A DNA stretch of 63,660 bases, counting the filler, from Folioceros fuciformis (lineage: Eukaryota), in assembly GCA_049999805.1 (NCBI GenBank). It is 9 parts of 9 records of this genome, joined end to end, with 100 filler letters (N's around TTAATTAATTAA, not from the genome) between each part and the next. Parts side by side here need not be neighbours in the genome. Positions count along the whole stretch, not along the records: positions 25,624 to 39,385 come from JBNGIO010005226.1; 8 more parts are not named here. The stretch is one strand, 5' to 3'. Positions 1-63,660 of the stretch are shown here, one piece after another. The number at the start of each line of letters is the position of its first letter. The stretch's first letter is position 1. The notes below the pieces were generated by a model. The model saw only the letters and a list, made by a program, of their open reading frames with translations, was not told where the DNA came from and did not search any database. Made by a program: the position numbers and the translations under genes.

Positions 1-790
1 GGGGCATTGGCATCGGAGGAGGGGATGGAGCTGGTGGCGGGGCTGGCTGGAGAGGCGTTGCAGGGGGCGGCGGGTCTTCGGGATGGGGGGGCTTTGGCAC
101 CGAGACGGATGCCTACTACAGGAGGATGCTGGAAGTGCATCCCGGAAACGCCCTCTTGCTCAGGAATTACGCCCGCTTTCTGCATGAGGTACGTTGCGCA
201 GCGCTTGCTTGTCCTTTACTGTCTATGGCTTTGCAGTAGCAGTCGTGCTTTGTTATCGTGCGCTGTTATCCCAGTCCATGGATTGTGAACAGTAGCCGAC
301 TGTGGGTGTGTGTGGCCCACAATTAGTCCTGTAACTCTCCACATGCATGGGCTTACGTCTAGTTTATCTTTTTTTATTGTCGTCAGGTGAAGAAAGACTC
401 GTTTAGAGCTGAAGAATACTTCGAGCGTGCCATCTTGGCGAATCCTGGTGATGGCGAGCTCCTGGCTATGTACGCCAAGTTGATTTGGGACAACTCCAGA
501 GACCAAGAAAGAGCAGGGAATTATTTCGATCAGGCTATCAAGGTGTCCCCCAATGACAGGTGAGCTCTTCTCCGTCTAGTCACAAGAGTCCTGTAGCGCT
601 CGCAGCTACGAAAGTCATGAACTAAATTCTGTTACCTGCTGCACCACCCTGCAGTTACGTCCTCGCCGCCTATGCCTCGTTCTTGTGGTCATCCGAAGAT
701 GATCAAGAGAAAGCCGCACCAGAAACGGGGGAACCAAGTACACACTTGCAAAGCATGCGGCCTTATGGGTCAGCAACCACAGCGTTTTGA
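1..790 (+). CDS. TPR-like repeat protein, 3' part (exons <1-188, 387-559, 655-790)
   Basis: GT-AG splicing gives ...TDAYYRRMLEVHPGNALLLRNYARFLHE|VKKDSFRAEEYFERAILANPGDGELLAMYAKLIWDNSRDQERAGNYFDQAIKVSPND|SYVLAAYASFLWS...TGA(788-790), the typical plant TPR-like family pattern. Confidence 0.88.
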
Positions 791-2818
791 ATACATGGTG
801 GGCCACTGACATGCCATCTGTCATGGAAGCAAGAAACCTCGCCTTCTCTGGACTTTTGTCTGCAACAATGGTGATCTGTACAATCATGCCTCATACGAGG
901 TAGAAATCTGAATGTGCATGGGCTGCGATGTTCGGTCCGAGCAACAAATTTTGGCGCTCATTTGCTCACTGCTAGCAGCAGTCGTCAGGGAACATACGCT
1001 ACGCGGGTGCTGCCAGAGACATACTCCACAGCTGCGGCCCTAGGATGAGCTGTGGGCCTGAGGAGTGTGCCTTTCACAGGCGTCTGCAGTCCTAGATACT
1101 CTTTGGTTTCCTTATAATTTTGCAAGTATGGCTTGGCTTTTGCTCCGAGAGGGGGCTCTGATGTGGGTGGGCTAAGGGCATTGTAGATAGATGCAGCCAC
1201 TCTGATGGGACACCCGAGTTCATATCTAAGAATAGACATTTGTTTCCCTTCCAAGCATTAGACTATCATTTTTAACGTTGGTCACTAAAGGCCCTTCCTG
1301 ACCAGAATCTCGTGTACACTTGTCTTTCAAACCACTTCGCCAGAATGGCTGCGGCGCCCACTCTGGTGACCCTTTAGAAGCCTCGCCCAGCCCCTTGCTT
1401 TTTCTGCGAAACTGCAAAACTCCCTGCCTCCGATCCGGTAACATTTTTCGAGGTGTGTATTTTCAAGGAGAAATTGTCGGCTTAAAGGCATGATGCACAG
1501 GATCAAAATGCTGTAACACGCATGACTTCATCCCATGCTTAAAAATATGTGACTACTAGATGTAATTTTAAAAACCTATTACTCAATTAATAAGTTTTAA
1601 AGTTCTATATAAATTATTTCATTTTATTTATACAATCTACAAGAAAACGGTTTTAAGTCTCCCTCCTAGTCTCCCTTCTACATTGGATTTGGGTTCTGAT
1701 TGTATATTAAAATTATTTTTATTTATTAAAAACCAATATGAAAAATCATTACCATAATTGGGGTGGTAGAAACTAACATTATAATTGGAGTGGTAGGGAC
1801 TAACCATGAAGCTTAATGACAAACTGTATAGCACCTAAAATATTATGATTAGGGCATGGGACTTAATGACAGCCTATATACCACCTAAAATATTATGATA
1901 AATCATGATTGGGATAAGAGGCTAACTCTAAAGCTTAATGAGTACCAATAGCACCTAAAACATATAGTCTACAATGACCTGGAAACAAAAAAGGAATTAC
2001 CTCCGATTATATATAAGACAAAGTGCTTATCTTTTGTTTTTTTTTTAACTGATATTTGTTAAATTTGGTTGGCTAATCAAATTCTAACTAAAATGTTTTT
2101 TCGGCTAAGTGACATTTGCACTAGTTTTCCAAAATTGCTGTTTTTTTTTTCTATTGATCGTTAATCAATGATATTTTTCTTAATGGTGAAATTAGGCTAT
2201 GATAAGGCTTGCCTGTTATTGATCTCTCAAGAAGAGACTCTTCTACTTCTTTCCAATGCTTGAATTGGATAAATCACCCTATTGAGTTTCTAGGATTTCC
2301 ATTACATGCTATGCTTTTGTTGAAGGGTAAATTTAGTTCTCATCCATGAGATATTTTAATTCTTCTTTATAACTTTTGGATATGTTTTGTGTCCAATTAT
2401 TCTATTCACCTAAAATTGAAAGGAGCCTTTTTGACTGTCTATTATATTATATTATATTTTATATAGTTATTATATTATAAAATATATTTTAATATTTAAA
2501 TAATAATTTTTTGATATAACTTCTTTTAAGATGACAGTAGGAATTATTTTAAAATTTTAGTTTTATTATTATTTCTTTTTAGAACGTATATTAAATATAA
2601 ATACATAATCTATATTAGAAGAAGAATTCTATAAGAGTTGGGATTTTCGTTGGTAAGCATACTTTCCTTCATAAGACCATCTAAGTATGGATGTGAGGCT
2701 TTATCCTAGAGTTGTTGTATAGGAAATATCCATGTACACATGGATGATTGCGTGAGATCTCAAAGGTGCAAGACAGGTGATAGATAGGTGAGCAGAACGG
2801 AAATGCCGAGGTTCCCAC

Positions 2819-2863
2819 TTGGACTTGGACTTGGACTTGGACTTGAACTTGAACTTGAACTTG
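2819..2863 (+). repeat. (TTGGAC)n/(TTGAAC)n hexanucleotide microsatellite
   Basis: Directly visible tandem hexamers upstream of the GnT-II ORF. Confidence 0.9.
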
Positions 2864-3335
2864 GATTGGGTTCCCCCTAATTCAATTGCAGCAGAAGGGA
2901 CACTGTCAATGCGGTGGCCAGGATATTGCCTGCTGGCCAGGATGTGCACTCCCCTGGTTATGCCTTGGCAAGCAATGGACATTCAAGCTTGCTCAAAATT
3001 CGGTTTTGATCGGAGGCTGGCAAGACATCTCGTGACTTCCTTCGCTGTGGGTTTAGTACACGTTCCTTGCATTTTTGACAGATCCGGAGGAGTTGAGCAC
3101 ATGAGCGTGAACTGAGCTGCTCGAGTCTTAGGCTATGGGGGTAGTCGAGACACTATCCGCTTCCTCCTCGATTGCGGACCGTAGGGTTTGCCGGACTGAC
3201 CTACTGTAGCTGAGGAATGCCTGATGCAGGAGGGGTGAGGGCGCTTAAGATAGTGTCAGCAGGGATGAGCATCGAAGGGGAGAGCTACTGAGGTGGAGAT
3301 CGGGGAGCTGAGAAACAGTTTCATGTCACGCAGAC

Positions 3336-4682
3336 ATGGCCAAGACTATGCAGCAGAAAGCAGGTCGCTCGGTTTTGAGAGCGGTGCGAACCAGGTTTGT
3401 GACCTGGCGCTTGATCTGGCAGTTGCTAGCCTGTGGCATGCTGATTGTTCTCGTGACTGCAATGTTTGGATGGCGGAAATCTGAGAGCCCCGGATCTGTA
3501 TTCGGAGTGGATGACTTTGAAGATGTGAACAATGAGGGGTTCGTCAATGCCACACGTCCCACTTTTTTTGTTCAAAATGAGCTCTCCAAGGAACTGGAAA
3601 GGCTGAATCAGTTGCCCCCCCGGAACTTAGACCTGTATCCTAGGTTGAAGAAAGAGCATATAAAGATAGTCCTATATGTTCACAACCGGCCCCAGTATTT
3701 GAAAGTGGTGGTGGAGAGTTTGTCCAAAGTGGAAGGGATTAGCGAGACTCTATTGATTGTGAGCCATGACGGCACATTTCCAGAGATGAACGCCATTGTT
3801 CGGAGCATTCGCTTTTGTCAGGTAAAGCAAATTTTTGCGGTGTTTTCTCCACATGTCTATCCGAACTCTTTTCCAGGAATCTCTCCGGATGACTGTCAAC
3901 AGCAGGACGACAAAGAAGTGAAAGAGGGCTGCAAGGGGGATGCGGACCAGTTCGGGAATTACAGGTCCAAGGTTGTCTCGCTGAAGCATCACTGGTGGTG
4001 GATGATGAACACCGTGTGGGATGGGATGGTGGAAAATGCAGGCTTCGATGGGCACGTGCTCTTCATCGAGGAGGATCATTACATTTTCCCAAATGCTTAC
4101 AGGAATATACAAATGTTGACTCAGCTAAAGAACACCAGGTGTTTGGATTGCTATGCAGCTAATCTGGCCCCTTTGGATGTCAAATCCAGAGGAGAGATGA
4201 TTCCTGCTTTATTCGTAGAGAAAATCAGCAACGTGGGTTACGCTTTCAACCGGACCATCTGGAGGCGTCTTCATGCTCATTACAATGATTTTTGCACTTT
4301 CGACGAGTATAACTGGGACATTGCCATGTGGACCAGAGTGTTTCCGGATGTTGCGCAGGATTCCGGATTCTACACACTACGTGGCCCTCGAGCAAGTGCA
4401 AGCCACTTTGGCATATGTGGCCTTCATCAAGGGCAGAAGAAAGGACAGCCGGAATGCGATGACAAAGGTTTTGCAATTCCCACCGTGTTCCCTGAGGATC
4501 TAGTTCTCAACATCGATCCTAATTGGGAAATACGCAGGTATAGTATTAAGGGGTACACGAAAGGCCACAAAGGATGGGGGGGATGGGGAGACCGCCGTGA
4601 TCACCAGCTCTGCGTCCACTTTTCAAATATGTACCACCAACCATCTTACCAGGCATATATGAGGGCCGGCCGCCCAGGTTGA
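3336..4682 (+). CDS. GNT2: Alpha-1,6-mannosyl-glycoprotein 2-beta-N-acetylglucosaminyltransferase (GnT-II/MGAT2), intronless
   Basis: 448-aa ORF with type II TM anchor and motifs IVLYVHNRPQYL, LIVSHDG, SLKHHWWWMMNTVW, FIEEDH, FCTFDEYNWD, GWGGWGDRRD. Confidence 0.95.
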   Translation: MAKTMQQKAGRSVLRAVRTRFVTWRLIWQLLACGMLIVLVTAMFGWRKSESPGSVFGVDDFEDVNNEGFVNATRPTFFVQNELSKELERLNQLPPRNLDLYPRLKKEHIKIVLYVHNRPQYLKVVVESLSKVEGISETLLIVSHDGTFPEMNAIVRSIRFCQVKQIFAVFSPHVYPNSFPGISPDDCQQQDDKEVKEGCKGDADQFGNYRSKVVSLKHHWWWMMNTVWDGMVENAGFDGHVLFIEEDHYIFPNAYRNIQMLTQLKNTRCLDCYAANLAPLDVKSRGEMIPALFVEKISNVGYAFNRTIWRRLHAHYNDFCTFDEYNWDIAMWTRVFPDVAQDSGFYTLRGPRASASHFGICGLHQGQKKGQPECDDKGFAIPTVFPEDLVLNIDPNWEIRRYSIKGYTKGHKGWGGWGDRRDHQLCVHFSNMYHQPSYQAYMRAGRPG

Positions 4683-6242
4683 GAGTGATAGGGAGAAAGA
4701 CCTTGCTTTCATAAGTACTTCACCAGATCCGAAGTAGACGGCAGCCTGTTTTGTAGTGCCCGAATGAGGCATACTGTTACGAACAGAATGTTTACGCTAG
4801 GTCCGCGAACGAGTGCACCCAATCGTTACACCACAACTATTCAATTACTACTTACACCTTACACCGTTCAACAGCTACTTGGGCTCACAGGGAGGATCAA
4901 TAGACCTCAGAGCAAGCTTTGAGAAGACCGCATCAAGTCCACCATTAAATTACCACGCCTCCTGCACCCGATACCACCTTGTAAAGACGCTGGCACACAA
5001 AACAGTTACTCCACACCAGCCAAGGGAAACAGGCCCATCAAGTGACTCACAAATATAGAGCTTAAGTACAGTATGCCACATAGTGCAACTGAAGAGTAAA
5101 TATATTCAAGATCACACCATTACCGGGCCTCCCCCGCCACGTCGCTGAGTGGGAAAATTTATGAGGCAACCTGGTTTGATGACGACCACCGAGACTGTTT
5201 GATTGGAAGACTTGAGGCCACATAATATTCACACCTGAAACCCTTTCGCAGACGTAAGACAAATAAAACACCATAGTCAAAGTGGGAAAAATTGCGTTGC
5301 ACGATCTGCGACAGACATTTCCATTAGATGAAAGTCAGGGATTAAAAGAACAGCTTAACAATCAGAAAGCTCGGCTCTCAGTAAACCGATTCTGTACTCA
5401 ACAACGATGCAGATAGTTGAAAGTTCGCAACAGCGGAGTCCATACCAAAGTGTCTCCACAGACGCGCCGCCACCAAGTTAAAGGAATCTTAAGACCTTTG
5501 ACCTGGAAGTAACAGCATCTCCACAGAGGCCCCAAGTACCAGAGCTCTTGGAACCCTAGTGAAATCTAGCTCAAGTCCTCTCATATGAAAGTGTACGACT
5601 TCAAGTGTGCCAAAACACAAATCGACAACTACCTCATGCGACTACTAAGTGAGATCTTGAAGGAGAAGGCAACAGACTTTGCAAACCACTTCTTGACAAA
5701 GAGGCTCCCCATTTCATCTGCACAGATCACTCCTCACAGCATGTCCATCTTCAATATCCAGACGGACCAAGAGCTTCGTTCACCTTGACTACATACGCAT
5801 AAACCTACATATTTACCATGTCCCAGCCTGACGAGCTACATGAAGGCAACCCGAAGGACAAACATGACGGAGTGAGTGGACAAGGTAGAGTTGCGTCTCA
5901 CAACCCACAAAACTTGGCAAGAGAACTAAGTGAACGACAGTAAACGACAGCATCCCCATCCACCCCGGCATTGCCCACTTGGCACTCAATGTCACCATTT
6001 CACTGGCGTTGCCTCCGCGACACCAGAAAGTGAAGATACCCAGGCACTCATACAAAGGGAACGTTGTCACCTCCTGCCATTTAACTCTTGGTGCAAATCA
6101 CTTAGACGCACACATCGGAGCGAGAAATCTCATTGCAAGTGCACAGCCCTCCCTCAGCCACGAGCTTGTGACGACCATCTACATCTCTTAAAATGTACAA
6201 AGACCGCAATCTGCTACTACCAACTACTATAGGGGGCCAATC

Positions 6243-8672
6243 TCAGTCTTGCAGCTTCAGCCTGTTGAACAGGATGAGGAAATTTCTCTCTGTAGCCGAG
6301 TAAACAAATCCCAGCTCGGCTCCATTGGTGTGACTACTTTTACCATCAAGGAGAATCAGGTCACCATCTATCCAGTGAGGGTTACGGAACCCTGGTTCCG
6401 CTAACCTGCCCTGACCTTTGAACCGCGCCACCACACCTAGCTCCTCAGGATAGGAAGTTCTATGTGACAATCGGTTTTCTCGACCTGTTTTGGCACGAAA
6501 GGTGACCTGGCCAGCAGGTACATTGAGATCACCTGTTAGCTTCACTGCCTCGACATACTCGAAAAACTCCAGCTTCTCCCCTGTTGGTTGGGCTCCGGCA
6601 TCTTGCCAGCAGCCATATTTCCTCTTCACCTGCACGACCTCTGAAGTGTAGGGACCAAAAGCGCCGATATATAATCCACACAGTGGATCAGAACTTGCCT
6701 CTCTAGTATTTATCCGGGTGAAATTCGTGATTTTCTGTAAGCCGTGTCTTCTCTGAGCTTGACTCACAGCCAGTCTTATCATCTCTCCCATCTCCTTGGA
6801 GACCTTCACAGGTACCTTATCTACGTTCCAAAAGACCTTGGCAACATCGTCGGGCATTAGCCCTGCCGAAGCCCTCGTGGCAACTGCAGCTACCTTCCAC
6901 GACGGTGCAGCCTCCTTAGATGGTGTCTGCGGCAGGCCGGTGTCATCTATATTGAACACAAACGAATCTCTGGACTTGGCTTCAATCGTAGCCGGAACTC
7001 TCACAGGCAGCTTTGGGACCTTGTCGTCACCAGTGTTCTGCATCACTCCCCCGAGTAAAAGTCTGACGGACACCTTCTGTTCCCCATTCCTAGTGACTTC
7101 AGACAGAAAATCACTTGGGATCTTCTCGTCCAGTACTATAGAACCTTCTTCTACATTTCCCACTTTATCACTACCACTGGCATTGGCTTCTTCATTGTCT
7201 TTCTCCTCCTCTTTCTCAGGCTCCATAGTCTGCTCCACGATCTTAGGAATATCCACCCCCTCCGGAGCCACGACCTGGAAGACGTTGAGCTTCAGATCAG
7301 GAATCAGATCAGGGATCCTGCCCTTGAGAAAGTTGATGACCACCTTAAGACCCTCGTTCACGTCTGAACCCTCCGGGTCCCGTTTACCAGTGGACTCGGG
7401 ACCAGCATCCTCGGTCTTTTTGTCACCCTCCCCGTCGAGGACCACGTTCTTCATCTCCACAACATTAACCGCACCGTCCTTCGCAGGCGCCTGCGCCTCC
7501 AAGGCCTGCATGCCTTCCCTCTGCAAGTACACGGCCTGGAGCTCGTACTCACCACTATTACTCTTACTCACGAACACCTCAAACAAGGGAATGCCTGGCG
7601 AGCCGGAGGCCAGCTGCCTCGCCGTGTAGCTCTTAGCCACAAGCCTCCCTTGCATGGGAGCGATGCTAACCAAACGGCCGAAAGGATCGCTCCCTCCGTC
7701 CCCCAAGCCGGACCACCAGCCTACGAGCCCAGCCCCCGCCTTGTCCCGCAACAGCGCCGCATCCCCGTACCTCTCCTCCTGCAAAGCCCTCTCCAACTCC
7801 TTCATCACCTCCGCCACCGCGTCCCCAGCACTGACGCCGGCTATAGTCTGCTTCAGCTTAGCCGCCTCCGCATAGTCCTGCCTCTCCACTGCGTCCTCCA
7901 ACTGAAACTTGAGCGCAGAAGCCAGGCTCTCCCTCTCCTCCACCTCCGCAAACAGCGTCTGCCACCGATCCCACTCCGACACCCCCTTCTCCTCCACCTC
8001 GGGCTCGGGCTCAGGCTCAGGCTCCGGCTCCTTCTCCGGCTCCGGCTCTGCCTCAACGGCGGCCTCCGCCTGCTTCCCCTTCGCCTTCAGCTTGCTCAGC
8101 CGGTGGTTGTCAAGGTAGTCCTGCAGCCTCTTGCTAGCGGTGGTCATCATCTCCCGCAACGGGTCACTCATCTTGGCCGCTGCCGCCTGCATCTTCTTCG
8201 AGGAGCCAGCCAGATCCCAGCCCGCCGCGCTCCCGCCTTCCCCCGCGCCCTCCGAATTGCTCCCCGACGAGGAGACCGCCGCATCTTCTCCCTCCCCGGC
8301 ACTGTCACTCCCAGCAGATCCACGGCACCGGCACACTCCCGCCCTGCTCCTGCTCCCGCTCCTGCTCCACACAGAGCCAGAACCAGAACCAGAGCCGGGC
8401 CACCTGGTAGAAGCGGCATGCAACGCCACACCCTTGCGAGAGCTCACCACGACGGCATTCCGGCCCCGGAAAGGACCAGCCACGGGGACCGCGGCCGCCG
8501 CAGCCATCTTCCTCTGGCTCTCCCGCTCCCTGCTGCGCTCACCTCCAAACCGATGCTGCCACCGGTAACATGAATGCGACTTGTTGCTATCCCCCCTAAG
8601 CGCTCCTACTCCTGCTGCTGCTACTGCTGCTCCTCCTGCTAGCAAGTGGACTGCCATCACCGGTGCAGGCAT
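6243..8672 (-). CDS. EX1: EXECUTER (EX1/EX2) chloroplast singlet-oxygen signalling protein, intronless
   Basis: 809-aa ORF: Ser/Ala/Arg-rich transit-peptide-like N-terminus, UvrB/C-like helices (QLEDAVERQDYAEAAKLK, ERYGDAALLRD), GLVGWWSG, and DUF3506 C-terminus (GLYIGAFG, EYVEAVKLTGDLNVPAGQV, GFRNPHWIDGDL). EX1 vs EX2 orthology is not resolvable by eye. Confidence 0.92.
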   Translation of the reverse strand: MPAPVMAVHLLAGGAAVAAAGVGALRGDSNKSHSCYRWQHRFGGERSRERESQRKMAAAAAVPVAGPFRGRNAVVVSSRKGVALHAASTRWPGSGSGSGSVWSRSGSRSRAGVCRCRGSAGSDSAGEGEDAAVSSSGSNSEGAGEGGSAAGWDLAGSSKKMQAAAAKMSDPLREMMTTASKRLQDYLDNHRLSKLKAKGKQAEAAVEAEPEPEKEPEPEPEPEPEVEEKGVSEWDRWQTLFAEVEERESLASALKFQLEDAVERQDYAEAAKLKQTIAGVSAGDAVAEVMKELERALQEERYGDAALLRDKAGAGLVGWWSGLGDGGSDPFGRLVSIAPMQGRLVAKSYTARQLASGSPGIPLFEVFVSKSNSGEYELQAVYLQREGMQALEAQAPAKDGAVNVVEMKNVVLDGEGDKKTEDAGPESTGKRDPEGSDVNEGLKVVINFLKGRIPDLIPDLKLNVFQVVAPEGVDIPKIVEQTMEPEKEEEKDNEEANASGSDKVGNVEEGSIVLDEKIPSDFLSEVTRNGEQKVSVRLLLGGVMQNTGDDKVPKLPVRVPATIEAKSRDSFVFNIDDTGLPQTPSKEAAPSWKVAAVATRASAGLMPDDVAKVFWNVDKVPVKVSKEMGEMIRLAVSQAQRRHGLQKITNFTRINTREASSDPLCGLYIGAFGPYTSEVVQVKRKYGCWQDAGAQPTGEKLEFFEYVEAVKLTGDLNVPAGQVTFRAKTGRENRLSHRTSYPEELGVVARFKGQGRLAEPGFRNPHWIDGDLILLDGKSSHTNGAELGFVYSATERNFLILFNRLKLQD

Positions 8673-9343
8673 GTCACTCTAACCATGGTACCGCCGCACC
8701 GAGCGTGACGGACCGCACGACTTCCCACTGCGACTGTCTACACCGACTGCATCGACAGCCTCATGCAGCATCCAGGCCGCAGCAGCGCTGTTTGTCGACC
8801 AGGAGGCAAGTGAGAGAGGAAAAAAGTAACCAGCAGTGGCGGATAGGGATCCCAGCTCTTGGTTGTTGCCCTTTCCACCACGATGCTCGGCTGGAGCACC
8901 ACATGGATAATAACCTCATATTTTCACCCACCGTCCTAATATCCAGGATACAATCGCCACTCCAAACTCATGCATCTTATAACGGCCACGTATGTATCTA
9001 TTACATGCATATCTGATGAGAGATACAATCAGTCTCTCTCTAAGTGATTGAGCCCTAAGAGAGAGACAGCCTCCTGTTTTCTCCTCCTTCGCCACAACGG
9101 CAACAACTCCTCGGGATCAGGCAGCTGTCTGGATGTGGATTTTTTCGCCAAGATTCACAACGTGCATGAACAACGCATTTCACGCTCGCCACAACAAAAT
9201 GCGGAATACACTATATTGTGAAGAGAGGATTGCTTGACTGCCAGCTATGTGGAGGCACTCTCTTCCACGGCTACACGCTCAGTCCAGCAAACAGAGCCCC
9301 GGTTTCACTACATCTGGCTAAGACTGGCTGGTTCTAGTTTTCC

Positions 9344-11941
9344 TCATGGTCGACCCTTACAACTGCAAGAACCAGCTGCAAATCGATGCACACGGTACCC
9401 ATCCCTTACGACAATGTCTCTCTGTTCAAGCCTTGACATGATCTCTGTGGAACTGTGGCAGTCACTGCACATGCGTAGGTTCTTCCTCACCACCAGAGGG
9501 GTCCCGCTCGGAGTGTTCAACAGACCAAATGCCAGCGCTAGCTTCTCTGCATGTCCACAAAGTACATCTTCCTTCTCCTTCTCACACATTGGCTTCAGCA
9601 CCAAGTTTGTGTGAGGTACGTGGCCTCCTTCCTGCTTAAGACGTGCATTCGTGCTCTGTACCTTAAGCGCAACGTCCTCTGTCCTTTCTCCAACCAAAAA
9701 TGTATGTACCTGTTTATGTACCTCAATGGTTGCCACTGCAGGTTTCTTCTTGGCTCCTGCTAGCGTTCTCAGTGTTTCAATCCTGTCTACATCGGTCCAC
9801 CTTCCTGCGTCTGCATAGACATTGGCCATGAGCACATAGGCAGGAGATTCCTGGGGGTTCAGCCTGACAATGCTTTCAAAACACCATATCGCCCTCTCTA
9901 CATCCCCGTGACTTTTGCAGGCATTCAGTAAGGACGTCAATGCCACAACATTACTTTCCCCCTCGCATGATAGTAGCACCTTCTCTGCCTCATCCAAATG
10001 ACCTGCACGCCCAAGAAGATCAATCATGCAAACGTAATGCTCTAGAGATGGTTTCATGCCATGCTGGTCAGCCATGGAATGGAAGTGTTTGAGGCCATCG
10101 TGGACAAGTCCCCCATGACTGCATGCTACTAAAACGCAAGTAAAAGTAGCATCATTAGGCTGAACACCGGCAACTAACATCTCCTCAAAACAAGCTAGAG
10201 CTTTGTGACCTTCATCACAAGTACCATACCCGGATATCAGGGCGGTCCATGTCACTACATCCTTCGTGGTCATGCTGTCAAAAACCTGGAGCGCATCTTT
10301 AAGTTGCCCACACTTTGCATACATGTCCACCAGGCAGTTGCCCAGCAGGACGTCATCCAGCAATTTTCGTTCCACAATCTGAGAGTGCAGCTGCCTGCCC
10401 TTCTGCAAGGCGCCAGTGCTTGCACACGCCTTCAAAAGGCAAGCAAAAGTAACAAGGTTACCCAGAATGACACCTTCTTGCTCCATTTGCTCATACACAA
10501 CAATTGCCTTTTGGCCGAGTCCATGCTGAGCATAGCCAGCAATCAGCGCAGTCCATGTCACCACATTCTTTGTGGCCATGCCGTCAAAAACCCGGCGTGC
10601 ATCTTTCAGTTCACCACATTTTGCATACATGTCCACCAGGCAGGTGCCCAAGACTACGTCATCCAGCAGTCCTCGTTCCACAATCTGTGAGTGCAGCTGC
10701 CTGCCCTTTTGCAAGGCATCGGCGCTTGCACAAGCTTTCAGAAGGCAAGAAAATATAAAATCGTCAGCCAGAATGAGGCCCTCCGCCTCCATTTGTTCAT
10801 ACACAACAAGTGCCTCATGTCCGAGCCCTAGCTGGGCATACCCAGCAATCAGGGCGGTCCATGTCACCACATCCTTCTTGACCATGCTGTCAAAAACCTG
10901 GCGTGCATCTTTCATTTCGCCACATTTCGCGTACATGTCCACCAGACAGTTGCTAACGAACAAGTTAGCAGGAATGCCACTGTGCAACACATCACTATGC
11001 ACTTCTCTGCCTGATTCCAAGTCGGAGGCAAATGCACAAGCTTGAAGGGCAGCCACAAAGGCGTGACCATTCGCCTTCACTCCTGACTTATGCATCTCGT
11101 GGTACAGTCGTATGGCCTCCTTAGGTTTCCCATGTTTAGCGTGTGCAGAGATGATGGAACCCCAAGTGATAACATCTGGTGTGCCTATCCTGGTGAACAC
11201 ATCCATGGCCTCCTGCAGCCTACCTCCACATGCATACATGCGCAAGATATGGTTCTGCAAGTATGCATCCGACTCGTACCCAAGTTTGACACTCAGATTA
11301 TGGACTCGACGCCCCACAACCGAATTCTTCTTGGCCGTACACAGTTTCAGCACAGTGCAAAACAAAGAGTGAGAAATAAGATAGTCTGTCTGCGCAAGAG
11401 TTTCTAGGGCCCCAACGGCCTCAGAGAGCCTCCCCTGCTGACATAACATGCTCACAGTTCCAGCTGTAACCATGCCCATTTCCCATCCAGCACTCCTGCC
11501 AGGCTCTGGCTTATCCAAAGAGCTGGAGTTGGAAGGAGAGGCAGCCACATGGCCCATCTGCATATCCAAGGAAACGAGCTGTTCATCAACCCAGGCTGGC
11601 TTAAACATGCTGTTTAACCACAGGACCTCTCCGGACCCCTTACGCCAGAAACCAGGCAATTGGGAGCTCTTCTTTTCTCGTTTGATGTCCCACCACATGG
11701 TCGGGTCCAAAAAAAACTGCTGCCACAGGTAAGTCTGCTTCTGGCAACGACCATCCGAGCACAACCCGTCCACATCCACACATTTTCCGGGAAATGGAAG
11801 CGCGGGGCTCCTTACACTGCTCCACCTAGAAGCCTGGTTTGCCAGACCAAAAATGAGGTGAACGGGAGCTCCCCGTAGAATCCCTGTACAAACACCAACT
11901 TGTTGAGTCCAGAACGGGTCAGGTTGCCATACTGTGGCCAT
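9344..11941 (-). CDS. PLS-class PPR protein with E and DYW:KP ('GRP' terminus) deaminase domain; candidate organellar RNA editing factor
   Basis: 865-aa ORF with repeated P-L-S motifs (LVDMYAKCG...DVVTWTALIAGY), E motifs, KKKPAVATIEV, zinc-binding HAEKLA and CSDCH, ending CSCKGRP*. Confidence 0.95.
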   Translation of the reverse strand: MATVWQPDPFWTQQVGVCTGILRGAPVHLIFGLANQASRWSSVRSPALPFPGKCVDVDGLCSDGRCQKQTYLWQQFFLDPTMWWDIKREKKSSQLPGFWRKGSGEVLWLNSMFKPAWVDEQLVSLDMQMGHVAASPSNSSSLDKPEPGRSAGWEMGMVTAGTVSMLCQQGRLSEAVGALETLAQTDYLISHSLFCTVLKLCTAKKNSVVGRRVHNLSVKLGYESDAYLQNHILRMYACGGRLQEAMDVFTRIGTPDVITWGSIISAHAKHGKPKEAIRLYHEMHKSGVKANGHAFVAALQACAFASDLESGREVHSDVLHSGIPANLFVSNCLVDMYAKCGEMKDARQVFDSMVKKDVVTWTALIAGYAQLGLGHEALVVYEQMEAEGLILADDFIFSCLLKACASADALQKGRQLHSQIVERGLLDDVVLGTCLVDMYAKCGELKDARRVFDGMATKNVVTWTALIAGYAQHGLGQKAIVVYEQMEQEGVILGNLVTFACLLKACASTGALQKGRQLHSQIVERKLLDDVLLGNCLVDMYAKCGQLKDALQVFDSMTTKDVVTWTALISGYGTCDEGHKALACFEEMLVAGVQPNDATFTCVLVACSHGGLVHDGLKHFHSMADQHGMKPSLEHYVCMIDLLGRAGHLDEAEKVLLSCEGESNVVALTSLLNACKSHGDVERAIWCFESIVRLNPQESPAYVLMANVYADAGRWTDVDRIETLRTLAGAKKKPAVATIEVHKQVHTFLVGERTEDVALKVQSTNARLKQEGGHVPHTNLVLKPMCEKEKEDVLCGHAEKLALAFGLLNTPSGTPLVVRKNLRMCSDCHSSTEIMSRLEQRDIVVRDGYRVHRFAAGSCSCKGRP

Positions 11942-12250
11942 CGTTCAAGCACCGCTGTCGGAAGCACCGATGAGTAGTATCGATGAGTCCAACAACAAAC
12001 TACGCATGGCAAGAATCCCAGGTACAGTGTACGACCACACCATGCTGACTGGCTCCGACGACCCGGCAACAGGCGAGCTTGAATGCAAACGGGACCACCT
12101 TGTTTCTCGTCTTCACATTGAAATTAAGGTCCAACGAACTTCGTGCACCCTAACGCCATTGTTGAGGTCGGGATTCAAAGAAGCGAAGGAAACAGTCCGG
12201 AGGTTGATTGACGAGCTTGAGGCCGCCCTGTGTGGAAGTATCTAAGCAAG

Positions 12251-12990
12251 ATGAATGCCCCGGACAGATATGAGCGGTTTGTGGTGCCCGAGGGCATGAA
12301 AAAGTGAGTGTTCGCCAGAAGCTGCTGAATTTGCTTCTCGTTCTGTTGTGTCCCAGACGTGTTGGCCTTGTGTCTGCAGAGTGAACTATGAAAGGGACAT
12401 GAAAATCATGAACGCGGCGACCTTTACTATCCAGAGGGAGGATCACACCATTGGCAACGTTGTTCGCATGTAAGCCCTTACGTGCGTTTCTCCAGTATGC
12501 AGGTCTAGGGTTCGGACGCTGAAGCTGACGTGCTTCTGTGGGGTGCGCAGGCAGTTGCACAGGGACCCTACCGTGTTGTTTGCTGGTTACAAGCTTCCCC
12601 ATCCTTTGCAGTACAAGATTTTAGTGAAGGTGTCGCCCCTGACTCTATGGCTTAGAGTGTTGAAGGGAATTTGGAGCCTCCATGGCGGGTATTGGGGTTG
12701 GTAACCTCAGCTCGCTTTTACTTGCAGATTCAAACAACCAGCCAGTCTTCGCCCATGCAGGCTTACAACCAGGCCGTTAATGACTTGGATAGGGAGCTTG
12801 AGCACCTGAAACGGGGTTTTGAGGTGCGCAGCCTGCTCTGCACTGGCAACTGATCGTGAGACTAGGATACATGTGCTATGCCTGTTGATCGTGATGGATA
12901 GACGATAGATACTTCACCAGTTCGTGTTGCGGTGTGGATCGGGAAAACATGCAGGCCGAGGTTGCCCAGAAGACTACGGATTACTACTGA
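12251..12990 (+). CDS. NRPB11: RNA polymerase II/IV/V subunit 11 (exons 12251-12303, 12380-12469, 12551-12629, 12728-12823, 12955-12990)
   Basis: Spliced product [117 protein letters not shown]; all introns GT-AG. Confidence 0.95.
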
Positions 12991-13539
12991 AAGGTGCGGA
13001 CAGCGATGCTCTTCACTGGAACCTAGGACAACTTTCCGTTCACAGGGTGCCATGGCGGCGTCCCGGATGCGCGTCGGAGGGAAAGCTGGCAGAAAATAAG
13101 TTGCGTACTGTCTTTGTTATCAGGAGTATATTTATTATACATATGCTTTTCTATATTTATTATATATATGCTTTTCTGATATACATATGTTCGCATACTG
13201 CCCATAAGTTATGACGTCGTTTAGAACCGACACCATGCCCTGACTTTTTTTTGCCGTGACTCCTTTTTTTTTTCCCATTCCGCCCAACGATGGCCATGAT
13301 TCTTTTTTTTCTTTTTTTGCCATACTTCTCCCCACGGAGGACATGAATCTTTTTCTTTTTCCCAATTCTCCATGAGTCTCTTTCTTTTTCCCAATTCCGC
13401 CTTACTGGGCCATGATTCCCTTTCTTTTCCTTAACTTAGCCCAATGCTAGTCATGCCTCTTGTGTTTTTCTCACTTCGCTGAGTGGGGATTTCGAAAGTT
13501 TTTTTCGTTCACAATATCCTGGTATAACATGGTATCACT

Positions 13540-15780
13540 TAGGTGGTAGATAACTACGAGTTCAATATGGAATAATCTACACTATCCTAAGTGTTGTATG
13601 CTCTTAATAGCAATTCAGTTAGAGCTTGATTTCTAACAAAATATTGTCTTGATGTCAAGTTGCATTAATTCATAGTCATGGTGAGATGTTAAAGCTACAA
13701 GAATCCTAAGTGAGGTTATCTTAAGTATATGACTAAAAGTTTCATTATAATCAAATCCGTACTTTTGAGAATATCCCTTTGCCACTAGTCTAGCTTTATA
13801 TCTTTCTATGCTACCATCTGCATTTAACTTAATTTTAAAAGTCCACTTAGAGCCTACTAATTTTCTATTCTTAGGTAGACTAGTTAGGGTCCAAGTCTTA
13901 TTAGCTTGTAGGGATTCTAATTCTAATTTAATTGCCTTTTTCCAGTGTTCCTTTTATGTGCATGTCATGTCTTTGTGATAATTGGCTGGAACAAATTGAT
14001 CTATGGCTGCATGGAGGCAATAGGCTAAAGTGTTCTTAGGGTCCCGCCAATTAGTGGGGGAATATCTATTAATTTTACTTGCATTATGTCTTTGAGGACG
14101 CCTGCCTCTTGTGTCAACGGGGTTGTCTTGTTGTGGAGTGTCCTCAATGTCCTCGTGAAGAGGATCTTCAACAGCTTAAGTATATGTAGGTTGAATGATG
14201 GAGTTAGGATCATTATTTAAATTCAAATACAATTTCCCATTTGCTTTTGGGGTCCTCGGTCGAGGGTGAGAGCCGGGCATCAAGTTGTGTGGCCGAGAGT
14301 CACCCCGTGTGTCTATCTCAAATGCTTGGTAGAAAATACTCGTATCTGCCGGTTCATGATGGCGGTGAGGGCACGCTCCCGAGGATGTGCCGCCGTTGTG
14401 CGGATCTGGATGGCTAATTGGTTGCTAGGTGTGTGCTCCTTGCCGTGTGTAGACGCGTGGGCCTGCTGCTGATGAATGTGTGCCTGCTGAGTGCCCTCCG
14501 TGCTGGAAATGTCGTTGGCTATCCTCATCCTGAAGCGCTTCGGGCCTGCTATTCCCCATGTCGATCGGAGCTGAAGATGCTAGAGGCCGAGGACGCTTCT
14601 ACAAGTGAGGAGGGGAGGAGCTCGTTGTCCATAAAATCGCCAAAGAAGATTGATGGAGTTGCTGCTGCAGGCTGAGGCAGAGGGCCGGGCTTTGGTGCAG
14701 GTGTGGCTGGTGGCACGGGCTGGGCAGGTGGCTGTGGTTGAGCCTGTTGGTGAGGAGCTAGGAGATTGGGTGGTTTGGACTCATCTTCGTCACTATCCTC
14801 AGGCTGTGCAGTGGTGTGGCTGGAGGATTCTCCCACTACAAGGTTGTCGGGCATGTCCTCAAGGAATGTTACATCTCGGGAATAGGTCAGTTTGTGTGTC
14901 TATGGATAGATGAGTTTATAGCCTTTAATGGCGTCAGTGAATCCCACAAATAGGTATTTGCTGGCCCTATCATCCAGCTTTGTTCGAACTGCTTTGGGTG
15001 TGTGTACGTAAACAGGTGAGCCGAAAACTCCGAGGGTAGAGAGATTTGGCCTGTGCCCCATCCAAGCTTCATATGTAGTACCTTGAGGTAGTGCTGTAGT
15101 GAGGGTCCTATTGATAATATACATAGCGTGTCCCATGGCCTCTGGTTAGTAACTTTTGGAAAGCTATGCGTGTATAAGCCTAGACAATCCACAATTCTGA
15201 ACTGTTCGGTTCATTCTCTCCGCCACTCCATTTTGGTGGGAGGTGTGCGGAGTGGTTACTTGACGATTGATCCTGTGTTCCCTACAGAATTGTTGGAATG
15301 GGCTAGAGCCATACTCGCTTCCTCCATCAGATTGTAAGCAAAGGATGGAGTCACCTGTTTGTTTTTCAGCCCATGTCTTGTAGTCTTTAAAGCATGTCAA
15401 TGCTTGGTTTTTTTGTTTGAGGAAATATTTGATAGTGAGCAAGCTCTGTCCTGAAAAAATAGGGGACAGAGCTGCCACAAGGTAGAGTGCAGCATAAAAT
15501 AGGGGTCATAGCCGCCACAAGGCGAAGAGCGGGCTAGTGAGCAAGCTGAGCATATGCCAAAATCTTCAACTCGGGTGAGTGATATGTCGTCAGCTGCTCT
15601 GGTCTTGAGCATGTTTCGCATCCGCTGCAGGTGCATGTGTCCCAATCTAGCGTGCCATAAGAAGGTCTGATTTTGTGAGTGGTTGTTGGTGTCTGCAGCT
15701 AGGGATGATGGTGGTGCCCAGGGTATAGCTACATCTAGATGGTACAAGTTGAAACGTGATGACAAGCAGGCCACTCAAGT
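13540..15780 (-). mobile_element. Degenerate Ty1/copia pol fragment (GAG-pre-integrase, integrase, RT start)
   Basis: LWHARLGH, LQSDGGSEY, HQNGVAERMNRT, RTKLDDRASKYLFVGF, and RT KARLVAKG-like sequence near 13.8 kb; frameshifted. Confidence 0.88.
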
Positions 15781-15789
15781 CATCCGCCA

Positions 15790-17697
15790 AGGAACCGAAG
15801 CTACCACGAAATAGGTAGCATGAACCCTACAAAACACTCGTGGTTTTAGCGAATACCCAACTGATACAAAATAATTAAACAGATACTAATTAAATAGATA
15901 AATGCCAGTATACAGGATATCCAGATAACTAAAAATTGTTATACCAGTAGAATCCCAAGAAGTAGGGCAGTTAGGCGGGCAAGCACAACCTTCTTGGCAC
16001 TGCTCACACACATGTATTTGTAGCGAATCCAAACATGAAGAGAACGTCCATTTTCCCAAAGCTGGAATCTAGAGCTACCCCGTAACATCTTTGGTATAAG
16101 AGCCTATGAGCTAGCCACCCTTAGATCTAGAATCAAAGTCGGCAGCCAGGATCTAGAGGCCAAGTTCGGAAGCACCTAGAGGTGGTAGCAGCAGCTTCCC
16201 AGCAACCATCACCAGCGACAGAGAACGGACCAACCAGGAGGAGGGCAGAAACCAGAAGGAGTCTTGGAAATTTCTCCAAGACAGGTAGCATGGACAATCG
16301 CGCCTTGACCCTAGCAGAGGAACCAGCAATCTCCAACGCAAGCGAGGAAGAAGACCCATTCAAAGGAATTGGAGAGAGGGTGTGCCGCTGCACACAACAG
16401 CACCTCCGCGATTCCTCAGGAGGCCATCTCCCCCTCGTTCCACCACCGGGGCCAGAAATCGCAGAAGTGCCGGCTCCCCAGGAGCGCCAGAGCCGGGAAC
16501 ACACTCGCCGCCTCCTGGCTCGAGAGGAGGTCGAGAATCGGTTGCAGAGGTTGGACCCCGAACCGGACGCTCCATGAATTCTTGCTGACTACGCCTCATA
16601 GTAGGTAAGCCGGCAACGTGGATGCCCGAGGAAGCACAGCACTCCAGCGGAATCACGCCACCCTCCTGCACAGAACACAATCGGTGAGCCAACCGGGAGT
16701 GAAGCAAATTGAACAGACACCTTGCAAAGAATGGAGGAAAGGACAGCCAACGTCAAACATACCTGCGACGAATTGCGCTCATCCTTGTCTCGACAAGACC
16801 AACAGCTGGCTAAGGTAGAGCGGGCTGTCGATTGGATCGAAGTCCAGTTGGGGGAGGGCCAAGCCCGATTGGATAGGCAGCTAGAGGGTGTGCTCCAGAC
16901 GCTGGAGCAACCAACACCCCTAGGCGCTCACCAGTTCCCACCCTCGGACGCTGAGGTGACCAGACCCGTACCATCGGTGGACGGGACACACCTCTCCACA
17001 CCTATGGATTTCCGGAAGACTATCAGGAGCAACCCGTCAAGACACAGGAAGGGGAGAAGAATGAAGGTACACCACCCTACCTTGTGCTGAGAGGGAATCC
17101 CACCTGGAGGATGGGGAGTTGAGGAAGAAACTCATCGTAGAACTCCAACCTGGCGAGGAACAGAACAAAGACATCAAAGCAATGGTGAGGCGTTTGCAGA
17201 TGATGAGATATGAGCATTGGGAGCGCCAACGAGGTCGATCGATAAGAGAAGCTCAATGGGGAGAAGAATACCCGTTCAAACCGAAGCCCCAGCTCGACAA
17301 GGAGTTACACCAGAAAATCAAGACCACAACGTTCGACGGAAGTGCCAAAGATGCTCAAAGTGTGCATGACTGGTTGGACAAACTCAACAAGTACCTTGTA
17401 GCCTCTGACAAAGACGATTTGCAAAAGATCCCGTTCTACGTGATATCGCTTGAAGGATATGCCTACCGTTGGTGGCGCTAGAGAGAAAAACAGGTGGACC
17501 TCGGCATGGAACCGCCTGTGTACTCCTGGCCAGTCCTCAAGTAGCTCTTCTTGGAACAGTTCCTACCAGTGAATCATCGCAGAGACTTGTATCAACAATT
17601 CCGAAAGATATTCCAACAAGGTAGTGTACAAGAGTAATGTGACAAGTTTCTCCAACTCACACTTGACATGCCCAGGCTGGATGAGGAGCAAAAGATC
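15790..17697 (+). mobile_element. 5' part of a Ty3/gypsy element: LTR end, PBS and decayed gag
   Basis: ...gtaaca followed by tRNA-Met PBS-like tggtataagagcc (~16092), then Retrotrans_gag-like FDGSAKDAQSVHDWLDKLNKYL...LEGYAYRWWR with stops; cut off by the linker. Confidence 0.75.
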
Positions 17698-17797
17698 NNN
17701 NNNNNNNNNNNNNNNNNNNNNNNNNNNNNNNNNNNNNNNNNTTAATTAATTAANNNNNNNNNNNNNNNNNNNNNNNNNNNNNNNNNNNNNNNNNNNN
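17698..17797. other. Artificial contig linker N44-TTAATTAATTAA-N44 (also at 25524-25623, 39386-39485, 44421-44520, 51173-51272, 55900-55999, 59708-59807, 62401-62500)
   Basis: Identical 100-bp cassette with stop codons in all six frames, repeated eight times. Confidence 0.97.
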
Positions 17798-18289
17798 TGA
17801 TCTGAATCATGGTTGTTTTTTTCTGAACGGTGTGGTGTGGATGGTGCGGTCGTGTGGTTGCTTCTGGTGGTGGACGGAGAAAGAGGTGGAGTGTTGGTGC
17901 AATGAGTGCGGGGATGGTGGATGAGGATTGACCTCGTGCCTGGTGTGCAGGTGGTGTGTCGAGGGCCGCGTGAGCGGCGGTGAGTCTGGTGCTTGTCCTG
18001 GGACGCGTAGATCGGGTGTATGAGGCGTCGCCTGGGTTGGATTTGGAAATGAGGAGCGAGTCCTCACAGAAGCAGCCGCAGCTCCAGCCCCAGTCCCAGC
18101 GTGGTTTGGTGGCCAAGTCGGGGGCNNNNNNNNNNNNNNNNNNNNNNNNNNNNNNNNNNNNNNNNNNNNNNNNNNNNNNNNNNNNNNNNNNNNNNNNNNN
18201 NNNNNNNNNNNNNNNNNNNNNNNNNGTCCCTGGCTCGCGCGACTGGAAGCCCCAGCAGTAGTGCTGGGAGCAGTAGCAAGTCGAGCTCG

Positions 18290-19162
18290 ATGGACAAGAA
18301 CGGTGCGAGGATGAGACATCCGACCGGAGGGGAGGACTCATTGATGGCGTCGGGGAAGGACGGATCTGGAAGTGTGTCCCCTTGCCTCGGAGGGAGACCG
18401 GGCATAGGCCGGTTCAGGCTGGATGACACTCCCAAGGCTTCTGGTGGACACGGACTTCTTGCGGCGTCGGAGTTTGGGGGAGAGGATGGTCTGGAGTGTC
18501 CTGTGTGCTGGGAGGCGTTTAATGATCAGGAGAATACTCCCTACGTCCTGTGGTGTGGACATACTCTGTGTAAGACGTGTGTGATGGGCCTTCGTTGGGC
18601 GGTCATCAAGCTCCCGGGCCTCTCTCTGCAGCTGCCTCTTTTCATTCAGTGCCCCTGGTGCCAGTTCCTGACTGCGCGGATGCAATGGAAAGGCTCTCTC
18701 AGGCTTCCCTGCAAGAACTACTTTGTTCTGTGGATAGTCGAGAGCGCCAAGGCAGGGAGTGTGAAGCAAAGACCTCATAGCCCTTCTGCCAATGTTTTCT
18801 CAAACGTGGCATTCACACCTTCCAGTCCAGCGGGGGCCTACTGTCATCATGGCCATCTTGACAACCTGCGACCTAGAAGATTGTTGCAAACTCAGGCACC
18901 TTCAGAGAATATGGAGGGAAGCCTAGATTGGGGATTGTTGCGACAATGGTGTGCCAGAATGGTGATGCTCTTTGTGCAGTTCACTGCCAAATTGCCTCTC
19001 GTTCTTCTGCTTTTGTTCATAGTGTTCTATGTGTTACCGTTTAGCAGTCTCGTGCTTGCCCTCTACTGTGTGATAACGGTAGTTTTTGCCGTTCCATGCT
19101 TCCTTATTGTTTACTTTTCTTATCCTAGTCTCAATTGGCTCGTGAGAGAGATTTTGACATGA
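18290..19162 (+). CDS. C3HC4-type RING E3 ligase with C-terminal transmembrane region (start uncertain; N gap upstream)
   Basis: ECPVCWEAFNDQENTPYVLWCGHTLCKTC...CPWC, LPCKNYFVLW and a hydrophobic C-terminus ending LNWLVREILT. Confidence 0.88.
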   Translation: MDKNGARMRHPTGGEDSLMASGKDGSGSVSPCLGGRPGIGRFRLDDTPKASGGHGLLAASEFGGEDGLECPVCWEAFNDQENTPYVLWCGHTLCKTCVMGLRWAVIKLPGLSLQLPLFIQCPWCQFLTARMQWKGSLRLPCKNYFVLWIVESAKAGSVKQRPHSPSANVFSNVAFTPSSPAGAYCHHGHLDNLRPRRLLQTQAPSENMEGSLDWGLLRQWCARMVMLFVQFTAKLPLVLLLLFIVFYVLPFSSLVLALYCVITVVFAVPCFLIVYFSYPSLNWLVREILT

Positions 19163-19554
19163 TGATGCCAGTTCTGCCCTGCAAGAACTCTTCCTAGGCA
19201 TGTAGCCAGTGTGCTTTCACCGAAAATCTACGTAGCTTTTGTATTCTTCCATTGTTGTTACGGCGTTGTATTGTATACTTGCTTCTGATCAACAGAGCAA
19301 AGTGACGCGCATCTCCAGGTTGGCAGGCTACCTCGACTGAGTGTCCGTGTCATTCTTTTTGCCATGTTTGTCTGCATTACTAGGTTGAAGTAGGTTTGAG
19401 GAGGGCCGTCCTTTTACTAGGCTGTCGTTTCTTCTTTTGTACACCTTCTTGTTATGTAACAACTAGGCATCTGAGAGATGCACTGTAATTTCAGTACAAG
19501 TCAATTTGTAGGAAGTCGCTTGTTGGACGTCCAGCAGTCGTGGAAATTTATGGG

Positions 19555-21842
19555 TCACGACAGGTGAGATAATGCCCTTTGCCTAGAAGACCATGAATGT
19601 GTGAGTGTGAGCTGTTCTTCTGTACTATTGTAGGAAGGAGCTTCAGTCTCCGGAAGCTCTTGCAAGATGTCTTTGAGAGTCGAAGTAATGTGTGGAAAAT
19701 TGGGTCTCTTGCCTGGCTGCTGACACCATGCCGACGTTATTAGCTCAACCAGACCAGTGTGAATAATTACCTTGGGCAGAGCAGGTCGGAGGTTGCCATC
19801 AGCAACAGACGACGCAATCTGTCACAAGCATTGAACATTCGTCAGTGTCCGTTTCTGCGTGACAAAAGACTGCTTGACAACGTCCAAATATGTAATGTTG
19901 CACACCTGAATTGCGGTGTAGCTTGTTTCGATGTACGGTCTATCCCCTGTTACGAGCTCGCACAGCAAAATGCCAAAACTGCAAGAAACCGGGAAAGAGT
20001 CACATCTGCTTGAGATACAAACAAATATAGTGAAAAGCTGAAAGTGGAGAGGAGACGCACACCTGAACACGTCACACTTTTCATCGTAATGAGCATGTTT
20101 CATCACTTCTGGTGCCATATAGATGTAAGTGCCTGACCACATTTGTTGCATCCGTTATGAGCAAGTCACGTGTTTGAATGTGCCATGTATTAGCTTAATT
20201 GCAGTGCTTACCCGTTTCTCCAGTCAACACTGCAGCAGGCGTTTGCAACATTTTTCCAAATCCGAAGTCTGCAATTCGGGGATGCAGATGCTCATCTAAC
20301 AAAATGTTGCTCGGTTTCAAATCCCGATGCAAGATCCTCGGCCGCTGCTCCTGCAAATACTGCGGTACTGGAGAGCTTGAGCTTGAGTGTTTGTATTCTT
20401 CACGGATAAACGCTCGTTGAAACAGCGGAAAGGTTTGTGACGTTTTGCATACCTCCATTCCTTGCGAGATCTCCAATGCCACCCGAAGTCGTTCATAGAG
20501 GGGAGGTAGAGGGTCTTTCCTCTTCCCTTCTCTGGCCTTATCACCATGCAGCCACTCCATGAGCGTACCCCCTGAAAGGTACTCTGTGACCAACCACGCG
20601 TAGTCCGGTGGTTGCAAGGTTGCTCCCAATAATCTCAAAATGTAAGGATGCCGCTGCCTTGCAACCAGCTCTACCTCCTGGCAGAACTTGTCTACGCCAT
20701 CCTGTCCCCTTCACAGGACGTCTAGAAGTCAAGTAAACATTGATCCGAGGGAATGGAATTTCAAGCTTCCACCCAGTGTAGCTTACTTACCACAGTTTCA
20801 TGGATTCGATGGGGAAGAATGCACTTGACAGCAACATCAAGGCCACGCCACTGCGCCTTGTAGATGTTTGCCGTGGTTCCCTCTCCAATGAACTCACCTA
20901 GTATCACCTGCAGGTGCAACAGAGGAAAGTCATGCTCTTGCAAAGCTTTCGCAGTGGTTGTGGATAGATCCGTTGCCACTTGGCGTTCACCACTGAACGG
21001 AAGCTTGTTGTGCGGTTCCACTTGCCTCAGAAGACTCAATGAGCCACCCATGCTTCTTGGCTTTGCGCCTCAGCTTGACGATCCTAGGAGGAAAAGCGCT
21101 GTTGTCCAGACGATCAGTTTCAACCTTTCCAGCGTCACAGAAATTCGGGTCTGCCACATCCATTCCTACAGCACGTGGATCTACACCGTGGTCAACGGCA
21201 ATCTGGCGGCACTGCCTAAGAGCCTCGCCGAGGGTGGCGGCCTGATCCCTGAAGCACCTCTTCACCTCGTACTGCATGTTCCGCTGCGCCTCCAGCTCCG
21301 CCATCTGCATTGCATCCATGACCTCTTCACTGCTCATGGAATGCGAACTTTCATAGTTTATCTGCAGGTCACTAGCATTCAATGGACAGCGCCAAGTCAC
21401 CTGCGCTTTGAGCTCTTCATTCTCGGCCATGAGCGATGTGATCGAAGCTGCGAGCTCCTCCGTTTCCAACTTCGGTTGACCCTGGCATCAATCCACCTCT
21501 TCCAGGGTCACGCAGCCAGCCAATCGCCAAGAATCTCAGACAGCAATCATAATGATCAGGAGTCTACAGACTTCAGTCTGGATCCACGGCACATATAATT
21601 ACCAAATGCCTCTCGTAGGAAAATGATTTCTGCCGCGTGCTTGAGTACATGGAGATGACGCTGTCACCCCTGGTTGCAAGGCTTTCACCTGGCTGTTGAT
21701 CCTCAGCTGCCTGACGCCGGCCGCCAATTCCTATGTGACGCATCCAGTTGCGCAGCCAGGTCGCCATTTTCGAAGGCACTTGCCGGGAAACCGATGGCTC
21801 CCGTGAGAGCCTAGCGCTACTGGACTTGAACGATGAATCCAT
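19555..21842 (-). CDS. Multi-exon Raf-like/STY (TKL) protein kinase with N-terminal coiled coil
   Basis: Exons encode WLIESSE|VILGEFIGEGTTANIYKAQWRGLDVAVK, ILHRDLKPSNILLD, IADFGF, GTYIYMAPEV, CDVFSFGILLCEL; stop TGA at 19557-19555; start codon uncertain. Confidence 0.88.
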
Positions 21843-22538
21843 GGTCCAAGTTCTACTTGCATCGAAATGATTTGAGCCGCACCGCCATCGGGTTTTGATA
21901 GCAAGGTCGCATTTATGAAGTTCCAGGCTTAGAGTTGCGGTAGCTCCAAAGCGGACAAGCAAGTACTAGTTCTGGCTTCGAACGTTCCGCCCGACTGCCG
22001 TCCAATGTGTGACACGCCAGCGTCATTCTTGCAGCTAATCCATGCTGGTGCAGCTCTGCAGACACAGAGCATAGTCACCAATGTAAGATTTCCAATGTTG
22101 GCGTTGGGTTGGGTTTGACAGGCTGTGGCACTTGCGTGAAGTACCAAATCGGCACCGAAAGCCTCGGGTAGCTCTTGTTATTCCTTCGGGTTCGTCCTTG
22201 ATCCAGAGCAGTAACAGCTGAAGAACAGTTCCTGGAGAAAGGGATTCACGAATACAAGCCCGAGTTCAATCAATCCCATCCCGCTCCATGTTTTTTTTAC
22301 AGCAATTGTCGAATACAGTTACACTATATCAGCCCTAGGTAGGTGCACGCCGGATTCCGCAGCGATGGTGTCGGCCTGACGTGGATGAATGGAAGCCTAG
22401 AATTGGGGGCACGACCTAAGCTTGCCGGCGTCGCCACAACATTCTGCACTCCCTGGCAGTGTGTTTTTTTACAGGTCCCAGGGCGCACGCCGCTCCCAAC
22501 TGGCGTACCAGATGTACGTCGGTGGGCGGCCTGCGCCG

Positions 22539-25248
22539 TCAGACTTTGGAGGAGATGGAGTAAGTGTCGGTGACGTCCACCGGCGGCTTTTTGCTCCTGA
22601 CTGCCTGCATGGCGAAGAAGTCCGATATGACCTCAAGAGGCAAGCCCTTGGTTTCCGGCACTTTGAGGAGGACGAATACCCAGGCGATGACGGTGACGAG
22701 GGCGAAGATGCAGAAGACACCTTCCAGGCCCAGCTCTCGATTGAGCACCGGAAAGGAGTAGGTGACGATGATGTTGCACACCCACATGGCAGCTTGGCAC
22801 ATGCCGATGCACAGCCCCCGCACCCGGGTAGGGAAGATCTCGGAGCACATGATGTTGGGGATGGGCCCGAATCCCATCACGAAGGCGCAGGTGAAAACCG
22901 CCACCCCGGCAAACGAGATGGCTGCCTGCACCAGCCCTGTTGTGAGTATGGAGTTGCTAATCACCACGCAGATCAGCGCCAGCGCCAGGAGCGGCAACGT
23001 TGCCAGCAGTAGCTGCCTGCAATGCGTGCGTGCAAGTAGTTAGCAACAGTTCTCAGATGCGGACGAGACATGTCCTTGGTCGACATTGAAGCTTGGACAC
23101 CCTGCAGCTCTGGGAACCGTGGACTGCAGTTGGAACCACTCAAACGCAAACGCCGTGAATTACCTCCGGCCTGCCCGGTCCATGAGTCGCATAGCCAGCA
23201 CAATGCAGGGGAGCATCAACAAGCAGGTAACACCGCTGGCGAGGATGGATGCCGAGTCGGCCCCGACGCCGATTCGTGCGAGCAGCACCTCGGCACCAGA
23301 TGCCTGCAGGATTTGGGGCGTGAAGTAGAGCACCGCGTTTATGCCGGAGAACTACAGATACGCAGAGGAGAGAGAGCGATGAGATTCACTTCAAGGCAAA
23401 AGAGAGAGAGAGAGGAGAGGAGGTCCGTGGTGAGGTGAATTTAGTAGTACCTGCTGCAGGATCTGCAAGCCGAGGCCGACGAAGAGCGCTCGCCGTACGC
23501 CGGGGACGAGCAGGTCTTGCCAGGAAGGGCCGGACACGGTTTCCAGAGGATGCGCCACGGCGGGGCCGTTGCTGTGCTCGGAGCTGAGGATCTGAGCGGG
23601 CTGGCTCACGAGCGCAGCGGCCTGGTAGGCCTCGACCTCGCCGATGCCGGGGAGGGAGAGCGTGGAGCCGGCATGGGAGCTCATGGCTCGGACGGGCTCA
23701 GACAGGAGGTAGACTCGCTGCAGGCTCCCGCCGTCGCCCAGGTCAGAGCCGGGCTTGGCGTCGGGCGCGGGGGTCCATCGCCAGGCCAGCTGCCACCCAC
23801 TCCCAATGTTGCCCACGCTGCTGAGGGATTCGGGGAGGCTGGTGCCGGGGTTGAAGCCGGATCCGAGATTGGAGACCTGACCCTGGACCGTCCACACCGG
23901 TTGGATATCCGCAGGCGCGTGCCACGTGTGCCCGTGTCGGGAGTCCTTCCTTTGCAGCGGCGATGACGGGAAGAAATTCGCGGAGCTCCGGCGGGAGAGC
24001 GGGCCCGGCAGATCCAGCCTCCCGCTGGACGGTCGGGAGAGGAGGAGCGGCGACTTAAGGTTGTCGTCCCCTCCCTCCCCGGTGACGTTGTCGTCGGAGA
24101 AGTAGCCGATTGCGTTCTGGTTCGGTTCATCGTCCCACTCCTGGATGAAGTGGTCCTGCAGGGAGCCGATGACGGTCACGACGGGATCGATGAGCGGGTG
24201 GCCCTGGCCTGGCTCCATGCTTGCCTTCCGGGACAGGATATGCGGCGGCTCCGGCTCCTCCAGAATCGGGTGGCGAATCCAGGCGAAGGCTTGGGGCTGA
24301 TCCTGGAGGGAGTGGAATGTGGCGGCGCCGGTGTCTTCTCCTGAGGATTCCACGTCTCCAATTATCTCCGGGTGGAGCAGCCATTCCTCCAGCCGACTGC
24401 TCTGCGCCACGCCCAGACCCTCCACCAGCAGGGCCAGCTCCGCGGAAACGTCGTCGGTGCCGCGGAGGTTCTGGAGCACCATCCTCGCCTCCAGCATACG
24501 ACCCTTGGACACCAGCCAGCGGGGAGATTCCGGGAGATAGAAGATCGAGAAGAGGAGGAAGATGAGGGACGGCAGCAGGATGACGGCCAGCATGAACCTC
24601 CAGTTGGGATTGGCCGTGAGGGACACCACGAACACCATGACGTAGGCGACGAAGAGGCCCCCCGACCCCATAAGCTGCGGGAGCGTGGAGAGCTGGCCTC
24701 GGATCTCGGGAGGCGAGGACTCCGCGATGTGGAGGGGGCTGATGGTGGAGGCGAGCCCGATGCTGCACCCGATGAGCACGCGCGCCAGAATGAGCACGTA
24801 CACGTCCGGGGACCAGGCCATGACGCACGCCCCGACGGAGAAGAAGAAGGCGGACACCACCAGCATGCTGCGGCGGCCCAGCCAGTCCGCCGCCGGGCCT
24901 GCACATGTGGTGCTGGTGACGGCCCCGATGAGGGTGGAGGCCACCACCAGGCCCTCCAGGGTGGGATTGTTTTCAAGATTGAATTCCGGCTTGATGAAGA
25001 GCAGCGCCCCTGGCACAACAAGGGCAGTGCACTCCGTTCAAGATTGTTAAAGACTGGCAGGTGAGAAAGGCAATGGAATTGCAGCAAGCAATCAAGCAAG
25101 CAAACGAACGGAACAAACTAGTTCTGGAATGGATTTGAAGAGGAATGAAAAATGGATGCTGACCAGCGATGGCGGCACTGTCCCAGCCTTGGAGTAAGTT
25201 GCCGATGGTGGCGGCAAGCGCCACGGTCCGGGCCCCCTTGGACCTCAT
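22539..25248 (-). CDS. TST: Tonoplast monosaccharide/sugar transporter (TMT/TST family, MFS with large central loop), multi-exon
   Basis: GNLLQGWDSAAIAG, ADWLGRRSML, PESPRWLVSKGR, IGSGWQLAW, LQILQQ, GFGPIPNIMCSEIFPTRVRG, KVPETKGLPLEVI. Confidence 0.93.
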
Positions 25249-27135
25249 GGTTGTTGTGGCTGTCAGGGTCGGGGCCGGGACCAGGGCCGATGTCGATGTC
25301 GATGGAGGGCACAGGCTCCTCAGGAGCCCAGTGAAGGCAGCCCGAACAGGCAGAACATCATGGCTGCGGAAGTAGCGGAACACACAAGCTCTCGGCCTAC
25401 GCTACCTCTGCCTAGCCTCTCAACTGCAGCTACAAATACAACGCAAGGAGCAAGGTGGCCATGGAGAGATCTGGAATCCGGACGGCGGACGGCGGACGGA
25501 ATGGGTCGGGACGGCGTGAAAGGNNNNNNNNNNNNNNNNNNNNNNNNNNNNNNNNNNNNNNNNNNNNTTAATTAATTAANNNNNNNNNNNNNNNNNNNNN
25601 NNNNNNNNNNNNNNNNNNNNNNNGGGGGCTGGACAGCAGCGCCACGGGAGGGGGATCGCTGCACCGTTGCGGCGGCGCTGGCTCTACTGCTCTGAGGTGG
25701 CGGGGGGGAAGAAATTGTTTCGTTGCCACGGCTAGGGAAATTGCCCAGCAGTGGGCTGATGCGCCACTGTGGTGGTTGGAGCGTTGCTACTCCACTGCGG
25801 CAAGGAGGAATTGCTCAGCAGCAGAAAAGGGGAATTGGCGTCAGCAGATCGGGTAGGGAGCAGCAAGGAGGGGCGGGCTAGCAGGCAGGTTCAACGCCGG
25901 CAGTGGGCTGAATTAATTGCCCAGCAACGGGCGGCACGGGATGCTGGAAATCGGGACAGCTGTGGGCGCGCTGGGGCAGTGATCTAGAACAGTAGCCTGG
26001 CGGTGACGGGTCCTTTGGCGGCTGATCTTCAATGCACGGGCTGATGATGGTAGTAGGAGCAACATGATTGGAATCGAGCTGGAAAATGAGCTAAAGAATT
26101 AGCTGAGCAGGGCGTTGGCAGAGATAAGAGGAGAGCAACCTGAGCTGAGAACTCAAGCCTGGCTTATTGGATCTAGGCTGGAGCTGGGTAGAAAGGAAAA
26201 AGAAAGAACATGAGAGATCGGCTAGGAAGAGGGGTTTTGGTTGGAAATCGGGATGAGCTTGGAGTTGGAGCCAGAGCTAGATCCAACACTCTTTGGCTAG
26301 CAACAGGATGGGAAAGGTAGGGAGAATGCGGGGGGGAGAAAAAATGGGAAGCACAACAAGCAGCCCCTCCAGCACAATGAATCAGACCCCAACAGCGCGT
26401 AGGTTCCTCTGGTTTGCTTCGCCAATAGGATCTGAAGCCCGGTACCCCACCCTCCTACCTGCAGCTTGAATCCATGGACAAAACAAGACGGGGAGATGGA
26501 GAAGGAAGGGGGAAAAGAGGAAGCGGGGACAAGAGGAGAATGGAGGATAAGGCTGTCTCTNNNNNNNNNNNNNNNNNNNNNNNNNNNNNNNNNNNNNNNN
26601 NNNNNNNNNNNNNNNNNNNNNNNNNNNNNNNNNNNNNNNNNNNNNNNNNNNNNNNNNNNNAGGGATGGGAGCGGCCGCAGTCCCTGCCCTAGCTAGGGCA
26701 CGACCGTTTAGTCCATCATGCAATCAGGCAGCCAGACCTGACATCTAACCCTGACATACCCCATATTCCCACTCCTAGGTTCAAACAATCATTTAATATT
26801 CTATTATTTATTATTATTTAATTATTAAATAATATATACCTTTAATTAATATTAAACCAATCACCAAACCTAGATTCAAACTTTCCTGACCCTATGGTTC
26901 GGTACCAAACCTAATATTTTCCAGGTCTGGGACCAAGCCTATACCCACTCTAATAATCGAACCAATTATTCCATGGTTAGTTAACCTAATTAGAACAAGA
27001 AATAATAGGAAAAATGGCCAGAAAATAAAGGAAAATTAGGGGAAATAAGTAGGAAAAGAAAACCATACCATACCATACCACTATTAACCCTTTTTTAACC
27101 AAAACAAACCACAACCCCAAACTTTGAAGGTTCAC

Positions 27136-27460
27136 AACGAGTCCCAAAGAATTCCTAAGCCGCTTTACAACAACAATCAAAGTGCTATCGCATTTACATA
27201 TAATTTGAAGTTTTATGCTCAAACAAAACACGGGGAAGTGCAATTTTATAAGACAAGTAGTTGACGAAGGCAAACTTCTCGTTCTATATTGTTCAACAGA
27301 ATAGATAACAGCTGACGTGATTACAAAGGCGCTTAGCTCCGTCAAACACCAAGATTATACAACGAATATGGGACTAAGAAGAATATAAGAAGTTAGCTAA
27401 AATACTCAACACAATAGAAACTTAGACCTAACGCTAGGCACTAAGTGGGAGTGTTATTAA
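27136..27460 (+). mobile_element. Ty1/copia RNase H end plus polypurine tract remnant
   Basis: Degenerate YCSTE...ADVITKALS followed by agtgggagtg PPT at ~27444. Confidence 0.6.
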
Positions 27461-27619
27461 TGCATATCTACTCCCTAGGTTAGGGCACGTTTCAGTCTAT
27501 AGACTAGATACCAAAAGTCGAACTTAAGCGAATGGTTACGCGTACGCTCACAGCGTTTTACCTCTATACTTAATGATCACATTTCAATGCAAATCTAATC
27601 CTGAAAATCACAATATCAA

Positions 27620-28566
27620 GAAGAGATGAGCAATACAACAAAGGAGATCTAGTGTGGCTCAAGGTGAAGCCCAATCGCTACTCAAAGCTGCAAGAAGGTA
27701 AAGCAAAATTGTCCTATAGGTATGTGGGGCCATTTACAATGAGTAGAAAAATTTCTGCTGTAGCATATTAACTACATTTGCCTAAGCCTTGGAAGATGTG
27801 TAGGACATTCCATGTGTCCTTGCTGAAATGGTTTGTGGGAGCCCCACCTTTATAACCGTTCTTAGATGGACTTTCTAACCCTCATGCCAAGTTGCCTAGT
27901 AAACCAAGGACTATAAAAGTGCTTGAGTTTCACCTCCTAGGTGAAGAGGGATAGCTCCTACCAAGAAAGTAGGTAGCCAATGGGAAGGGGGGGGGGGGAG
28001 GGGCCATTCAACAAGCAAATCAATCTAAGAAATTTGAATGTTGGTGGTGCTCTCCTTTCCTAGCCTGTAGCGGCGCAAGCCACAAGGGAGCGAGCTTTGC
28101 GAGGTAGAACCATCTATGAGCTCTTCATACGTTGGATGGGTGATCAGGTTGTGGAGCTAACCTAGGAGTCTAAAGCTTTCATTGATGCATTCAAACACCT
28201 TGTCAAGTCTCAACTTGGTGATGAGGATGGACAAAATCCCCTAAAGGAATTCTAGGGAGGAGGAGGATGTCACGGGAGCTAGGTAGACCGTGATCCAAGG
28301 ACAAGTATGCTATCGCACCTTATTAGTACATAGAGGAGCAGCCACCACTGAGATGGAGGATTGCAGCAAGGCAAGCTAGCTAGGGATAGAACTAACCATA
28401 GATAAGGCTAGACTAGGTTAGTTAACTAGACCATAGTTAGCAAACCTCATCTAAGAACACAAATCAAATGGGGGCCACAAGTCGTAGAGGTCCGTGCACC
28501 AAGATCAAGACGAGGGCTCTTCTTTGGTCTCCTATAGTCGCGCTTGTGCTCTTGTGTGCAGTAACA
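27620..28566 (+). mobile_element. Ty3/gypsy (chromovirus-like) 3' end: integrase C-terminus, degenerate chromodomain, PPT and LTR
   Basis: GDLVWLKVKP...YVGPFTMSRKISAVAY*LHLP...FHVSLLK; chromo-like YELFIRWMG...T*E; PPT gggaggaggagga then tgtcacggg at ~28268. Confidence 0.7.
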
Positions 28567-31500
28567 ATCTAAGGCAACCGAATGGAGCACATTGAATCAA
28601 GGAGAGGGCCCATAAGTTGGAGGTAGAACTCAAAAATCTACAGCGAGGTCACAACCTTGAAGCAAAGTCAATGTAGAACAGGCCATTCAAATTTAGGAAC
28701 TACATGTGGGAAAAAACCTGGCAAGTCACCAAAGAATAGCATGCTCAACAATTGGCCAGTGTAGAAAAATGAAAAGGTCAGGGGGAATGGCAAGGACTGT
28801 CAGCAGTACATCACATGCTAATTGTATTAAAACAAGAGATTTTGTGCTAATTATGTCAAGTAATGGAGCTCGATAGCACATGGGAGAAGGTTAGAACAGA
28901 GAGCATGGAACTATAGCTCTAGTTGGTAGAGGCAACCTTCCAGATCTCTGTGTATTAGAGTAAGACGAAAGACCTGTGAACCAAAAGAACTTGACAAAAT
29001 CGCCCTTTGCAATCAAAGGGTAGAAGTTGATCTAAACAATTTATGCTCAAGGGAAGTGAGGAAATAAGGAGACTCCTTACGAAACAAATACTAGGCCCCA
29101 TGATGCTGATAAGAAGGTTGTGGTGACAACACCTCGGGCACCTCACCGTTGAGGAGGGGGCCTTGGGCTGCCTCTAGTGTCCACACTTATCACACTATTG
29201 TCAAGACGTTGGGTTTCGTTACCATAAAAAAGCGATATAGTTTCTCTCTGTCCATCAGATGGATGGATTGAGGGCTTACCTTTCTTACTACATCAACTCC
29301 TAAGTCAAGCATATCTTGTCCAGGCCCCTATGTCACAGCCAATTGGATAGACAATTGGGTCAACTTCCCTGCCAACTCATAGACTAATGCAGCATCAGAT
29401 GCTTCTTACAGTTAGTCCTTCCAATAACCTAGGACAATCTACCAGATCTTAAGAACATCTTCCAAAGACTGTGCTCTATCACCTAGGTAGACCTCCTAAA
29501 ATTTGTGTAACTCATACACTTTTGTGCCAGATTTGAGGGCTCTCTTCTAGCTCCGGTGAAGCATAGGATAGACTAGATACTCTAGCACTCCTTGGTGCTT
29601 TTCCCTCAATAGCTAGCTACACTCCTACCACTACTCATCCTACTAACTCCCCCCCATCAGGCAAGAGCTTCCAAACTAGGTTAATGCCAAGAGAGAAACA
29701 CACTCCCCTTGGGATACCTCCACCCCATAACCTTACTAGATACCACGTGATATGTCCAACACCAAACCCCTGTTCAACCAAGAAACAATAGTGGACATGT
29801 TAAGAGAAAGATGTACCCTTTACAATAAACAATTAAGAGTAAGCCCCTCAACCGTGGCCACTACACTTCAGATCCCACCAGACACTATGCATAAACACAA
29901 CCGGCACCACCACTTGGGCAAGAGCAAGGAGGGACAGAATAGAAGGGCAAAGTGTGACAACTTAAAGCCTACAGGCTCACTCCACCTTATAGGACCCCTC
30001 TCTCTCCTACCTCATCTCTCTCTCGCTAGGTAATTACTATTTTAATGAGTCAACTAAATTAGTGTATGGAGTCCTTATGACACCATGGAATCAAAGAAGA
30101 GACCTAGCCTAGCACTTCATACTACGATGTGGTCCCATTTGGGCATACTTTCATCCCTCTTGCTCTTAAGACTCATAGGGCTATGGCTAAGAACTTTTCA
30201 AGGTTCATCAAGGAGTGCGTTAAGATTTATTAGAGTCATAGGAATGTTGTTCTCCCTCTTTCCTTTGTGGTGGTCTTCTTTCAACAATGCGTATCCATTG
30301 CTTTGCAAAGAGCATTGGCCAACGCGATTTTTAGAACAGCAACAAGTGCTGGTCAAACGGCTTCTTCAGCACTAATGGTAGGTAGGACTTTTGTTATTCC
30401 ACATTATGACATTTTTAGAGCAATAGGTAGTTTTTGAGAATGATGTTCGAAGGGGCTAGTACCCCTTTTGGCCTTTGGCCCTGCTCGGATTGTTCCTCCA
30501 ATCTTTGGAGTAAATAGGATGTTTCATATCTTTTTCAATAATAGAAAATACATTCTAAATAGTGTATTATCACCAATGACTAATTTAGGCTTTCCTAGCA
30601 TGTGTCCCATCATTAGTATTAATGAGCCAACCATACTGCCAACTAACCCTACCACCACAAGGATCTTCAAACTATCCTAAGGTATTGAATGCTAATTAAT
30701 CTCCTTAGATCTTGTGGGTGCCGTCTTTTGGAGATTGCTTCCTTGGTCTTCTCCTTTCATTGACCTACTCTCTAGATGGCGTGTCCCCTGTACAGTCAGA
30801 TCTGTCACTCGGACAGTCACTTCCATTCCATTTGTAACCCCGTCTAATAGTTCCCACAACAACTATCTCACAACTATCACATTTAATAGTCCTTCAACTC
30901 CTCGAATTGACCATTTAGTTCCAAAAATTAGTTTACTGACCTCTGGTCAATAAATATTTTAACCCCACGGTTAGTTGGTATACTGACCTAAGGTACATTA
31001 GCTTTTAACTAGGAAAAACACAACATTAGTGTGAGTGGGGAGTTGCAAGAACTAAGCTCCTAGTGGAATTTAAGGATTTAAGATAGCACATAAGCAACAA
31101 TCTATCTAGCCGGTAAATCAATAAAATTGGTAAATGTCGGTAAAGCCAAAAATCCCAAAGGGACTGTTGGTAAGTCCCACACCTAGGTAGTGATGTGGCA
31201 AAAACCTCCTAGGGTTGGTGACAAAAGTGGGATGAGTAGGCAAAGTGGCTAGAGAAGGAGAGGTGTTAGTAGGTAGAGTTAGGCTTAAAAATGGTGATTC
31301 TCATAGCAAAAATGAGACCAGTAGAAAGGTTGTTATGGCTGCTAGAGTTTGACCCAAGGGTGTCGGGACAATCCTTGAACTATCAAGCATGTGAGGTAGG
31401 TGGGGAAAGTAAATTTGTCATGAAGGTGACCGCCGATTATGTAAGAAACCCTCATCCAATGTTGTTTAGAATAGAATAGCAAATATATATCTTAAGTAAA

Positions 31501-32630
31501 CGAATGCTAGGATAAATGAACCTAGCTTAGCTAGATATTTTGCAAACTAGCTTAGAAATAGCTAGATGTTTCTAGGCAAGTTGAGTCGGAACACATGTTG
31601 GGTATTTCCCAACTTGTTGTTGGTGTAACCCTACTGCCCAACGTGGGAAGATAGCATAACTTAGGGTACAGTAGCAAGGCATCATGGAAGGAGCAGCGCT
31701 GATGCAAGAGCATGAAGCCAACTCAGCTGGACGCTGTATCGTGAAGATGGTTGGTGCTAGGCAAAAGGGGAAATAAGGGCAAAAGTCGGTAGTTGTTGAA
31801 GTTGCGCCGCGCAGCACTATAACTTGGGGAAGGCAGCTCAAACCCTTTTTTTGTGTTCTCTGGAATTGGGAGCTAGGATGAAGAATGTTTTCAGTGCCTT
31901 TGATTCCAGAGTTGTAGTTCATGGCGTAACTTACTGACTCACCAAGTTGCGTGTGTCACGCAGCTCCTTTCAAACCCAGATTGCTGCAAGTCTTTGTTGC
32001 AATCTCTTCTTCACTTCAACAACGTTTTCAATCTGGGACAAGCATGCAAGATGTGGGAGCAAATGAGCTGGGTGGAGGCGGCCATGCAACTACAGCAAGG
32101 CAGCATCACCCACATGCCCTAATCGTGCTAGCAGCAGCAGCAGCAGTTCAACTCCAACAAGCTTTTCCAACCTTCCAGAGTTCATAGCGTCCGTTACAGA
32201 GGTTGATTGCTTTAAATTCACATACCGGATTGTTTGCCTCATTGAGACAAATCCATTGGTATAATTTTTGTTCAATTCAGAGTGAAATCCAGGGACTAAA
32301 TGCCTTGGAGGAGTTGGTCACCTAGGGTTTCAGTTGGGGAATGTTGGCTATTTGCAGCCAACACTCCTTTTGTTGTAGCATACGGGCTAGGGCTCTTGTG
32401 GACAGTGACATTTCAGGTCTTTCATTACATATAGCTTAGCTCTTAGCTTAGCTTTTAGACCAGCTTCCTACAAGTCCTTTTTTGCAACTGTGACTTTGGC
32501 ATTTCACAGTTCTGGACTAGTATGGTTTTCTAGCTTTAGCAGCAAGCCTGACTACAGTACTGGCTTGCCTTCTTTTCCTCTTCCAGCCTAGTTAGCTGAC
32601 TTGTTGTTTGTTGTGCATGTTCATGGGGGA

Positions 32631-35600
32631 ATGCAACCTAAGGAGCATGAGACCAGTCCTCGTTACAGACTGAGATCCCGTGACATCCCTAGACAAAGCA
32701 CCCCACCTAGACGTGCATACTCACAACGGAGGAGGGCAGCCAAGAGGCAGGAGCAAGCTCATGAGCTTGTGGAAGTCAGCTTCGACCTCGACACTCCACC
32801 TTCAACAGCAAGGCCAGCAACCAACTGGTCCCCATTTACAAGTTTCCTCATCTCTGAGCCTTCAACTTTGGAGGGAAAGCAAGCTCCATTTTAGAGCCAG
32901 CTACCTGAGGAGGAGACATAAGGAGAGTTCTTGCTAGAGTAGTGCTTGGGCCATACACCCTTGGAGCAGCCCCACTTTGCCAACTTGGGGTGGGCAGCCT
33001 TCAGTTCACTCAGGCCTTAGATTTCCTCACCTAGAACAGCCATACATCAACCAGTCACGTGCTCAATATTCTGAAGACTCAGACGACAGTTGGAAGACTA
33101 CATGCGGAAGCGTGTCTTCAATACAAAAGATAAATTAAGAATAATACAAAATACAAATAGTTGTCCTTTTATAGGTATCACCCTAAAGGGTGTGACTTTT
33201 CACTAGCCTAGCAAATTAACATAACTCTTGGTTGGCTAAACTAGCATGACTTATGGTTACTTAACTCTAGTGGACTGGTACCCCTTCTAACTACAACATG
33301 GAGGGGGGAGCACCTTACAGGCATGAGAGATTTTCAGGGAGGCTAGGTACACAGCCCCTACTTACTTCAGGTTATTTGTCAATGGCACGATCAGTCGGGT
33401 CAAGTTTAAACATGGTGCTGTGTATAGCCACCTCTACATGTTTGAACAATTAGCTGGGCATCTAGCAGACGAGGCTCTAGACTTGTATGAGGTGCACCAA
33501 GCTGAACTCACAGCAATGGTGGCTACACCTAACCCCCTGTTCCAAAATGCCTTGCAGCTAGCTTACAATGCTAAGCTAGCTAATGCAATTAATGCTCACA
33601 AGGCTGGTATTGCTGTTGGGAGCATTGCAGCCACACTGCAACCACCAACAGTGGTCAGCCTAACAACAGCAGAAATCGCTGCAGCTACTGCAGGTGTGGA
33701 TGCTGACATCCTCACACCCAAGCATGCCAACCCAATGGAAGACTTTTTGGGGATTTTGGAAAAGGCTTTTCCCCTCAAGACACCTGAGAAGATTGCAGAG
33801 TTGGCAAGTTTTCCACGCAAGAAAGGTGAAACTGTTCAGATGACCTTCCATCGACTACAAAAATTGCGAGAGGGTACAGGAATGCTAACAGACCAGGAGG
33901 CAGCCCAAAAATTCCTCACAGCGCTAGAAGGTGATCCACTTTTCCACTTTCAGCTCGTCACATCCCTTGTGGATAAGTATGGAGACAGTTATACTTTGGA
34001 GCAGGTGCATGAGGAGGCGGAGAAGAAGGAGATTGCATTCTCAGCATATGCCTCAAGGCATTCCAAGGCCTTCACGCATTATCAAAGCATGTTCTCTAGT
34101 AAGAACATAGCTGCTGGGAGTGTAGGTGCTGGGGCATCCAAGTCTACTCAAGCCAAGCCAGCCAAAGCAGGAGCTACAGCAACCTTGGAGGCTTTGTGCA
34201 ATCGTTGTGGCAGTCTGGAGCACATGGCTCCGGCCTGCAAGTGCCCTCCTGAAGGACTGCTTTGTTCTCATTGCCACAAGCCTGAACATCTTGTGGCTGT
34301 ATGCTTCCAAAAGCATCCGGAGTGAAGGCAACAACGAGGGGGCACCACAAATGTTGCAGGGACAGCTCCCACTTCCACTGATTCAAGCCCTTCGGCTATA
34401 GGCAATTCAGGAGTCTCGCGTAGCAGACAACAACGAGAGAAGGCCAAGGCCGAGGTGGCTACTAATGCAGACAAGCTCACTTCACTGGAAGCAACCGTGG
34501 CTGCTCTTGCCACACAGGTGGGGGCACTTTCAGCTAGTATCTCTAGCAGCGTAGCTACTTCCAAGCCAGCTGGGACAACCAGATTGGTGGCATCACAAAT
34601 AGAGGATGATGAGGAATATGGGCTACCGCATGAGGCCTGTACAGTAGATGTGGCAACATCAGCGTCACAGCCAAGTTCCCCCCTGCCTTCTACATGGGTA
34701 GGACAAGACCTTCGGTGGTTGACCATGGCTGCAGTAGCTGGATCTACTGGACCAGTCACACGACAGCGTGGGGCAAGGGCTGCCATGGCTCAGACTTTCA
34801 CCCCCCTTCCTCCAGGAGCATCCATCCCGGTTTGAGGACAGGATCACTTGGATGATGGACAGCTGAATATGGCTGGTCCAGGGTTACAGGACAGGTCACC
34901 TATGCATGCAGTGGGTGCCCAACCTTTTCAGGCTGGGGGTCGATGTCATCTCTTGCCACAGGTGATGAGCACTGAGCAATTGGCCCAGCGCTTGGCAAAT
35001 GCGCCGTTGTTTTTAGTTCAAGACATGGGCATCAGTCTTGGGCAGTTGAGCCAGGCCTTGAGGAGTGGAGAATCAACAGCATTTGTCACAATGACTGCTG
35101 GAACAGCTGATAGTGAATGGGCTGCAAGTTTGCCAACAACCTCAGCCACAAACATGTCATTTTCAGCAGTGGACATGGCTCCACAGTGGGACATGGGATC
35201 TATGCTAGGGGTATACACCTCTCAACGTGCCACGTCCATGCCAAGTTGCCCTTGTGTGCAGCCCACCAACCGCATGAAGGTGCGTGTCGGCAATACCATG
35301 GTGGATAACTGAGAGGGGCATGTCACTGTCAACGGATATGCACCAAAGATGGTCCTGTTGGATACTGGGGCGCAGCCTATCATCATTGGCAAGACCCTTG
35401 CTGCAAGGCTGCGACTGGGTGGAGATGCTCTCAAAGCATCACCGTGGAACATCAGGACAGCATCTGGGTCAATTGAGCCTGTCTGTGGAGAGACTGTACA
35501 ACCAGTTACCATTACGTTGAAGCCCGGCACAGCCTCCTCCATGACGCTTGCCTTGCATTGTGTAGTGACCACGGCCACAAATTATGATGTGCTTTTTGGG

Positions 35601-38110
35601 CAGGAGTTCCTCTTTCCTCCAGGCATAGGTGTGGACATCTGGTTCGAGCTCGCCTACTATAGGCCTGATTGGAGGAACGGAGGTCAGTAGGTGGCCTAAT
35701 TGCCTCTTGATCTCCATGGAGCCAGTGAGGTGGACACTGCCACCTTGATTGCTCCACTGGTGCTTGCATGCACCTTGATTCTTGACACCAGGCAGGTGGA
35801 CACTTGGCTGGATACCAATCTTGATGACGAGGATGGAATGATGGACCAGCCAGGACAGTCATTAGTAGCAACCTCGTGCTTGAGGGATATGTTGTTGAAA
35901 AATGACACGGATGACCCAATTGCAGACGTCTTGCATGTGGCCACCCCACATGTGCAATTGGCCCTTCAAAGGATGCAGCCACCTCCTGCACCGGATGAGC
36001 AACCAACGCTCGGCGATGTCAATCAGTCCATCATAGCATGGACACCCTCTACACCTGGCTTAACAGTTCTGGAACTGTTTGGGGGCCTATGCACTGGATT
36101 GGAAGCCATGCTGCAGAATGATGGGCTGGTTGTGGCCCAATACATTTATTGTGACAAGTGTCCCATAGCCAGGAAGCTAGCTACTTTTCGAATTTAGGGA
36201 CTTCAATCCAGATTTCCAGCACAGCTGCCACTCATTGCCATGGCTGCCATGTTTACAGCCCTTCCACAGGATGTCCAGTACATCCAGGTTGGGCACATTC
36301 AGCGCCTACCACCCATAGGCATCGTAGTGGCTGGTTGGGAATGCCAAGGGTTTTTCTCAACTGGCGCTGGAGCAGGTTCACAAGATACGCGCTCTGCTCT
36401 TTTCTGGGATTTGCGACGCATCTTGGTGTGGATTCAGGCCCGCAATCCTACCTATGCTTACATTTTGGAGAACACTCCAGCCCAGCTGGATTCTCGACTA
36501 CATATTCGACAGGACATGGCTGTGATCCAGCAGCATGTGGGAGTTCCTTTGTTACTTGATGCTGTACAGGTGGGCAGTTATGCACATCGCTTGCGTAATT
36601 TTTGGACCAACCTTGCACCCCAACCCTTGCTAGAATTGGTGTTGGCTGGTACCACTCGGGACCCATCCTTGAGCCTGGTCACAATCATGGACAGCAATCA
36701 CCAACCTCAGCCTGTCCGTGCTGCAGAGAGGAAGCCTTGGTACAGCACCAATGTCCCAGGACAGCCACGCAATACCCTTCCTACGCTCGTGAGCTATCCC
36801 AGCTCTCATGCATATAGAGGGCAAGGAGCTGGCATGTTGTTGAACACTGACACACAGCAGTGGGAGGAACCCAATGTGGAGGAACGGGAGCAAGTGATGG
36901 GTTTTCACACCCATTCTACAGCAGCACCGCAAGTCACAGAAGCCTGGTCTTAGCCCGTTGGGCTAAGAAGCCTGTTTTTTCAGCCTCAAGTCCAGGGGGG
37001 GACTGTGCATGGACTGCTGGAGCTGAGCACAAGCCACGTCCTTCCGCTGAGAACTTTCTCTGGACAATGGGACCCAAGCTCATAAGCAAGCAGCAAGCTC
37101 AGGTTCGCAGTCTGTTGCTGAAATACAAGGATTGTTTCGCCTTCTCCATGAAGGAATTCAAACGTTGCAATGTGACTGTCTTCCGCATCAAGTTCACCAG
37201 TGATGAGCCCATCTATAGGCGGCGTTATAGGCTCAGCCAAATAGAGTGGGAGATGGTGGATGCACGATGCCAGGAATTGCTGGAGGCTGGGCTTATCCGT
37301 CTCTCAAGCTCAAATTATGCTGCAGCAACAATCATGCCTCCGAAGAAGGATAGCAACGGGATGTGGACAGAGAAGCAAATGTGTGGGGACTATCGTCCCA
37401 TCAACGCTGTGACTACGCAAGACCGATATCCCATGCCAACTCTTGAGGAAATCTTCGACAACATCGGCAATTCTATGTTTTTCTCCATATTGGATCTCCA
37501 GCAAGGATTCAACCAAGTCCCGGTGGCAGAGGAGAACATCAAGAAGACAGCCTTTCATGGCTCTCGGTAGCTATGGGAATGGCTTGTGATGCCCTTTGGC
37601 TTTAAAAATGCATCGGTGACGTTTCAGTGGGTGATGGACATGGTCTTAGCAGGATCTGCACACATGATATGTTACATTGATGACGTGTTGGTGCACAACC
37701 TGGACTTTGAGAGTCACTTGGAGCACCTTGAGGATCTATTCATTCAACTGCACAAGACAAACTTGACTTGCCATCTTGCCCTAAGTGTGAATTTGGCATA
37801 CATACTGTGGCTTATTTGGGACATCGAAGGGTGCCAAAGTGGGTTATGCCACATTCAGCCAAGGTGCAGGCCATCTTGCAAGTGAAGGAGCCAACCAACG
37901 TTTCAGCATTGAGGGCTTTCTTGGGCTTATGCAACTATTACAAGGTATACATCCAAAGTTTCAGCCGAATTGCAAAGCCATTGAATGATCTGCTGCACAA
38001 GGATGTGCAATGGAGCTGGACAGCTGCTGCACAGGAGGCCTTTGACATGCTCAAGGCTCAGCTAACCACGGCCCCCGTGATGGCCGGACCTGATGTTTCC
38101 AAGGCCTTTG
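32631..38110 (+). mobile_element. Decayed Ty3/gypsy-like retrotransposon encoding gag(CCHC)-protease-C5 DNA methyltransferase-RT
   Basis: Zinc knuckles (CNRCGSLEHMAPAC, CSHCHKPEHLVAVC), protease LLDTGAQP, MTase motifs (see next feature), gypsy RT (CGDYRPIN, DRYPMP, KKTAF, MPFG.KNA, YIDD), then RT-RNase H linker LRAFLGLCNYY; truncated at 38110 by a copia LTR. Confidence 0.9.
36060..36953 (+). pseudogene. C5 DNA (cytosine-5) methyltransferase domain within the retroelement polyprotein
   Basis: Motif I VLELFGGLCTG (36066), II YIYCD, III QDV, IV VVAGWECQGF (Cys at 36342), LFWDLRRIL, VI YILENT (36468), VIII HRLRNFWTN, IX EEREQVMGF; one in-frame TAG at 36195-36197; motif X not seen. Confidence 0.87.
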
Positions 38111-39274
38111 TGACACTATCAAAGAGCACACGGGAGCGCGTAGGCATAGAATAGAGAATACAATAGAAAGTAGTTACAGTCGCGTGTCTTATGTACGTGA
38201 CGATTGTGGCAGTTGAATAAACTAACCTACCGACCTGTAAACCCTAGCTACATATATATATATAATATCACTCCCACTCAGGTCTAGGGTTTGTGATTTT
38301 CTTAATTTTTATAGCTATATATGCATGTCTATTGCTAAAGAAACTTAGGCCTAACCAAAGAAACTTCAAACTCTTTAAAGAAACCTCGACGAGACGAAAA
38401 AATAGCTTGTCGCGAGAGGAAAGGTGGACTCTGCCCTAAAAGCCTAGTCCTACAGTCTTCAGTCTTCGGCCTTCAGCTCTTCAGCTCGTCAGCTCGCGTC
38501 TTCATCAGCTGAGATAGATTTCAAAGTGGACGCCGCACTCCAACGCAGGGATTTGCCACCGGCACTCAGCCCCATGCCGCACGCGTGCTCATAGTGTTTG
38601 ATCTTCCCCAGCGGCTTGGTGAGGATGTCTGCAGTCATGCGATCAGTCAGGCAGTAGGTGATTCGAACCGTACCTTGTGCAATTGTCTCCCTGATATAAT
38701 GGTGTTGGACCTCGATGTGTTTAGTGCACGCGTGGAACCTCGGGTTCATAGAAAGTGCGATTGCACTTTGGTTGTCGTAGAGAAGATCTATTGGCAGCTC
38801 TTGCTAGATTCCGAGCTCTCGGAGAGCTCCCACTGACCATGTAATTTCCTTACAGGCTTCAGTCAGGCTCTTATACTCTGCTTTGATTGACAAGAGTGCA
38901 ATGGTGGATTGCTTGCGGCTGCTCCAAGAAATAGCACCGCCTGCCAAGATGGTTACATAACTCGAGATGCTCTTGCGGCTGCCTGGGTCTCCAGCCCAGT
39001 CCGCATCACTATAGACTACCAGCCTCAGAGCCTTCTAAGCATTTGCATTGTACAGGATCCCCCAATCAGTTGTGCCAAAGACATACCTGTAGACCCTTGT
39101 CATCAGGTCATTGTGAGAGCTGTTGGGGTTTGACACAAACCGAGAAGTGAGGCCAGAGCAAAATGCTAGGTCAGGCCTCGTGCCAATCATCAAATGCATA
39201 ATACTGCCGTTCTTAGACGGGTATTGCTCAACGAGAGCCTGACCAGATTCAGGTATGTCCCCTACCTGCTGCAT
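38111..39274 (-). mobile_element. Ty1/copia 3' end (RT end, RNase H, PPT, ~160-bp LTR at 38111-38270) inserted into the DNMT-gypsy element
   Basis: TRPDLAF, FHACTKHIEVQHHYIRE, ADILTKPL; PPT (plus-strand ctcccactca) at 38271-38280; LTR ends tgacactat...ataatatca. Confidence 0.88.
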
Positions 39275-39734
39275 GTATTTAACATTATGTAATAATACAG
39301 GAAACCAATGCCTTCAATCTTATGCTTAGAATCATCACCAAGACAGACAAATTCTGCAGGCTTGCTGTCCTTGATTTCAGTGAAGNNNNNNNNNNNNNNN
39401 NNNNNNNNNNNNNNNNNNNNNNNNNNNNNTTAATTAATTAANNNNNNNNNNNNNNNNNNNNNNNNNNNNNNNNNNNNNNNNNNNNGCGACTTAGGATTCC
39501 ACACACGCCGGCACCCCTCTCCACGGGCACACCGCACCCCCTACTTCGCGTTTTCCACGGCCATGGGTTAGCTAGACAATTGTTGACTTTCTAAACTGCA
39601 CCACCGCTATCTCCTAGTCATCCTATCTAATCTAGCCCTATCTAACATAGTTTCCTAATTATCTCTCCAAGGAATTCTATCAAAACTCCAGAAAAAAAAA
39701 AAAAAAACAAATACCACCCATTTTAAAAGAGACC

Positions 39735-40126
39735 CATCTACCATGTGGTCTCCACACTCTCACTGGTATGCTGGACCCTGATGGTAGTTGCTAGAAAGAC
39801 CTGGGCATTTCAGCCCTAGCTCCCTACTGACGTGTGGTGACAGCAGTCGTCTCCAAGGTATGGCCCAGCCAGGTTTGGGGTAATTGTTCATCAGCTTTGG
39901 ACAAGTCAACTTGCCCTAGGCCTTTGCCATACAATGGCTCAGCCTTGGACTGCACCTTGTGTGTTGCACAAGCCTCCATGTCTGGTCCATAATCTTCACT
40001 AGGATCATCTGGTGTCCTAGTAGTTCCAAGTTCCACGCCATTAATAGGCTTAACAGCATTTAAGTTGGCCGCTAAGGTGCTGACTTGAGTTGTCAATGTA
40101 GCCATGGCTATCTCTAGGGCAGTCAT
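39735..40126 (-). mobile_element. Second fragment of the DNMT-gypsy family (post-gag linker region)
   Basis: TALEIAMATLTTQVSTLAA...EDYG...EAC...LPQTWLG...VTTRQ*GARA aligns by eye with ORF 34455-34835 (TSLEATVAALATQVGALSA...EEYG...EAC...LPSTWVG...VTRQRGARA). Confidence 0.75.
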
Positions 40127-42380
40127 TGAAGGGTCGCTAGAGGAGCCACATGGTGAAGGGGGAGAGGAGGAAGCAAGGAGGAGAGGAGAAAGAGAGGTCT
40201 CACACTCTCACATAATCTCAATTGCAAGGGAGCTCAAGGGGGTATTTATACCCTTTAGAAGAGCTCCCTAGGAAGCTTCACAAGAAGCTGTGCTAGAAGC
40301 TTCCTACAGATTAGCTTAAGCTAATCTAAACAAATGGTACTTAACTAGACACTAATCTTAGATTAAACACATTAGTCTAATCACATTGGGCTTTAATAAC
40401 CCTACAACTTCCCACTTAAAGGCAATTTACCTTCATAGGAGAGTGGTCTACCTCATGCCCGTGAGTGTTCAAGCTTGTGCAAATTAGATCTGCAAAGTTC
40501 TGATTGGTGTGAACTTTGACAAGTTGTACCCTCTTGTCTTCTAACACCTCTTGAATGAAGTGATACTTCATTTCCACAAGTTTGGTCTTCGCATGAAACA
40601 CTAGATTCTTAGCCAATTGGAAAGCACTCTAGCTATCACAAGGCAACACTGGCAGCCCAACCTTGATTCCCAAGTCTCCCAATAAATGAGCAAGCCACAT
40701 GGCTTCCTTGCAAGCCAGAGTTGCTGCAACATAGTTGGCCTTTGTGGTAGATAGCGTTATGCTTGATTGCAAATGAGATCGCCATGAGACTACCCCTCTA
40801 GTGCACATGAAGACATAACCTGATGTGGACCTCCTTTTGTCCATATCCCCTGCATAATCAGCATCCATATATTCAACAACAGATGCATCTTCACTACCAA
40901 AACATATGCACAAAGCTTTTGTACTATTTAAGTACCTAATAACTCCTTTTACTGCCTCGCAATGCTTCTTGCCAGGGTTTGACACAAACTTGCTAACCAC
41001 TCCCACTGCAAAAGCAATGTCAGGACGTATAGCAATCATTGCATACATCAAACTCCCTACACATGATGAGTATGGAACCTTCTCGATTTCAGCTTTGTCC
41101 TCCGCAAGGCTTGAGCAATCCTTGCTCAAAAGTTGCACATATGGAGGCAACGGAGTACTCAATACCTTCCCCTTCTCCATGTTGAAACTTTGAAGCACCT
41201 TGTTAATGTATGCACTCTGAGACAAGTAAAGCAAATGCTTATGTTTGTCTCGACGAATACGCATGTCAAGAATATGGCTAGCCTCTCCCAAGTTTGTCAT
41301 GTCAAAGCGAACATTCAACTTTGACTTCAACGTTGAAATCTCATCACTGCTATTCCCAACAATTAGTATATCATTCACATAGAGAACCAAAATGAGCAAG
41401 CTTCTTAAACCACCTATCACACCTCTACAGTTGGAGTAGGCTTCTTGTGCATCTTGGTCTCATTGAAGAACATGTCAATGCTACAAACAACCTTCTTGGC
41501 TTCTAGAACCCATAAACGTTATCCCATCTCACGAGAGTTACCATAGCCAAGAAAAATACATTTTTTGGACTTGGGTGCCAACTTGTCCCGAAACTCCTTG
41601 AGAACATGGTAGTATGTCTCACAACTAAACACTTGTAGATGCTTATAAGATGGGTTCTTTCTAGACCACAGGTCCTCTAGAACCTGCTCATCCACAGCCT
41701 TATTAGGAGATCTATTAATAAGATGTACCGTAGGAGACACTGCTTCTGCTCCAAATCCGTTAGGCAATCCAGAGTTTGACAACAAACTACGCATCCTCTC
41801 TTGGATGGTTCTGTTTATCCGTTCAGCCACACCATTCTTGGGAGGAGTATACGGGGCAGTCAATTCTCTCTTGATTCCCTTGGAACCACAAAATGACTGG
41901 AAAGCCTTTGAAACGTACTCTCCACCATTGTCTATCCTTAGACACTTTAGTCAGATGATAGACTGATTCTCCACAAGGGTGACGAATTTTTGAAACACTG
42001 TCAAAACATTGTCCTTTTTCCTCAAAGGATAAACCCACACCTTGCGTGAGAAATCATCTATGAAATTGACAAAATAGGTTGCACCGTCTAATGATATACT
42101 GGGCATAGGTTCACAAATGTCACTGTGAACCAATTCAAGAGGTTTACTTTTGTGTTTACCTCTTGCTCCATGTGGTGATTTTGTTTGTTTCCTAGACAAA
42201 CAATGCTCACACACGGAGAAATCGGAGAAGTCAAAAGCAGGGACGTAACCAAAACGAGATAAGATCTTTATTCCTTTTTGAGACATGTTCTAACCAACAA
42301 TGCCACAAGGAAACGTTTGGCTGTTCCGTTACACAAATCACATGATCGTTGACAGTAGTTACCTGAAGTGAGTACAAAGT
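40127..42380 (-). mobile_element. Tnt1-like Ty1/copia element (integrase, RT, RNase H, 3' LTR at 40127-40406), internally deleted and decayed
   Basis: LELVHSDICEP, FIDDFSRKVWVY, NGVAERINRTI, LVLYVNDILI, DADYAGDMDKRRSTSGY, FHAKTK; LTR tgaagggt...accctaca next to a PPT. Confidence 0.9.
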
Positions 42381-42600
42381 NNNNNNNNNNNNNNNNNNNN
42401 NNNNNNNNNNNNNNNNNNNNNNNNNNNNNNNNNNNNNNNNNNNNNNNNNNNNNNNNNNNNNNNNNNNNNNNNNNNNNNNNAGAGAGCAGCAATTATAAAA
42501 GAGACACAATCCATCTAGCGAGGTGCTAGATTGGAAAAGATGTCTCCTAGATGCGCTCCTTAAATGCTTAAAGCTGCACTTGCATAATGAAGAGCAAGAT

Positions 42601-42891
42601 GCTCTGATACCATGATGAAAATCTAGCCTTGCTCTTAGATGCAAATCTTAGAATGTAATTGAATGTATATAAGAAGTAAAGTACAAGCCTTTATATAGGC
42701 TAGGTAGTTGGGCGGTTACAACTATAAGTGGTTGTAACCATAAGTAGTTGTAACCGTAAGTGGTTGTAACCGTAAGTGGTTATAACTACTATAGCTAATA
42801 ACTACCTAAATAACCCTAGGTAGATAATTAAAGTTAAGAGGCCCTAATGAATAGTGCCCTAAATCTAGACTTATTTCATCACTCCCACTCA
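42601..42891 (-). mobile_element. LTR (42613-42881) flanked by a PPT and a tRNA-Met PBS
   Basis: Plus strand: gctctgatacca | tgatgaaa...tttcatca | ctcccactca; internal 16-bp tandem repeat (aaccgtaagtggttgt-like). Confidence 0.8.
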
Positions 42892-43061
42892 CTATGAATG
42901 CAGGGATGAATTCTAGCTTTTAAATGAGGCCTATAACATATATAAGCTCATAGGTGATGATAATTTAGGTAAAGAAAAGAAAAGAAAATAATACTATATG
43001 CATCTTATAGCATGGTGTGGCAAGATAGGGTGTCAATTTACCGGGCTGTATCAGAACTCCG

Positions 43062-43169
43062 TAGTTAAGTACCCCACTACCCGGATCAGTACTCGGATAG
43101 TTAAGTACCCCACTACCCGGATCAGTACTCGGATAGTTAAGTACCCCACTACCCGGATCAGTACTCGGA
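43062..43169 (+). repeat. Perfect 36-bp tandem repeat x3 (tagttaagtaccccactacccggatcagtactcgga)
   Basis: Directly visible; no spacers. Confidence 0.93.
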
Positions 43170-45211
43170 TGGGGGACTGGTGACTGCTCCGCGTTTTGAA
43201 AACCCATAATATGCACAGTTAAGCTCCTTCCTGATGAATCAGTACCGGGATGGGGACCATTGATTGGAGCCCCCCAAATAGGAATAATGAAAAGGGCTCA
43301 AAAAGGCCCTTAAATAGTAATAAAGGAGGATAAGGCTGAAAAGAAGACCCCGCTACGCGATTGGCGGGCGGGAAAAACCGGTACATTAGTTATGGCCGGC
43401 CACAGGCCACGAGGAGCGTGCTGGCCGGCCACGAGGAGCGCGCCAAGAGGGAAAGCCGTCGTTATCGGCCTTCCCTGAATTTGGAGGCGCGCTCCATGGT
43501 TGCACTTTTGATCAGGCTCGAATCCCGCTGATGCGCGCTGATTGTAGAGGGTACTCCCACGCCGCTGTAGAAGATACTGCCACGCCGCGCCGCACGCCTG
43601 GACAGCACCTGGATTGCTCCTGTATTGCAGTGATTGGGCTGTTGCTAGATCGGTAAAAGTCTGCCACTATTCATCAGTGTATGCAAATTTTATGCTGAGG
43701 GTAGAGCGCGAATGGATTGCTGCCACTCCTGTTGCTAATAAGCTGTATTTGAATTTGTTGTGTGCAAAAGGTGAGTAGCCGCAACACTCCTTAATATTGC
43801 CTTTCATGTTGATAATGGTGGCAGGACCCCGTCGTGCGATGCATCACATGATGGAAAGTGAAAGTGCCCATGCCCCCCCCGGTGCATCGAGGGATGGGAA
43901 AAGAAAAAGGAAGACAAGCCGAAGGAAGAAATTAGCGGCAAGGAGGGAGAAAGGTGCCTTAAACCGCCAAGCGGCGCATGCTCGCATCCTGGGATACGAG
44001 AAAATACCAACATCTGGTCCTGGGCGACATATAGAAGAGGGTGAAGATGACCCTAATTTTGATGCTGATTTCTTGCATGTATGTGCCTTGGCTGCTAACA
44101 CATGTGATGCCGAAGAAGTAGAAGAGGAGGATCTATTGGTGATCCAAACCCACATAGGGAACACGGAAGTGGTAGTAAAGGAAATCAAAAATACCATAGA
44201 GGCTAGTAAGTAAATACTAAGCTGTAATAATAGCACCATATATATTGCTGAAGAATAATAAAATTATCGAAAATGCAGCTGAAATCATAGGGCAGCAGCC
44301 GATAGCTCCCACTCTCCATAAGGACGGGATCCCAATAAATAAATGTGCTGAGGCAGCATCTGCAGAATATCCTGAATTCGACAACGTCGAAATAGAGGAA
44401 AAGTCGGAGGAGTCCGGGTANNNNNNNNNNNNNNNNNNNNNNNNNNNNNNNNNNNNNNNNNNNNTTAATTAATTAANNNNNNNNNNNNNNNNNNNNNNNN
44501 NNNNNNNNNNNNNNNNNNNNAAAATATATAGCATGGCTTTAATCCTTCTGTCTCTTATCATATAGCTTTTTTTTTAAATTTTTATTTTTTTAACATATAT
44601 ATATATATATATATATATATTGAAAAAGAAATGAAAAAACCCATCTGTTTTTGCTGAAAGTTACAGAGTTGCTCTCCTCACCTCCTTGAAAGGATGCCTG
44701 GGTTTTGCAGTTCAGATGCCTCGCTAACGGAACTTGTACCGGCGTAATGGTAAGGACTGAATAAGGTTGAGATTATCTCAAGCCTTTAGAATAGTATGAA
44801 AATATTGGTAACCTAAAAACATTGGCAAGCAGTTACGCCATACCAGGAGCTGGTTGTGCAGATGTTGCCTTCGTCTCGTCTCCTCCCAGCGGTGAGANNN
44901 NNNNNNNNNNNNNNNNNNNNNNNNNNNNNNNNNNNNNNNNNNNNNNNNNNNNNNNNNNNNNNNNNNNNNNNNNNNNNNNNNNNNNNNNNNNNNNNNNGTT
45001 CCTGTCCCCCTCGATGGATGCAGGCACCGTTGTTTGTGTGCACGTGCTAGCCGTATGCTGGAGTTCGCGGTGGGAGCTGCTGTCGCGCAGGTGCTCGGAG
45101 CCTTCGCACCACTGATTCCTCGTCTTTCTTGTGCATTCCATCCTCCTTCGCTCTGTTGGGCACCCTGGGGGATTGCTGCCGGCCCTTCTTTCCCAGCTTT
45201 CTTCCTCCGCC

Positions 45212-48200
45212 ATGGCGCACACGCGGGATCTTTACAAGACCAAGCTCTGCACCCTGTATCAAAAGGGGAATTGCCCACGCCAAAGCTGCTCGTTCGCGCA
45301 CGGAGACGCGGAGCTTCGCAAGTTTCACGGCGGCAGTGCCAGTGGCGTCTACGGTACGTCCTCTTTCCGCACCCTACCACTCACTCTGTTCCTCCAAGTC
45401 GATGCGGTTCTCTGGAAGTAGCCTGGAACCGAAGACGTTCAGCTGAAGTAGGACGACACCAGCCTGGCAGCCGCGATCGCATTGTGTAGCTGCTCTCTCT
45501 GCCTCCTGCTGCGTGGACTAGATCAGGAAGGCCGTGCATGATAGCTATTGCCTTACCGGGGGTGGAGTAGAGCTTGGAGATTAGGTTCTCCGGGACTGCT
45601 GCATTCGCAAGCCCCGCTCTTCTGCTGTCCTTGCCGATGAACTGGTCCCATGTTAGCTCGCAGTCCGTGTGTGTCTGTTTGTGTGTGGTGTCGGCCGGCA
45701 GGTTGCCACCCTGCTTGGCAGATTGCTGTCGTAGGGGCGTCCCCTTAGCTACGCCATTCATGGGGAGTAGAGTTTGTCGTCGTTTAGGAGCCAGCTGTAG
45801 TGGTCGTAAGGACTTACCTGCCGGTCCATCTCCATGGGACGCACTATGCCAAGTGTGACTGTCACAATTCCTGTAACCTACCTTGTGCAAGGATGGTATG
45901 GTAGGTGTTCTGTGGCTCGACAGTTTCCGCCTTCCGGTCACATGAGGCTGTCGTAATGTGCCCATTGCTGAACTCTCATCCCTGTTTCTACTGTTCAGCG
46001 TGCTGCGACTTAAATGTCTGTACTTCATACATGCTTATGTATCTGGTGTGTCACGCTGGCGGTATTGAACGAGTTTCACTTGCCTTATTTGAGATTCAAC
46101 CATCGAAGATCTTCAGTCCGCTTTTATATGCGGGTAGGACGTTTCTTGTTGGGATCTTATTTCTTGAAGACATTCTTGGAGATGTTGGTGCAGATATGGT
46201 GCTGGATAATCCCTTATTCCATGGAGTGGAAGGCAGCGGTCCTAGACAGTCCCTCTTGATATACTCTTCATCCGTCCTGTATGTTGTATTTGTAAACCCA
46301 GAAGCACGCTATACTCCGATTTTGAATCATTATGTGTGAGGATTATCGTCAGTATGTAAACGCTTATTCTATTTAAGGCATATCGTCAGTGGTAATGGCA
46401 CCCCTGTGGCGGTTAACACCGCTATTATTGAAGATTAACGGGTGTATTATCCCGAGACCTTGGCCTGTTTTTTTTTAAAAAGCTTGGAGTCATGGTTATT
46501 GGCCATTATTAAGTTGCTTTATTTTGCAACTGAGGGTAAGCTGATCTGTTTTTCCAGTTTCATGGCCTGTGACATGCAGCGTAAATTTCCACTATGTGAA
46601 AACTTATTGCCCATTGAGCCTGATGCGTCTTGATCATCAGGGAGACATGACGGCTACAGAAATGCAGATCTTCGGGAGCGGTTGGAACGCAGGCGCACAC
46701 CTCCTACTAGAAGGCGTTCACCAGGTAGAGATGGGAGAGGCCATCCGCATGGTGAGAAACGAGCATCTCGTGACCGAGGTAAGGTTTAGGCAGTTCTCTT
46801 GGTGCCCTTGTAGCATTGTTCAGAAACATGTTGTACAGCTCAGAGTCACGTGCAATTTTACCATGTTTTTTCCTCCTCTAAGTCGCTTTGAACTAATCTG
46901 GGGATCTTCCTCTGTTACCTCAGGAAGGAGTCGGTCAAGGTCTCCAGTTAGGAGGAGGCCAAGTTCTCGGTCACTTTCTGCTCAGAGATCTCCATCTCAC
47001 AGGAGGTAAAGTGGGATGTGCTTCACAGTTTGGAAGTTGTTATGTATGGGTGGTTCAAGCATGGCACGCTCAAGCTAATCTGGTGCTCCTCATTCAAATT
47101 TTAGTGACAAGAGGGAGACAAAGAGGCTAAGGACTGAGGCGTCGGATGCACATTTCAGTGATGTGTCTGGAGAAGTTGGAGGGGATGAGGGTGACCTTGA
47201 GGACAGTGTTGCAAAATCCAAGCGGTCGCTTTCACCCCATCCCCGAGATAGGGGACTTGAAGAACAGGTCTCATGGCCGTCTATACCTCGTCCAGACAAG
47301 GGTTTCGCAGCTTCTCATGTGATTATCGGTGCTCTTGCAGATTCGAGTAGTCCAAGCAGATATGAAGACACTGACTGAGCAAAAAAATGCGCTGGAGGTA
47401 TTTCCATGTGCTCTCCACAGGGTCAAAATATCTGCTGATGGTCGTCTTCCTCCCATACGGGCTTTTGCAGAGTCAGCTTGTTCTTAATCGTCTTGTTTCC
47501 TTGCAGCACACCCTTCAAAATAAGGACTTAGAATCGACTCGACTTGCGGCGAGGAACATGGAACTGGAGTCCTCACTGTCGACCTTGCAGGAAGAACATA
47601 AAAGGTGCTCTTTGACTTCATAATATCAGTTGCACTCCTCATGTGATGGATTGCTAGTTGTTGAGGGACCTAGTTGACTCTGTCATGAACAACATGGAGT
47701 ATGTGAAGCATGTCATTGCATCCTGCCAGTTTTTCTTCCGTGCATGAGGAAGCTCAGTTTGTCCAGATTGATGACTGCAGGTTGAACTCAAAGATGAAAA
47801 GATTTCTGAGGGTGTACTCAAGATATTCCCGTGCACAGGAGGATGTGAGAAAGTATGTCCGAAGCTTTGCTGTCTTTTTGCATTTGCAATTTTTTGTTGT
47901 AATGGATGTTCACTATATCTTCTGTTTTCAACCAGTGACCTGACCGACAGTTTTGTTTGCAATGCAGGACACAAGCTAAACTACAAAGGCTTGCGGATGA
48001 GTTACCACTGGATGAGGAGAAGATGTTGACCTTCCATGGTGAAGACTCCGATGTGAATTTTGCTAGTGACGGTGAAGCAGATAGGCCATCCAAGTATACC
48101 AACCATGTTGCTCCTGACTTTGATGGACAGCCATCCTCAGCAGTTGCGCTGGTCAACGGCGGAACTGAACTTCAAGCGGGCGTGGCAAAGGATGGTAAGC

Positions 48201-49520
48201 TTGCTCAGCTCCTGAGCTATGTGTGCGCCTAAATTATGTTGACCATTTTGGAGTGTATGTTATACACTTTTGGTTCGACAGTAACGGTTGAGATGTTTCA
48301 CTTTTGATTGAATGGAACAGTTTTAACTGTCATTCCTTCCGTTGGAAAAGAGAGTCAAGGTGACAGTGATATCCACCTCTTACCTCGTGATGGGAATACA
48401 AAGAAGCCGTCTGCACTTCGTGAGAAAAGTAGAGCCGCTAAAATTAATCGATCTTGCCTGGAACAAAATGGAATCAACTTGAAGGGTGAGGATGCAGATG
48501 AAGGTGACTGGAAAAGGCAGCCTCTTGTGAAATTGGGTTTTTCTGATGAGAGGTCACCTGCTGTAATGAGAGGACGGCAGTCTGGAACAGAGACTTCACC
48601 ATCATCAAAAAATCTCCCTACTGATAAGGTTAGGGAATCAGTCGTATGGTGCATGTCAGTTGATTGTGCACGCAGCTTGTTAGTCCATGTTTTGAATCTG
48701 TCCTGCCCCTTCTCGATGACAGGTATCTGTCAAAAGAGATTTTCGATCTGAACTTTTCACTACTTTTGGTTATGTGATCAGGTCAGGGGGCGTGATTCAA
48801 GTTTCTCTTTACCCTCTACGGGGCTTGCAGCACATGCTCAAGATCACCCACTTGACCTTAAGGATGATTCCGCCCAGGGGCAAGGGGACTATTCTTTCCA
48901 TGAGAGGAACAAAGTGAATGTAGATCTAACACTAGGTAGCACATCTCAGTTTAATTTTGCCGGCAGGTCGCTGGCCCTCTCAACTGCAGTGGCAAATAGC
49001 CACTTTGTGAAGGTAAAGCCATGCCCTGTAGTAGTCCTTTCAGTAGGTCATGGGTGTTGAAAGTGACACTATTTTCTTTTTCTCATGGCTTGGAGTGTTC
49101 TAGATGAGATCCTTCCAGCATCCGGTTATTTACATGATGGGGCAAGCCTGGGGACTAACATCTTGGGAATCCATTGAGGGAGTATCAGATTGTCAGCTTT
49201 CGTTGGGGTTGAAGTTGAACATCTGAGAAAGTGAACCGAGTGGATGACCTGGTTTCGTGGAGTTGTGACTTGATTGATGCATGCCTTTTCCCATATCAGA
49301 GTGGCTTTTGCAGCTCGCTTTCCCGTCAGGATCTTTGGATGACCTGATGCCTTTCGTTAATCTGTAGTCGGCTGGTACGACAAACGTCCGCCTATGTTGT
49401 TAGATCATGCAGTCAAGTCAAAAGACTGAGTCTCTGTTTGCCTCGTGGTGTGACTGCAGTATAAAGGGGAGGACGAGGAAGTGGATGTGGAAGCTGTGGA
49501 AGCTGATGGTGATGACCAGG
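45212..49520 (+). CDS. CCCH zinc-finger protein (C3H40/C3H13-like), multi-exon, with RS-rich and coiled-coil regions; 3' end approximate
   Basis: Exon 1 MAHTRDLYKTKLCTLYQKGNCPRQSCSFAHGDAELRK; later exons ADLRERLERRR, RSRSRSPVRRR, RLNSKMKRFLRVYSRYSRAQED, TQAKLQRLADEL, LPSTGLAAHA, YKGEDEEVDVE. Confidence 0.85.
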
Positions 49521-50566
49521 TCTGCACGGATTTGGGAATGGCTGGCGGGGGCGAGGCGGGAGCAGCAATCTCTCAATAGGGTGTAGAATTGGTAGGACAA
49601 ATTTGTGGTGCAATCTATCTGCAGGATATTGGGGAAATTTTAAAGGAGAACTGTGTGGTCTTCCGTAATGTCCAGGAAAATTGCAGTTCTGGTCTGTCCT
49701 TGGTGCTCAAATGTAAGGTAAATAGTTTGTCTTTGTTGTGAAAAGTCTGAGACAAACACCTGAAATGAAGTACATTACCACGTGCCGCGACAGTGAGTGT
49801 CGCCCAAAGGGCGTAAGAAATTATATATGCATTCTTGGTAACTTTAGACATGTAGTAAAATATTTGCTAGTACACTTTCGTACATGGTGTGGAGCGACAT
49901 CTATAACGCTGATGACGCGTTTGAACAATCCGAAATGCGCACGTTGTACTGTTGCTCCCGCGAAACGAAGCTACGCTCAATGCCAGGAGTTTTGGAATGG
50001 CCTCCCGGTGGTCCCAACAAAACAAAAACTCGTCCGATTGCCAGCAAACTTCACCATCTCGAACTCTTCACACTGCACTGCACTTGATGTACAAGACTGC
50101 AGGAATTCTGTACACAACAGCAAATTCAAAGGCCAGTTGGTAAGTAGGGCCTTCCACCAACCGTCAACCAGGCAGACGAGCGGTCCTAAACGGCAAACCA
50201 AGGAGGGTTGTGGGTAGAAAGATGGGTTTTTAGATGTTCCCATCTATCTCTTTTCATGATCAGGTGATCAGGTTCTCAACAAAGAGAGGTTGGGTTGGGG
50301 TTGCACCTCACCTTCCACATGTTGTGGAGTGTTCAGAGATGAGCAGTAAAATCTGCAGTTGTCTTGAATGTGGTGCCAGCTTGCCAGCTCTGGGGCTATA
50401 ACATACACAGCAAGAACACAAACCCGCACACGGACTCTTCAAATCCTAAAGAATGAGTTGAGAGAAATATTGATCGAACTCATCGTCGACTGTAGGAGGT
50501 CTCTTGCCCAGGCGGGCCTCTGCGTGCCACCAACAGTAAACACCAACAGCCAAGCCGAGGAGGGGG

Positions 50567-51172
50567 TTAGGCACCCACCCACACTGTGCCATGGAACAAC
50601 ACCACTTGAAGCTTCGCAGAAGAAGACCAAGAAGGACAAGAAGAGAGTGTGCAACAAGGCAGGCTAAAGATAAGAGAGGGTGGCATTTTTTCCTTTGTTT
50701 TACCTTCCCCTTTGCTTATCCTGCCAGACGACAGGACAAAGACCGGAGCGGGCGCAGTTTGATCATCCTGGCCGGCACTGGTGGTGCTGCTGCTCACATC
50801 AGCCTGCGCCCGATAGTACCCCCCACCGTCCTCCGTCTTGGACGAGGTGAGAGCGGCTGCATGTGTGTCGTGCAGCACAACATCGTCTCCTTGCTGGGGA
50901 TTCCTGCGTTTCATCACCGCGGCGAGCTCAGCCTCTGCGTGACACGTCTCAAACGGATCAAACTTGCGCCTCTTGCTGCCAAGCAGCTGGCTCAGTCCGT
51001 TGTTGTTGCTGTTGTTGTTTCCAGTCGTGGGCAAGGCGAGGGGCAGAGGCAGAGGCCCTGGCACTGGCCCCGGCCCTTGTCCCTGCCCCAAGCCTTGCTC
51101 TTGCTCTTGCTCTTGCCCATGCCCCAAACCTTGTCCCAACCCCAACCCTTGCCCTTGCCCCGGCCTTGCTAC
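50567..51172 (-). other. Low-complexity ORF end with G/Q/P hexamer repeats; possibly the 3' part of a gene cut by the linker
   Basis: Open frame with NLS-like SKRRKF and (GQ/EQ/PL)n repeats; no recognisable domain. Confidence 0.3.
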
Positions 51173-54100
51173 NNNNNNNNNNNNNNNNNNNNNNNNNNNN
51201 NNNNNNNNNNNNNNNNTTAATTAATTAANNNNNNNNNNNNNNNNNNNNNNNNNNNNNNNNNNNNNNNNNNNNTTACGGTATCCTACCTGACTGCCTACCT
51301 AGTGGGTAGTTACATAATTGCTAGTCTTGCTAGTCTTACCGGTTTGGTTTCCCCTTCATGGGAACATCGACCCCGCCTTTTTTGCAGTGTGCCTCCCTTG
51401 TAGCCCGCCTTCATCGCGGTTTTTGCAGCCCACCTTCTAAGAGCAAAAAAACCCTAGTTTCATCCATAGCCAAAAACTCAAGAAACCAAGGAGCGATAAT
51501 CGGAGCGAGAAGAGGAGCATACAAGAATGCCAAAAAAATTTGTGAACCAAAGTTCTAGTAGCCCAAAATGTCGGGTAGCCCAGGACGATCCCAAGCTTGA
51601 CCCACCATATGGATTCACCTTTTGGTGGGTCTAACAGCACCGAGTTAAAATCGCCGACACGGTTCGTTTGTCGCCCGCTATACACGGGCTTGCGGACGGA
51701 CCAAAGGGCTTTTCAATGTAAAAAGTACTTGACCAATGGACGACCGGAAGGAAGCCATTGTGGCTAAGCATATTGTGCACAGGCTGTTGCGGTGGAGAAA
51801 CATGGCAACTTGCAGTGCTAGTTGCCGTGAGCATGTGAAGGGTAGAGGACAGTCGGACACTTCAGTGTTAGTCGCTGAATCGGGTGCAACGCATAGTGAA
51901 TGAATGCAATGCAGCAAATGGGCCTATTGAAGTGGGAGCAGTCGGCGCTGCCATCGATAAATCGAAATCCTTGGTATATCACGGGTGCAGTGTGAACGCA
52001 GGCGTTATATAACCCATTACTCGCTGGATAATTAAAGAGACGTGACTCTTTGTATATTTAGGTCATGATGATTATTTAAGTAGTGAACTGAATAGATGGG
52101 CATATATAGAAGTTAATGTATAGATGAAGAATATATAGTTTATTTTTGTCCAGAATACATATATACAAATCATCCTTAAGATGATCCATAATTGATTATT
52201 CTTGCATTATTAATTATTAAGATGTAGTGTTTGCCGCACAGGCGGGGACACGGCATAGTGCAAAAAGTGTGAGGGCTGGTGCGGGAGGTCATTGACGTTC
52301 CGAGTACGTGTTTTGCTCCAGGACGACACTTGTCAGGTTTGGGAAATAGCAATCTCTACAGCAAGCCAGCTATTCGGCATGGAGTCAACCGTGTTTGTCG
52401 CCCATGAGGCTAGTGGCAATGCAATGGACGTCGTCAGCCGCATAATGAGGAGAAGGGTGCAGCTGGTAATTCCGGTGAGGAACCCATGCGACAATTGGAA
52501 AGCACATGTGGTTTTGCAGCATGTTGTGTGCATGGAAGACAAGGGTGGGGGACGCTTTTCTTCCCTACAAACAAATGCTTTGTGGGAAGTCCGCGGACTA
52601 GCATGCCAACCCGCCTTGCAATTTTGACAGGAGATGGGTTATGTTTGGAGGTGCCGTTGTGGCCTGCATCCTGGTTGTCGTGGGTACCATCCCACCATCA
52701 ACGGTTGTGGCAATTACATTCATCTGGATCATTGTTGTCACCGCATACATGTACCCAGAAGGTTTGAGAGGGGAGTGAAGGTTGGAAGTGGGTGAAAGGG
52801 TACCCGAGTCAGGCAGGAGGTGCCCATATGGAATGATGTGAGTAATGTGCATGGGCAAACCAGAAGNNNNNNNNNNNNNNNNNNNNNNNNNNNNNNNNNN
52901 NNNNNNNNNNNNNNNNNNNNNNNNNNNNNNNNNNNNNNNNNNNNNNNNNNNNNNNNNNNNNNNNNNAGGGGTGCTGAGGTGTGCAGGATGGAGGTCACCC
53001 ATGCAGAAGGGTGACCCTTCAAAAACCAATGCCTTCCACTACGGAGTTGCAATGCAATGCCCCAAATGAGGTTGCCAGAGTACCAGTGGTGCACATTTCC
53101 AGGAGACGGGAAAATGGTGGGCTAAACATGCAATTGTCGCATGCAGGTTGGATCACCATTTGTATGGATGTGGATGTAGGGGTGGCAGTCGGGTGGTGAG
53201 CTTGCACTTGTCCGCAGTGAGAGGTGCATGCAGTGGGAAGCGGGCAGCAAGAACTGCAAAGGGTGCAAAGCCTGAGGTTTCTCGTGGGCACATCGTACTT
53301 GCAGTCCAACAGTGAAGAGCAAACAGTCAGGTCGTGAGTGAGATTGACGACCCCTCAACCCTGGAGTGGGAGCGGAACATGCAATGGTGCAGTGCAGTGT
53401 GGCCAGGTGTGAGTGCTTGTGAGGGTGCGGGGCAGGGAGCTAGCGAGCGGGCCTATTTGGTGCAAGCCAAGTGAGCAGGGGAGCGGGCCTGTTTGGTCCA
53501 TAAAAAAGGAGAAGGCGGCGGCAGCAGTGGGAAGCGATTCGCAGGGGCCTGAAGCAGAGGATGATAGAGACTGCAGCGGGAGGGGCGGGGAGCAACGTGA
53601 AGCCCGTCAGCACTGCCCCAAGTGATGAAATGGCTGTGGGCGATGTTGACCACGCCGACAACCTCGCCATTGTGCTGTATGAGGGGAATGGCGACGCACC
53701 TGCACAACTGCCTGTAGACCTGACTGCGAGAGAGGCAGTGGGGGAAGAAACCCTTCCCCCCTTGCAAGAGGAGGCAAGTGCTGAGGGGAAGGAGGAGGCT
53801 ACCCTCAACGTGGGTGGGCAGGGTGCAGAGCTTAGTCCACCCGACCAGGCTCAAGCGAAAGCTGAGCCTACGGTGGACGGAGACCCAAGCCCACAAGTGA
53901 TGGCCAAGATCGCAGTAGGCACTTGGAATTTGGCTGTCGGGGATAGACTGCGGAAGGCCGTGTATGGTGAAAATGGCCACTTTCAGTGGTGGAGGTACCT
54001 TGGTGTGATTCGCAAGCAGCAACTGACCAGGAAGCTCGGCAAACCTAGCTGTGCAGGGGAAGAGCGCCGTGTTTTGCAGATGGAGCTGGATGCGGTGGAG

Positions 54101-55269
54101 GCAAGTATTGCGAGGCACACTATAGCTGGCGGAGGAGGTCCCTGAGGGACCCCAGGCGATGGTGTAGGGCAGGACGGCCGGCGGGTTGGAGATGCAGATC
54201 GAAGTTCAGGGTCTAGCATCCCGCCAACAAGGAGGGTGCGGAAGCGGCGGCGAGAGCTCTCGTACTCTGAGGTCTGCTCCTTTGGAGAGGAGGAGGAGGA
54301 CACGCCTGTGCATCCACAGCGGGGTGCCACCCGCGGCAGACCAGGGTGATGCGTAATTGCGGGAGGCAGCAATGGAGGCCATGTCACGGACACCTTAGCG
54401 GACACGGTGCATGCTTTGCACAACAGCCGTGGGTTGGTGGAGTCGCTGGAAAGCAATTTGCGCAAGGTGAGGGCGAACATCCGTGACTATGCAACAGATG
54501 TGGAGGCTGCCTCTCGTGGTAGGGATCGCAAGGTGTAGGCATGCATGTGGCGTGCAAGGTCTGGAGGTGTAAGCAGCTTAGAGGCACTGCCGTTGGTGCT
54601 GTAGTGATGGTGAACTCCTGCAGGTTCACGTTTCTTAATTTCAGCCTGTTCCAAGTTCTGAGTACGAGCTCCAAATATCTGCCGCCATTGGATTTCCACC
54701 CACGTTGCAGGAATGCTGGATTTGGTAGAGGCACAAGAGGGCTCAAGCAACAAAGTCTCGTTTCCTTTCACAGTGGTTTGTAGAGTGCCGGATTCCCTCC
54801 GAGTGAGTGCAACGAGTTTGCTAAGCATACACACCTTGTGTTTGGGCATGGCAATTACGTTAATTGACTTGAGTTCCTTAGAGGGAGACCAAAGCTCCTT
54901 CATCTGTGCTCCAAAATCATGGGGGTGCATTACCAGTACATTCCAAAGAATGACATTCACATCAACTCTCCCTTCACAAAGCCCGCATGATTGCCCTGAC
55001 CCTCTCTAAACTGTCTGTAGATTCCTACGTACTCATTCGCTTAGTTGCTCGTTTTTGTTTGCCAGCTACTTTTGAAACTTGGTGCGAAGGATTCTTTGAC
55101 CCCTGCGAACAACAAGTGGCTCGGCCACAGTGACACTACTATTCTCTTCTCCCGTTTTCGCATCTAGTTGCAGGACTGGGCAAGCAAGGCCGGAGAATAG
55201 AGAACGAAACAAAAAGCTTGAGATGAAGGCTTGCCCTGACTAGACCTAACAAAAAATCATAACAGAGCC

Positions 55270-55510
55270 CGCACTGCGATGTCAATTGGGAGCCTAAACC
55301 GCGGTGTCAATTTGGAGCCCTCATTGACGCTAGTGGCAATCGGGAGCCCTCACTCACGGCAGTGGCAATTAGGAGCTCACCCACGGCAATGGCAATCGCG
55401 AGCCCTCGCTCACGGCAATGGCAATTAGGAGCTCACTCACTGCAATGGCAATCGGGAGCCCTCACTCACGGCAGTGGCAATCGGGAGCCCTTACTCATGG
55501 CAGTGTTAAT
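55270..55510 (+). repeat. Degenerate ~28-30-bp minisatellite (ggcaatcgggagccctcactcacggcagt-like), about 8 copies
   Basis: Directly visible head-to-tail units. Confidence 0.85.
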
Positions 55511-56067
55511 GCTAAACAAATCTTAAAACACTCTGTCCAATGGGAATCTTAAAACACACTATGTTTGAACCGAAATAAAGAAAAACGCAGTGTCCCTTTC
55601 GATCCACAAACAAGCTAGGGGTAGAGAAAAAAATTTTCCTATGCGGTGTATAGGTAGGTTGGATGACGTGGCGAGGTAGAGTAGAGGAATATTCTTTAGA
55701 TGCCATAGAATATTCACGTAGAAAATATGTATTCCAAAAAAGAAAATCAATTTGTAGTCTGTATCCATATTTCATACGGGTCTACTAGTAAATTATATAT
55801 ATATATAGATATTATAATAATAAATAAAATTTATAAACTACTAGAACAAAATCAAATAATCTTGTTTTATTCATCTTCTTTAGGATAATTTTCTATTCAN
55901 NNNNNNNNNNNNNNNNNNNNNNNNNNNNNNNNNNNNNNNNNNNTTAATTAATTAANNNNNNNNNNNNNNNNNNNNNNNNNNNNNNNNNNNNNNNNNNNNC
56001 AAACCATACCACTATTAACCCTTTTTCAACCAAAATAAACTACTACCCCAAACTTTGGAGGTTCACA

Positions 56068-56603
56068 CACTGCCAGTTGTCGACAAGAGGCAAGGCTTGC
56101 TTTCGTAATGCTGCCAACATTTCAGGCCCCCACTCAGACCCGAAGACCAGCTTCCCCATCAAGTTGACACTAGAGCCGATGTGTGCACGCTGAGACATTA
56201 TTCTTGCCATGTCCTAAGCAGCTTTCACTTTGTTCGTCGACCCTTCTGATGAATGCTTGTACTGGAAAGTCAGTCGCGAAGGGGACAAGGAAGAGAAGGA
56301 TCAATGTTAGACATGCAAAAACCAATTACCCTTGTCCCTTCCAAAGTTCACAGCAAATCCACATGAAGAGTAATGATGCTTGTACCTTGTGCCAATAGTG
56401 CAGCAAATCAGCATGATGTTGATTCACAGCCAGTGACTCCCCAACAAGCAGATTGTTCCCGAAAATGCCCATGTCCAACAAGGTAGGCCTGTTGACGTTC
56501 GCATTCAAAGGGTCATAACCTAAGAAGAGAGATAATTTGTCCCATATTGCATCACATGTAAGCCAGATCTGTAAGTGTTATCATTCAAGGTCCTCTTCTT
56601 CAC
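56068..56603 (-). pseudogene. VPE: Vacuolar processing enzyme (legumain, peptidase C13) gene fragment
   Basis: VKKRTLNDNTYRSGLHVMQYG / LFLGYDPLNAN...AVNQHHADLLHYWHK | YKHSSEGS...*...SQRAHIGSSVNLMGKLVFG...LPLVDNWQC; contains a frameshift and a stop; ends at an LTR-like repeat. Confidence 0.8.
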
Positions 56604-57279
56604 CTGTCAAAGAAGAGGAGCACCAACAAGGAGATGAGCACAAATGAGTCCTGTAATTGAAGGAACAATATCATGTCTCTCAAAACTAACAAGAGGACGT
56701 GAGATGCGAGTTTCTGCACTCACTGCGAGGTGAGTCTCTACATGAGGTGTGAATCCACATGGTCTCTGATGAACATGGTTTTCGGCCTAGTCTCCGCATC
56801 TGCACCGGGCAGCAGATTAGGTGTCTTGCTCTGCAACGCTTTCTTTTTAGATCGATTCACCCGCAATGAGAAGTGCATGGCTTTGAAAAGCTGATTTGAA
56901 ACCTGGACCTCAAACCGACGGGTTTGGAATCCTTCCATCTTGGGTATGGAAATGCAAGTACAGATAACAGATACAAAAACCCGAGTATGCAACGGGAACC
57001 ACAAACTGATGTTGTTGTTATATCGTGCATGTCGATACAAAGCCACGGTACATCGGGTTGCGTAGTACATCGGGTTGAGCATCCGCACGGGTCTGCTGAC
57101 CGTATTTGCCTTAATGGCCATCGGGTATCGATGGGAAAGCCTCACGTTGGTAGGACAATGCTGCTTGCTAGCGCTCCTGATGCCAGGACACGGCTGCTTT
57201 CTAAAACTCCTGATGCCAGGATAGGGCTGCTTGCTCGCACCCTATTGCATGTGACTTAATTAGGGTGTTTAGCTTGAGT

Positions 57280-58570
57280 CAAGGTATCTCTTTAGCATGC
57301 TACCACCTTGCAATCTGAAAAGAGTCTTCATTTGTGTTGTGAGCGCGGTAGTGATGTAGTCCTAGCAGCACAGCAAGTGGACTAATACTCAATTAATGTA
57401 TGTGACAAAAATGTATATTATATGTCAATTGGGCTTGGTGCCCTTCACTCTATAAGTGTAAGTTCATATGAAACGCTATGTACTTAGCATATAAATAATC
57501 AACGATTACTTATCCTAACACACTCCCTTAAGGACATAGCTAATTCGTAAAGCTTTTGCACCACAACATCCATAGTTTGCAGTTGAGCATCGAACTGCAA
57601 ATTGTCAGTGGAACCGGAAGACGTGTTGTTGTAGCAAAACAAGTGACAAAGCACCAAAAGCGGAGTGGTAGAGGTAATGCATGTCCTCTTGCCAGCATAA
57701 AAGTCAGTGCAACTTTGCAGCGATCTGATATCAAGCTGAAGCTTCATCCGTAGCAACCTGTTGTCAGAGCTGAAAGAGGAATCCCCAGACTCGAAGAACC
57801 CTAACGTGAAAGGGAAGGGGAAGGAGACACACTGAAGTGATCTACCAATCCCATCTGTCCTAAATGAAAGGTATGCTTAGGACCAGGTAGTGTCTTTGTG
57901 AGTAAATCTGCGACATTCAAGTCTGTTAACACATGCTTGATTCTGACTACTTTCCTTTCAACAGAATGGCGCACGAAATGGTGCTGGATTTCTGTGTTTC
58001 GTGCGTGCGTGAAAACTCGGATTCCCTACAAGAGCTATGGTGGATTGGTTATCACAAAAGACTGTAGTAGGCTGGAGNNNNNNNNNNNNNNNNNNNNNNN
58101 NNNNNNNNNNNNNNNNNNNNNNNNNNNNNNNNNNNNNNNNNNNNNNNNNNNNNNNNNNNNNNNNNNNNNNNNNNNNNGGTTATCACAAAAGACTGTAGTA
58201 GGCTGGAGCTGTGAGACACGAAGACCGGCCAAGAAACTCCTCTCCCATTCGGCTTCTTTGGCTGCATCTGTAAGGGCTTTGTATTTAGCCTTAGTGGAGG
58301 ACAGAGCTACGGAAGCCTGCTTCTTTGAACTCCAATTTACAGCTGCGCCTGAGAGGAAGAAGCAGTAGGCGGATAGGCTGCGTCTGCTTTCGAGGTCTAA
58401 GGCCCAATCGGCATCAGCGTAACCTACAAGTGTGCAACCATCAGGTGCGCCCCCTCTGTAGCACAGATTGCAGTGCCCTTTAGATAACGCATGATGCGTT
58501 TGACGGCTCCCCAGTGTTCTTTGCTAGTTTGTTCCAAAAACTGTGCAATAGAGCTGACAGCATGTTGAAT
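57280..58570 (-). mobile_element. Ty1/copia 3' part (RT end, RNase H, PPT, LTR remnant)
   Basis: HWGAVKRIMRYLKG, GYADADWA, SVALSSTKAKY, VFCDN, TKHVFRFH-like; PPT acactccct at ~57520. Confidence 0.82.
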
Positions 58571-58578
58571 ATTCGGGC

Positions 58579-59707
58579 GTGGAACCATTTCTCACCACCC
58601 AGAACGCTGTGGTTAGACAAGCTCAAAAGAATTCGAGCGGCTTCAATGTAGACGACGACCTCGACATCAGTGTCGCCGAACTCATCGGAGCTATGATTCA
58701 GGAGGAGTCCAGTCGCCGCCATGAGCCCAAGTCCAACCGTTTGCAGGTGATGTACGCTGGAAGAGGCAGAGGAAGAGGACGCCGCAAAAGTTCTCCTTGC
58801 AATCGACCTGCTTATTCCACACCAAACAAATCTCATGGCGAATCCAGCTCTTCCATACCTTTCAGGGGTACCAAAAAGAGTGGACTTATTTGTAATTGGT
58901 GCAGAATTCCTAATCACATGGAAAAGGACTATANNNNNNNNNNNNNNNNNNNNNNNNNNNNNNNNNNNNNNNNNNNNNNNNNNNNNNNNNNNNNNNNNNN
59001 NNNNNNNNNNNNNNNNNNNNNNNNNNNNNNNNNAAGAAGAATGGGGAACCCAGATCAGAGGCCCCGCCTGCCGCTCACGTAGCTTCGAAGAAGCACTCTT
59101 CCTCAACAACACGTGTGCTCACTATTTGCCTTGCCTCCTCTAAGCCGGCCACCGCTTATTGGTACCTGGACAGTGGAGCAACATCACATATCTGCTACAA
59201 CAAAGACTCCTTCGAGTCATATACCCCAGCCACAGGCCATCTGACTGTTCTCCTGGGCGATGACCATAACCTTCCCATAGCGGGCCTAGGATCTGTTGTC
59301 CTCAGATGTGATTCAGGTCAGACTCTTCATCTTCACCACGTCCTCCATGTTCCTGCCATGTGTAAAAATCTTGTGTCAGCCGCTAGTCTTTGCTGAGAAC
59401 ACCACATGCAGGTCCTTCTATATGCAGATAGTTGTCTCCTTTCCTACCTCAAGAATAGAACACACAATATCTGCACTGGCACTTTAGACGATGGTCTCTA
59501 CCGCTTGTCAGTTAAAGTAGGAGCCACACATTCCGTCAATGTAGCCTCCCAACATTCTGCAACACCAACACACACGATGCTCTGGCATTGTCGATTAGGC
59601 CATCCTAATAGTCAAAAGTTACTCCAAATGTCTAGAGACAACCTGTATAGAACACCCTGTCTCTCCAAGGTTCACAACTTAGATTGGTGCGAAACATGTG
59701 TCCTCAC
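58579..59707 (+). mobile_element. Ty1/copia gag zinc knuckle, protease and GAG-pre-integrase fragment
   Basis: CNWCRIPNHMEKD, WYLDSGATSHIC, HVLHVPAMCKNLVS, LWHCRLGH. Confidence 0.88.
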
Positions 59708-62500
59708 NNNNNNNNNNNNNNNNNNNNNNNNNNNNNNNNNNNNNNNNNNNNTTAATTAATTAANNNNNNNNNNNNNNNNNNNNNNNNNNNNNNNNNNNNN
59801 NNNNNNNACCAGACCAACCGATCTTCAGCTAGCTGCTTTGAATGTTAGAGAAGCAAGATTGTTCGGAAGAAGGGGAAAGCTGTCATGACTTGGGAAGTCT
59901 AGTAAAATAGTGTCTCTGTGTGAACTTGTTGTGTAGGATAATGTTGAGCAAGTTAACAAGTCTACAAAGACAGGCATGTTGAGTGATAATGATGATGCAT
60001 TTTGTTTAGAGAGGCGATCTGCAAATGAAAAGTTATCATGAAAGAGTGGTTGAAAGACGCAGTTATTTTGGTAGTCAACTTTGTGAGTAGTTTATGCCGT
60101 TTGAGGGTGTTCAATCAATTAATTGGCAACGAGATGTTACAAGTATATAAGGACCTGGAAAGGATGAATGGGCATTCTTTTGATAGTTTCCTTAAAAAGC
60201 TCAGAGTATAAGTCATGAACGATGTGCTTGTGACGATTTGGCTTGAATCAAAAGGCTTGTAGTGAACTGAACAATTAAATCAAAGATTTTGTGTTGCAAA
60301 TTTGCATTTGCATGTCTCATTACACACAAGAATGTTGCAATGACGTGGCACAGAGCATGGTTGGACTAACGTTTTAAAACTTGTTACTATCAAACGAATT
60401 CACAACCATGAGCCAAGACACGAATGTTAGATAAGAGCAAATTTGTCCTTGGAGAATGGAAGTTGTGATTTGAGGGAGTTGGTATGTATGCTAGGTAATT
60501 TGCTGCCAAAATGAGGGGACTAGTTGTCCTTGGATTATGAGTAAAGGTGTTTTGGGATTAAGAGCATTTAAGCTGTAAAAAAAAAAGGAGGTCACGTAAA
60601 CAAAGTGTGCTAAAAAGCAAGGATGGATTCGTAACAATTGAGGAAGAATGTTTGAAGTTAGTGGTGTCGTATGTCATGAGTCATTAAAACTTGAGTGAGC
60701 ACGTTTGGTTGATAGATACAAATAGCTCAAGGGGTGGAACTATAAGTCAGATGGGTCAAGCAGAAATTTGAAGGGGATATGCCGACATGTTAAAAAGTTG
60801 CTAAGGAGAGTAAGAGAAACAAAGAAGGGTAGAATTGATGGGTTTGTGAGTTAAACAAATGATGACTGAGCAAGTCGGTGTGGAGAGTACGACTTGAGGG
60901 TTGATCAAGAGAGGGATGTTGGTTTGAAGAAGTTAGGCCGTATTGCAAAGTTTAGAAGGAATTAGAACGGATTGGTGACAGAGTGCTCGTTTTTTTTTAG
61001 AGAGAGAGAGAGGAAACTTCAGTTGAGAGAGTTATGGCAAGGACAAGTGTACCGGAGGGGGGGAGCGTAAAGGAAGAAGGTGNNNNNNNNNNNNNNNNNN
61101 NNNNNNNNNNNNNNNNNNNNNNNNNNNNNNNNNNNNNNNNNNNNNNNNNNNNNNNNNNNNNNNNNNNNNNNNNNNNNNNNNNGAGCGGGGAGCAGCGGCG
61201 GGCACGGTCATGGTGGGCAAGAACAAAGAGCGGGTAGGAGGAGCCTGTGCTTTTAGGGCGAGACCGAATAAGTAGTTGAAATGCAGTGTGGGGCCCAAGC
61301 CTCCATTATCCAAACTTACCAAGGCTCAACTTAGTCAGCAACTTTTGGAGCAGGTTGTTGAGTTGGAGCAGCTTAGAAAGGGTGTTAATCCCAACTTGGA
61401 AAGCTTGAAGGAGGCGATCACGCATGTGTGTGGCCCGCTTGTGCTACCTCCTCCACTGGGTAGCGAGTTCTTGGCGGGTGCAAGAACAGACGAGGGAGCG
61501 GGCCAGGAAGTGGTTGGGAGAGTTATGAAGGAGAGCGCGACGACTAAGGATGAGAATGGGGGAGAGGCGTTGAAGGCATTGGGAGCAATGCTAAGAGGAG
61601 GGAGGCAAGAGAACGTGGAATCATAGGGAGAGGCAAAGCGGGAGGTTTCAAGAGAGGGACTGAGTGCCCAAGAAGTGTCAGCGAAGGTGGTGGTAGAGAA
61701 ACGTGAGTGCAAGCAGAGACATGTTGAGGATAATAAAAAAATTGAGAGCGAGAAGCCAGTGGAAGCTGAGGAGGAGAGTGGACCTGTCCTTGCAGAGTAG
61801 CATGAACGAAGGAAGCCTGCACAAGCTGCATGTGCGGAAGGCAAGGTTGAGGAAGAGCAGGCTAGTGGTTCTGCAACACAAAAGGTGGGGAAGGTGAAGT
61901 CGTCTAAGGAAATTGAAGTGACTGTCAACAAGTTCGTGGACGCAGGGGTGGAAAGAGAGAAATAGGTGGTGACAGGAGCAGGAGCAGACACCGGCTTGTC
62001 TGTACAACAGGAGATGCTGAAGGTCGTGGGGGGGGGTATCTTTGTGGTGGAAGAGGAGACGGGATTGCCAGGTGCTCTGGTGTGTGGTGGTAGGGCAGAA
62101 TCAAGGCCCAGAAGGAGGAATTTGTTGCTGGAGTACAACTCCTCTTCAAAAGAAGGGGATGGCATCAATAAGGAGCATGGATTCCTCCCTGATGGATATA
62201 AAATTGTCACCTCAACAGACATCGGAGGGTGGTTCGAAAAGTGGTGAGAAGGGGACGGTTCAAGAAGAAGACGAGGAGCTTGGAGGAACAGGTGGGGCTA
62301 AGGCAGAGGAAGATTTGGAGTGTGGCAAGCAGGCTTCTCTAGCAGCGAAGTGGAACATTACAGAGACTCACAAGTTCTATGACGAGGAGCTTCGTCAACT
62401 NNNNNNNNNNNNNNNNNNNNNNNNNNNNNNNNNNNNNNNNNNNNTTAATTAATTAANNNNNNNNNNNNNNNNNNNNNNNNNNNNNNNNNNNNNNNNNNNN

Positions 62501-63597
62501 AGTAATTGCAAGTGAGATTAGATCTACGATTTCTCCCCGTGAATGAAGAGGCCTCCGTTTGTTTCACAAGGTTGGCTGATCCGTCGCCAATCTTCTTGGT
62601 CACAAAGGCTGATTCTTCCGATGTCTTCCCCTTCTCCTTGCGTTTGGTCTCCTCATGGAGTAGTCTTCCCACAACAATCTCAAATGTAAGAGCATCTACT
62701 CTTGATTCTAAAGCTACAATCAAATTGTTATATGACTCCGGCAAGCTTGCAAGAAGAGTCATCACAAGGTCATCATCCGTCACAGGAGCTCCAATGACTG
62801 CCAATTGTTGGGAAAGACTCCTCACCTTGTCTACATGCTCAATCACACTATCACTCTCACCCATTTGAATGGAAAAGAATCTACGCCTTAAGAACAAGCG
62901 ATTCACAAGGCTCTTGTTCTCATACAAAGCCTCTAATTTCAACCAAGCCTCTCTTGCTGATTTGCAAGTGGTCACATGCATCAATTGTGCATCTTCTAAG
63001 TTGAAACAAATATTTGCAAAGGCCTTGCCTGCAAGCTCATCCCACTTGGGCTGTCTCTCCACTTCATTTGGACGCTCCTCGGTCCCCGACACAATTCTCC
63101 AAAGGCCTTTTTCAGCCAACAACATTTGCATCTTGAACTTCCACAAGTTGAAGTTGTCACCTCCAAACTTTGAGATAACTTGTAGAGTGACGGTCCCTTG
63201 GGTGTGTGGGCCCATAACCTGTTGAGATGTCACCCCCGCCATGCTCAAAGGAGGTTAAAACAAGTTAGTTGAAGCAAGATGCAGAATCCCAAAACTAAGA
63301 GCACTATAACAAGGCTCTTAAACTCAAATAAAAAAGGAGAATTAATAAAACAACACAATACAAGTGAAGAGGGAGTTAGATTGCATATACTAAGTGGGTT
63401 CATCCCTTCTTTTATGGACCTATGGGTGGCACTCTCATTTCGTGCCCAATATGGGATAAATGACCCTACAATACTTCTTTTGCCTAACATAGCAAAGTCT
63501 AATAAGCTATATATATATATTAATCATAACCTTAATCACTCTTACCACTAATTAGTATAAACTCAATAAGCTGGATTAGCACTAATTAATCTCAACA
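62501..63597 (-). mobile_element. 5' end of a Ty1/copia element: LTR at 63220-63597, PBS and uninterrupted gag
   Basis: Perfect terminal inverted repeat tgttgagat...atctcaaca; PBS GGTTATGGGCCC; gag KFGGDNFNLWKFKMQMLL...LLASLPESY...LLHEE, open up to the linker. Confidence 0.9.
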
Positions 63598-63660
63598 TTA
63601 ATCATGCTTAACAACTTGTACCTCTCAAGTATCGCATGATCCTTTTCACCGCAATCCAAT

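Follow-up and report, generated by a model that had tools for sequence, protein, structure and literature searches.

The 865-aa open reading frame (ORF) on the minus strand at 9344-11941 of the window, by which we mean the whole 63,660-nt stretch of Folioceros fuciformis DNA analysed here (filler included), probably encodes a nuclear PLS-class PPR protein of the DYW:KP type (GRP variant), by homology a candidate organelle U-to-C editor, with an OSB-type PDF domain ahead of its PPR array. The reading that we find best, and to which we give somewhat better than even chances, is that this domain is an accessory module that would bind single-stranded nucleic acid on behalf of the editing factor. 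The features on which the argument rests are as follows.

9344..11941, minus strand: whole ORF, 865 aa plus stop (translation and Pfam; no internal stop)
11762..11941, minus strand: leader, residues 1-60, candidate organelle presequence (predicted disorder, no conservation)
11552..11755, minus strand: PDF-type domain, about residues 63-130 (phmmer, HMM, AlphaFold)
11575-11728, minus strand: PDF core, residues 72-122, the stretch marked by the first-pass annotation
11651..11653, minus strand: codon of G97, where most PDF copies carry D (alignment column 36)
11495..11551, minus strand: Ser/Pro-rich flexible linker, residues 131-149, leading from the PDF domain to the first PPR helix (pLDDT)
9911..11494, minus strand: PLS-type PPR array, residues 150-677 (Pfam PPR, PPR_1, PPR_2, PPR_3; AlphaFold)
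9722..9910, minus strand: E motif, residues 678-740 (Pfam E_motif, 61 bits)
9731-9745, minus strand: KPAVA box, residues 733-737, inside the E motif, in the place of the PG box of PG-type proteins
9347..9721, minus strand: DYW-type deaminase, KP type, GRP variant, residues 741-865 (Pfam DYW_deaminase at 773-863)
9545-9553, minus strand: HAE, residues 797-799 of the deaminase (sequence)
9458-9469, minus strand: CSDC, residues 825-828 of the deaminase (sequence)

Domain build and predicted fold

The 865-aa ORF scores 242 bits for PPR, 61 bits for E_motif and 109.9 bits for DYW_deaminase in Pfam, and its PPR array, E motif and HxE...CxxC deaminase are those of a PLS-class PPR-DYW protein. We take KPAVA to be a KP-type box. 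With this box for the PG box, HAE for HSE, and a C-terminal end of CSCKGRP, i.e. GRP instead of DYW, the protein has the features of the DYW:KP GRP variant as these are defined in the accessible part of PMC9478123. No Pfam model matches residues 1-150, and a Pfam search of the whole protein for an SSB domain returned none at E<=10. Since there is no SSB match, and since the 60 residues before the motif are predicted to be disordered, the protein is not an OSB protein.

The first-pass annotation had likened 51 residues upstream of the PPR tract to the PDF motif of OSB proteins, and in this it was right: they are the exact minus-strand translation of 11575-11728, they share one open frame with the PPR-DYW:KP protein and precede its PPR tract (ORF and Pfam), and the likeness is far above chance. 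A phmmer search of 1.84 billion representative proteins with residues 1-130 gave 322 matches at E<=1e-3, of which 52 reach E<=1e-10; in every match the best-matching stretch falls within query residues of about 55-130. The matches include a Populus nigra 'protein OSB1, mitochondrial-like' (E 3.3e-19), whose motif at 284-351 follows an SSB-like fold at 74-167, and a Euphorbia peplus 'organellar single-stranded DNA binding protein 3'. With an HMM made from 279 copies, the window copy scores 74.5 bits. Judged by its sequence, the stretch of about residues 63-130 is truly homologous to the PDF motif of OSB proteins. It stands alone: tblastn found no second copy within the 63.6-kb window, and the HMM gives one domain only, with no degenerate second copy in residues 1-60. 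A word-indexed search with residues 58-130 among proteins of 475-1514 aa returned nothing; the other searches show that this reflects the index and not a lack of relatives.

AlphaFold models residues 63-130 as a helix, three short strands and a helix, with a mean pLDDT of 84.5 (82-96 for the domain within a model of residues 1-330). Residues 1-60 have pLDDT values below 50, the linker has values of 49-60 over blocks 131-150 and below 50 at 133-139, and helical repeats begin at residue 150 with values of 87-98. The PDF part is thus predicted to fold as a compact, independent domain between a disordered leader and a flexible linker. Structural searches with the domain model gave no usable analogue in the PDB with Foldseek (best E 6.2), and no match at Z of 5 or above among 48,161 chains with VIA-align (best Z 4.4); PDB sequences gave a best E of 0.61, and the ESM Atlas gave only unnamed clusters (best score 0.86). 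The lack of a structural analogue is not proof of a new fold.

Recurrence of PDF domains in PPR proteins

PPR editing factors are usually pictured as a transit peptide followed by a PPR array, an E motif and a DYW domain. The first-pass annotation likewise held that PLS-DYW factors normally have nothing but a transit peptide at this place, and implied that the fusion is rare. The first statement holds for the gymnosperm homologues, none of the 22 examined having a PDF, but not for seedless plants: an N-terminal PDF is present in 32 of the 120 best PPR homologues, which also runs against the implied rarity. Among these 120, the counts are 25 of 34 for Diphasiastrum, 2 of 3 for Calypogeia, 1 of 2 for Ceratodon and 1 of 13 for Adiantum. 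PDF and PPR occur together in 14 of the 150 best motif matches and in 54 of the 120 best matches of a profile made from PPR-linked PDF copies; in 53 of those 54 proteins, all PDFs are N-terminal of the PPR tract. Many proteins predicted for a lycophyte (Diphasiastrum), ferns, mosses and a liverwort have one to three copies ahead of the tract, and among the matches listed such fusions come from seedless plants only. A build of leader, one to three PDFs, PPR array and E/DYW region therefore recurs in many seedless land plants.

Two relatives, P0200 (57% identical) and P0072, both ending in GRP, are collinear with the window protein all the way from the PDF motif to the DYW domain, with conservation in the motif about equal to that in the PPR body (identity, P0200). 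Upstream of about residue 50-68 there is no homology to either relative. A special link between the PDF and KP-type proteins, the enrichment that was to be checked, did not emerge: a PDF is found in 1 of 8 KP-type, 13 of 41 PG-type and 15 of 56 DYW-less proteins, in a sample picked by similarity to the window protein and typed by crude regular expressions. Since PG-type and DYW-less proteins carry it too, the PDF is not specific to DYW:KP proteins, and since there are close KP-type relatives without it, such as P0214, the KP enzyme in itself can do without the module. In a FastTree tree of 58 columns, the PPR-linked copies cluster (10 label changes, against 49.2 in shuffles), although this clustering is inflated by near-copies and truncated fragments are mislabelled as non-PPR; the starred branches force at least 2 label changes.

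The PDF motif, reportedly defined by Zaegel and colleagues in 2006, has to our knowledge been tied so far only to the control of organelle DNA recombination, and its fusion to PPR proteins would widen its known roles. Among the papers and excerpts consulted, none links PDF motifs with PPR proteins, though a mention may exist elsewhere. A 2026 kingdom-wide survey of editing-factor domain fusions leaves the PDF module unmentioned. Pfam, on which such surveys draw, lacks a PDF model, and the module is therefore invisible to them.

Possible roles and alternative readings

PPR arrays lie parallel to the RNA, with their N-terminal repeats toward the 5' side, so the PDF domain would sit 5' of the PPR footprint. 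We envisage that the mature protein begins with a single PDF domain of the OSB type, which a flexible linker of about 20 residues connects to the PPR array, and that this domain would serve as an accessory, sequence-unspecific binder of single-stranded nucleic acid. It might grip the RNA on the upstream side of the recognised site, or it might hold the factor on the single-stranded DNA of a transcribing nucleoid; in both cases, targets that match weakly would be bound with higher local affinity. The nucleoid tether or non-specific single-strand binding that the first-pass annotation had proposed would follow by analogy from published work on AtOSB1/2. In the portion of PMC6963530 available, the AtOSB1 PDF motif alone suffices for ssDNA binding. 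The RNA-clamp version is disfavoured by the preference of AtOSB1/2 for ssDNA over dsDNA or RNA, given in an excerpt of PMC4166229. A further point against the accessory-binder reading is that moss PPR56, which may or may not have a PDF, edits in E. coli when its N-terminus is missing (PMC10482289, in the part accessible).

The strongest alternative, though we regard it as unlikely, is that the module is vestigial: inherited from a PDF-PPR ancestor, it would still be translated and folded but would have lost its binding, and would now do no more than keep the presequence and the PPR array apart. The case for this comes from the departures of the window copy from consensus in an alignment of 381 motif copies (52 PPR-linked and 329 others). 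At column 36, the D of P-D-F is present in 98% of the PPR-linked and 97% of the other copies, and the window copy is alone among the PPR-linked ones in having G; the change from PDF to PGF described in the first-pass annotation is real (G97, 11651-11653), so that the window protein has P96-G97-F98 and not the Pro-Asp-Phe signature. K87 (column 26) stands where R is 98-99% conserved, I replaces N at position 86, and KH is replaced by WR at columns 38-39. Because G97 and K87 replace a conserved D and R, nucleic-acid binding may be weaker or absent. At 74.5 bits, the HMM score also lies at the low end of the PPR-linked copies, which mostly score 75-90, and related KP-type proteins do without the domain altogether. 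Against a relic stand the intact frame, the high AlphaFold confidence for the domain, an identity to P0200 about equal to that of the PPR body, and the near-invariant positions that are retained, namely W73, F77, P80, W83, W84, D85, K90, P96, F98, K101, L107, W108, P115, W117 and V118.

It is very improbable that the motif lies outside the protein, as a relic in the 5' UTR of an mRNA translated from a downstream Met. The candidates are M127 (at the end of the PDF domain), M129 (assigned to the linker) and M155/M157 (in the first PPR helix); the predicted start of a relative, P0220, falls at the equivalent of M155-M157, and the leader is only weakly transit-peptide-like by composition (net charge +1 over 40 residues). 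Contigs of run X1 (Logan), which we count in favour of the main reading, match 11435-11581 and 11612-12303 exactly; they carry no information on strand, ends or level of expression, and the one that spans 11612-12303 may stem from the divergent neighbour. The run contains RNA, since there are spliced GT..AG joints in the neighbouring gene. Against a downstream start, a start at M155 would leave no presequence before the first PPR helix of an organelle protein, the frame is open for 154 codons upstream of M155, and the motif is conserved in collinear relatives with predicted starts upstream of it. M1 is the first AUG of the frame, with A at -3 and G at +4, and codon usage over residues 1-130 is slightly best in frame 0, a small difference given without a significance test. 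An in-frame TGA (11945-11947) directly precedes M1 and a divergent RNA-polymerase-subunit gene starts about 240 bp upstream, leaving no room for an alternative upstream exon. We infer a translation start at M1 and a leader that is cleaved as a presequence.

Equally improbable in our estimation is a protein-protein module that might pair editing factors with each other or recruit nucleoid proteins, OSB proteins among them: non-PPR proteins among the phmmer matches have 1-13 tandem copies of the motif and PPR proteins have 1-3, as is often the case for adaptor repeats, AtOSB2 is reported to be tetrameric and no solved nucleic-acid-binding fold resembles the model (Foldseek, VIA-align), but the AtOSB1 motif binds ssDNA by itself, and the conserved positions, with Trp, Phe, Lys and Arg, are of the kind that stack on bases and contact phosphates (AtOSB1 and AtOSB2 data from the available portion of PMC6963530).

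If the PDF domain does bind single-stranded nucleic acid, it would be a part of the editing machinery that has so far gone unnoticed in lycophytes, ferns and bryophytes, and also in U-to-C editors that are now engineered as RNA base editors, where it could influence affinity, off-target range or the coupling of editing to transcription. A bolder proposal, which we consider improbable, is that PDF-PPR is the ancestral editing-factor build of land plants. In that case, the PDF would be a cis binder doing part of the job of MORF-type trans helpers, either stabilising weak PPR-RNA pairing 5' of the footprint or tethering editing to the ssDNA of transcribing nucleoids, and PPR proteins would have shed it as seed plants gained MORF. 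Such an ancestral cis-helper would help to explain how hyper-editing seedless plants without MORFs edit hundreds to thousands of sites.

Comparison with known systems

The window protein shares with OSB proteins, at profile level, a motif of about 60 residues, with OSB1 and OSB3 among the matches and the core W..FF..P..WWD..K....P.F..K....LW.....P.WV in common, and both are presumably encoded by nuclear genes for organelle proteins. In contrast to OSB proteins, it has no SSB-like OB fold, its motif precedes a PPR array rather than lying C-terminal of the OB fold, and it has a single copy with G for the D of P-D-F. Maize PPR4 resembles it in having an accessory nucleic-acid-binding domain N-terminal of the PPR tract (PMC9459714, in the part accessible). 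This is an analogy of build only: PPR4 combines an RRM with a P-type array and acts in trans-splicing, whereas the window protein combines a PDF with a PLS-DYW build associated with editing.

The MORF/RIP helpers offer a possible functional analogy only, as non-specific aids to PLS-PPR editing factors; they have no sequence or fold relation to the PDF, and MORF acts in trans. MORF genes are reported in seed plants only, according to an excerpt of PMC13386178. The complementary distribution of MORF and PDF-PPR proteins is drawn from small samples (0 of 22 gymnosperm homologues) among the matches listed.

With the PPR-DYW:KP GRP-variant proteins of hornworts, lycophytes and ferns, themselves candidate U-to-C editors, the window protein shares the PLS array, the E motif, KPAVA, HAE...CSDC and the terminal GRP. 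Synthetic KP editors have been made without any natural N-terminus (PMC9478123, in the part accessible), and the descriptions of DYW:KP proteins consulted give a targeting sequence alone before the PPR tract, whereas the window protein, P0200 and P0072 carry a PDF there.

Domain architecture of the window protein and its likeness to OSB proteins

The window protein is read from a single frame, with an in-frame TGA (11945-11947) immediately 5' of the first ATG; other genes and retroelement fragments also lie in the window.

Features of the window, with parts of the window protein given in residues
3312-4682, plus strand: MGAT2 gene, a long single frame (303 bits)
6243-8678, minus strand: gene with a Cyclin_D1_bind domain, a long single frame
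9344-11941, minus strand: window protein ORF, stop-free, 865 codons; PPR repeats (PF01535, 242 bits, and related Pfam models)
Residues 678-740: E motif (Pfam)
Residues 773-863: DYW_deaminase (Pfam, 109.9 bits)
12184-12800, plus strand: divergent neighbour gene, head-to-head with the PPR gene and ~240 bp from its ATG; exon borders at 12304, 12381-12469, 12551-12627 and 12726 onward; the exon 12381-12469 weakly matches an Rpb3/Rpb11 dimerisation domain (21.6 bits, below the Pfam cut-off of 27)
13633-13953, 14900-15478 and 40629-41459, all minus strand: Ty1/copia-type retroelement fragments broken into short frames, with RVT_2 (82 and 55 bits) and integrase core (25 bits, below cut-off) domains
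18053-19162, plus strand: RING-finger protein gene, a long single frame
23391-25037, minus strand: N-terminal half of a sugar transporter, a long single frame

Gene spacing is dense and intron-poor, and the introns of the neighbour gene are ~76-98 nt long. At its C-terminal end the window protein has KPAVA at residues 733-737, in the place of the PG box of PG-type proteins, followed by HAE (797-799), CSDC (825-828) and a terminal GRP. In an excerpt of PMC9478123, HAE is the active-site reading of KP proteins, and DRH and GRP are two variants of hornwort KP proteins. Taken together, these four features indicate that the window protein fits the GRP variant of DYW:KP.

The PDF motif is said to have been defined in a paper of 2006 by Zaegel. 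The first-pass annotation had seen such a motif at 11575-11728; its minus-strand translation was reproduced exactly and corresponds to residues 72-122, within a region (residues 1-150) that has no Pfam match even at E<=10. Residues 1-130 were searched with phmmer against 1.84 billion representative proteins. There were 322 matches at E<=1e-3, of which 52 reached E<=1e-10 and 4 reached E<=1e-30. Without exception the best-matching part of the query fell in residues ~55-130, and many matched proteins have 2-13 copies. By cluster look-up, the matches include P0020, 'protein OSB1, mitochondrial-like' of Populus nigra (E 3.3e-19), and P0027, 'organellar single-stranded DNA binding protein 3' of Euphorbia peplus. 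Seven of the 10 top non-PPR matches scanned have a Pfam SSB match at E<0.01 (three pass the curated cut-off), with the PDF match C-terminal of the SSB-like part in each of the seven. The consensus of an HMM made from 279 copies of the motif closely resembles the OSB motif given in the annotation, and the window copy scores 74.5 bits against this HMM. A second profile (A2), built from 20 PPR-linked copies and biased towards Diphasiastrum, matched 686 proteins at E<=1e-5, including many angiosperm proteins named OSB1, OSB2 or OSB3 and green-algal proteins of Sanguina and Ulva. The phmmer matches, the named OSB proteins and the HMM score bear out the proposed likeness and establish homology to the OSB PDF motif. 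Some non-PPR proteins (P0009, P0003 and P0029) have 9-13 tandem PDF copies and no other recognised domain, more than the one to three copies of classical OSB proteins; in Kingdonia uniflora, for example, there are 13 PDF stretches in a 1160-aa protein.

AlphaFold2, given residues 59-135 and an alignment of 61 rows, predicted two helices with three short strands between them (mean pLDDT 84.5, pTM 0.69). In a model of residues 1-330, residues 1-60 have pLDDT <50, residues 63-130 are folded (block means 82-96), residues 133-149 form a low-confidence linker, and PPR helices begin at residue 150. We found no solved structure resembling the predicted domain with Foldseek (best E 6.2), with VIA-align against 48,161 chains (best Z 4.4) or among PDB sequences (best E 0.61).

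Translation start and state of the window copy

A start downstream of the motif would leave the window protein without a presequence, which we counted in favour of M1, the first AUG of the frame (A at -3, G at +4). The start of the divergent gene leaves no space for an upstream exon of the PPR gene. Two close relatives with GRP ends, P0200 (950 aa, 57% identical) and P0072 (753 aa), run collinear with the window protein over the whole span between the PDF motif and the C-terminus, and conservation of the motif in these proteins was counted for its inclusion in the mature protein; their leaders ahead of the motif cannot be aligned with one another or with that of the window protein, as expected of presequences. 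Codon usage is slightly best in frame 0, a small difference without a significance test. Contigs from sequencing run X1, which carry no strand or end information, match exactly over 11435-11581, 11612-12303 and 8987-9368, and that over 11612-12303 may instead belong to the neighbour gene, whose GT..AG joints (12469>12551 and 12627>12726) occur in contigs of four runs and whose X1 depth pattern across introns fits spliced RNA. Translation likely starts at M1, which would place the PDF motif within the mature protein. Within the motif, 14-15 contigs of X1, a run that matches the window exactly elsewhere, have another base at 11582 and 11594, as do 29-66 contigs from runs of three other coded organisms, which suggests a large family with many expressed motif-bearing paralogues.

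Among 381 aligned copies, 98% of those linked to PPR and 97% of the others have the Asp of P-D-F. The window copy has G97 at this position, the sole Gly among 52 PPR-linked copies, and K87 at the WWDNR Arg, which is conserved in 98-99% of the 381; it also departs from the consensus by N86I and KH-to-WR. Most remaining near-invariant positions are retained, and P0200 keeps a canonical PDFRHK. The Asp-to-Gly change may weaken the window copy.

PDF-PPR proteins across plants

Nine of 10 long motif matches scanned with Pfam are PPR proteins with the motif near the N-terminus, two of them with a complete DYW domain (P0072, ending GGRP, and P0109, a Sphagnum compactum protein with a terminal DYW); in the tenth, P0041, the copy is internal and Pfam finds SSB instead of PPR. 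Fourteen of the 150 best motif matches combine one to three PDFs with a following PPR tract, with examples in Adiantum capillus-veneris, Ceratopteris richardii and Sphagnum. Among the best 120 full-length homologues of the window protein, the PDF HMM (domain E<1e-5) found an N-terminal PDF in 32: Diphasiastrum complanatum (25/34), Calypogeia fissa (2/3), Ceratodon purpureus (1/2), Adiantum (1/13) and unnamed sources (3/37), with none in Ceratopteris (0/8), Physcomitrium (0/1), Cryptomeria (0/15) or Ginkgo (0/7). Truncated gene models may account for some of these absences. PPR proteins make up 54 of the best 120 A2 matches (53 Diphasiastrum, one Adiantum), and in 53 of these the PPR tract follows all PDFs; the remaining one has the look of two gene models run together. 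Three tandem copies precede the PPR array in P0206, P0189 and P0004 (Diphasiastrum; one Logan contig), and in many Diphasiastrum proteins the full copy comes ~20 residues after a partial one (HMM positions 42-64). In a FastTree tree built from 352 copies of the motif, based on 58 columns that resolve little, PPR-linked copies cluster (10 label changes versus 49.2 in shuffles).

By a crude motif classification of the 120 homologues, PDFs occur on 13/41 PG-type, 1/8 KP-type, 15/56 DYW-less and 3/15 ambiguous proteins, the window protein being an additional KP-type carrier. The module is therefore not KP-specific, and enrichment on KP-type over PG-type proteins, which the annotation proposed to test, is not seen in this sample. 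Other KP-type relatives, such as P0214, pass directly from leader to PPR array without a PDF, and thus the module is optional within the KP clade. The predicted start of P0220 falls at the position of window M155-157. Overall, the original observation is confirmed, and its interpretation is supported in part: for OSB homology, though not for rarity or a link to KP.

Proposed role and comparison with known systems

According to review literature, the PDF motif of AtOSB1 is sufficient for ssDNA binding (PMC6963530), and AtOSB1/2 prefer ssDNA over dsDNA or RNA (PMC4166229). We propose that a tethered PDF domain would add sequence-unspecific single-strand binding on the 5' side of the PPR footprint, with either RNA or nucleoid ssDNA as the ligand. 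MORF helpers are reported, in an excerpt of PMC13386178, in seed plants only; this range is the complement of the plants in which we saw PDF-PPR proteins, a distribution that is suggestive only. A full-text literature search, with supplements outside its reach, turned up nothing that connects the PDF motif with PPR proteins, including in the one review where both terms occur, and the terms OSB, PDF and single-stranded are all absent from a survey published in 2026 of domain fusions in editing factors. PDF-PPR is a widespread build and apparently an undescribed one, and the window protein is a PPR editing factor carrying an extra, previously known domain.

Follow-up and report, generated by a model that had tools for sequence, protein, structure and literature searches.

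A degenerate Ty3/gypsy retrotransposon copy with an integral DNMT3-like methyltransferase from an apparent land-plant genome

The closest known element, likened here by its description, is KnitGypsy-Dnmt3 of the charophyte Klebsormidium nitens (de Mendoza et al. 2018, PMC5890265). As characterized in that account, it is an LTR/gypsy-type element of a streptophyte host with a non-rearranged Dnmt3-like DNA methyltransferase (DNMT) inside the polyprotein ORF; Ka/Ks for the DNMT is below 0.2, and in its host the copies carry methylation and are silenced. Among dinoflagellates, Symbiodinium has SymbioDIRS-Dnmt3 and SymbioLINE-Dnmt, likewise described as retrotransposon-borne C5 DNMTs (PMC5890265). 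The SymbioDIRS domains are of Dnmt3 type and lie within Pol; in yeast they were reported to methylate CG sites de novo, and the proposal that such elements methylate their own cDNA stems from them (PMC5890265). The Symbiodinium elements differ from the present one in class (DIRS use a tyrosine recombinase and the LINEs carry the DNMT in ORF1) and in host lineage, and the authors consider the acquisitions independent (PMC5890265). The EpiLTRs of Cymbomonas and Euglena are presented as LTR elements whose accessory epigenetic equipment includes a C5 DNMT (bioRxiv 10.64898/2026.05.21.726589). By that description, and unlike the domain described below, their DNMT is attached to the pol 3' end, groups as sister to DNMT4 and occurs together with a Dam-like adenine methyltransferase and a chromodomain (bioRxiv 10.64898/2026.05.21.726589).

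The window (the whole 63,660-nucleotide stretch of DNA that was analysed, filler included) holds at 33298-38112 a degenerate Ty3/gypsy copy of the Gypsy-DNMT3 kind, to which an upstream repeat and leader starting near 31446 probably belong. This copy shares with KnitGypsy-Dnmt3, as described, the gypsy type, a Dnmt3-like, non-rearranged DNMT encoded within the polyprotein ORF and a streptophyte host; it differs in that its host is most probably a land plant and not an alga, and in that it is dead (PMC5890265). Gypsy-DNMT3 elements had already been described in a streptophyte alga (PMC5890265); an earlier sequence-only reading of the locus likewise noted reports of methyltransferase-bearing retrotransposons in dinoflagellates and charophyte algae.

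Feature coordinates are given in Table 1. Frame 0 (coordinate mod 3 = 0) holds the six ORF starts at 33420, 34455, 34848, 35349, 35700 and 36240, and the stop-to-stop segments are contiguous (33327-34325, 34326-34835, 34836-35312, 35313-35690, 35700-36197 and 36198-36953), as expected from the sequence-only reading of one frame broken only by stop codons. From 33327 to 36953 one reading frame continues, interrupted by six stops and ended by a seventh; read through, it spans 1209 positions, and its stop codons fall at 34323, 34833, 35310 (TGA), 35688 (TAG), 35697 (TAA), 36195 (TAG) and 36951 (TAG). The order is gag with two CCHC knuckles, aspartic protease (PR) and C5 cytosine methyltransferase (MTase), followed in another frame by the gypsy reverse transcriptase (RT) with its YIDD motif. 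All of the motifs named earlier, including LLDTGA, were present, and those of the methyltransferase stand in canonical C5-MTase order: LFGG (I), GWECQ (IV), ILENT (VI), HRLRNFWTN (VIII) and EEREQVMGF (IX). The eight Cys/His residues of the knuckles (C291, C294, H299, C304, C313, C316, H321 and C326) are invariant in nine of nine aligned relatives. The retropepsin and RVT_1 profile searches suggested as checks both gave matches (gag-asp_proteas, E 1.5e-7, the protease being residues 666-762 of P0001; RVT_1, E 1.5e-18), and the RT is 61% identical to P0004/P0361 (tblastn).

Table 1. Features of the element and of its contig, in window coordinates.
Feature	Coordinates	Strand	Evidence and remarks
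Contig with the element	26661..39385	.	N-run map; left edge 100-N gap, right edge N44-TTAATTAATTAA-N44 scaffold linker
Repeated region upstream, tentative 5' terminal repeat and leader	31446..33297	+	Read depth; boundaries putative
gag	33298..34325	+	ORFs, alignment A1; stop at 34323
Two CCHC zinc knuckles	34197-34304	+	C-X2-C-X4-H-X4-C, alignment A1
gag C-terminal and linker region, gag frame	34326..35312	+	Stops at 34833 and 35310
Retropepsin-like aspartic protease (VLLDTGAQP)	35322..35612	+	PF13975 E 1.5e-7; PF13650 E 1e-6
DNMT3-like C5 cytosine methyltransferase	36033..36944	+	A2 profile matches residues 903-1206; internal stop 36195
Methyltransferase motif X remnant	36947..36970	+	Frame 2; three-frame translation against LLGQAMDL of relatives in A1
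Ty3/gypsy reverse transcriptase (ICYIDDVLV)	37040..37780	+	Frame 2; RVT_1 E 1.5e-18; internal stop 37568-37570
RT C-terminus and start of RNase H	37783..38112	+	Frame 1; RT_RNaseH_2 E 5e-5
Ty1/Copia pol C-terminal fragment, two stops	38489..39313	-	Interrupts or abuts the gypsy element

The gag most likely starts in frame 1, at the ATG at 33298, and passes into frame 0 through a frameshift near 33330-33366 (ORF 33271-33453 compared with relative P0003). A second frameshifting lesion, at about 36940-36950, lies inside the methyltransferase C-terminus directly before motif X, and a third at about 37775-37783. The RT does follow in another frame, as had been proposed, but the shift preceding it is a lesion of decay within the methyltransferase and not a domain boundary. 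Homology to full-length relatives stops at 38112 within RNase H (RH), equivalent to residue 1643 of the 2300 of P0370, and the gypsy element breaks off 1.2 kb before the contig end, which lies 72 bases past the Copia fragment. The latter has 983 relatives at E<=1e-20, carrying the RVT_2 and rve Pfam families. The element's contig carries the start of RNase H but nothing further of it, and no integrase (INT). An LTR pair, a primer-binding site, a target-site duplication, an integrase or a PHD finger could not be demonstrated within the window, because the homologous stretch ends at 38112 and the contig at 39385; with the 3' end missing there is no second terminal-repeat copy to compare. The gag-PR-DNMT region has a CpG o/e of 0.31 (TpG 1.45, CpA 1.64) against 0.63 for the gene-bearing scaffold. 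Judged from its six internal stops, at least three frameshifts (one in the DNMT C-terminus), its heavy CpG loss and the 3' break in RNase H, the window copy is dead and unable to methylate.

The methyltransferase of the window copy alone scored 19.9 bits over 66 residues against PF00145, below the cut-off of 22, so the call rests on relatives, a PDB profile search and the fold. In this form the C5-MTase assignment of the sequence-only reading held; the PF00145 match by itself did not. The A2 profile matched DNMT3A best among PDB sequences (3.3e-20), followed by DNMT3B/3C (about 1e-17), colinearly over motifs I-X; DRM matched at 1.3e-11 over profile positions 12-142 only and M.HhaI at 1e-9, and no DNMT1 chain was among the 57 PDB sequences matched. 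An AlphaFold model (pLDDT 86.6) was compared using Foldseek, and the best 50 matches listed were all DNMT3A/B/C (E about 3e-14, TM 0.66/0.71). By profile and predicted fold, the domain is DNMT3-like. Animal DNMT3A/3B/3C and plant DNMT3/DRM are its best profile and fold matches, and it shares the DNMT3 order of motifs I-X, with only about 17-20% identity to the solved chains. Unlike these enzymes, it lacks PWWP and ADD domains and sits between a retroviral-type protease and an RT. DRM differs in being circularly rearranged and in matching the profile only in part.

Matches at E<=1e-3 were obtained for 110 of 4256 scored candidate proteins and for 1352 cluster representatives, 205 of the latter at E<=1e-30; methyltransferase relatives reached E 1.7e-84 in the former set and 3.2e-73 in the latter. 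Uninterrupted relatives were found: P0003, P0005, P0006, P0018 and P0031 are gag-PR-DNMT ORFs, P0361 runs from DNMT into RT, and P0370 (2300 amino acids) carries gag-PR-DNMT-RT-RH-INT-PHD in a single ORF. Some sub-lineages have one in-frame TAG between gag-PR-DNMT and RT-RH-INT-PHD. Metagenome contigs gave 265 pattern matches, 186 of them confirmed as relatives, and 80 of these loci were examined. At least the PR-DNMT-RT order was present in 47 of these and the full colinear PR-DNMT-RT-RH-INT-PHD in 27; the RT preceded the DNMT in none of the 80. Other gypsy polyproteins, for example Haematococcus lacustris P0027, P0008 and P0117, have the arrangement RT-RH-DNMT-INT-PHD, with a homologous DNMT of 35-44% identity. 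They resemble the element's lineage in gypsy RT, RNase H, integrase and C-terminal PHD finger, but their DNMT follows RNase H instead of preceding the RT, and they fall on the opposite side of the RT-tree split. No description of this arrangement was found in the portions of the literature covered by the search.

DNMT and RT trees were calculated with FastTree without an outgroup, the RT tree containing only elements found via their DNMT. In the 241-row DNMT tree all 36 PR-DNMT(-RT) rows and the window copy fall in one 43-row set (support 98); in the 102-row RT tree 11 PR-DNMT(-RT) rows, including the window RT, are split from 91 RT-DNMT-INT rows (support 100). The one-ORF relatives, the recurring order in the metagenome loci and the congruent trees indicate that the DNMT belongs integrally to the element and has been inherited vertically with it, its integral place being what the shared frame had led the sequence-only reading to argue. 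For the DNMT of the intact relatives L031 and L036, dN was 0.17 and dS 1.34, a ratio of about 0.13 (RT about 0.03, linker about 0.44), which points to purifying selection on the domain in intact relatives and, for these two, is comparable to the Ka/Ks given for KnitGypsy-Dnmt3 (PMC5890265).

The organism's own sequencing runs contained 691 (X1) and 703 (X2) contigs matching the element at 90-100% identity. A unique contig (depth 10.9 in X1, 8.1 in X2) ends at 31445, and summed depth in both runs climbs to 90-370 from about 31280-31460 onward. Summed X1 depth was 100-181 in the DNMT bins, 130-203 in gag and 91-235 in RT, so that coverage of the methyltransferase, about 9-17 times that of the unique flank in X1, resembles that of gag and RT. 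In the sampled organism the element belongs to a family of multiple copies. The lone DNMT copy in the window and its unplaced, repeat-rich scaffold might suggest that a single gypsy copy once captured part of a host DNMT3/DRM gene, or that misassembly fused a host methyltransferase with a retrotransposon. That reading is contradicted by the recurrence of the gag-PR-DNMT-RT order in many independent proteins and in loci of other assemblies, by the tree congruence, by the repeat-level depth of the domain in a separate assembly made from the organism's runs, and by a motif order that is not rearranged, unlike that of DRM; we consider it extremely improbable, in line with the earlier view that the domain is no captured neighbour.

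A foreign origin of the contig, from a green alga or another co-sequenced organism swept into the unplaced scaffolds, is more plausible than capture but still improbable. The window is a chain of separate unplaced scaffolds (N-run map): the plant genes, MGAT2 (62-65% identity to angiosperm proteins, 60% to fern, 58% to Sphagnum) and a PPR-E-DYW gene, share scaffold 1-17697, and no host gene lies on 26661-39385. Among the matches, every named organism with a DNMT of this family is an alga (Haematococcus, Monoraphidium, Mesostigma and Closterium). For the adjacent Copia no named land-plant sequence is close: its named relatives, which include fungi and an angiosperm, reach only 37-49% identity. 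With no host gene and such distant Copia relatives, a land-plant origin of the contig is something we infer. Against a foreign source, L003, the nearest RT (62% identity), shares a 55-kb contig with a PPR-E-DYW gene 2.3 kb away, and L014 adjoins a split Myb/MYB-CC LHEQLE gene; the lineage therefore resides in land-plant-type genomes, the PLS/DYW PPR subfamily being described as confined to land plants within Archaeplastida (PMC13386178). L003 also shares the unusual A-coding-B-A-B repeat layout described for KnitGypsy-Dnmt3 (PMC5890265). The multi-copy variants and the unique flank in the same organism's runs also count against a foreign source, and the strong CpG loss suits a CG-methylating host. 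The sampled organism is most probably a non-seed land plant. A non-catalytic DNMT-like domain, for example a DNA- or chromatin-binding module kept for another role in retrotransposition, is given equally little credence. Motif IV reads ECQ in the window copy and many relatives, as opposed to the usual PCQ; to our knowledge, Pro-Cys at this motif is near-universal among C5-MTases. The KnitGypsy-Dnmt3 domain is also reported to give no detectable methylation in yeast, but so does human DNMT3B, and the authors treat the result as inconclusive (PMC5890265). Against a non-catalytic domain, the alignments show conservation of the catalytic Cys, the Glu of ENV, the motif VIII RxR, the motif I FxGxG and the acidic residue that follows strand 2; PCQ is kept in some sub-lineages, and the DNMT dN/dS is low (about 0.13).

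Taken as a whole, a degenerate Gypsy-DNMT3 copy with an integral DNMT, whose intact relatives would methylate themselves, is very probably the best explanation. The intact polyprotein of the lineage comprises gag (two CCHC), aspartic protease, DNMT3-like methyltransferase, RT, RNase H and integrase, and ends in a PHD finger. In intact copies, protease cleavage may free the DNMT domain, which could then add de novo methylation to the element's own new cDNA, or to the insertion it gives rise to; new copies would thereby bear host-like CG methylation and might escape treatment as foreign DNA. The PHD finger linked to the integrase may read histone tails and select insertion sites. We infer this self-methylation, from the literature, only for the intact relatives; for the window copy, where the sequence-only reading had also proposed it, it is ruled out by the stops, frameshifts and missing 3' domains. 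The literature searches found no published report of a Gypsy-DNMT3 element in a land-plant setting. The Gypsy-DNMT3 kind was already known from a freshwater alga, and the window copy and its many relatives extend it to apparent land-plant genomes.

The gag, protease (PR) and C5 cytosine methyltransferase (DNMT) of the element are read in six consecutive stop-to-stop ORFs of one frame (frame 0), and the read-through with X at the stops comprises 1209 positions, interrupted by six stops and closed by another at 36951. It contains two C-X2-C-X4-H-X4-C knuckles in gag, a retropepsin with VLLDTGAQP (Pfam PF13975, E 1.5e-7) and LFGG, GWECQ, ILENT, HRLRNFWTN and EEREQVMGF, which follow the C5-methyltransferase order of motifs I, IV, VI, VIII and IX. 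A gypsy reverse transcriptase (RT; ICYIDDVLV; RVT_1, E 1.5e-18) follows in frame 2, and the end of the RT with the first third of RNase H (RH) is in frame 1 (RT_RNaseH_2, E 5e-5). The domain series described in the sequence-only reading, a single-frame gag with CCHC knuckles, protease and methyltransferase followed by a gypsy RT, was thus recovered. That reading had also placed a frameshift before the RT; the RT does lie in another frame, but the exit from frame 0 is inside the methyltransferase, directly after 'VTEA', and not between domains. Relatives have motif X (LLGQAMDL) at this point, and its remnant is found in frame 2 at 36947-36970; a third frameshift lies near 37780. A programmed frameshift between DNMT and RT was rejected, because the shift is inside the DNMT and the closest relatives, proteins P0361 and P0370, read straight through. 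Judged from the sequence, gag probably starts at ATG 33298 in another frame; the ORF at 33271-33453 reads MEGG...ERFSGR and resembles the N-terminus of the related protein P0003.

The window copy, with its six internal stops and three or more frameshifts, is a fossil without function. The CpG observed/expected ratio in gag-PR-DNMT is 0.31 (TpG 1.45, CpA 1.64) versus 0.63 on the gene-bearing scaffold, and such a CpG loss marks long-term methylation and deamination of cytosines. Homology to full-length relatives ends at 38112, equivalent to residue 1643 of the 2300 in P0370. The window copy has PR upstream of RT, and the full-length relatives are of the form PR-...-RT-RH-INT. Integrase (INT; H2C2 zinc finger and rve core) is absent from the window copy and present in P0370 and in the metagenome loci L031 and L003, so that its loss reflects truncation or interruption of the window copy and is no trait of the lineage. 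Most likely a Copia element inserted into the gypsy element, and the assembly broke inside this nest. No direct repeat pair was found in window 28000-48000 apart from N runs, the 3' end of the element being outside the contig. Repeat-level depth starts at about 31446-31460, where a unique contig of the sequencing runs X1 and X2 ends; we tentatively place there the boundary of a 5' repeat with a leader of about 1.85 kb upstream of gag. The 5' repeat of L003 lies 1.3 kb ahead of its first gag match, which the putative repeat and leader of the window copy would fit.

The METHYLTRANSFERASE domain of the window copy is a DNMT3-like C5 cytosine methyltransferase. Of the profiles proposed in the sequence-only reading for the read-through, the retropepsin and RT profiles matched, but Pfam DNA_methylase (PF00145) gave 19.9 bits (E 5.6e-4) for the window copy alone, below the cut-off of 22; intact relatives pass it with 28-51 bits. 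The word-indexed search with the domain, in which 4256 candidates of 664-2116 residues were scored, yielded 110 proteins at E ≤ 1e-3 (best 1.7e-84, 49% identity), and an exhaustive search of cluster representatives yielded 1352, 583 and 205 at E ≤ 1e-3, 1e-10 and 1e-30, respectively. A profile of 14 domain sequences (alignment A2) was searched against all PDB sequences and matched 57. DNMT3A was the top match (3.3e-20, 75 bits) and was colinear across motifs I to X; DNMT3C and DNMT3B scored about 1e-17, M.HhaI 1e-9 and DNMT2 about 1e-3. The tobacco DRM domain matched (1.3e-11) over profile positions 12-142 only, as expected from a rearranged enzyme, and no DNMT1 chain was among the 57. The window's domain was modelled in AlphaFold with A2 as the alignment (mean pLDDT 86.6, pTM 0.85); in a Foldseek search of the PDB all matches listed were DNMT3A/B/C (E about 3e-14, TM 0.66/0.71). 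All 30 Atlas matches of the uninterrupted 251-aa ORF fell in PF00145 clusters.

The motif order of the domain in frame 0 is non-rearranged and not DRM-like. That it is a multi-exon host DNMT3 or DRM gene of plants was rejected on this ground and because the domain is intron-less, lies in frame between retropepsin and gypsy RT and groups with 36 PR-linked DNMTs. Motif IV of C5 methyltransferases is usually PCQ. The window copy has GWECQ, with Glu for Pro; relatives alternate between GWECQ and GWPCQ, so the change is not a private lesion of this copy. The motif IV Cys, the Glu of ENV, RxR and FxGxG are all present, while the domain carries an internal stop and has lost motif X through the frameshift.

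The sequence-only reading held that the methyltransferase was an integral domain of the polyprotein, and relatives, trees and read depth all bear this out. The five closest long relatives (P0003, P0005, P0006, P0018 and P0031) are unbroken ORFs, 1214-1437 residues long, in which protease precedes DNMT, and they align along the full length of the window's gag-PR-DNMT. In P0361 the DNMT runs directly into an RT 61% identical to that of the window, and P0370 (2300 aa) carries in a single ORF PR (635-730), DNMT (954-1085, Pfam), RT (1395-1548), RNase H, integrase and a PHD finger (2252-2296). Two conserved peptides were used to scan metagenome contigs; tblastn confirmed 186 of the 265 pattern matches, and 80 loci were retrieved. 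When P0370 was mapped on these 80 loci, full colinear PR-DNMT-RT-RH-INT-PHD was found in 27 and at least PR-DNMT-RT, in that order, in 47; one had DNMT-RT-RH, two had PR and RT with no half-length DNMT match, none of the 80 had RT ahead of DNMT, and the remainder were cut by contig ends or had too few domains. In 18 HSPs covering pieces of RT and PR, the 80 loci share only about 64-75% nucleotide similarity with the window and so come from other species. A DNMT match was present in 259 of the 276 proteins and ORFs examined: 40 with PR-DNMT or DNMT-RT orders, 105 with clear RT-DNMT(-INT) orders (RMI, RM, PRMI), 51 with DNMT-INT only and 63 with DNMT alone.

Trees of both domains were computed by the fastest method and are unrooted. 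The DNMT tree (FastTree) used 241 domains covering at least 230 profile positions, 18 shorter ones being dropped; all 36 PR-DNMT(-RT) rows, the window's included, fell in one 43-row set (support 98), which also holds seven rows of unknown architecture, and the window's nearest rows were the P0003/P0361 cluster. In the RT tree (102 rows, 20 matches shorter than 140 positions dropped), which contains only elements found via their DNMT and is silent on DNMT-less cousins, 11 PR-DNMT(-RT) rows including the window's split at support 100 from the 91 RT-DNMT-INT rows, and the rows closest to the window's RT were L003 and P0004 (62% identity). The two trees are congruent. In the sequencing runs of the same organism, 691 (X1) and 703 (X2) short contigs matched 31000-39385 at 90-100% identity, those of X1 dividing into 209 at 99% or more, 279 at 95-99% and 203 at 90-95%. 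Summed X1 word depth, which is not a copy number, was 100-181 in the DNMT bins (36040-36879), 130-203 in gag, 91-235 in RT and 10.9 in the unique flank 31000-31279. These many diverged variants show a repeat family in which the DNMT part is as repeated as gag and RT. Run X4, presumed to be RNA, gave no matching contig, a result that carries no weight on expression. Relatives, trees and run depth together exclude for practical purposes a one-off capture or chimeric assembly, an outcome that would have undone the earlier interpretation. A single X2 contig runs from 34514 in gag directly to 37506 in RT, with the 2991 bases between them absent, and would be an internally deleted family copy from the same sample; it was rejected as a DNMT-less variant, being a single contig whose deletion spans gag into RT.

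In the intact loci L031 and L036, gag-PR-DNMT (ORF1) and RT-RH-INT-PHD (ORF2) are in the same frame with a single TAG between them. The context UAG-CAR-YYA is the leaky-stop context of tobamoviruses; the TAG in both loci matches it, which suggests programmed read-through. In this sub-lineage the DNMT, lying upstream of the TAG, would be produced in gag-like amounts, above RT and integrase. Comparison of L031 with L036 gave dN/dS inputs of 0.17/1.34 for the DNMT, 0.058/1.74 for the RT and 0.37/0.84 for the post-DNMT linker; from the DNMT values, the domain is conserved by selection.

Judged by its published description, the closest system is KnitGypsy-Dnmt3 of the charophyte Klebsormidium nitens; no K. 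nitens-named sequence was among the matches of the word-indexed or cluster-representative searches. The published account is of a gypsy element whose Pol polyprotein includes a Dnmt3-type DNMT; Ka/Ks is below 0.2, and the repeats have a DIRS-like layout, 'A-coding-B-A-B' (PMC5890265). This layout, as described, is exactly that of the nearly complete relative L003:6380-15704, in which repeats A lie at 6380-6671 and 15228-15519 (292 nt, 92% identity, 8848-nt spacing) and repeats B, at 15051-15235 and 15520-15704, flank the 3' copy of A. 'Streptophytes (Gypsy-DNMT3)' are listed among known transposon-borne DNMTs in a 2026 preprint (10.64898/2026.05.21.726589), and DNMT3s embedded in retrotransposons of streptophytes and dinoflagellates are mentioned in a 2025 paper (PMC12344493). 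Elements of the Gypsy-DNMT3 kind have a Dnmt3-class, non-rearranged DNMT, as does the window copy, and carry it inside the polyprotein ORF, inherited with the element, as in the window's lineage, where the frame is shared with gag-PR. The element is a dead member of this known kind. Named carriers among the matches are algae: Mesostigma with PR-DNMT order, Closterium with DNMT-RT, and Haematococcus and Monoraphidium with RT-DNMT. A second, commoner architecture, RT-RH-DNMT-INT-PHD, with a homologous DNMT, occurs in P0008, P0027 (Haematococcus lacustris), P0117 and about 100 others, which group cleanly apart from the PR-DNMT-RT elements in the RT tree; no description of this arrangement was found in the portions of text available from the literature searched.

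The 63,660-base window contains 24 N runs. Those of the form N44-TTAATTAATTAA-N44, in which TTAATTAATTAA is a six-frame stop spacer, are joins between scaffolds, so that features on opposite sides have no physical linkage; single 100-N runs are gaps within scaffolds. An Rfam scan of the entire window gave no match at the gathering score.

Coordinates of features in the window and of the stop codon between the two ORFs of the intact relatives
Feature	Position	Strand	Remark
gag-PR-DNMT, stop-to-stop ORF 1	33327-34325		frame 0
gag-PR-DNMT, stop-to-stop ORF 2	34326-34835		frame 0
gag-PR-DNMT, stop-to-stop ORF 3	34836-35312		frame 0
gag-PR-DNMT, stop-to-stop ORF 4	35313-35690		frame 0
gag-PR-DNMT, stop-to-stop ORF 5	35700-36197		frame 0
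gag-PR-DNMT, stop-to-stop ORF 6	36198-36953		frame 0
Gypsy RT	37040-37780		frame 2
RT end and first third of RNase H	37783-38112		frame 1
Copia pol, C-terminal part, two stops	38489-39313	-	element's contig, which ends at 39385
MGAT2 (N-acetylglucosaminyltransferase II) ORF, apparently intron-less	3312-4679	+	host gene, scaffold 1-17697
Cyclin_D1_bind-domain protein ORF, apparently intron-less	6246-8678	-	host gene, other scaffold than element
PPR-E-DYW gene, 866 aa, intron-less, RNA-editing-factor type	9347-11944	-	scaffold 1-17697
Sugar/MFS transporter, N-terminal half, ORF apparently intron-less	23394-25037	-	host gene, other scaffold than element
N44-TTAATTAATTAA-N44 linkers	17698-17797, 25524-25623, 39386-39485, 44421-44520, 51173-51272, 55900-55999, 59708-59807, 62401-62500
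TAG between ORF1 and ORF2	L031:5083-5085; L036:4661-4663		then CAG TTA or CAA TCA

Within the PPR-E-DYW gene, PPR repeats are duplicated (10225-10647 versus 10531-10953, 306-nt offset, 83% identity). No second DNMT was found in the window, the sole further match being a gag-like fragment at 39761-40126 (-) on the next scaffold, with 34% identity to gag-region residues 384-502 of the element; it is a further, less closely related superfamily member, and a Copia pol at 40416-42289 (-) adjoins it.

The element lies in one gap-free contig (26661-39385) of the scaffold chain, which bears on any claim about its host. The genes of scaffold 1-17697 (MGAT2 and PPR-E-DYW) identify the assembly as that of a land plant without a near relative among the database's named proteomes; MGAT2 shares 62-65% identity with proteins from many different angiosperms, 60% with Ceratopteris and 58% with Sphagnum, and its best match reaches 73%. 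That the element's contig instead came from a co-sequenced alga or other organism is unlikely in our judgement. ORFs of 70 aa or longer in 25624-30000 and of 60 aa or longer in 30000-33300 include no host gene on the contig itself, and the Copia neighbour (best match 69% identity) leaves its host unsettled, since named matches, from an angiosperm and fungi, reach only 37-49%. Against a foreign origin, L003, which holds the window's nearest RT relative, lies on a 55-kb contig with an intron-less PPR-E-DYW ORF (17970-19355; DYW_deaminase, E 5e-40) 2.3 kb beyond the element, and the copy in L014, a locus of the same metagenome, has a split Myb / MYB-CC LHEQLE gene upstream of it; these two neighbours make a land-plant home of the element likely. 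The wider proposition is that two or more land-plant lineages (the window's organism and the L003/L014 plant) harbour Gypsy-DNMT3 elements as a resident family of many copies and ancient inheritance, with a shared gag-PR-DNMT-RT-RH-INT-PHD order and the sister RT-RH-DNMT-INT-PHD order in chlorophytes; we put this at a little under an even chance. No report of land-plant gypsy-DNMT elements was found in the main texts of the literature searched.

Conserved catalytic residues and a dN/dS of about 0.13 favour a DNMT that would be an active enzyme in intact relatives, where the protease would free it from the polyprotein. In the published retrotransposon-DNMT3 model, as outlined there, the enzyme methylates the cDNA of its own element de novo at CG, and the new copy thereby resembles host DNA, and SymbioDIRS-Dnmt3 domains are reported to methylate CG in yeast (PMC5890265). 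A non-catalytic role of the domain throughout the lineage would accord with the Glu-for-Pro change in motif IV and with the K. nitens gypsy domain, for which the same report describes no methylation in yeast, a result that its authors call inconclusive as human DNMT3B failed too (PMC5890265). The conserved catalytic residues and the low DNMT dN/dS speak against such a role, which we consider improbable. Given the general role of PHD fingers, the one at the C-terminus of the integrase in relatives hints that integration may be chromatin-guided.

Plants use DNA methylation as their main weapon against transposons, and a transposon with its own de novo methyltransferase therefore reverses the usual roles. 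Such transposons have so far been documented in one charophyte alga and in dinoflagellates. The present analysis adds a PR-DNMT-RT gypsy lineage that is large (the 205 cluster representatives at E ≤ 1e-30), has its DNMT under purifying selection and lies beside land-plant hallmark genes; the interest is in this lineage, large, selected and resident in land-plant-type genomes, and not in the window copy. If this is confirmed on the whole genome, the role of the DNMT for the element, whether camouflage as gene-body methylation, self-limitation or targeting with the PHD finger, would be testable in bryophyte-grade plants, for which transformation systems and methylome data exist. If any copy is still active, land-plant genomes would contain a transposon-encoded 5mC writer beside DRM, CMT and MET1.
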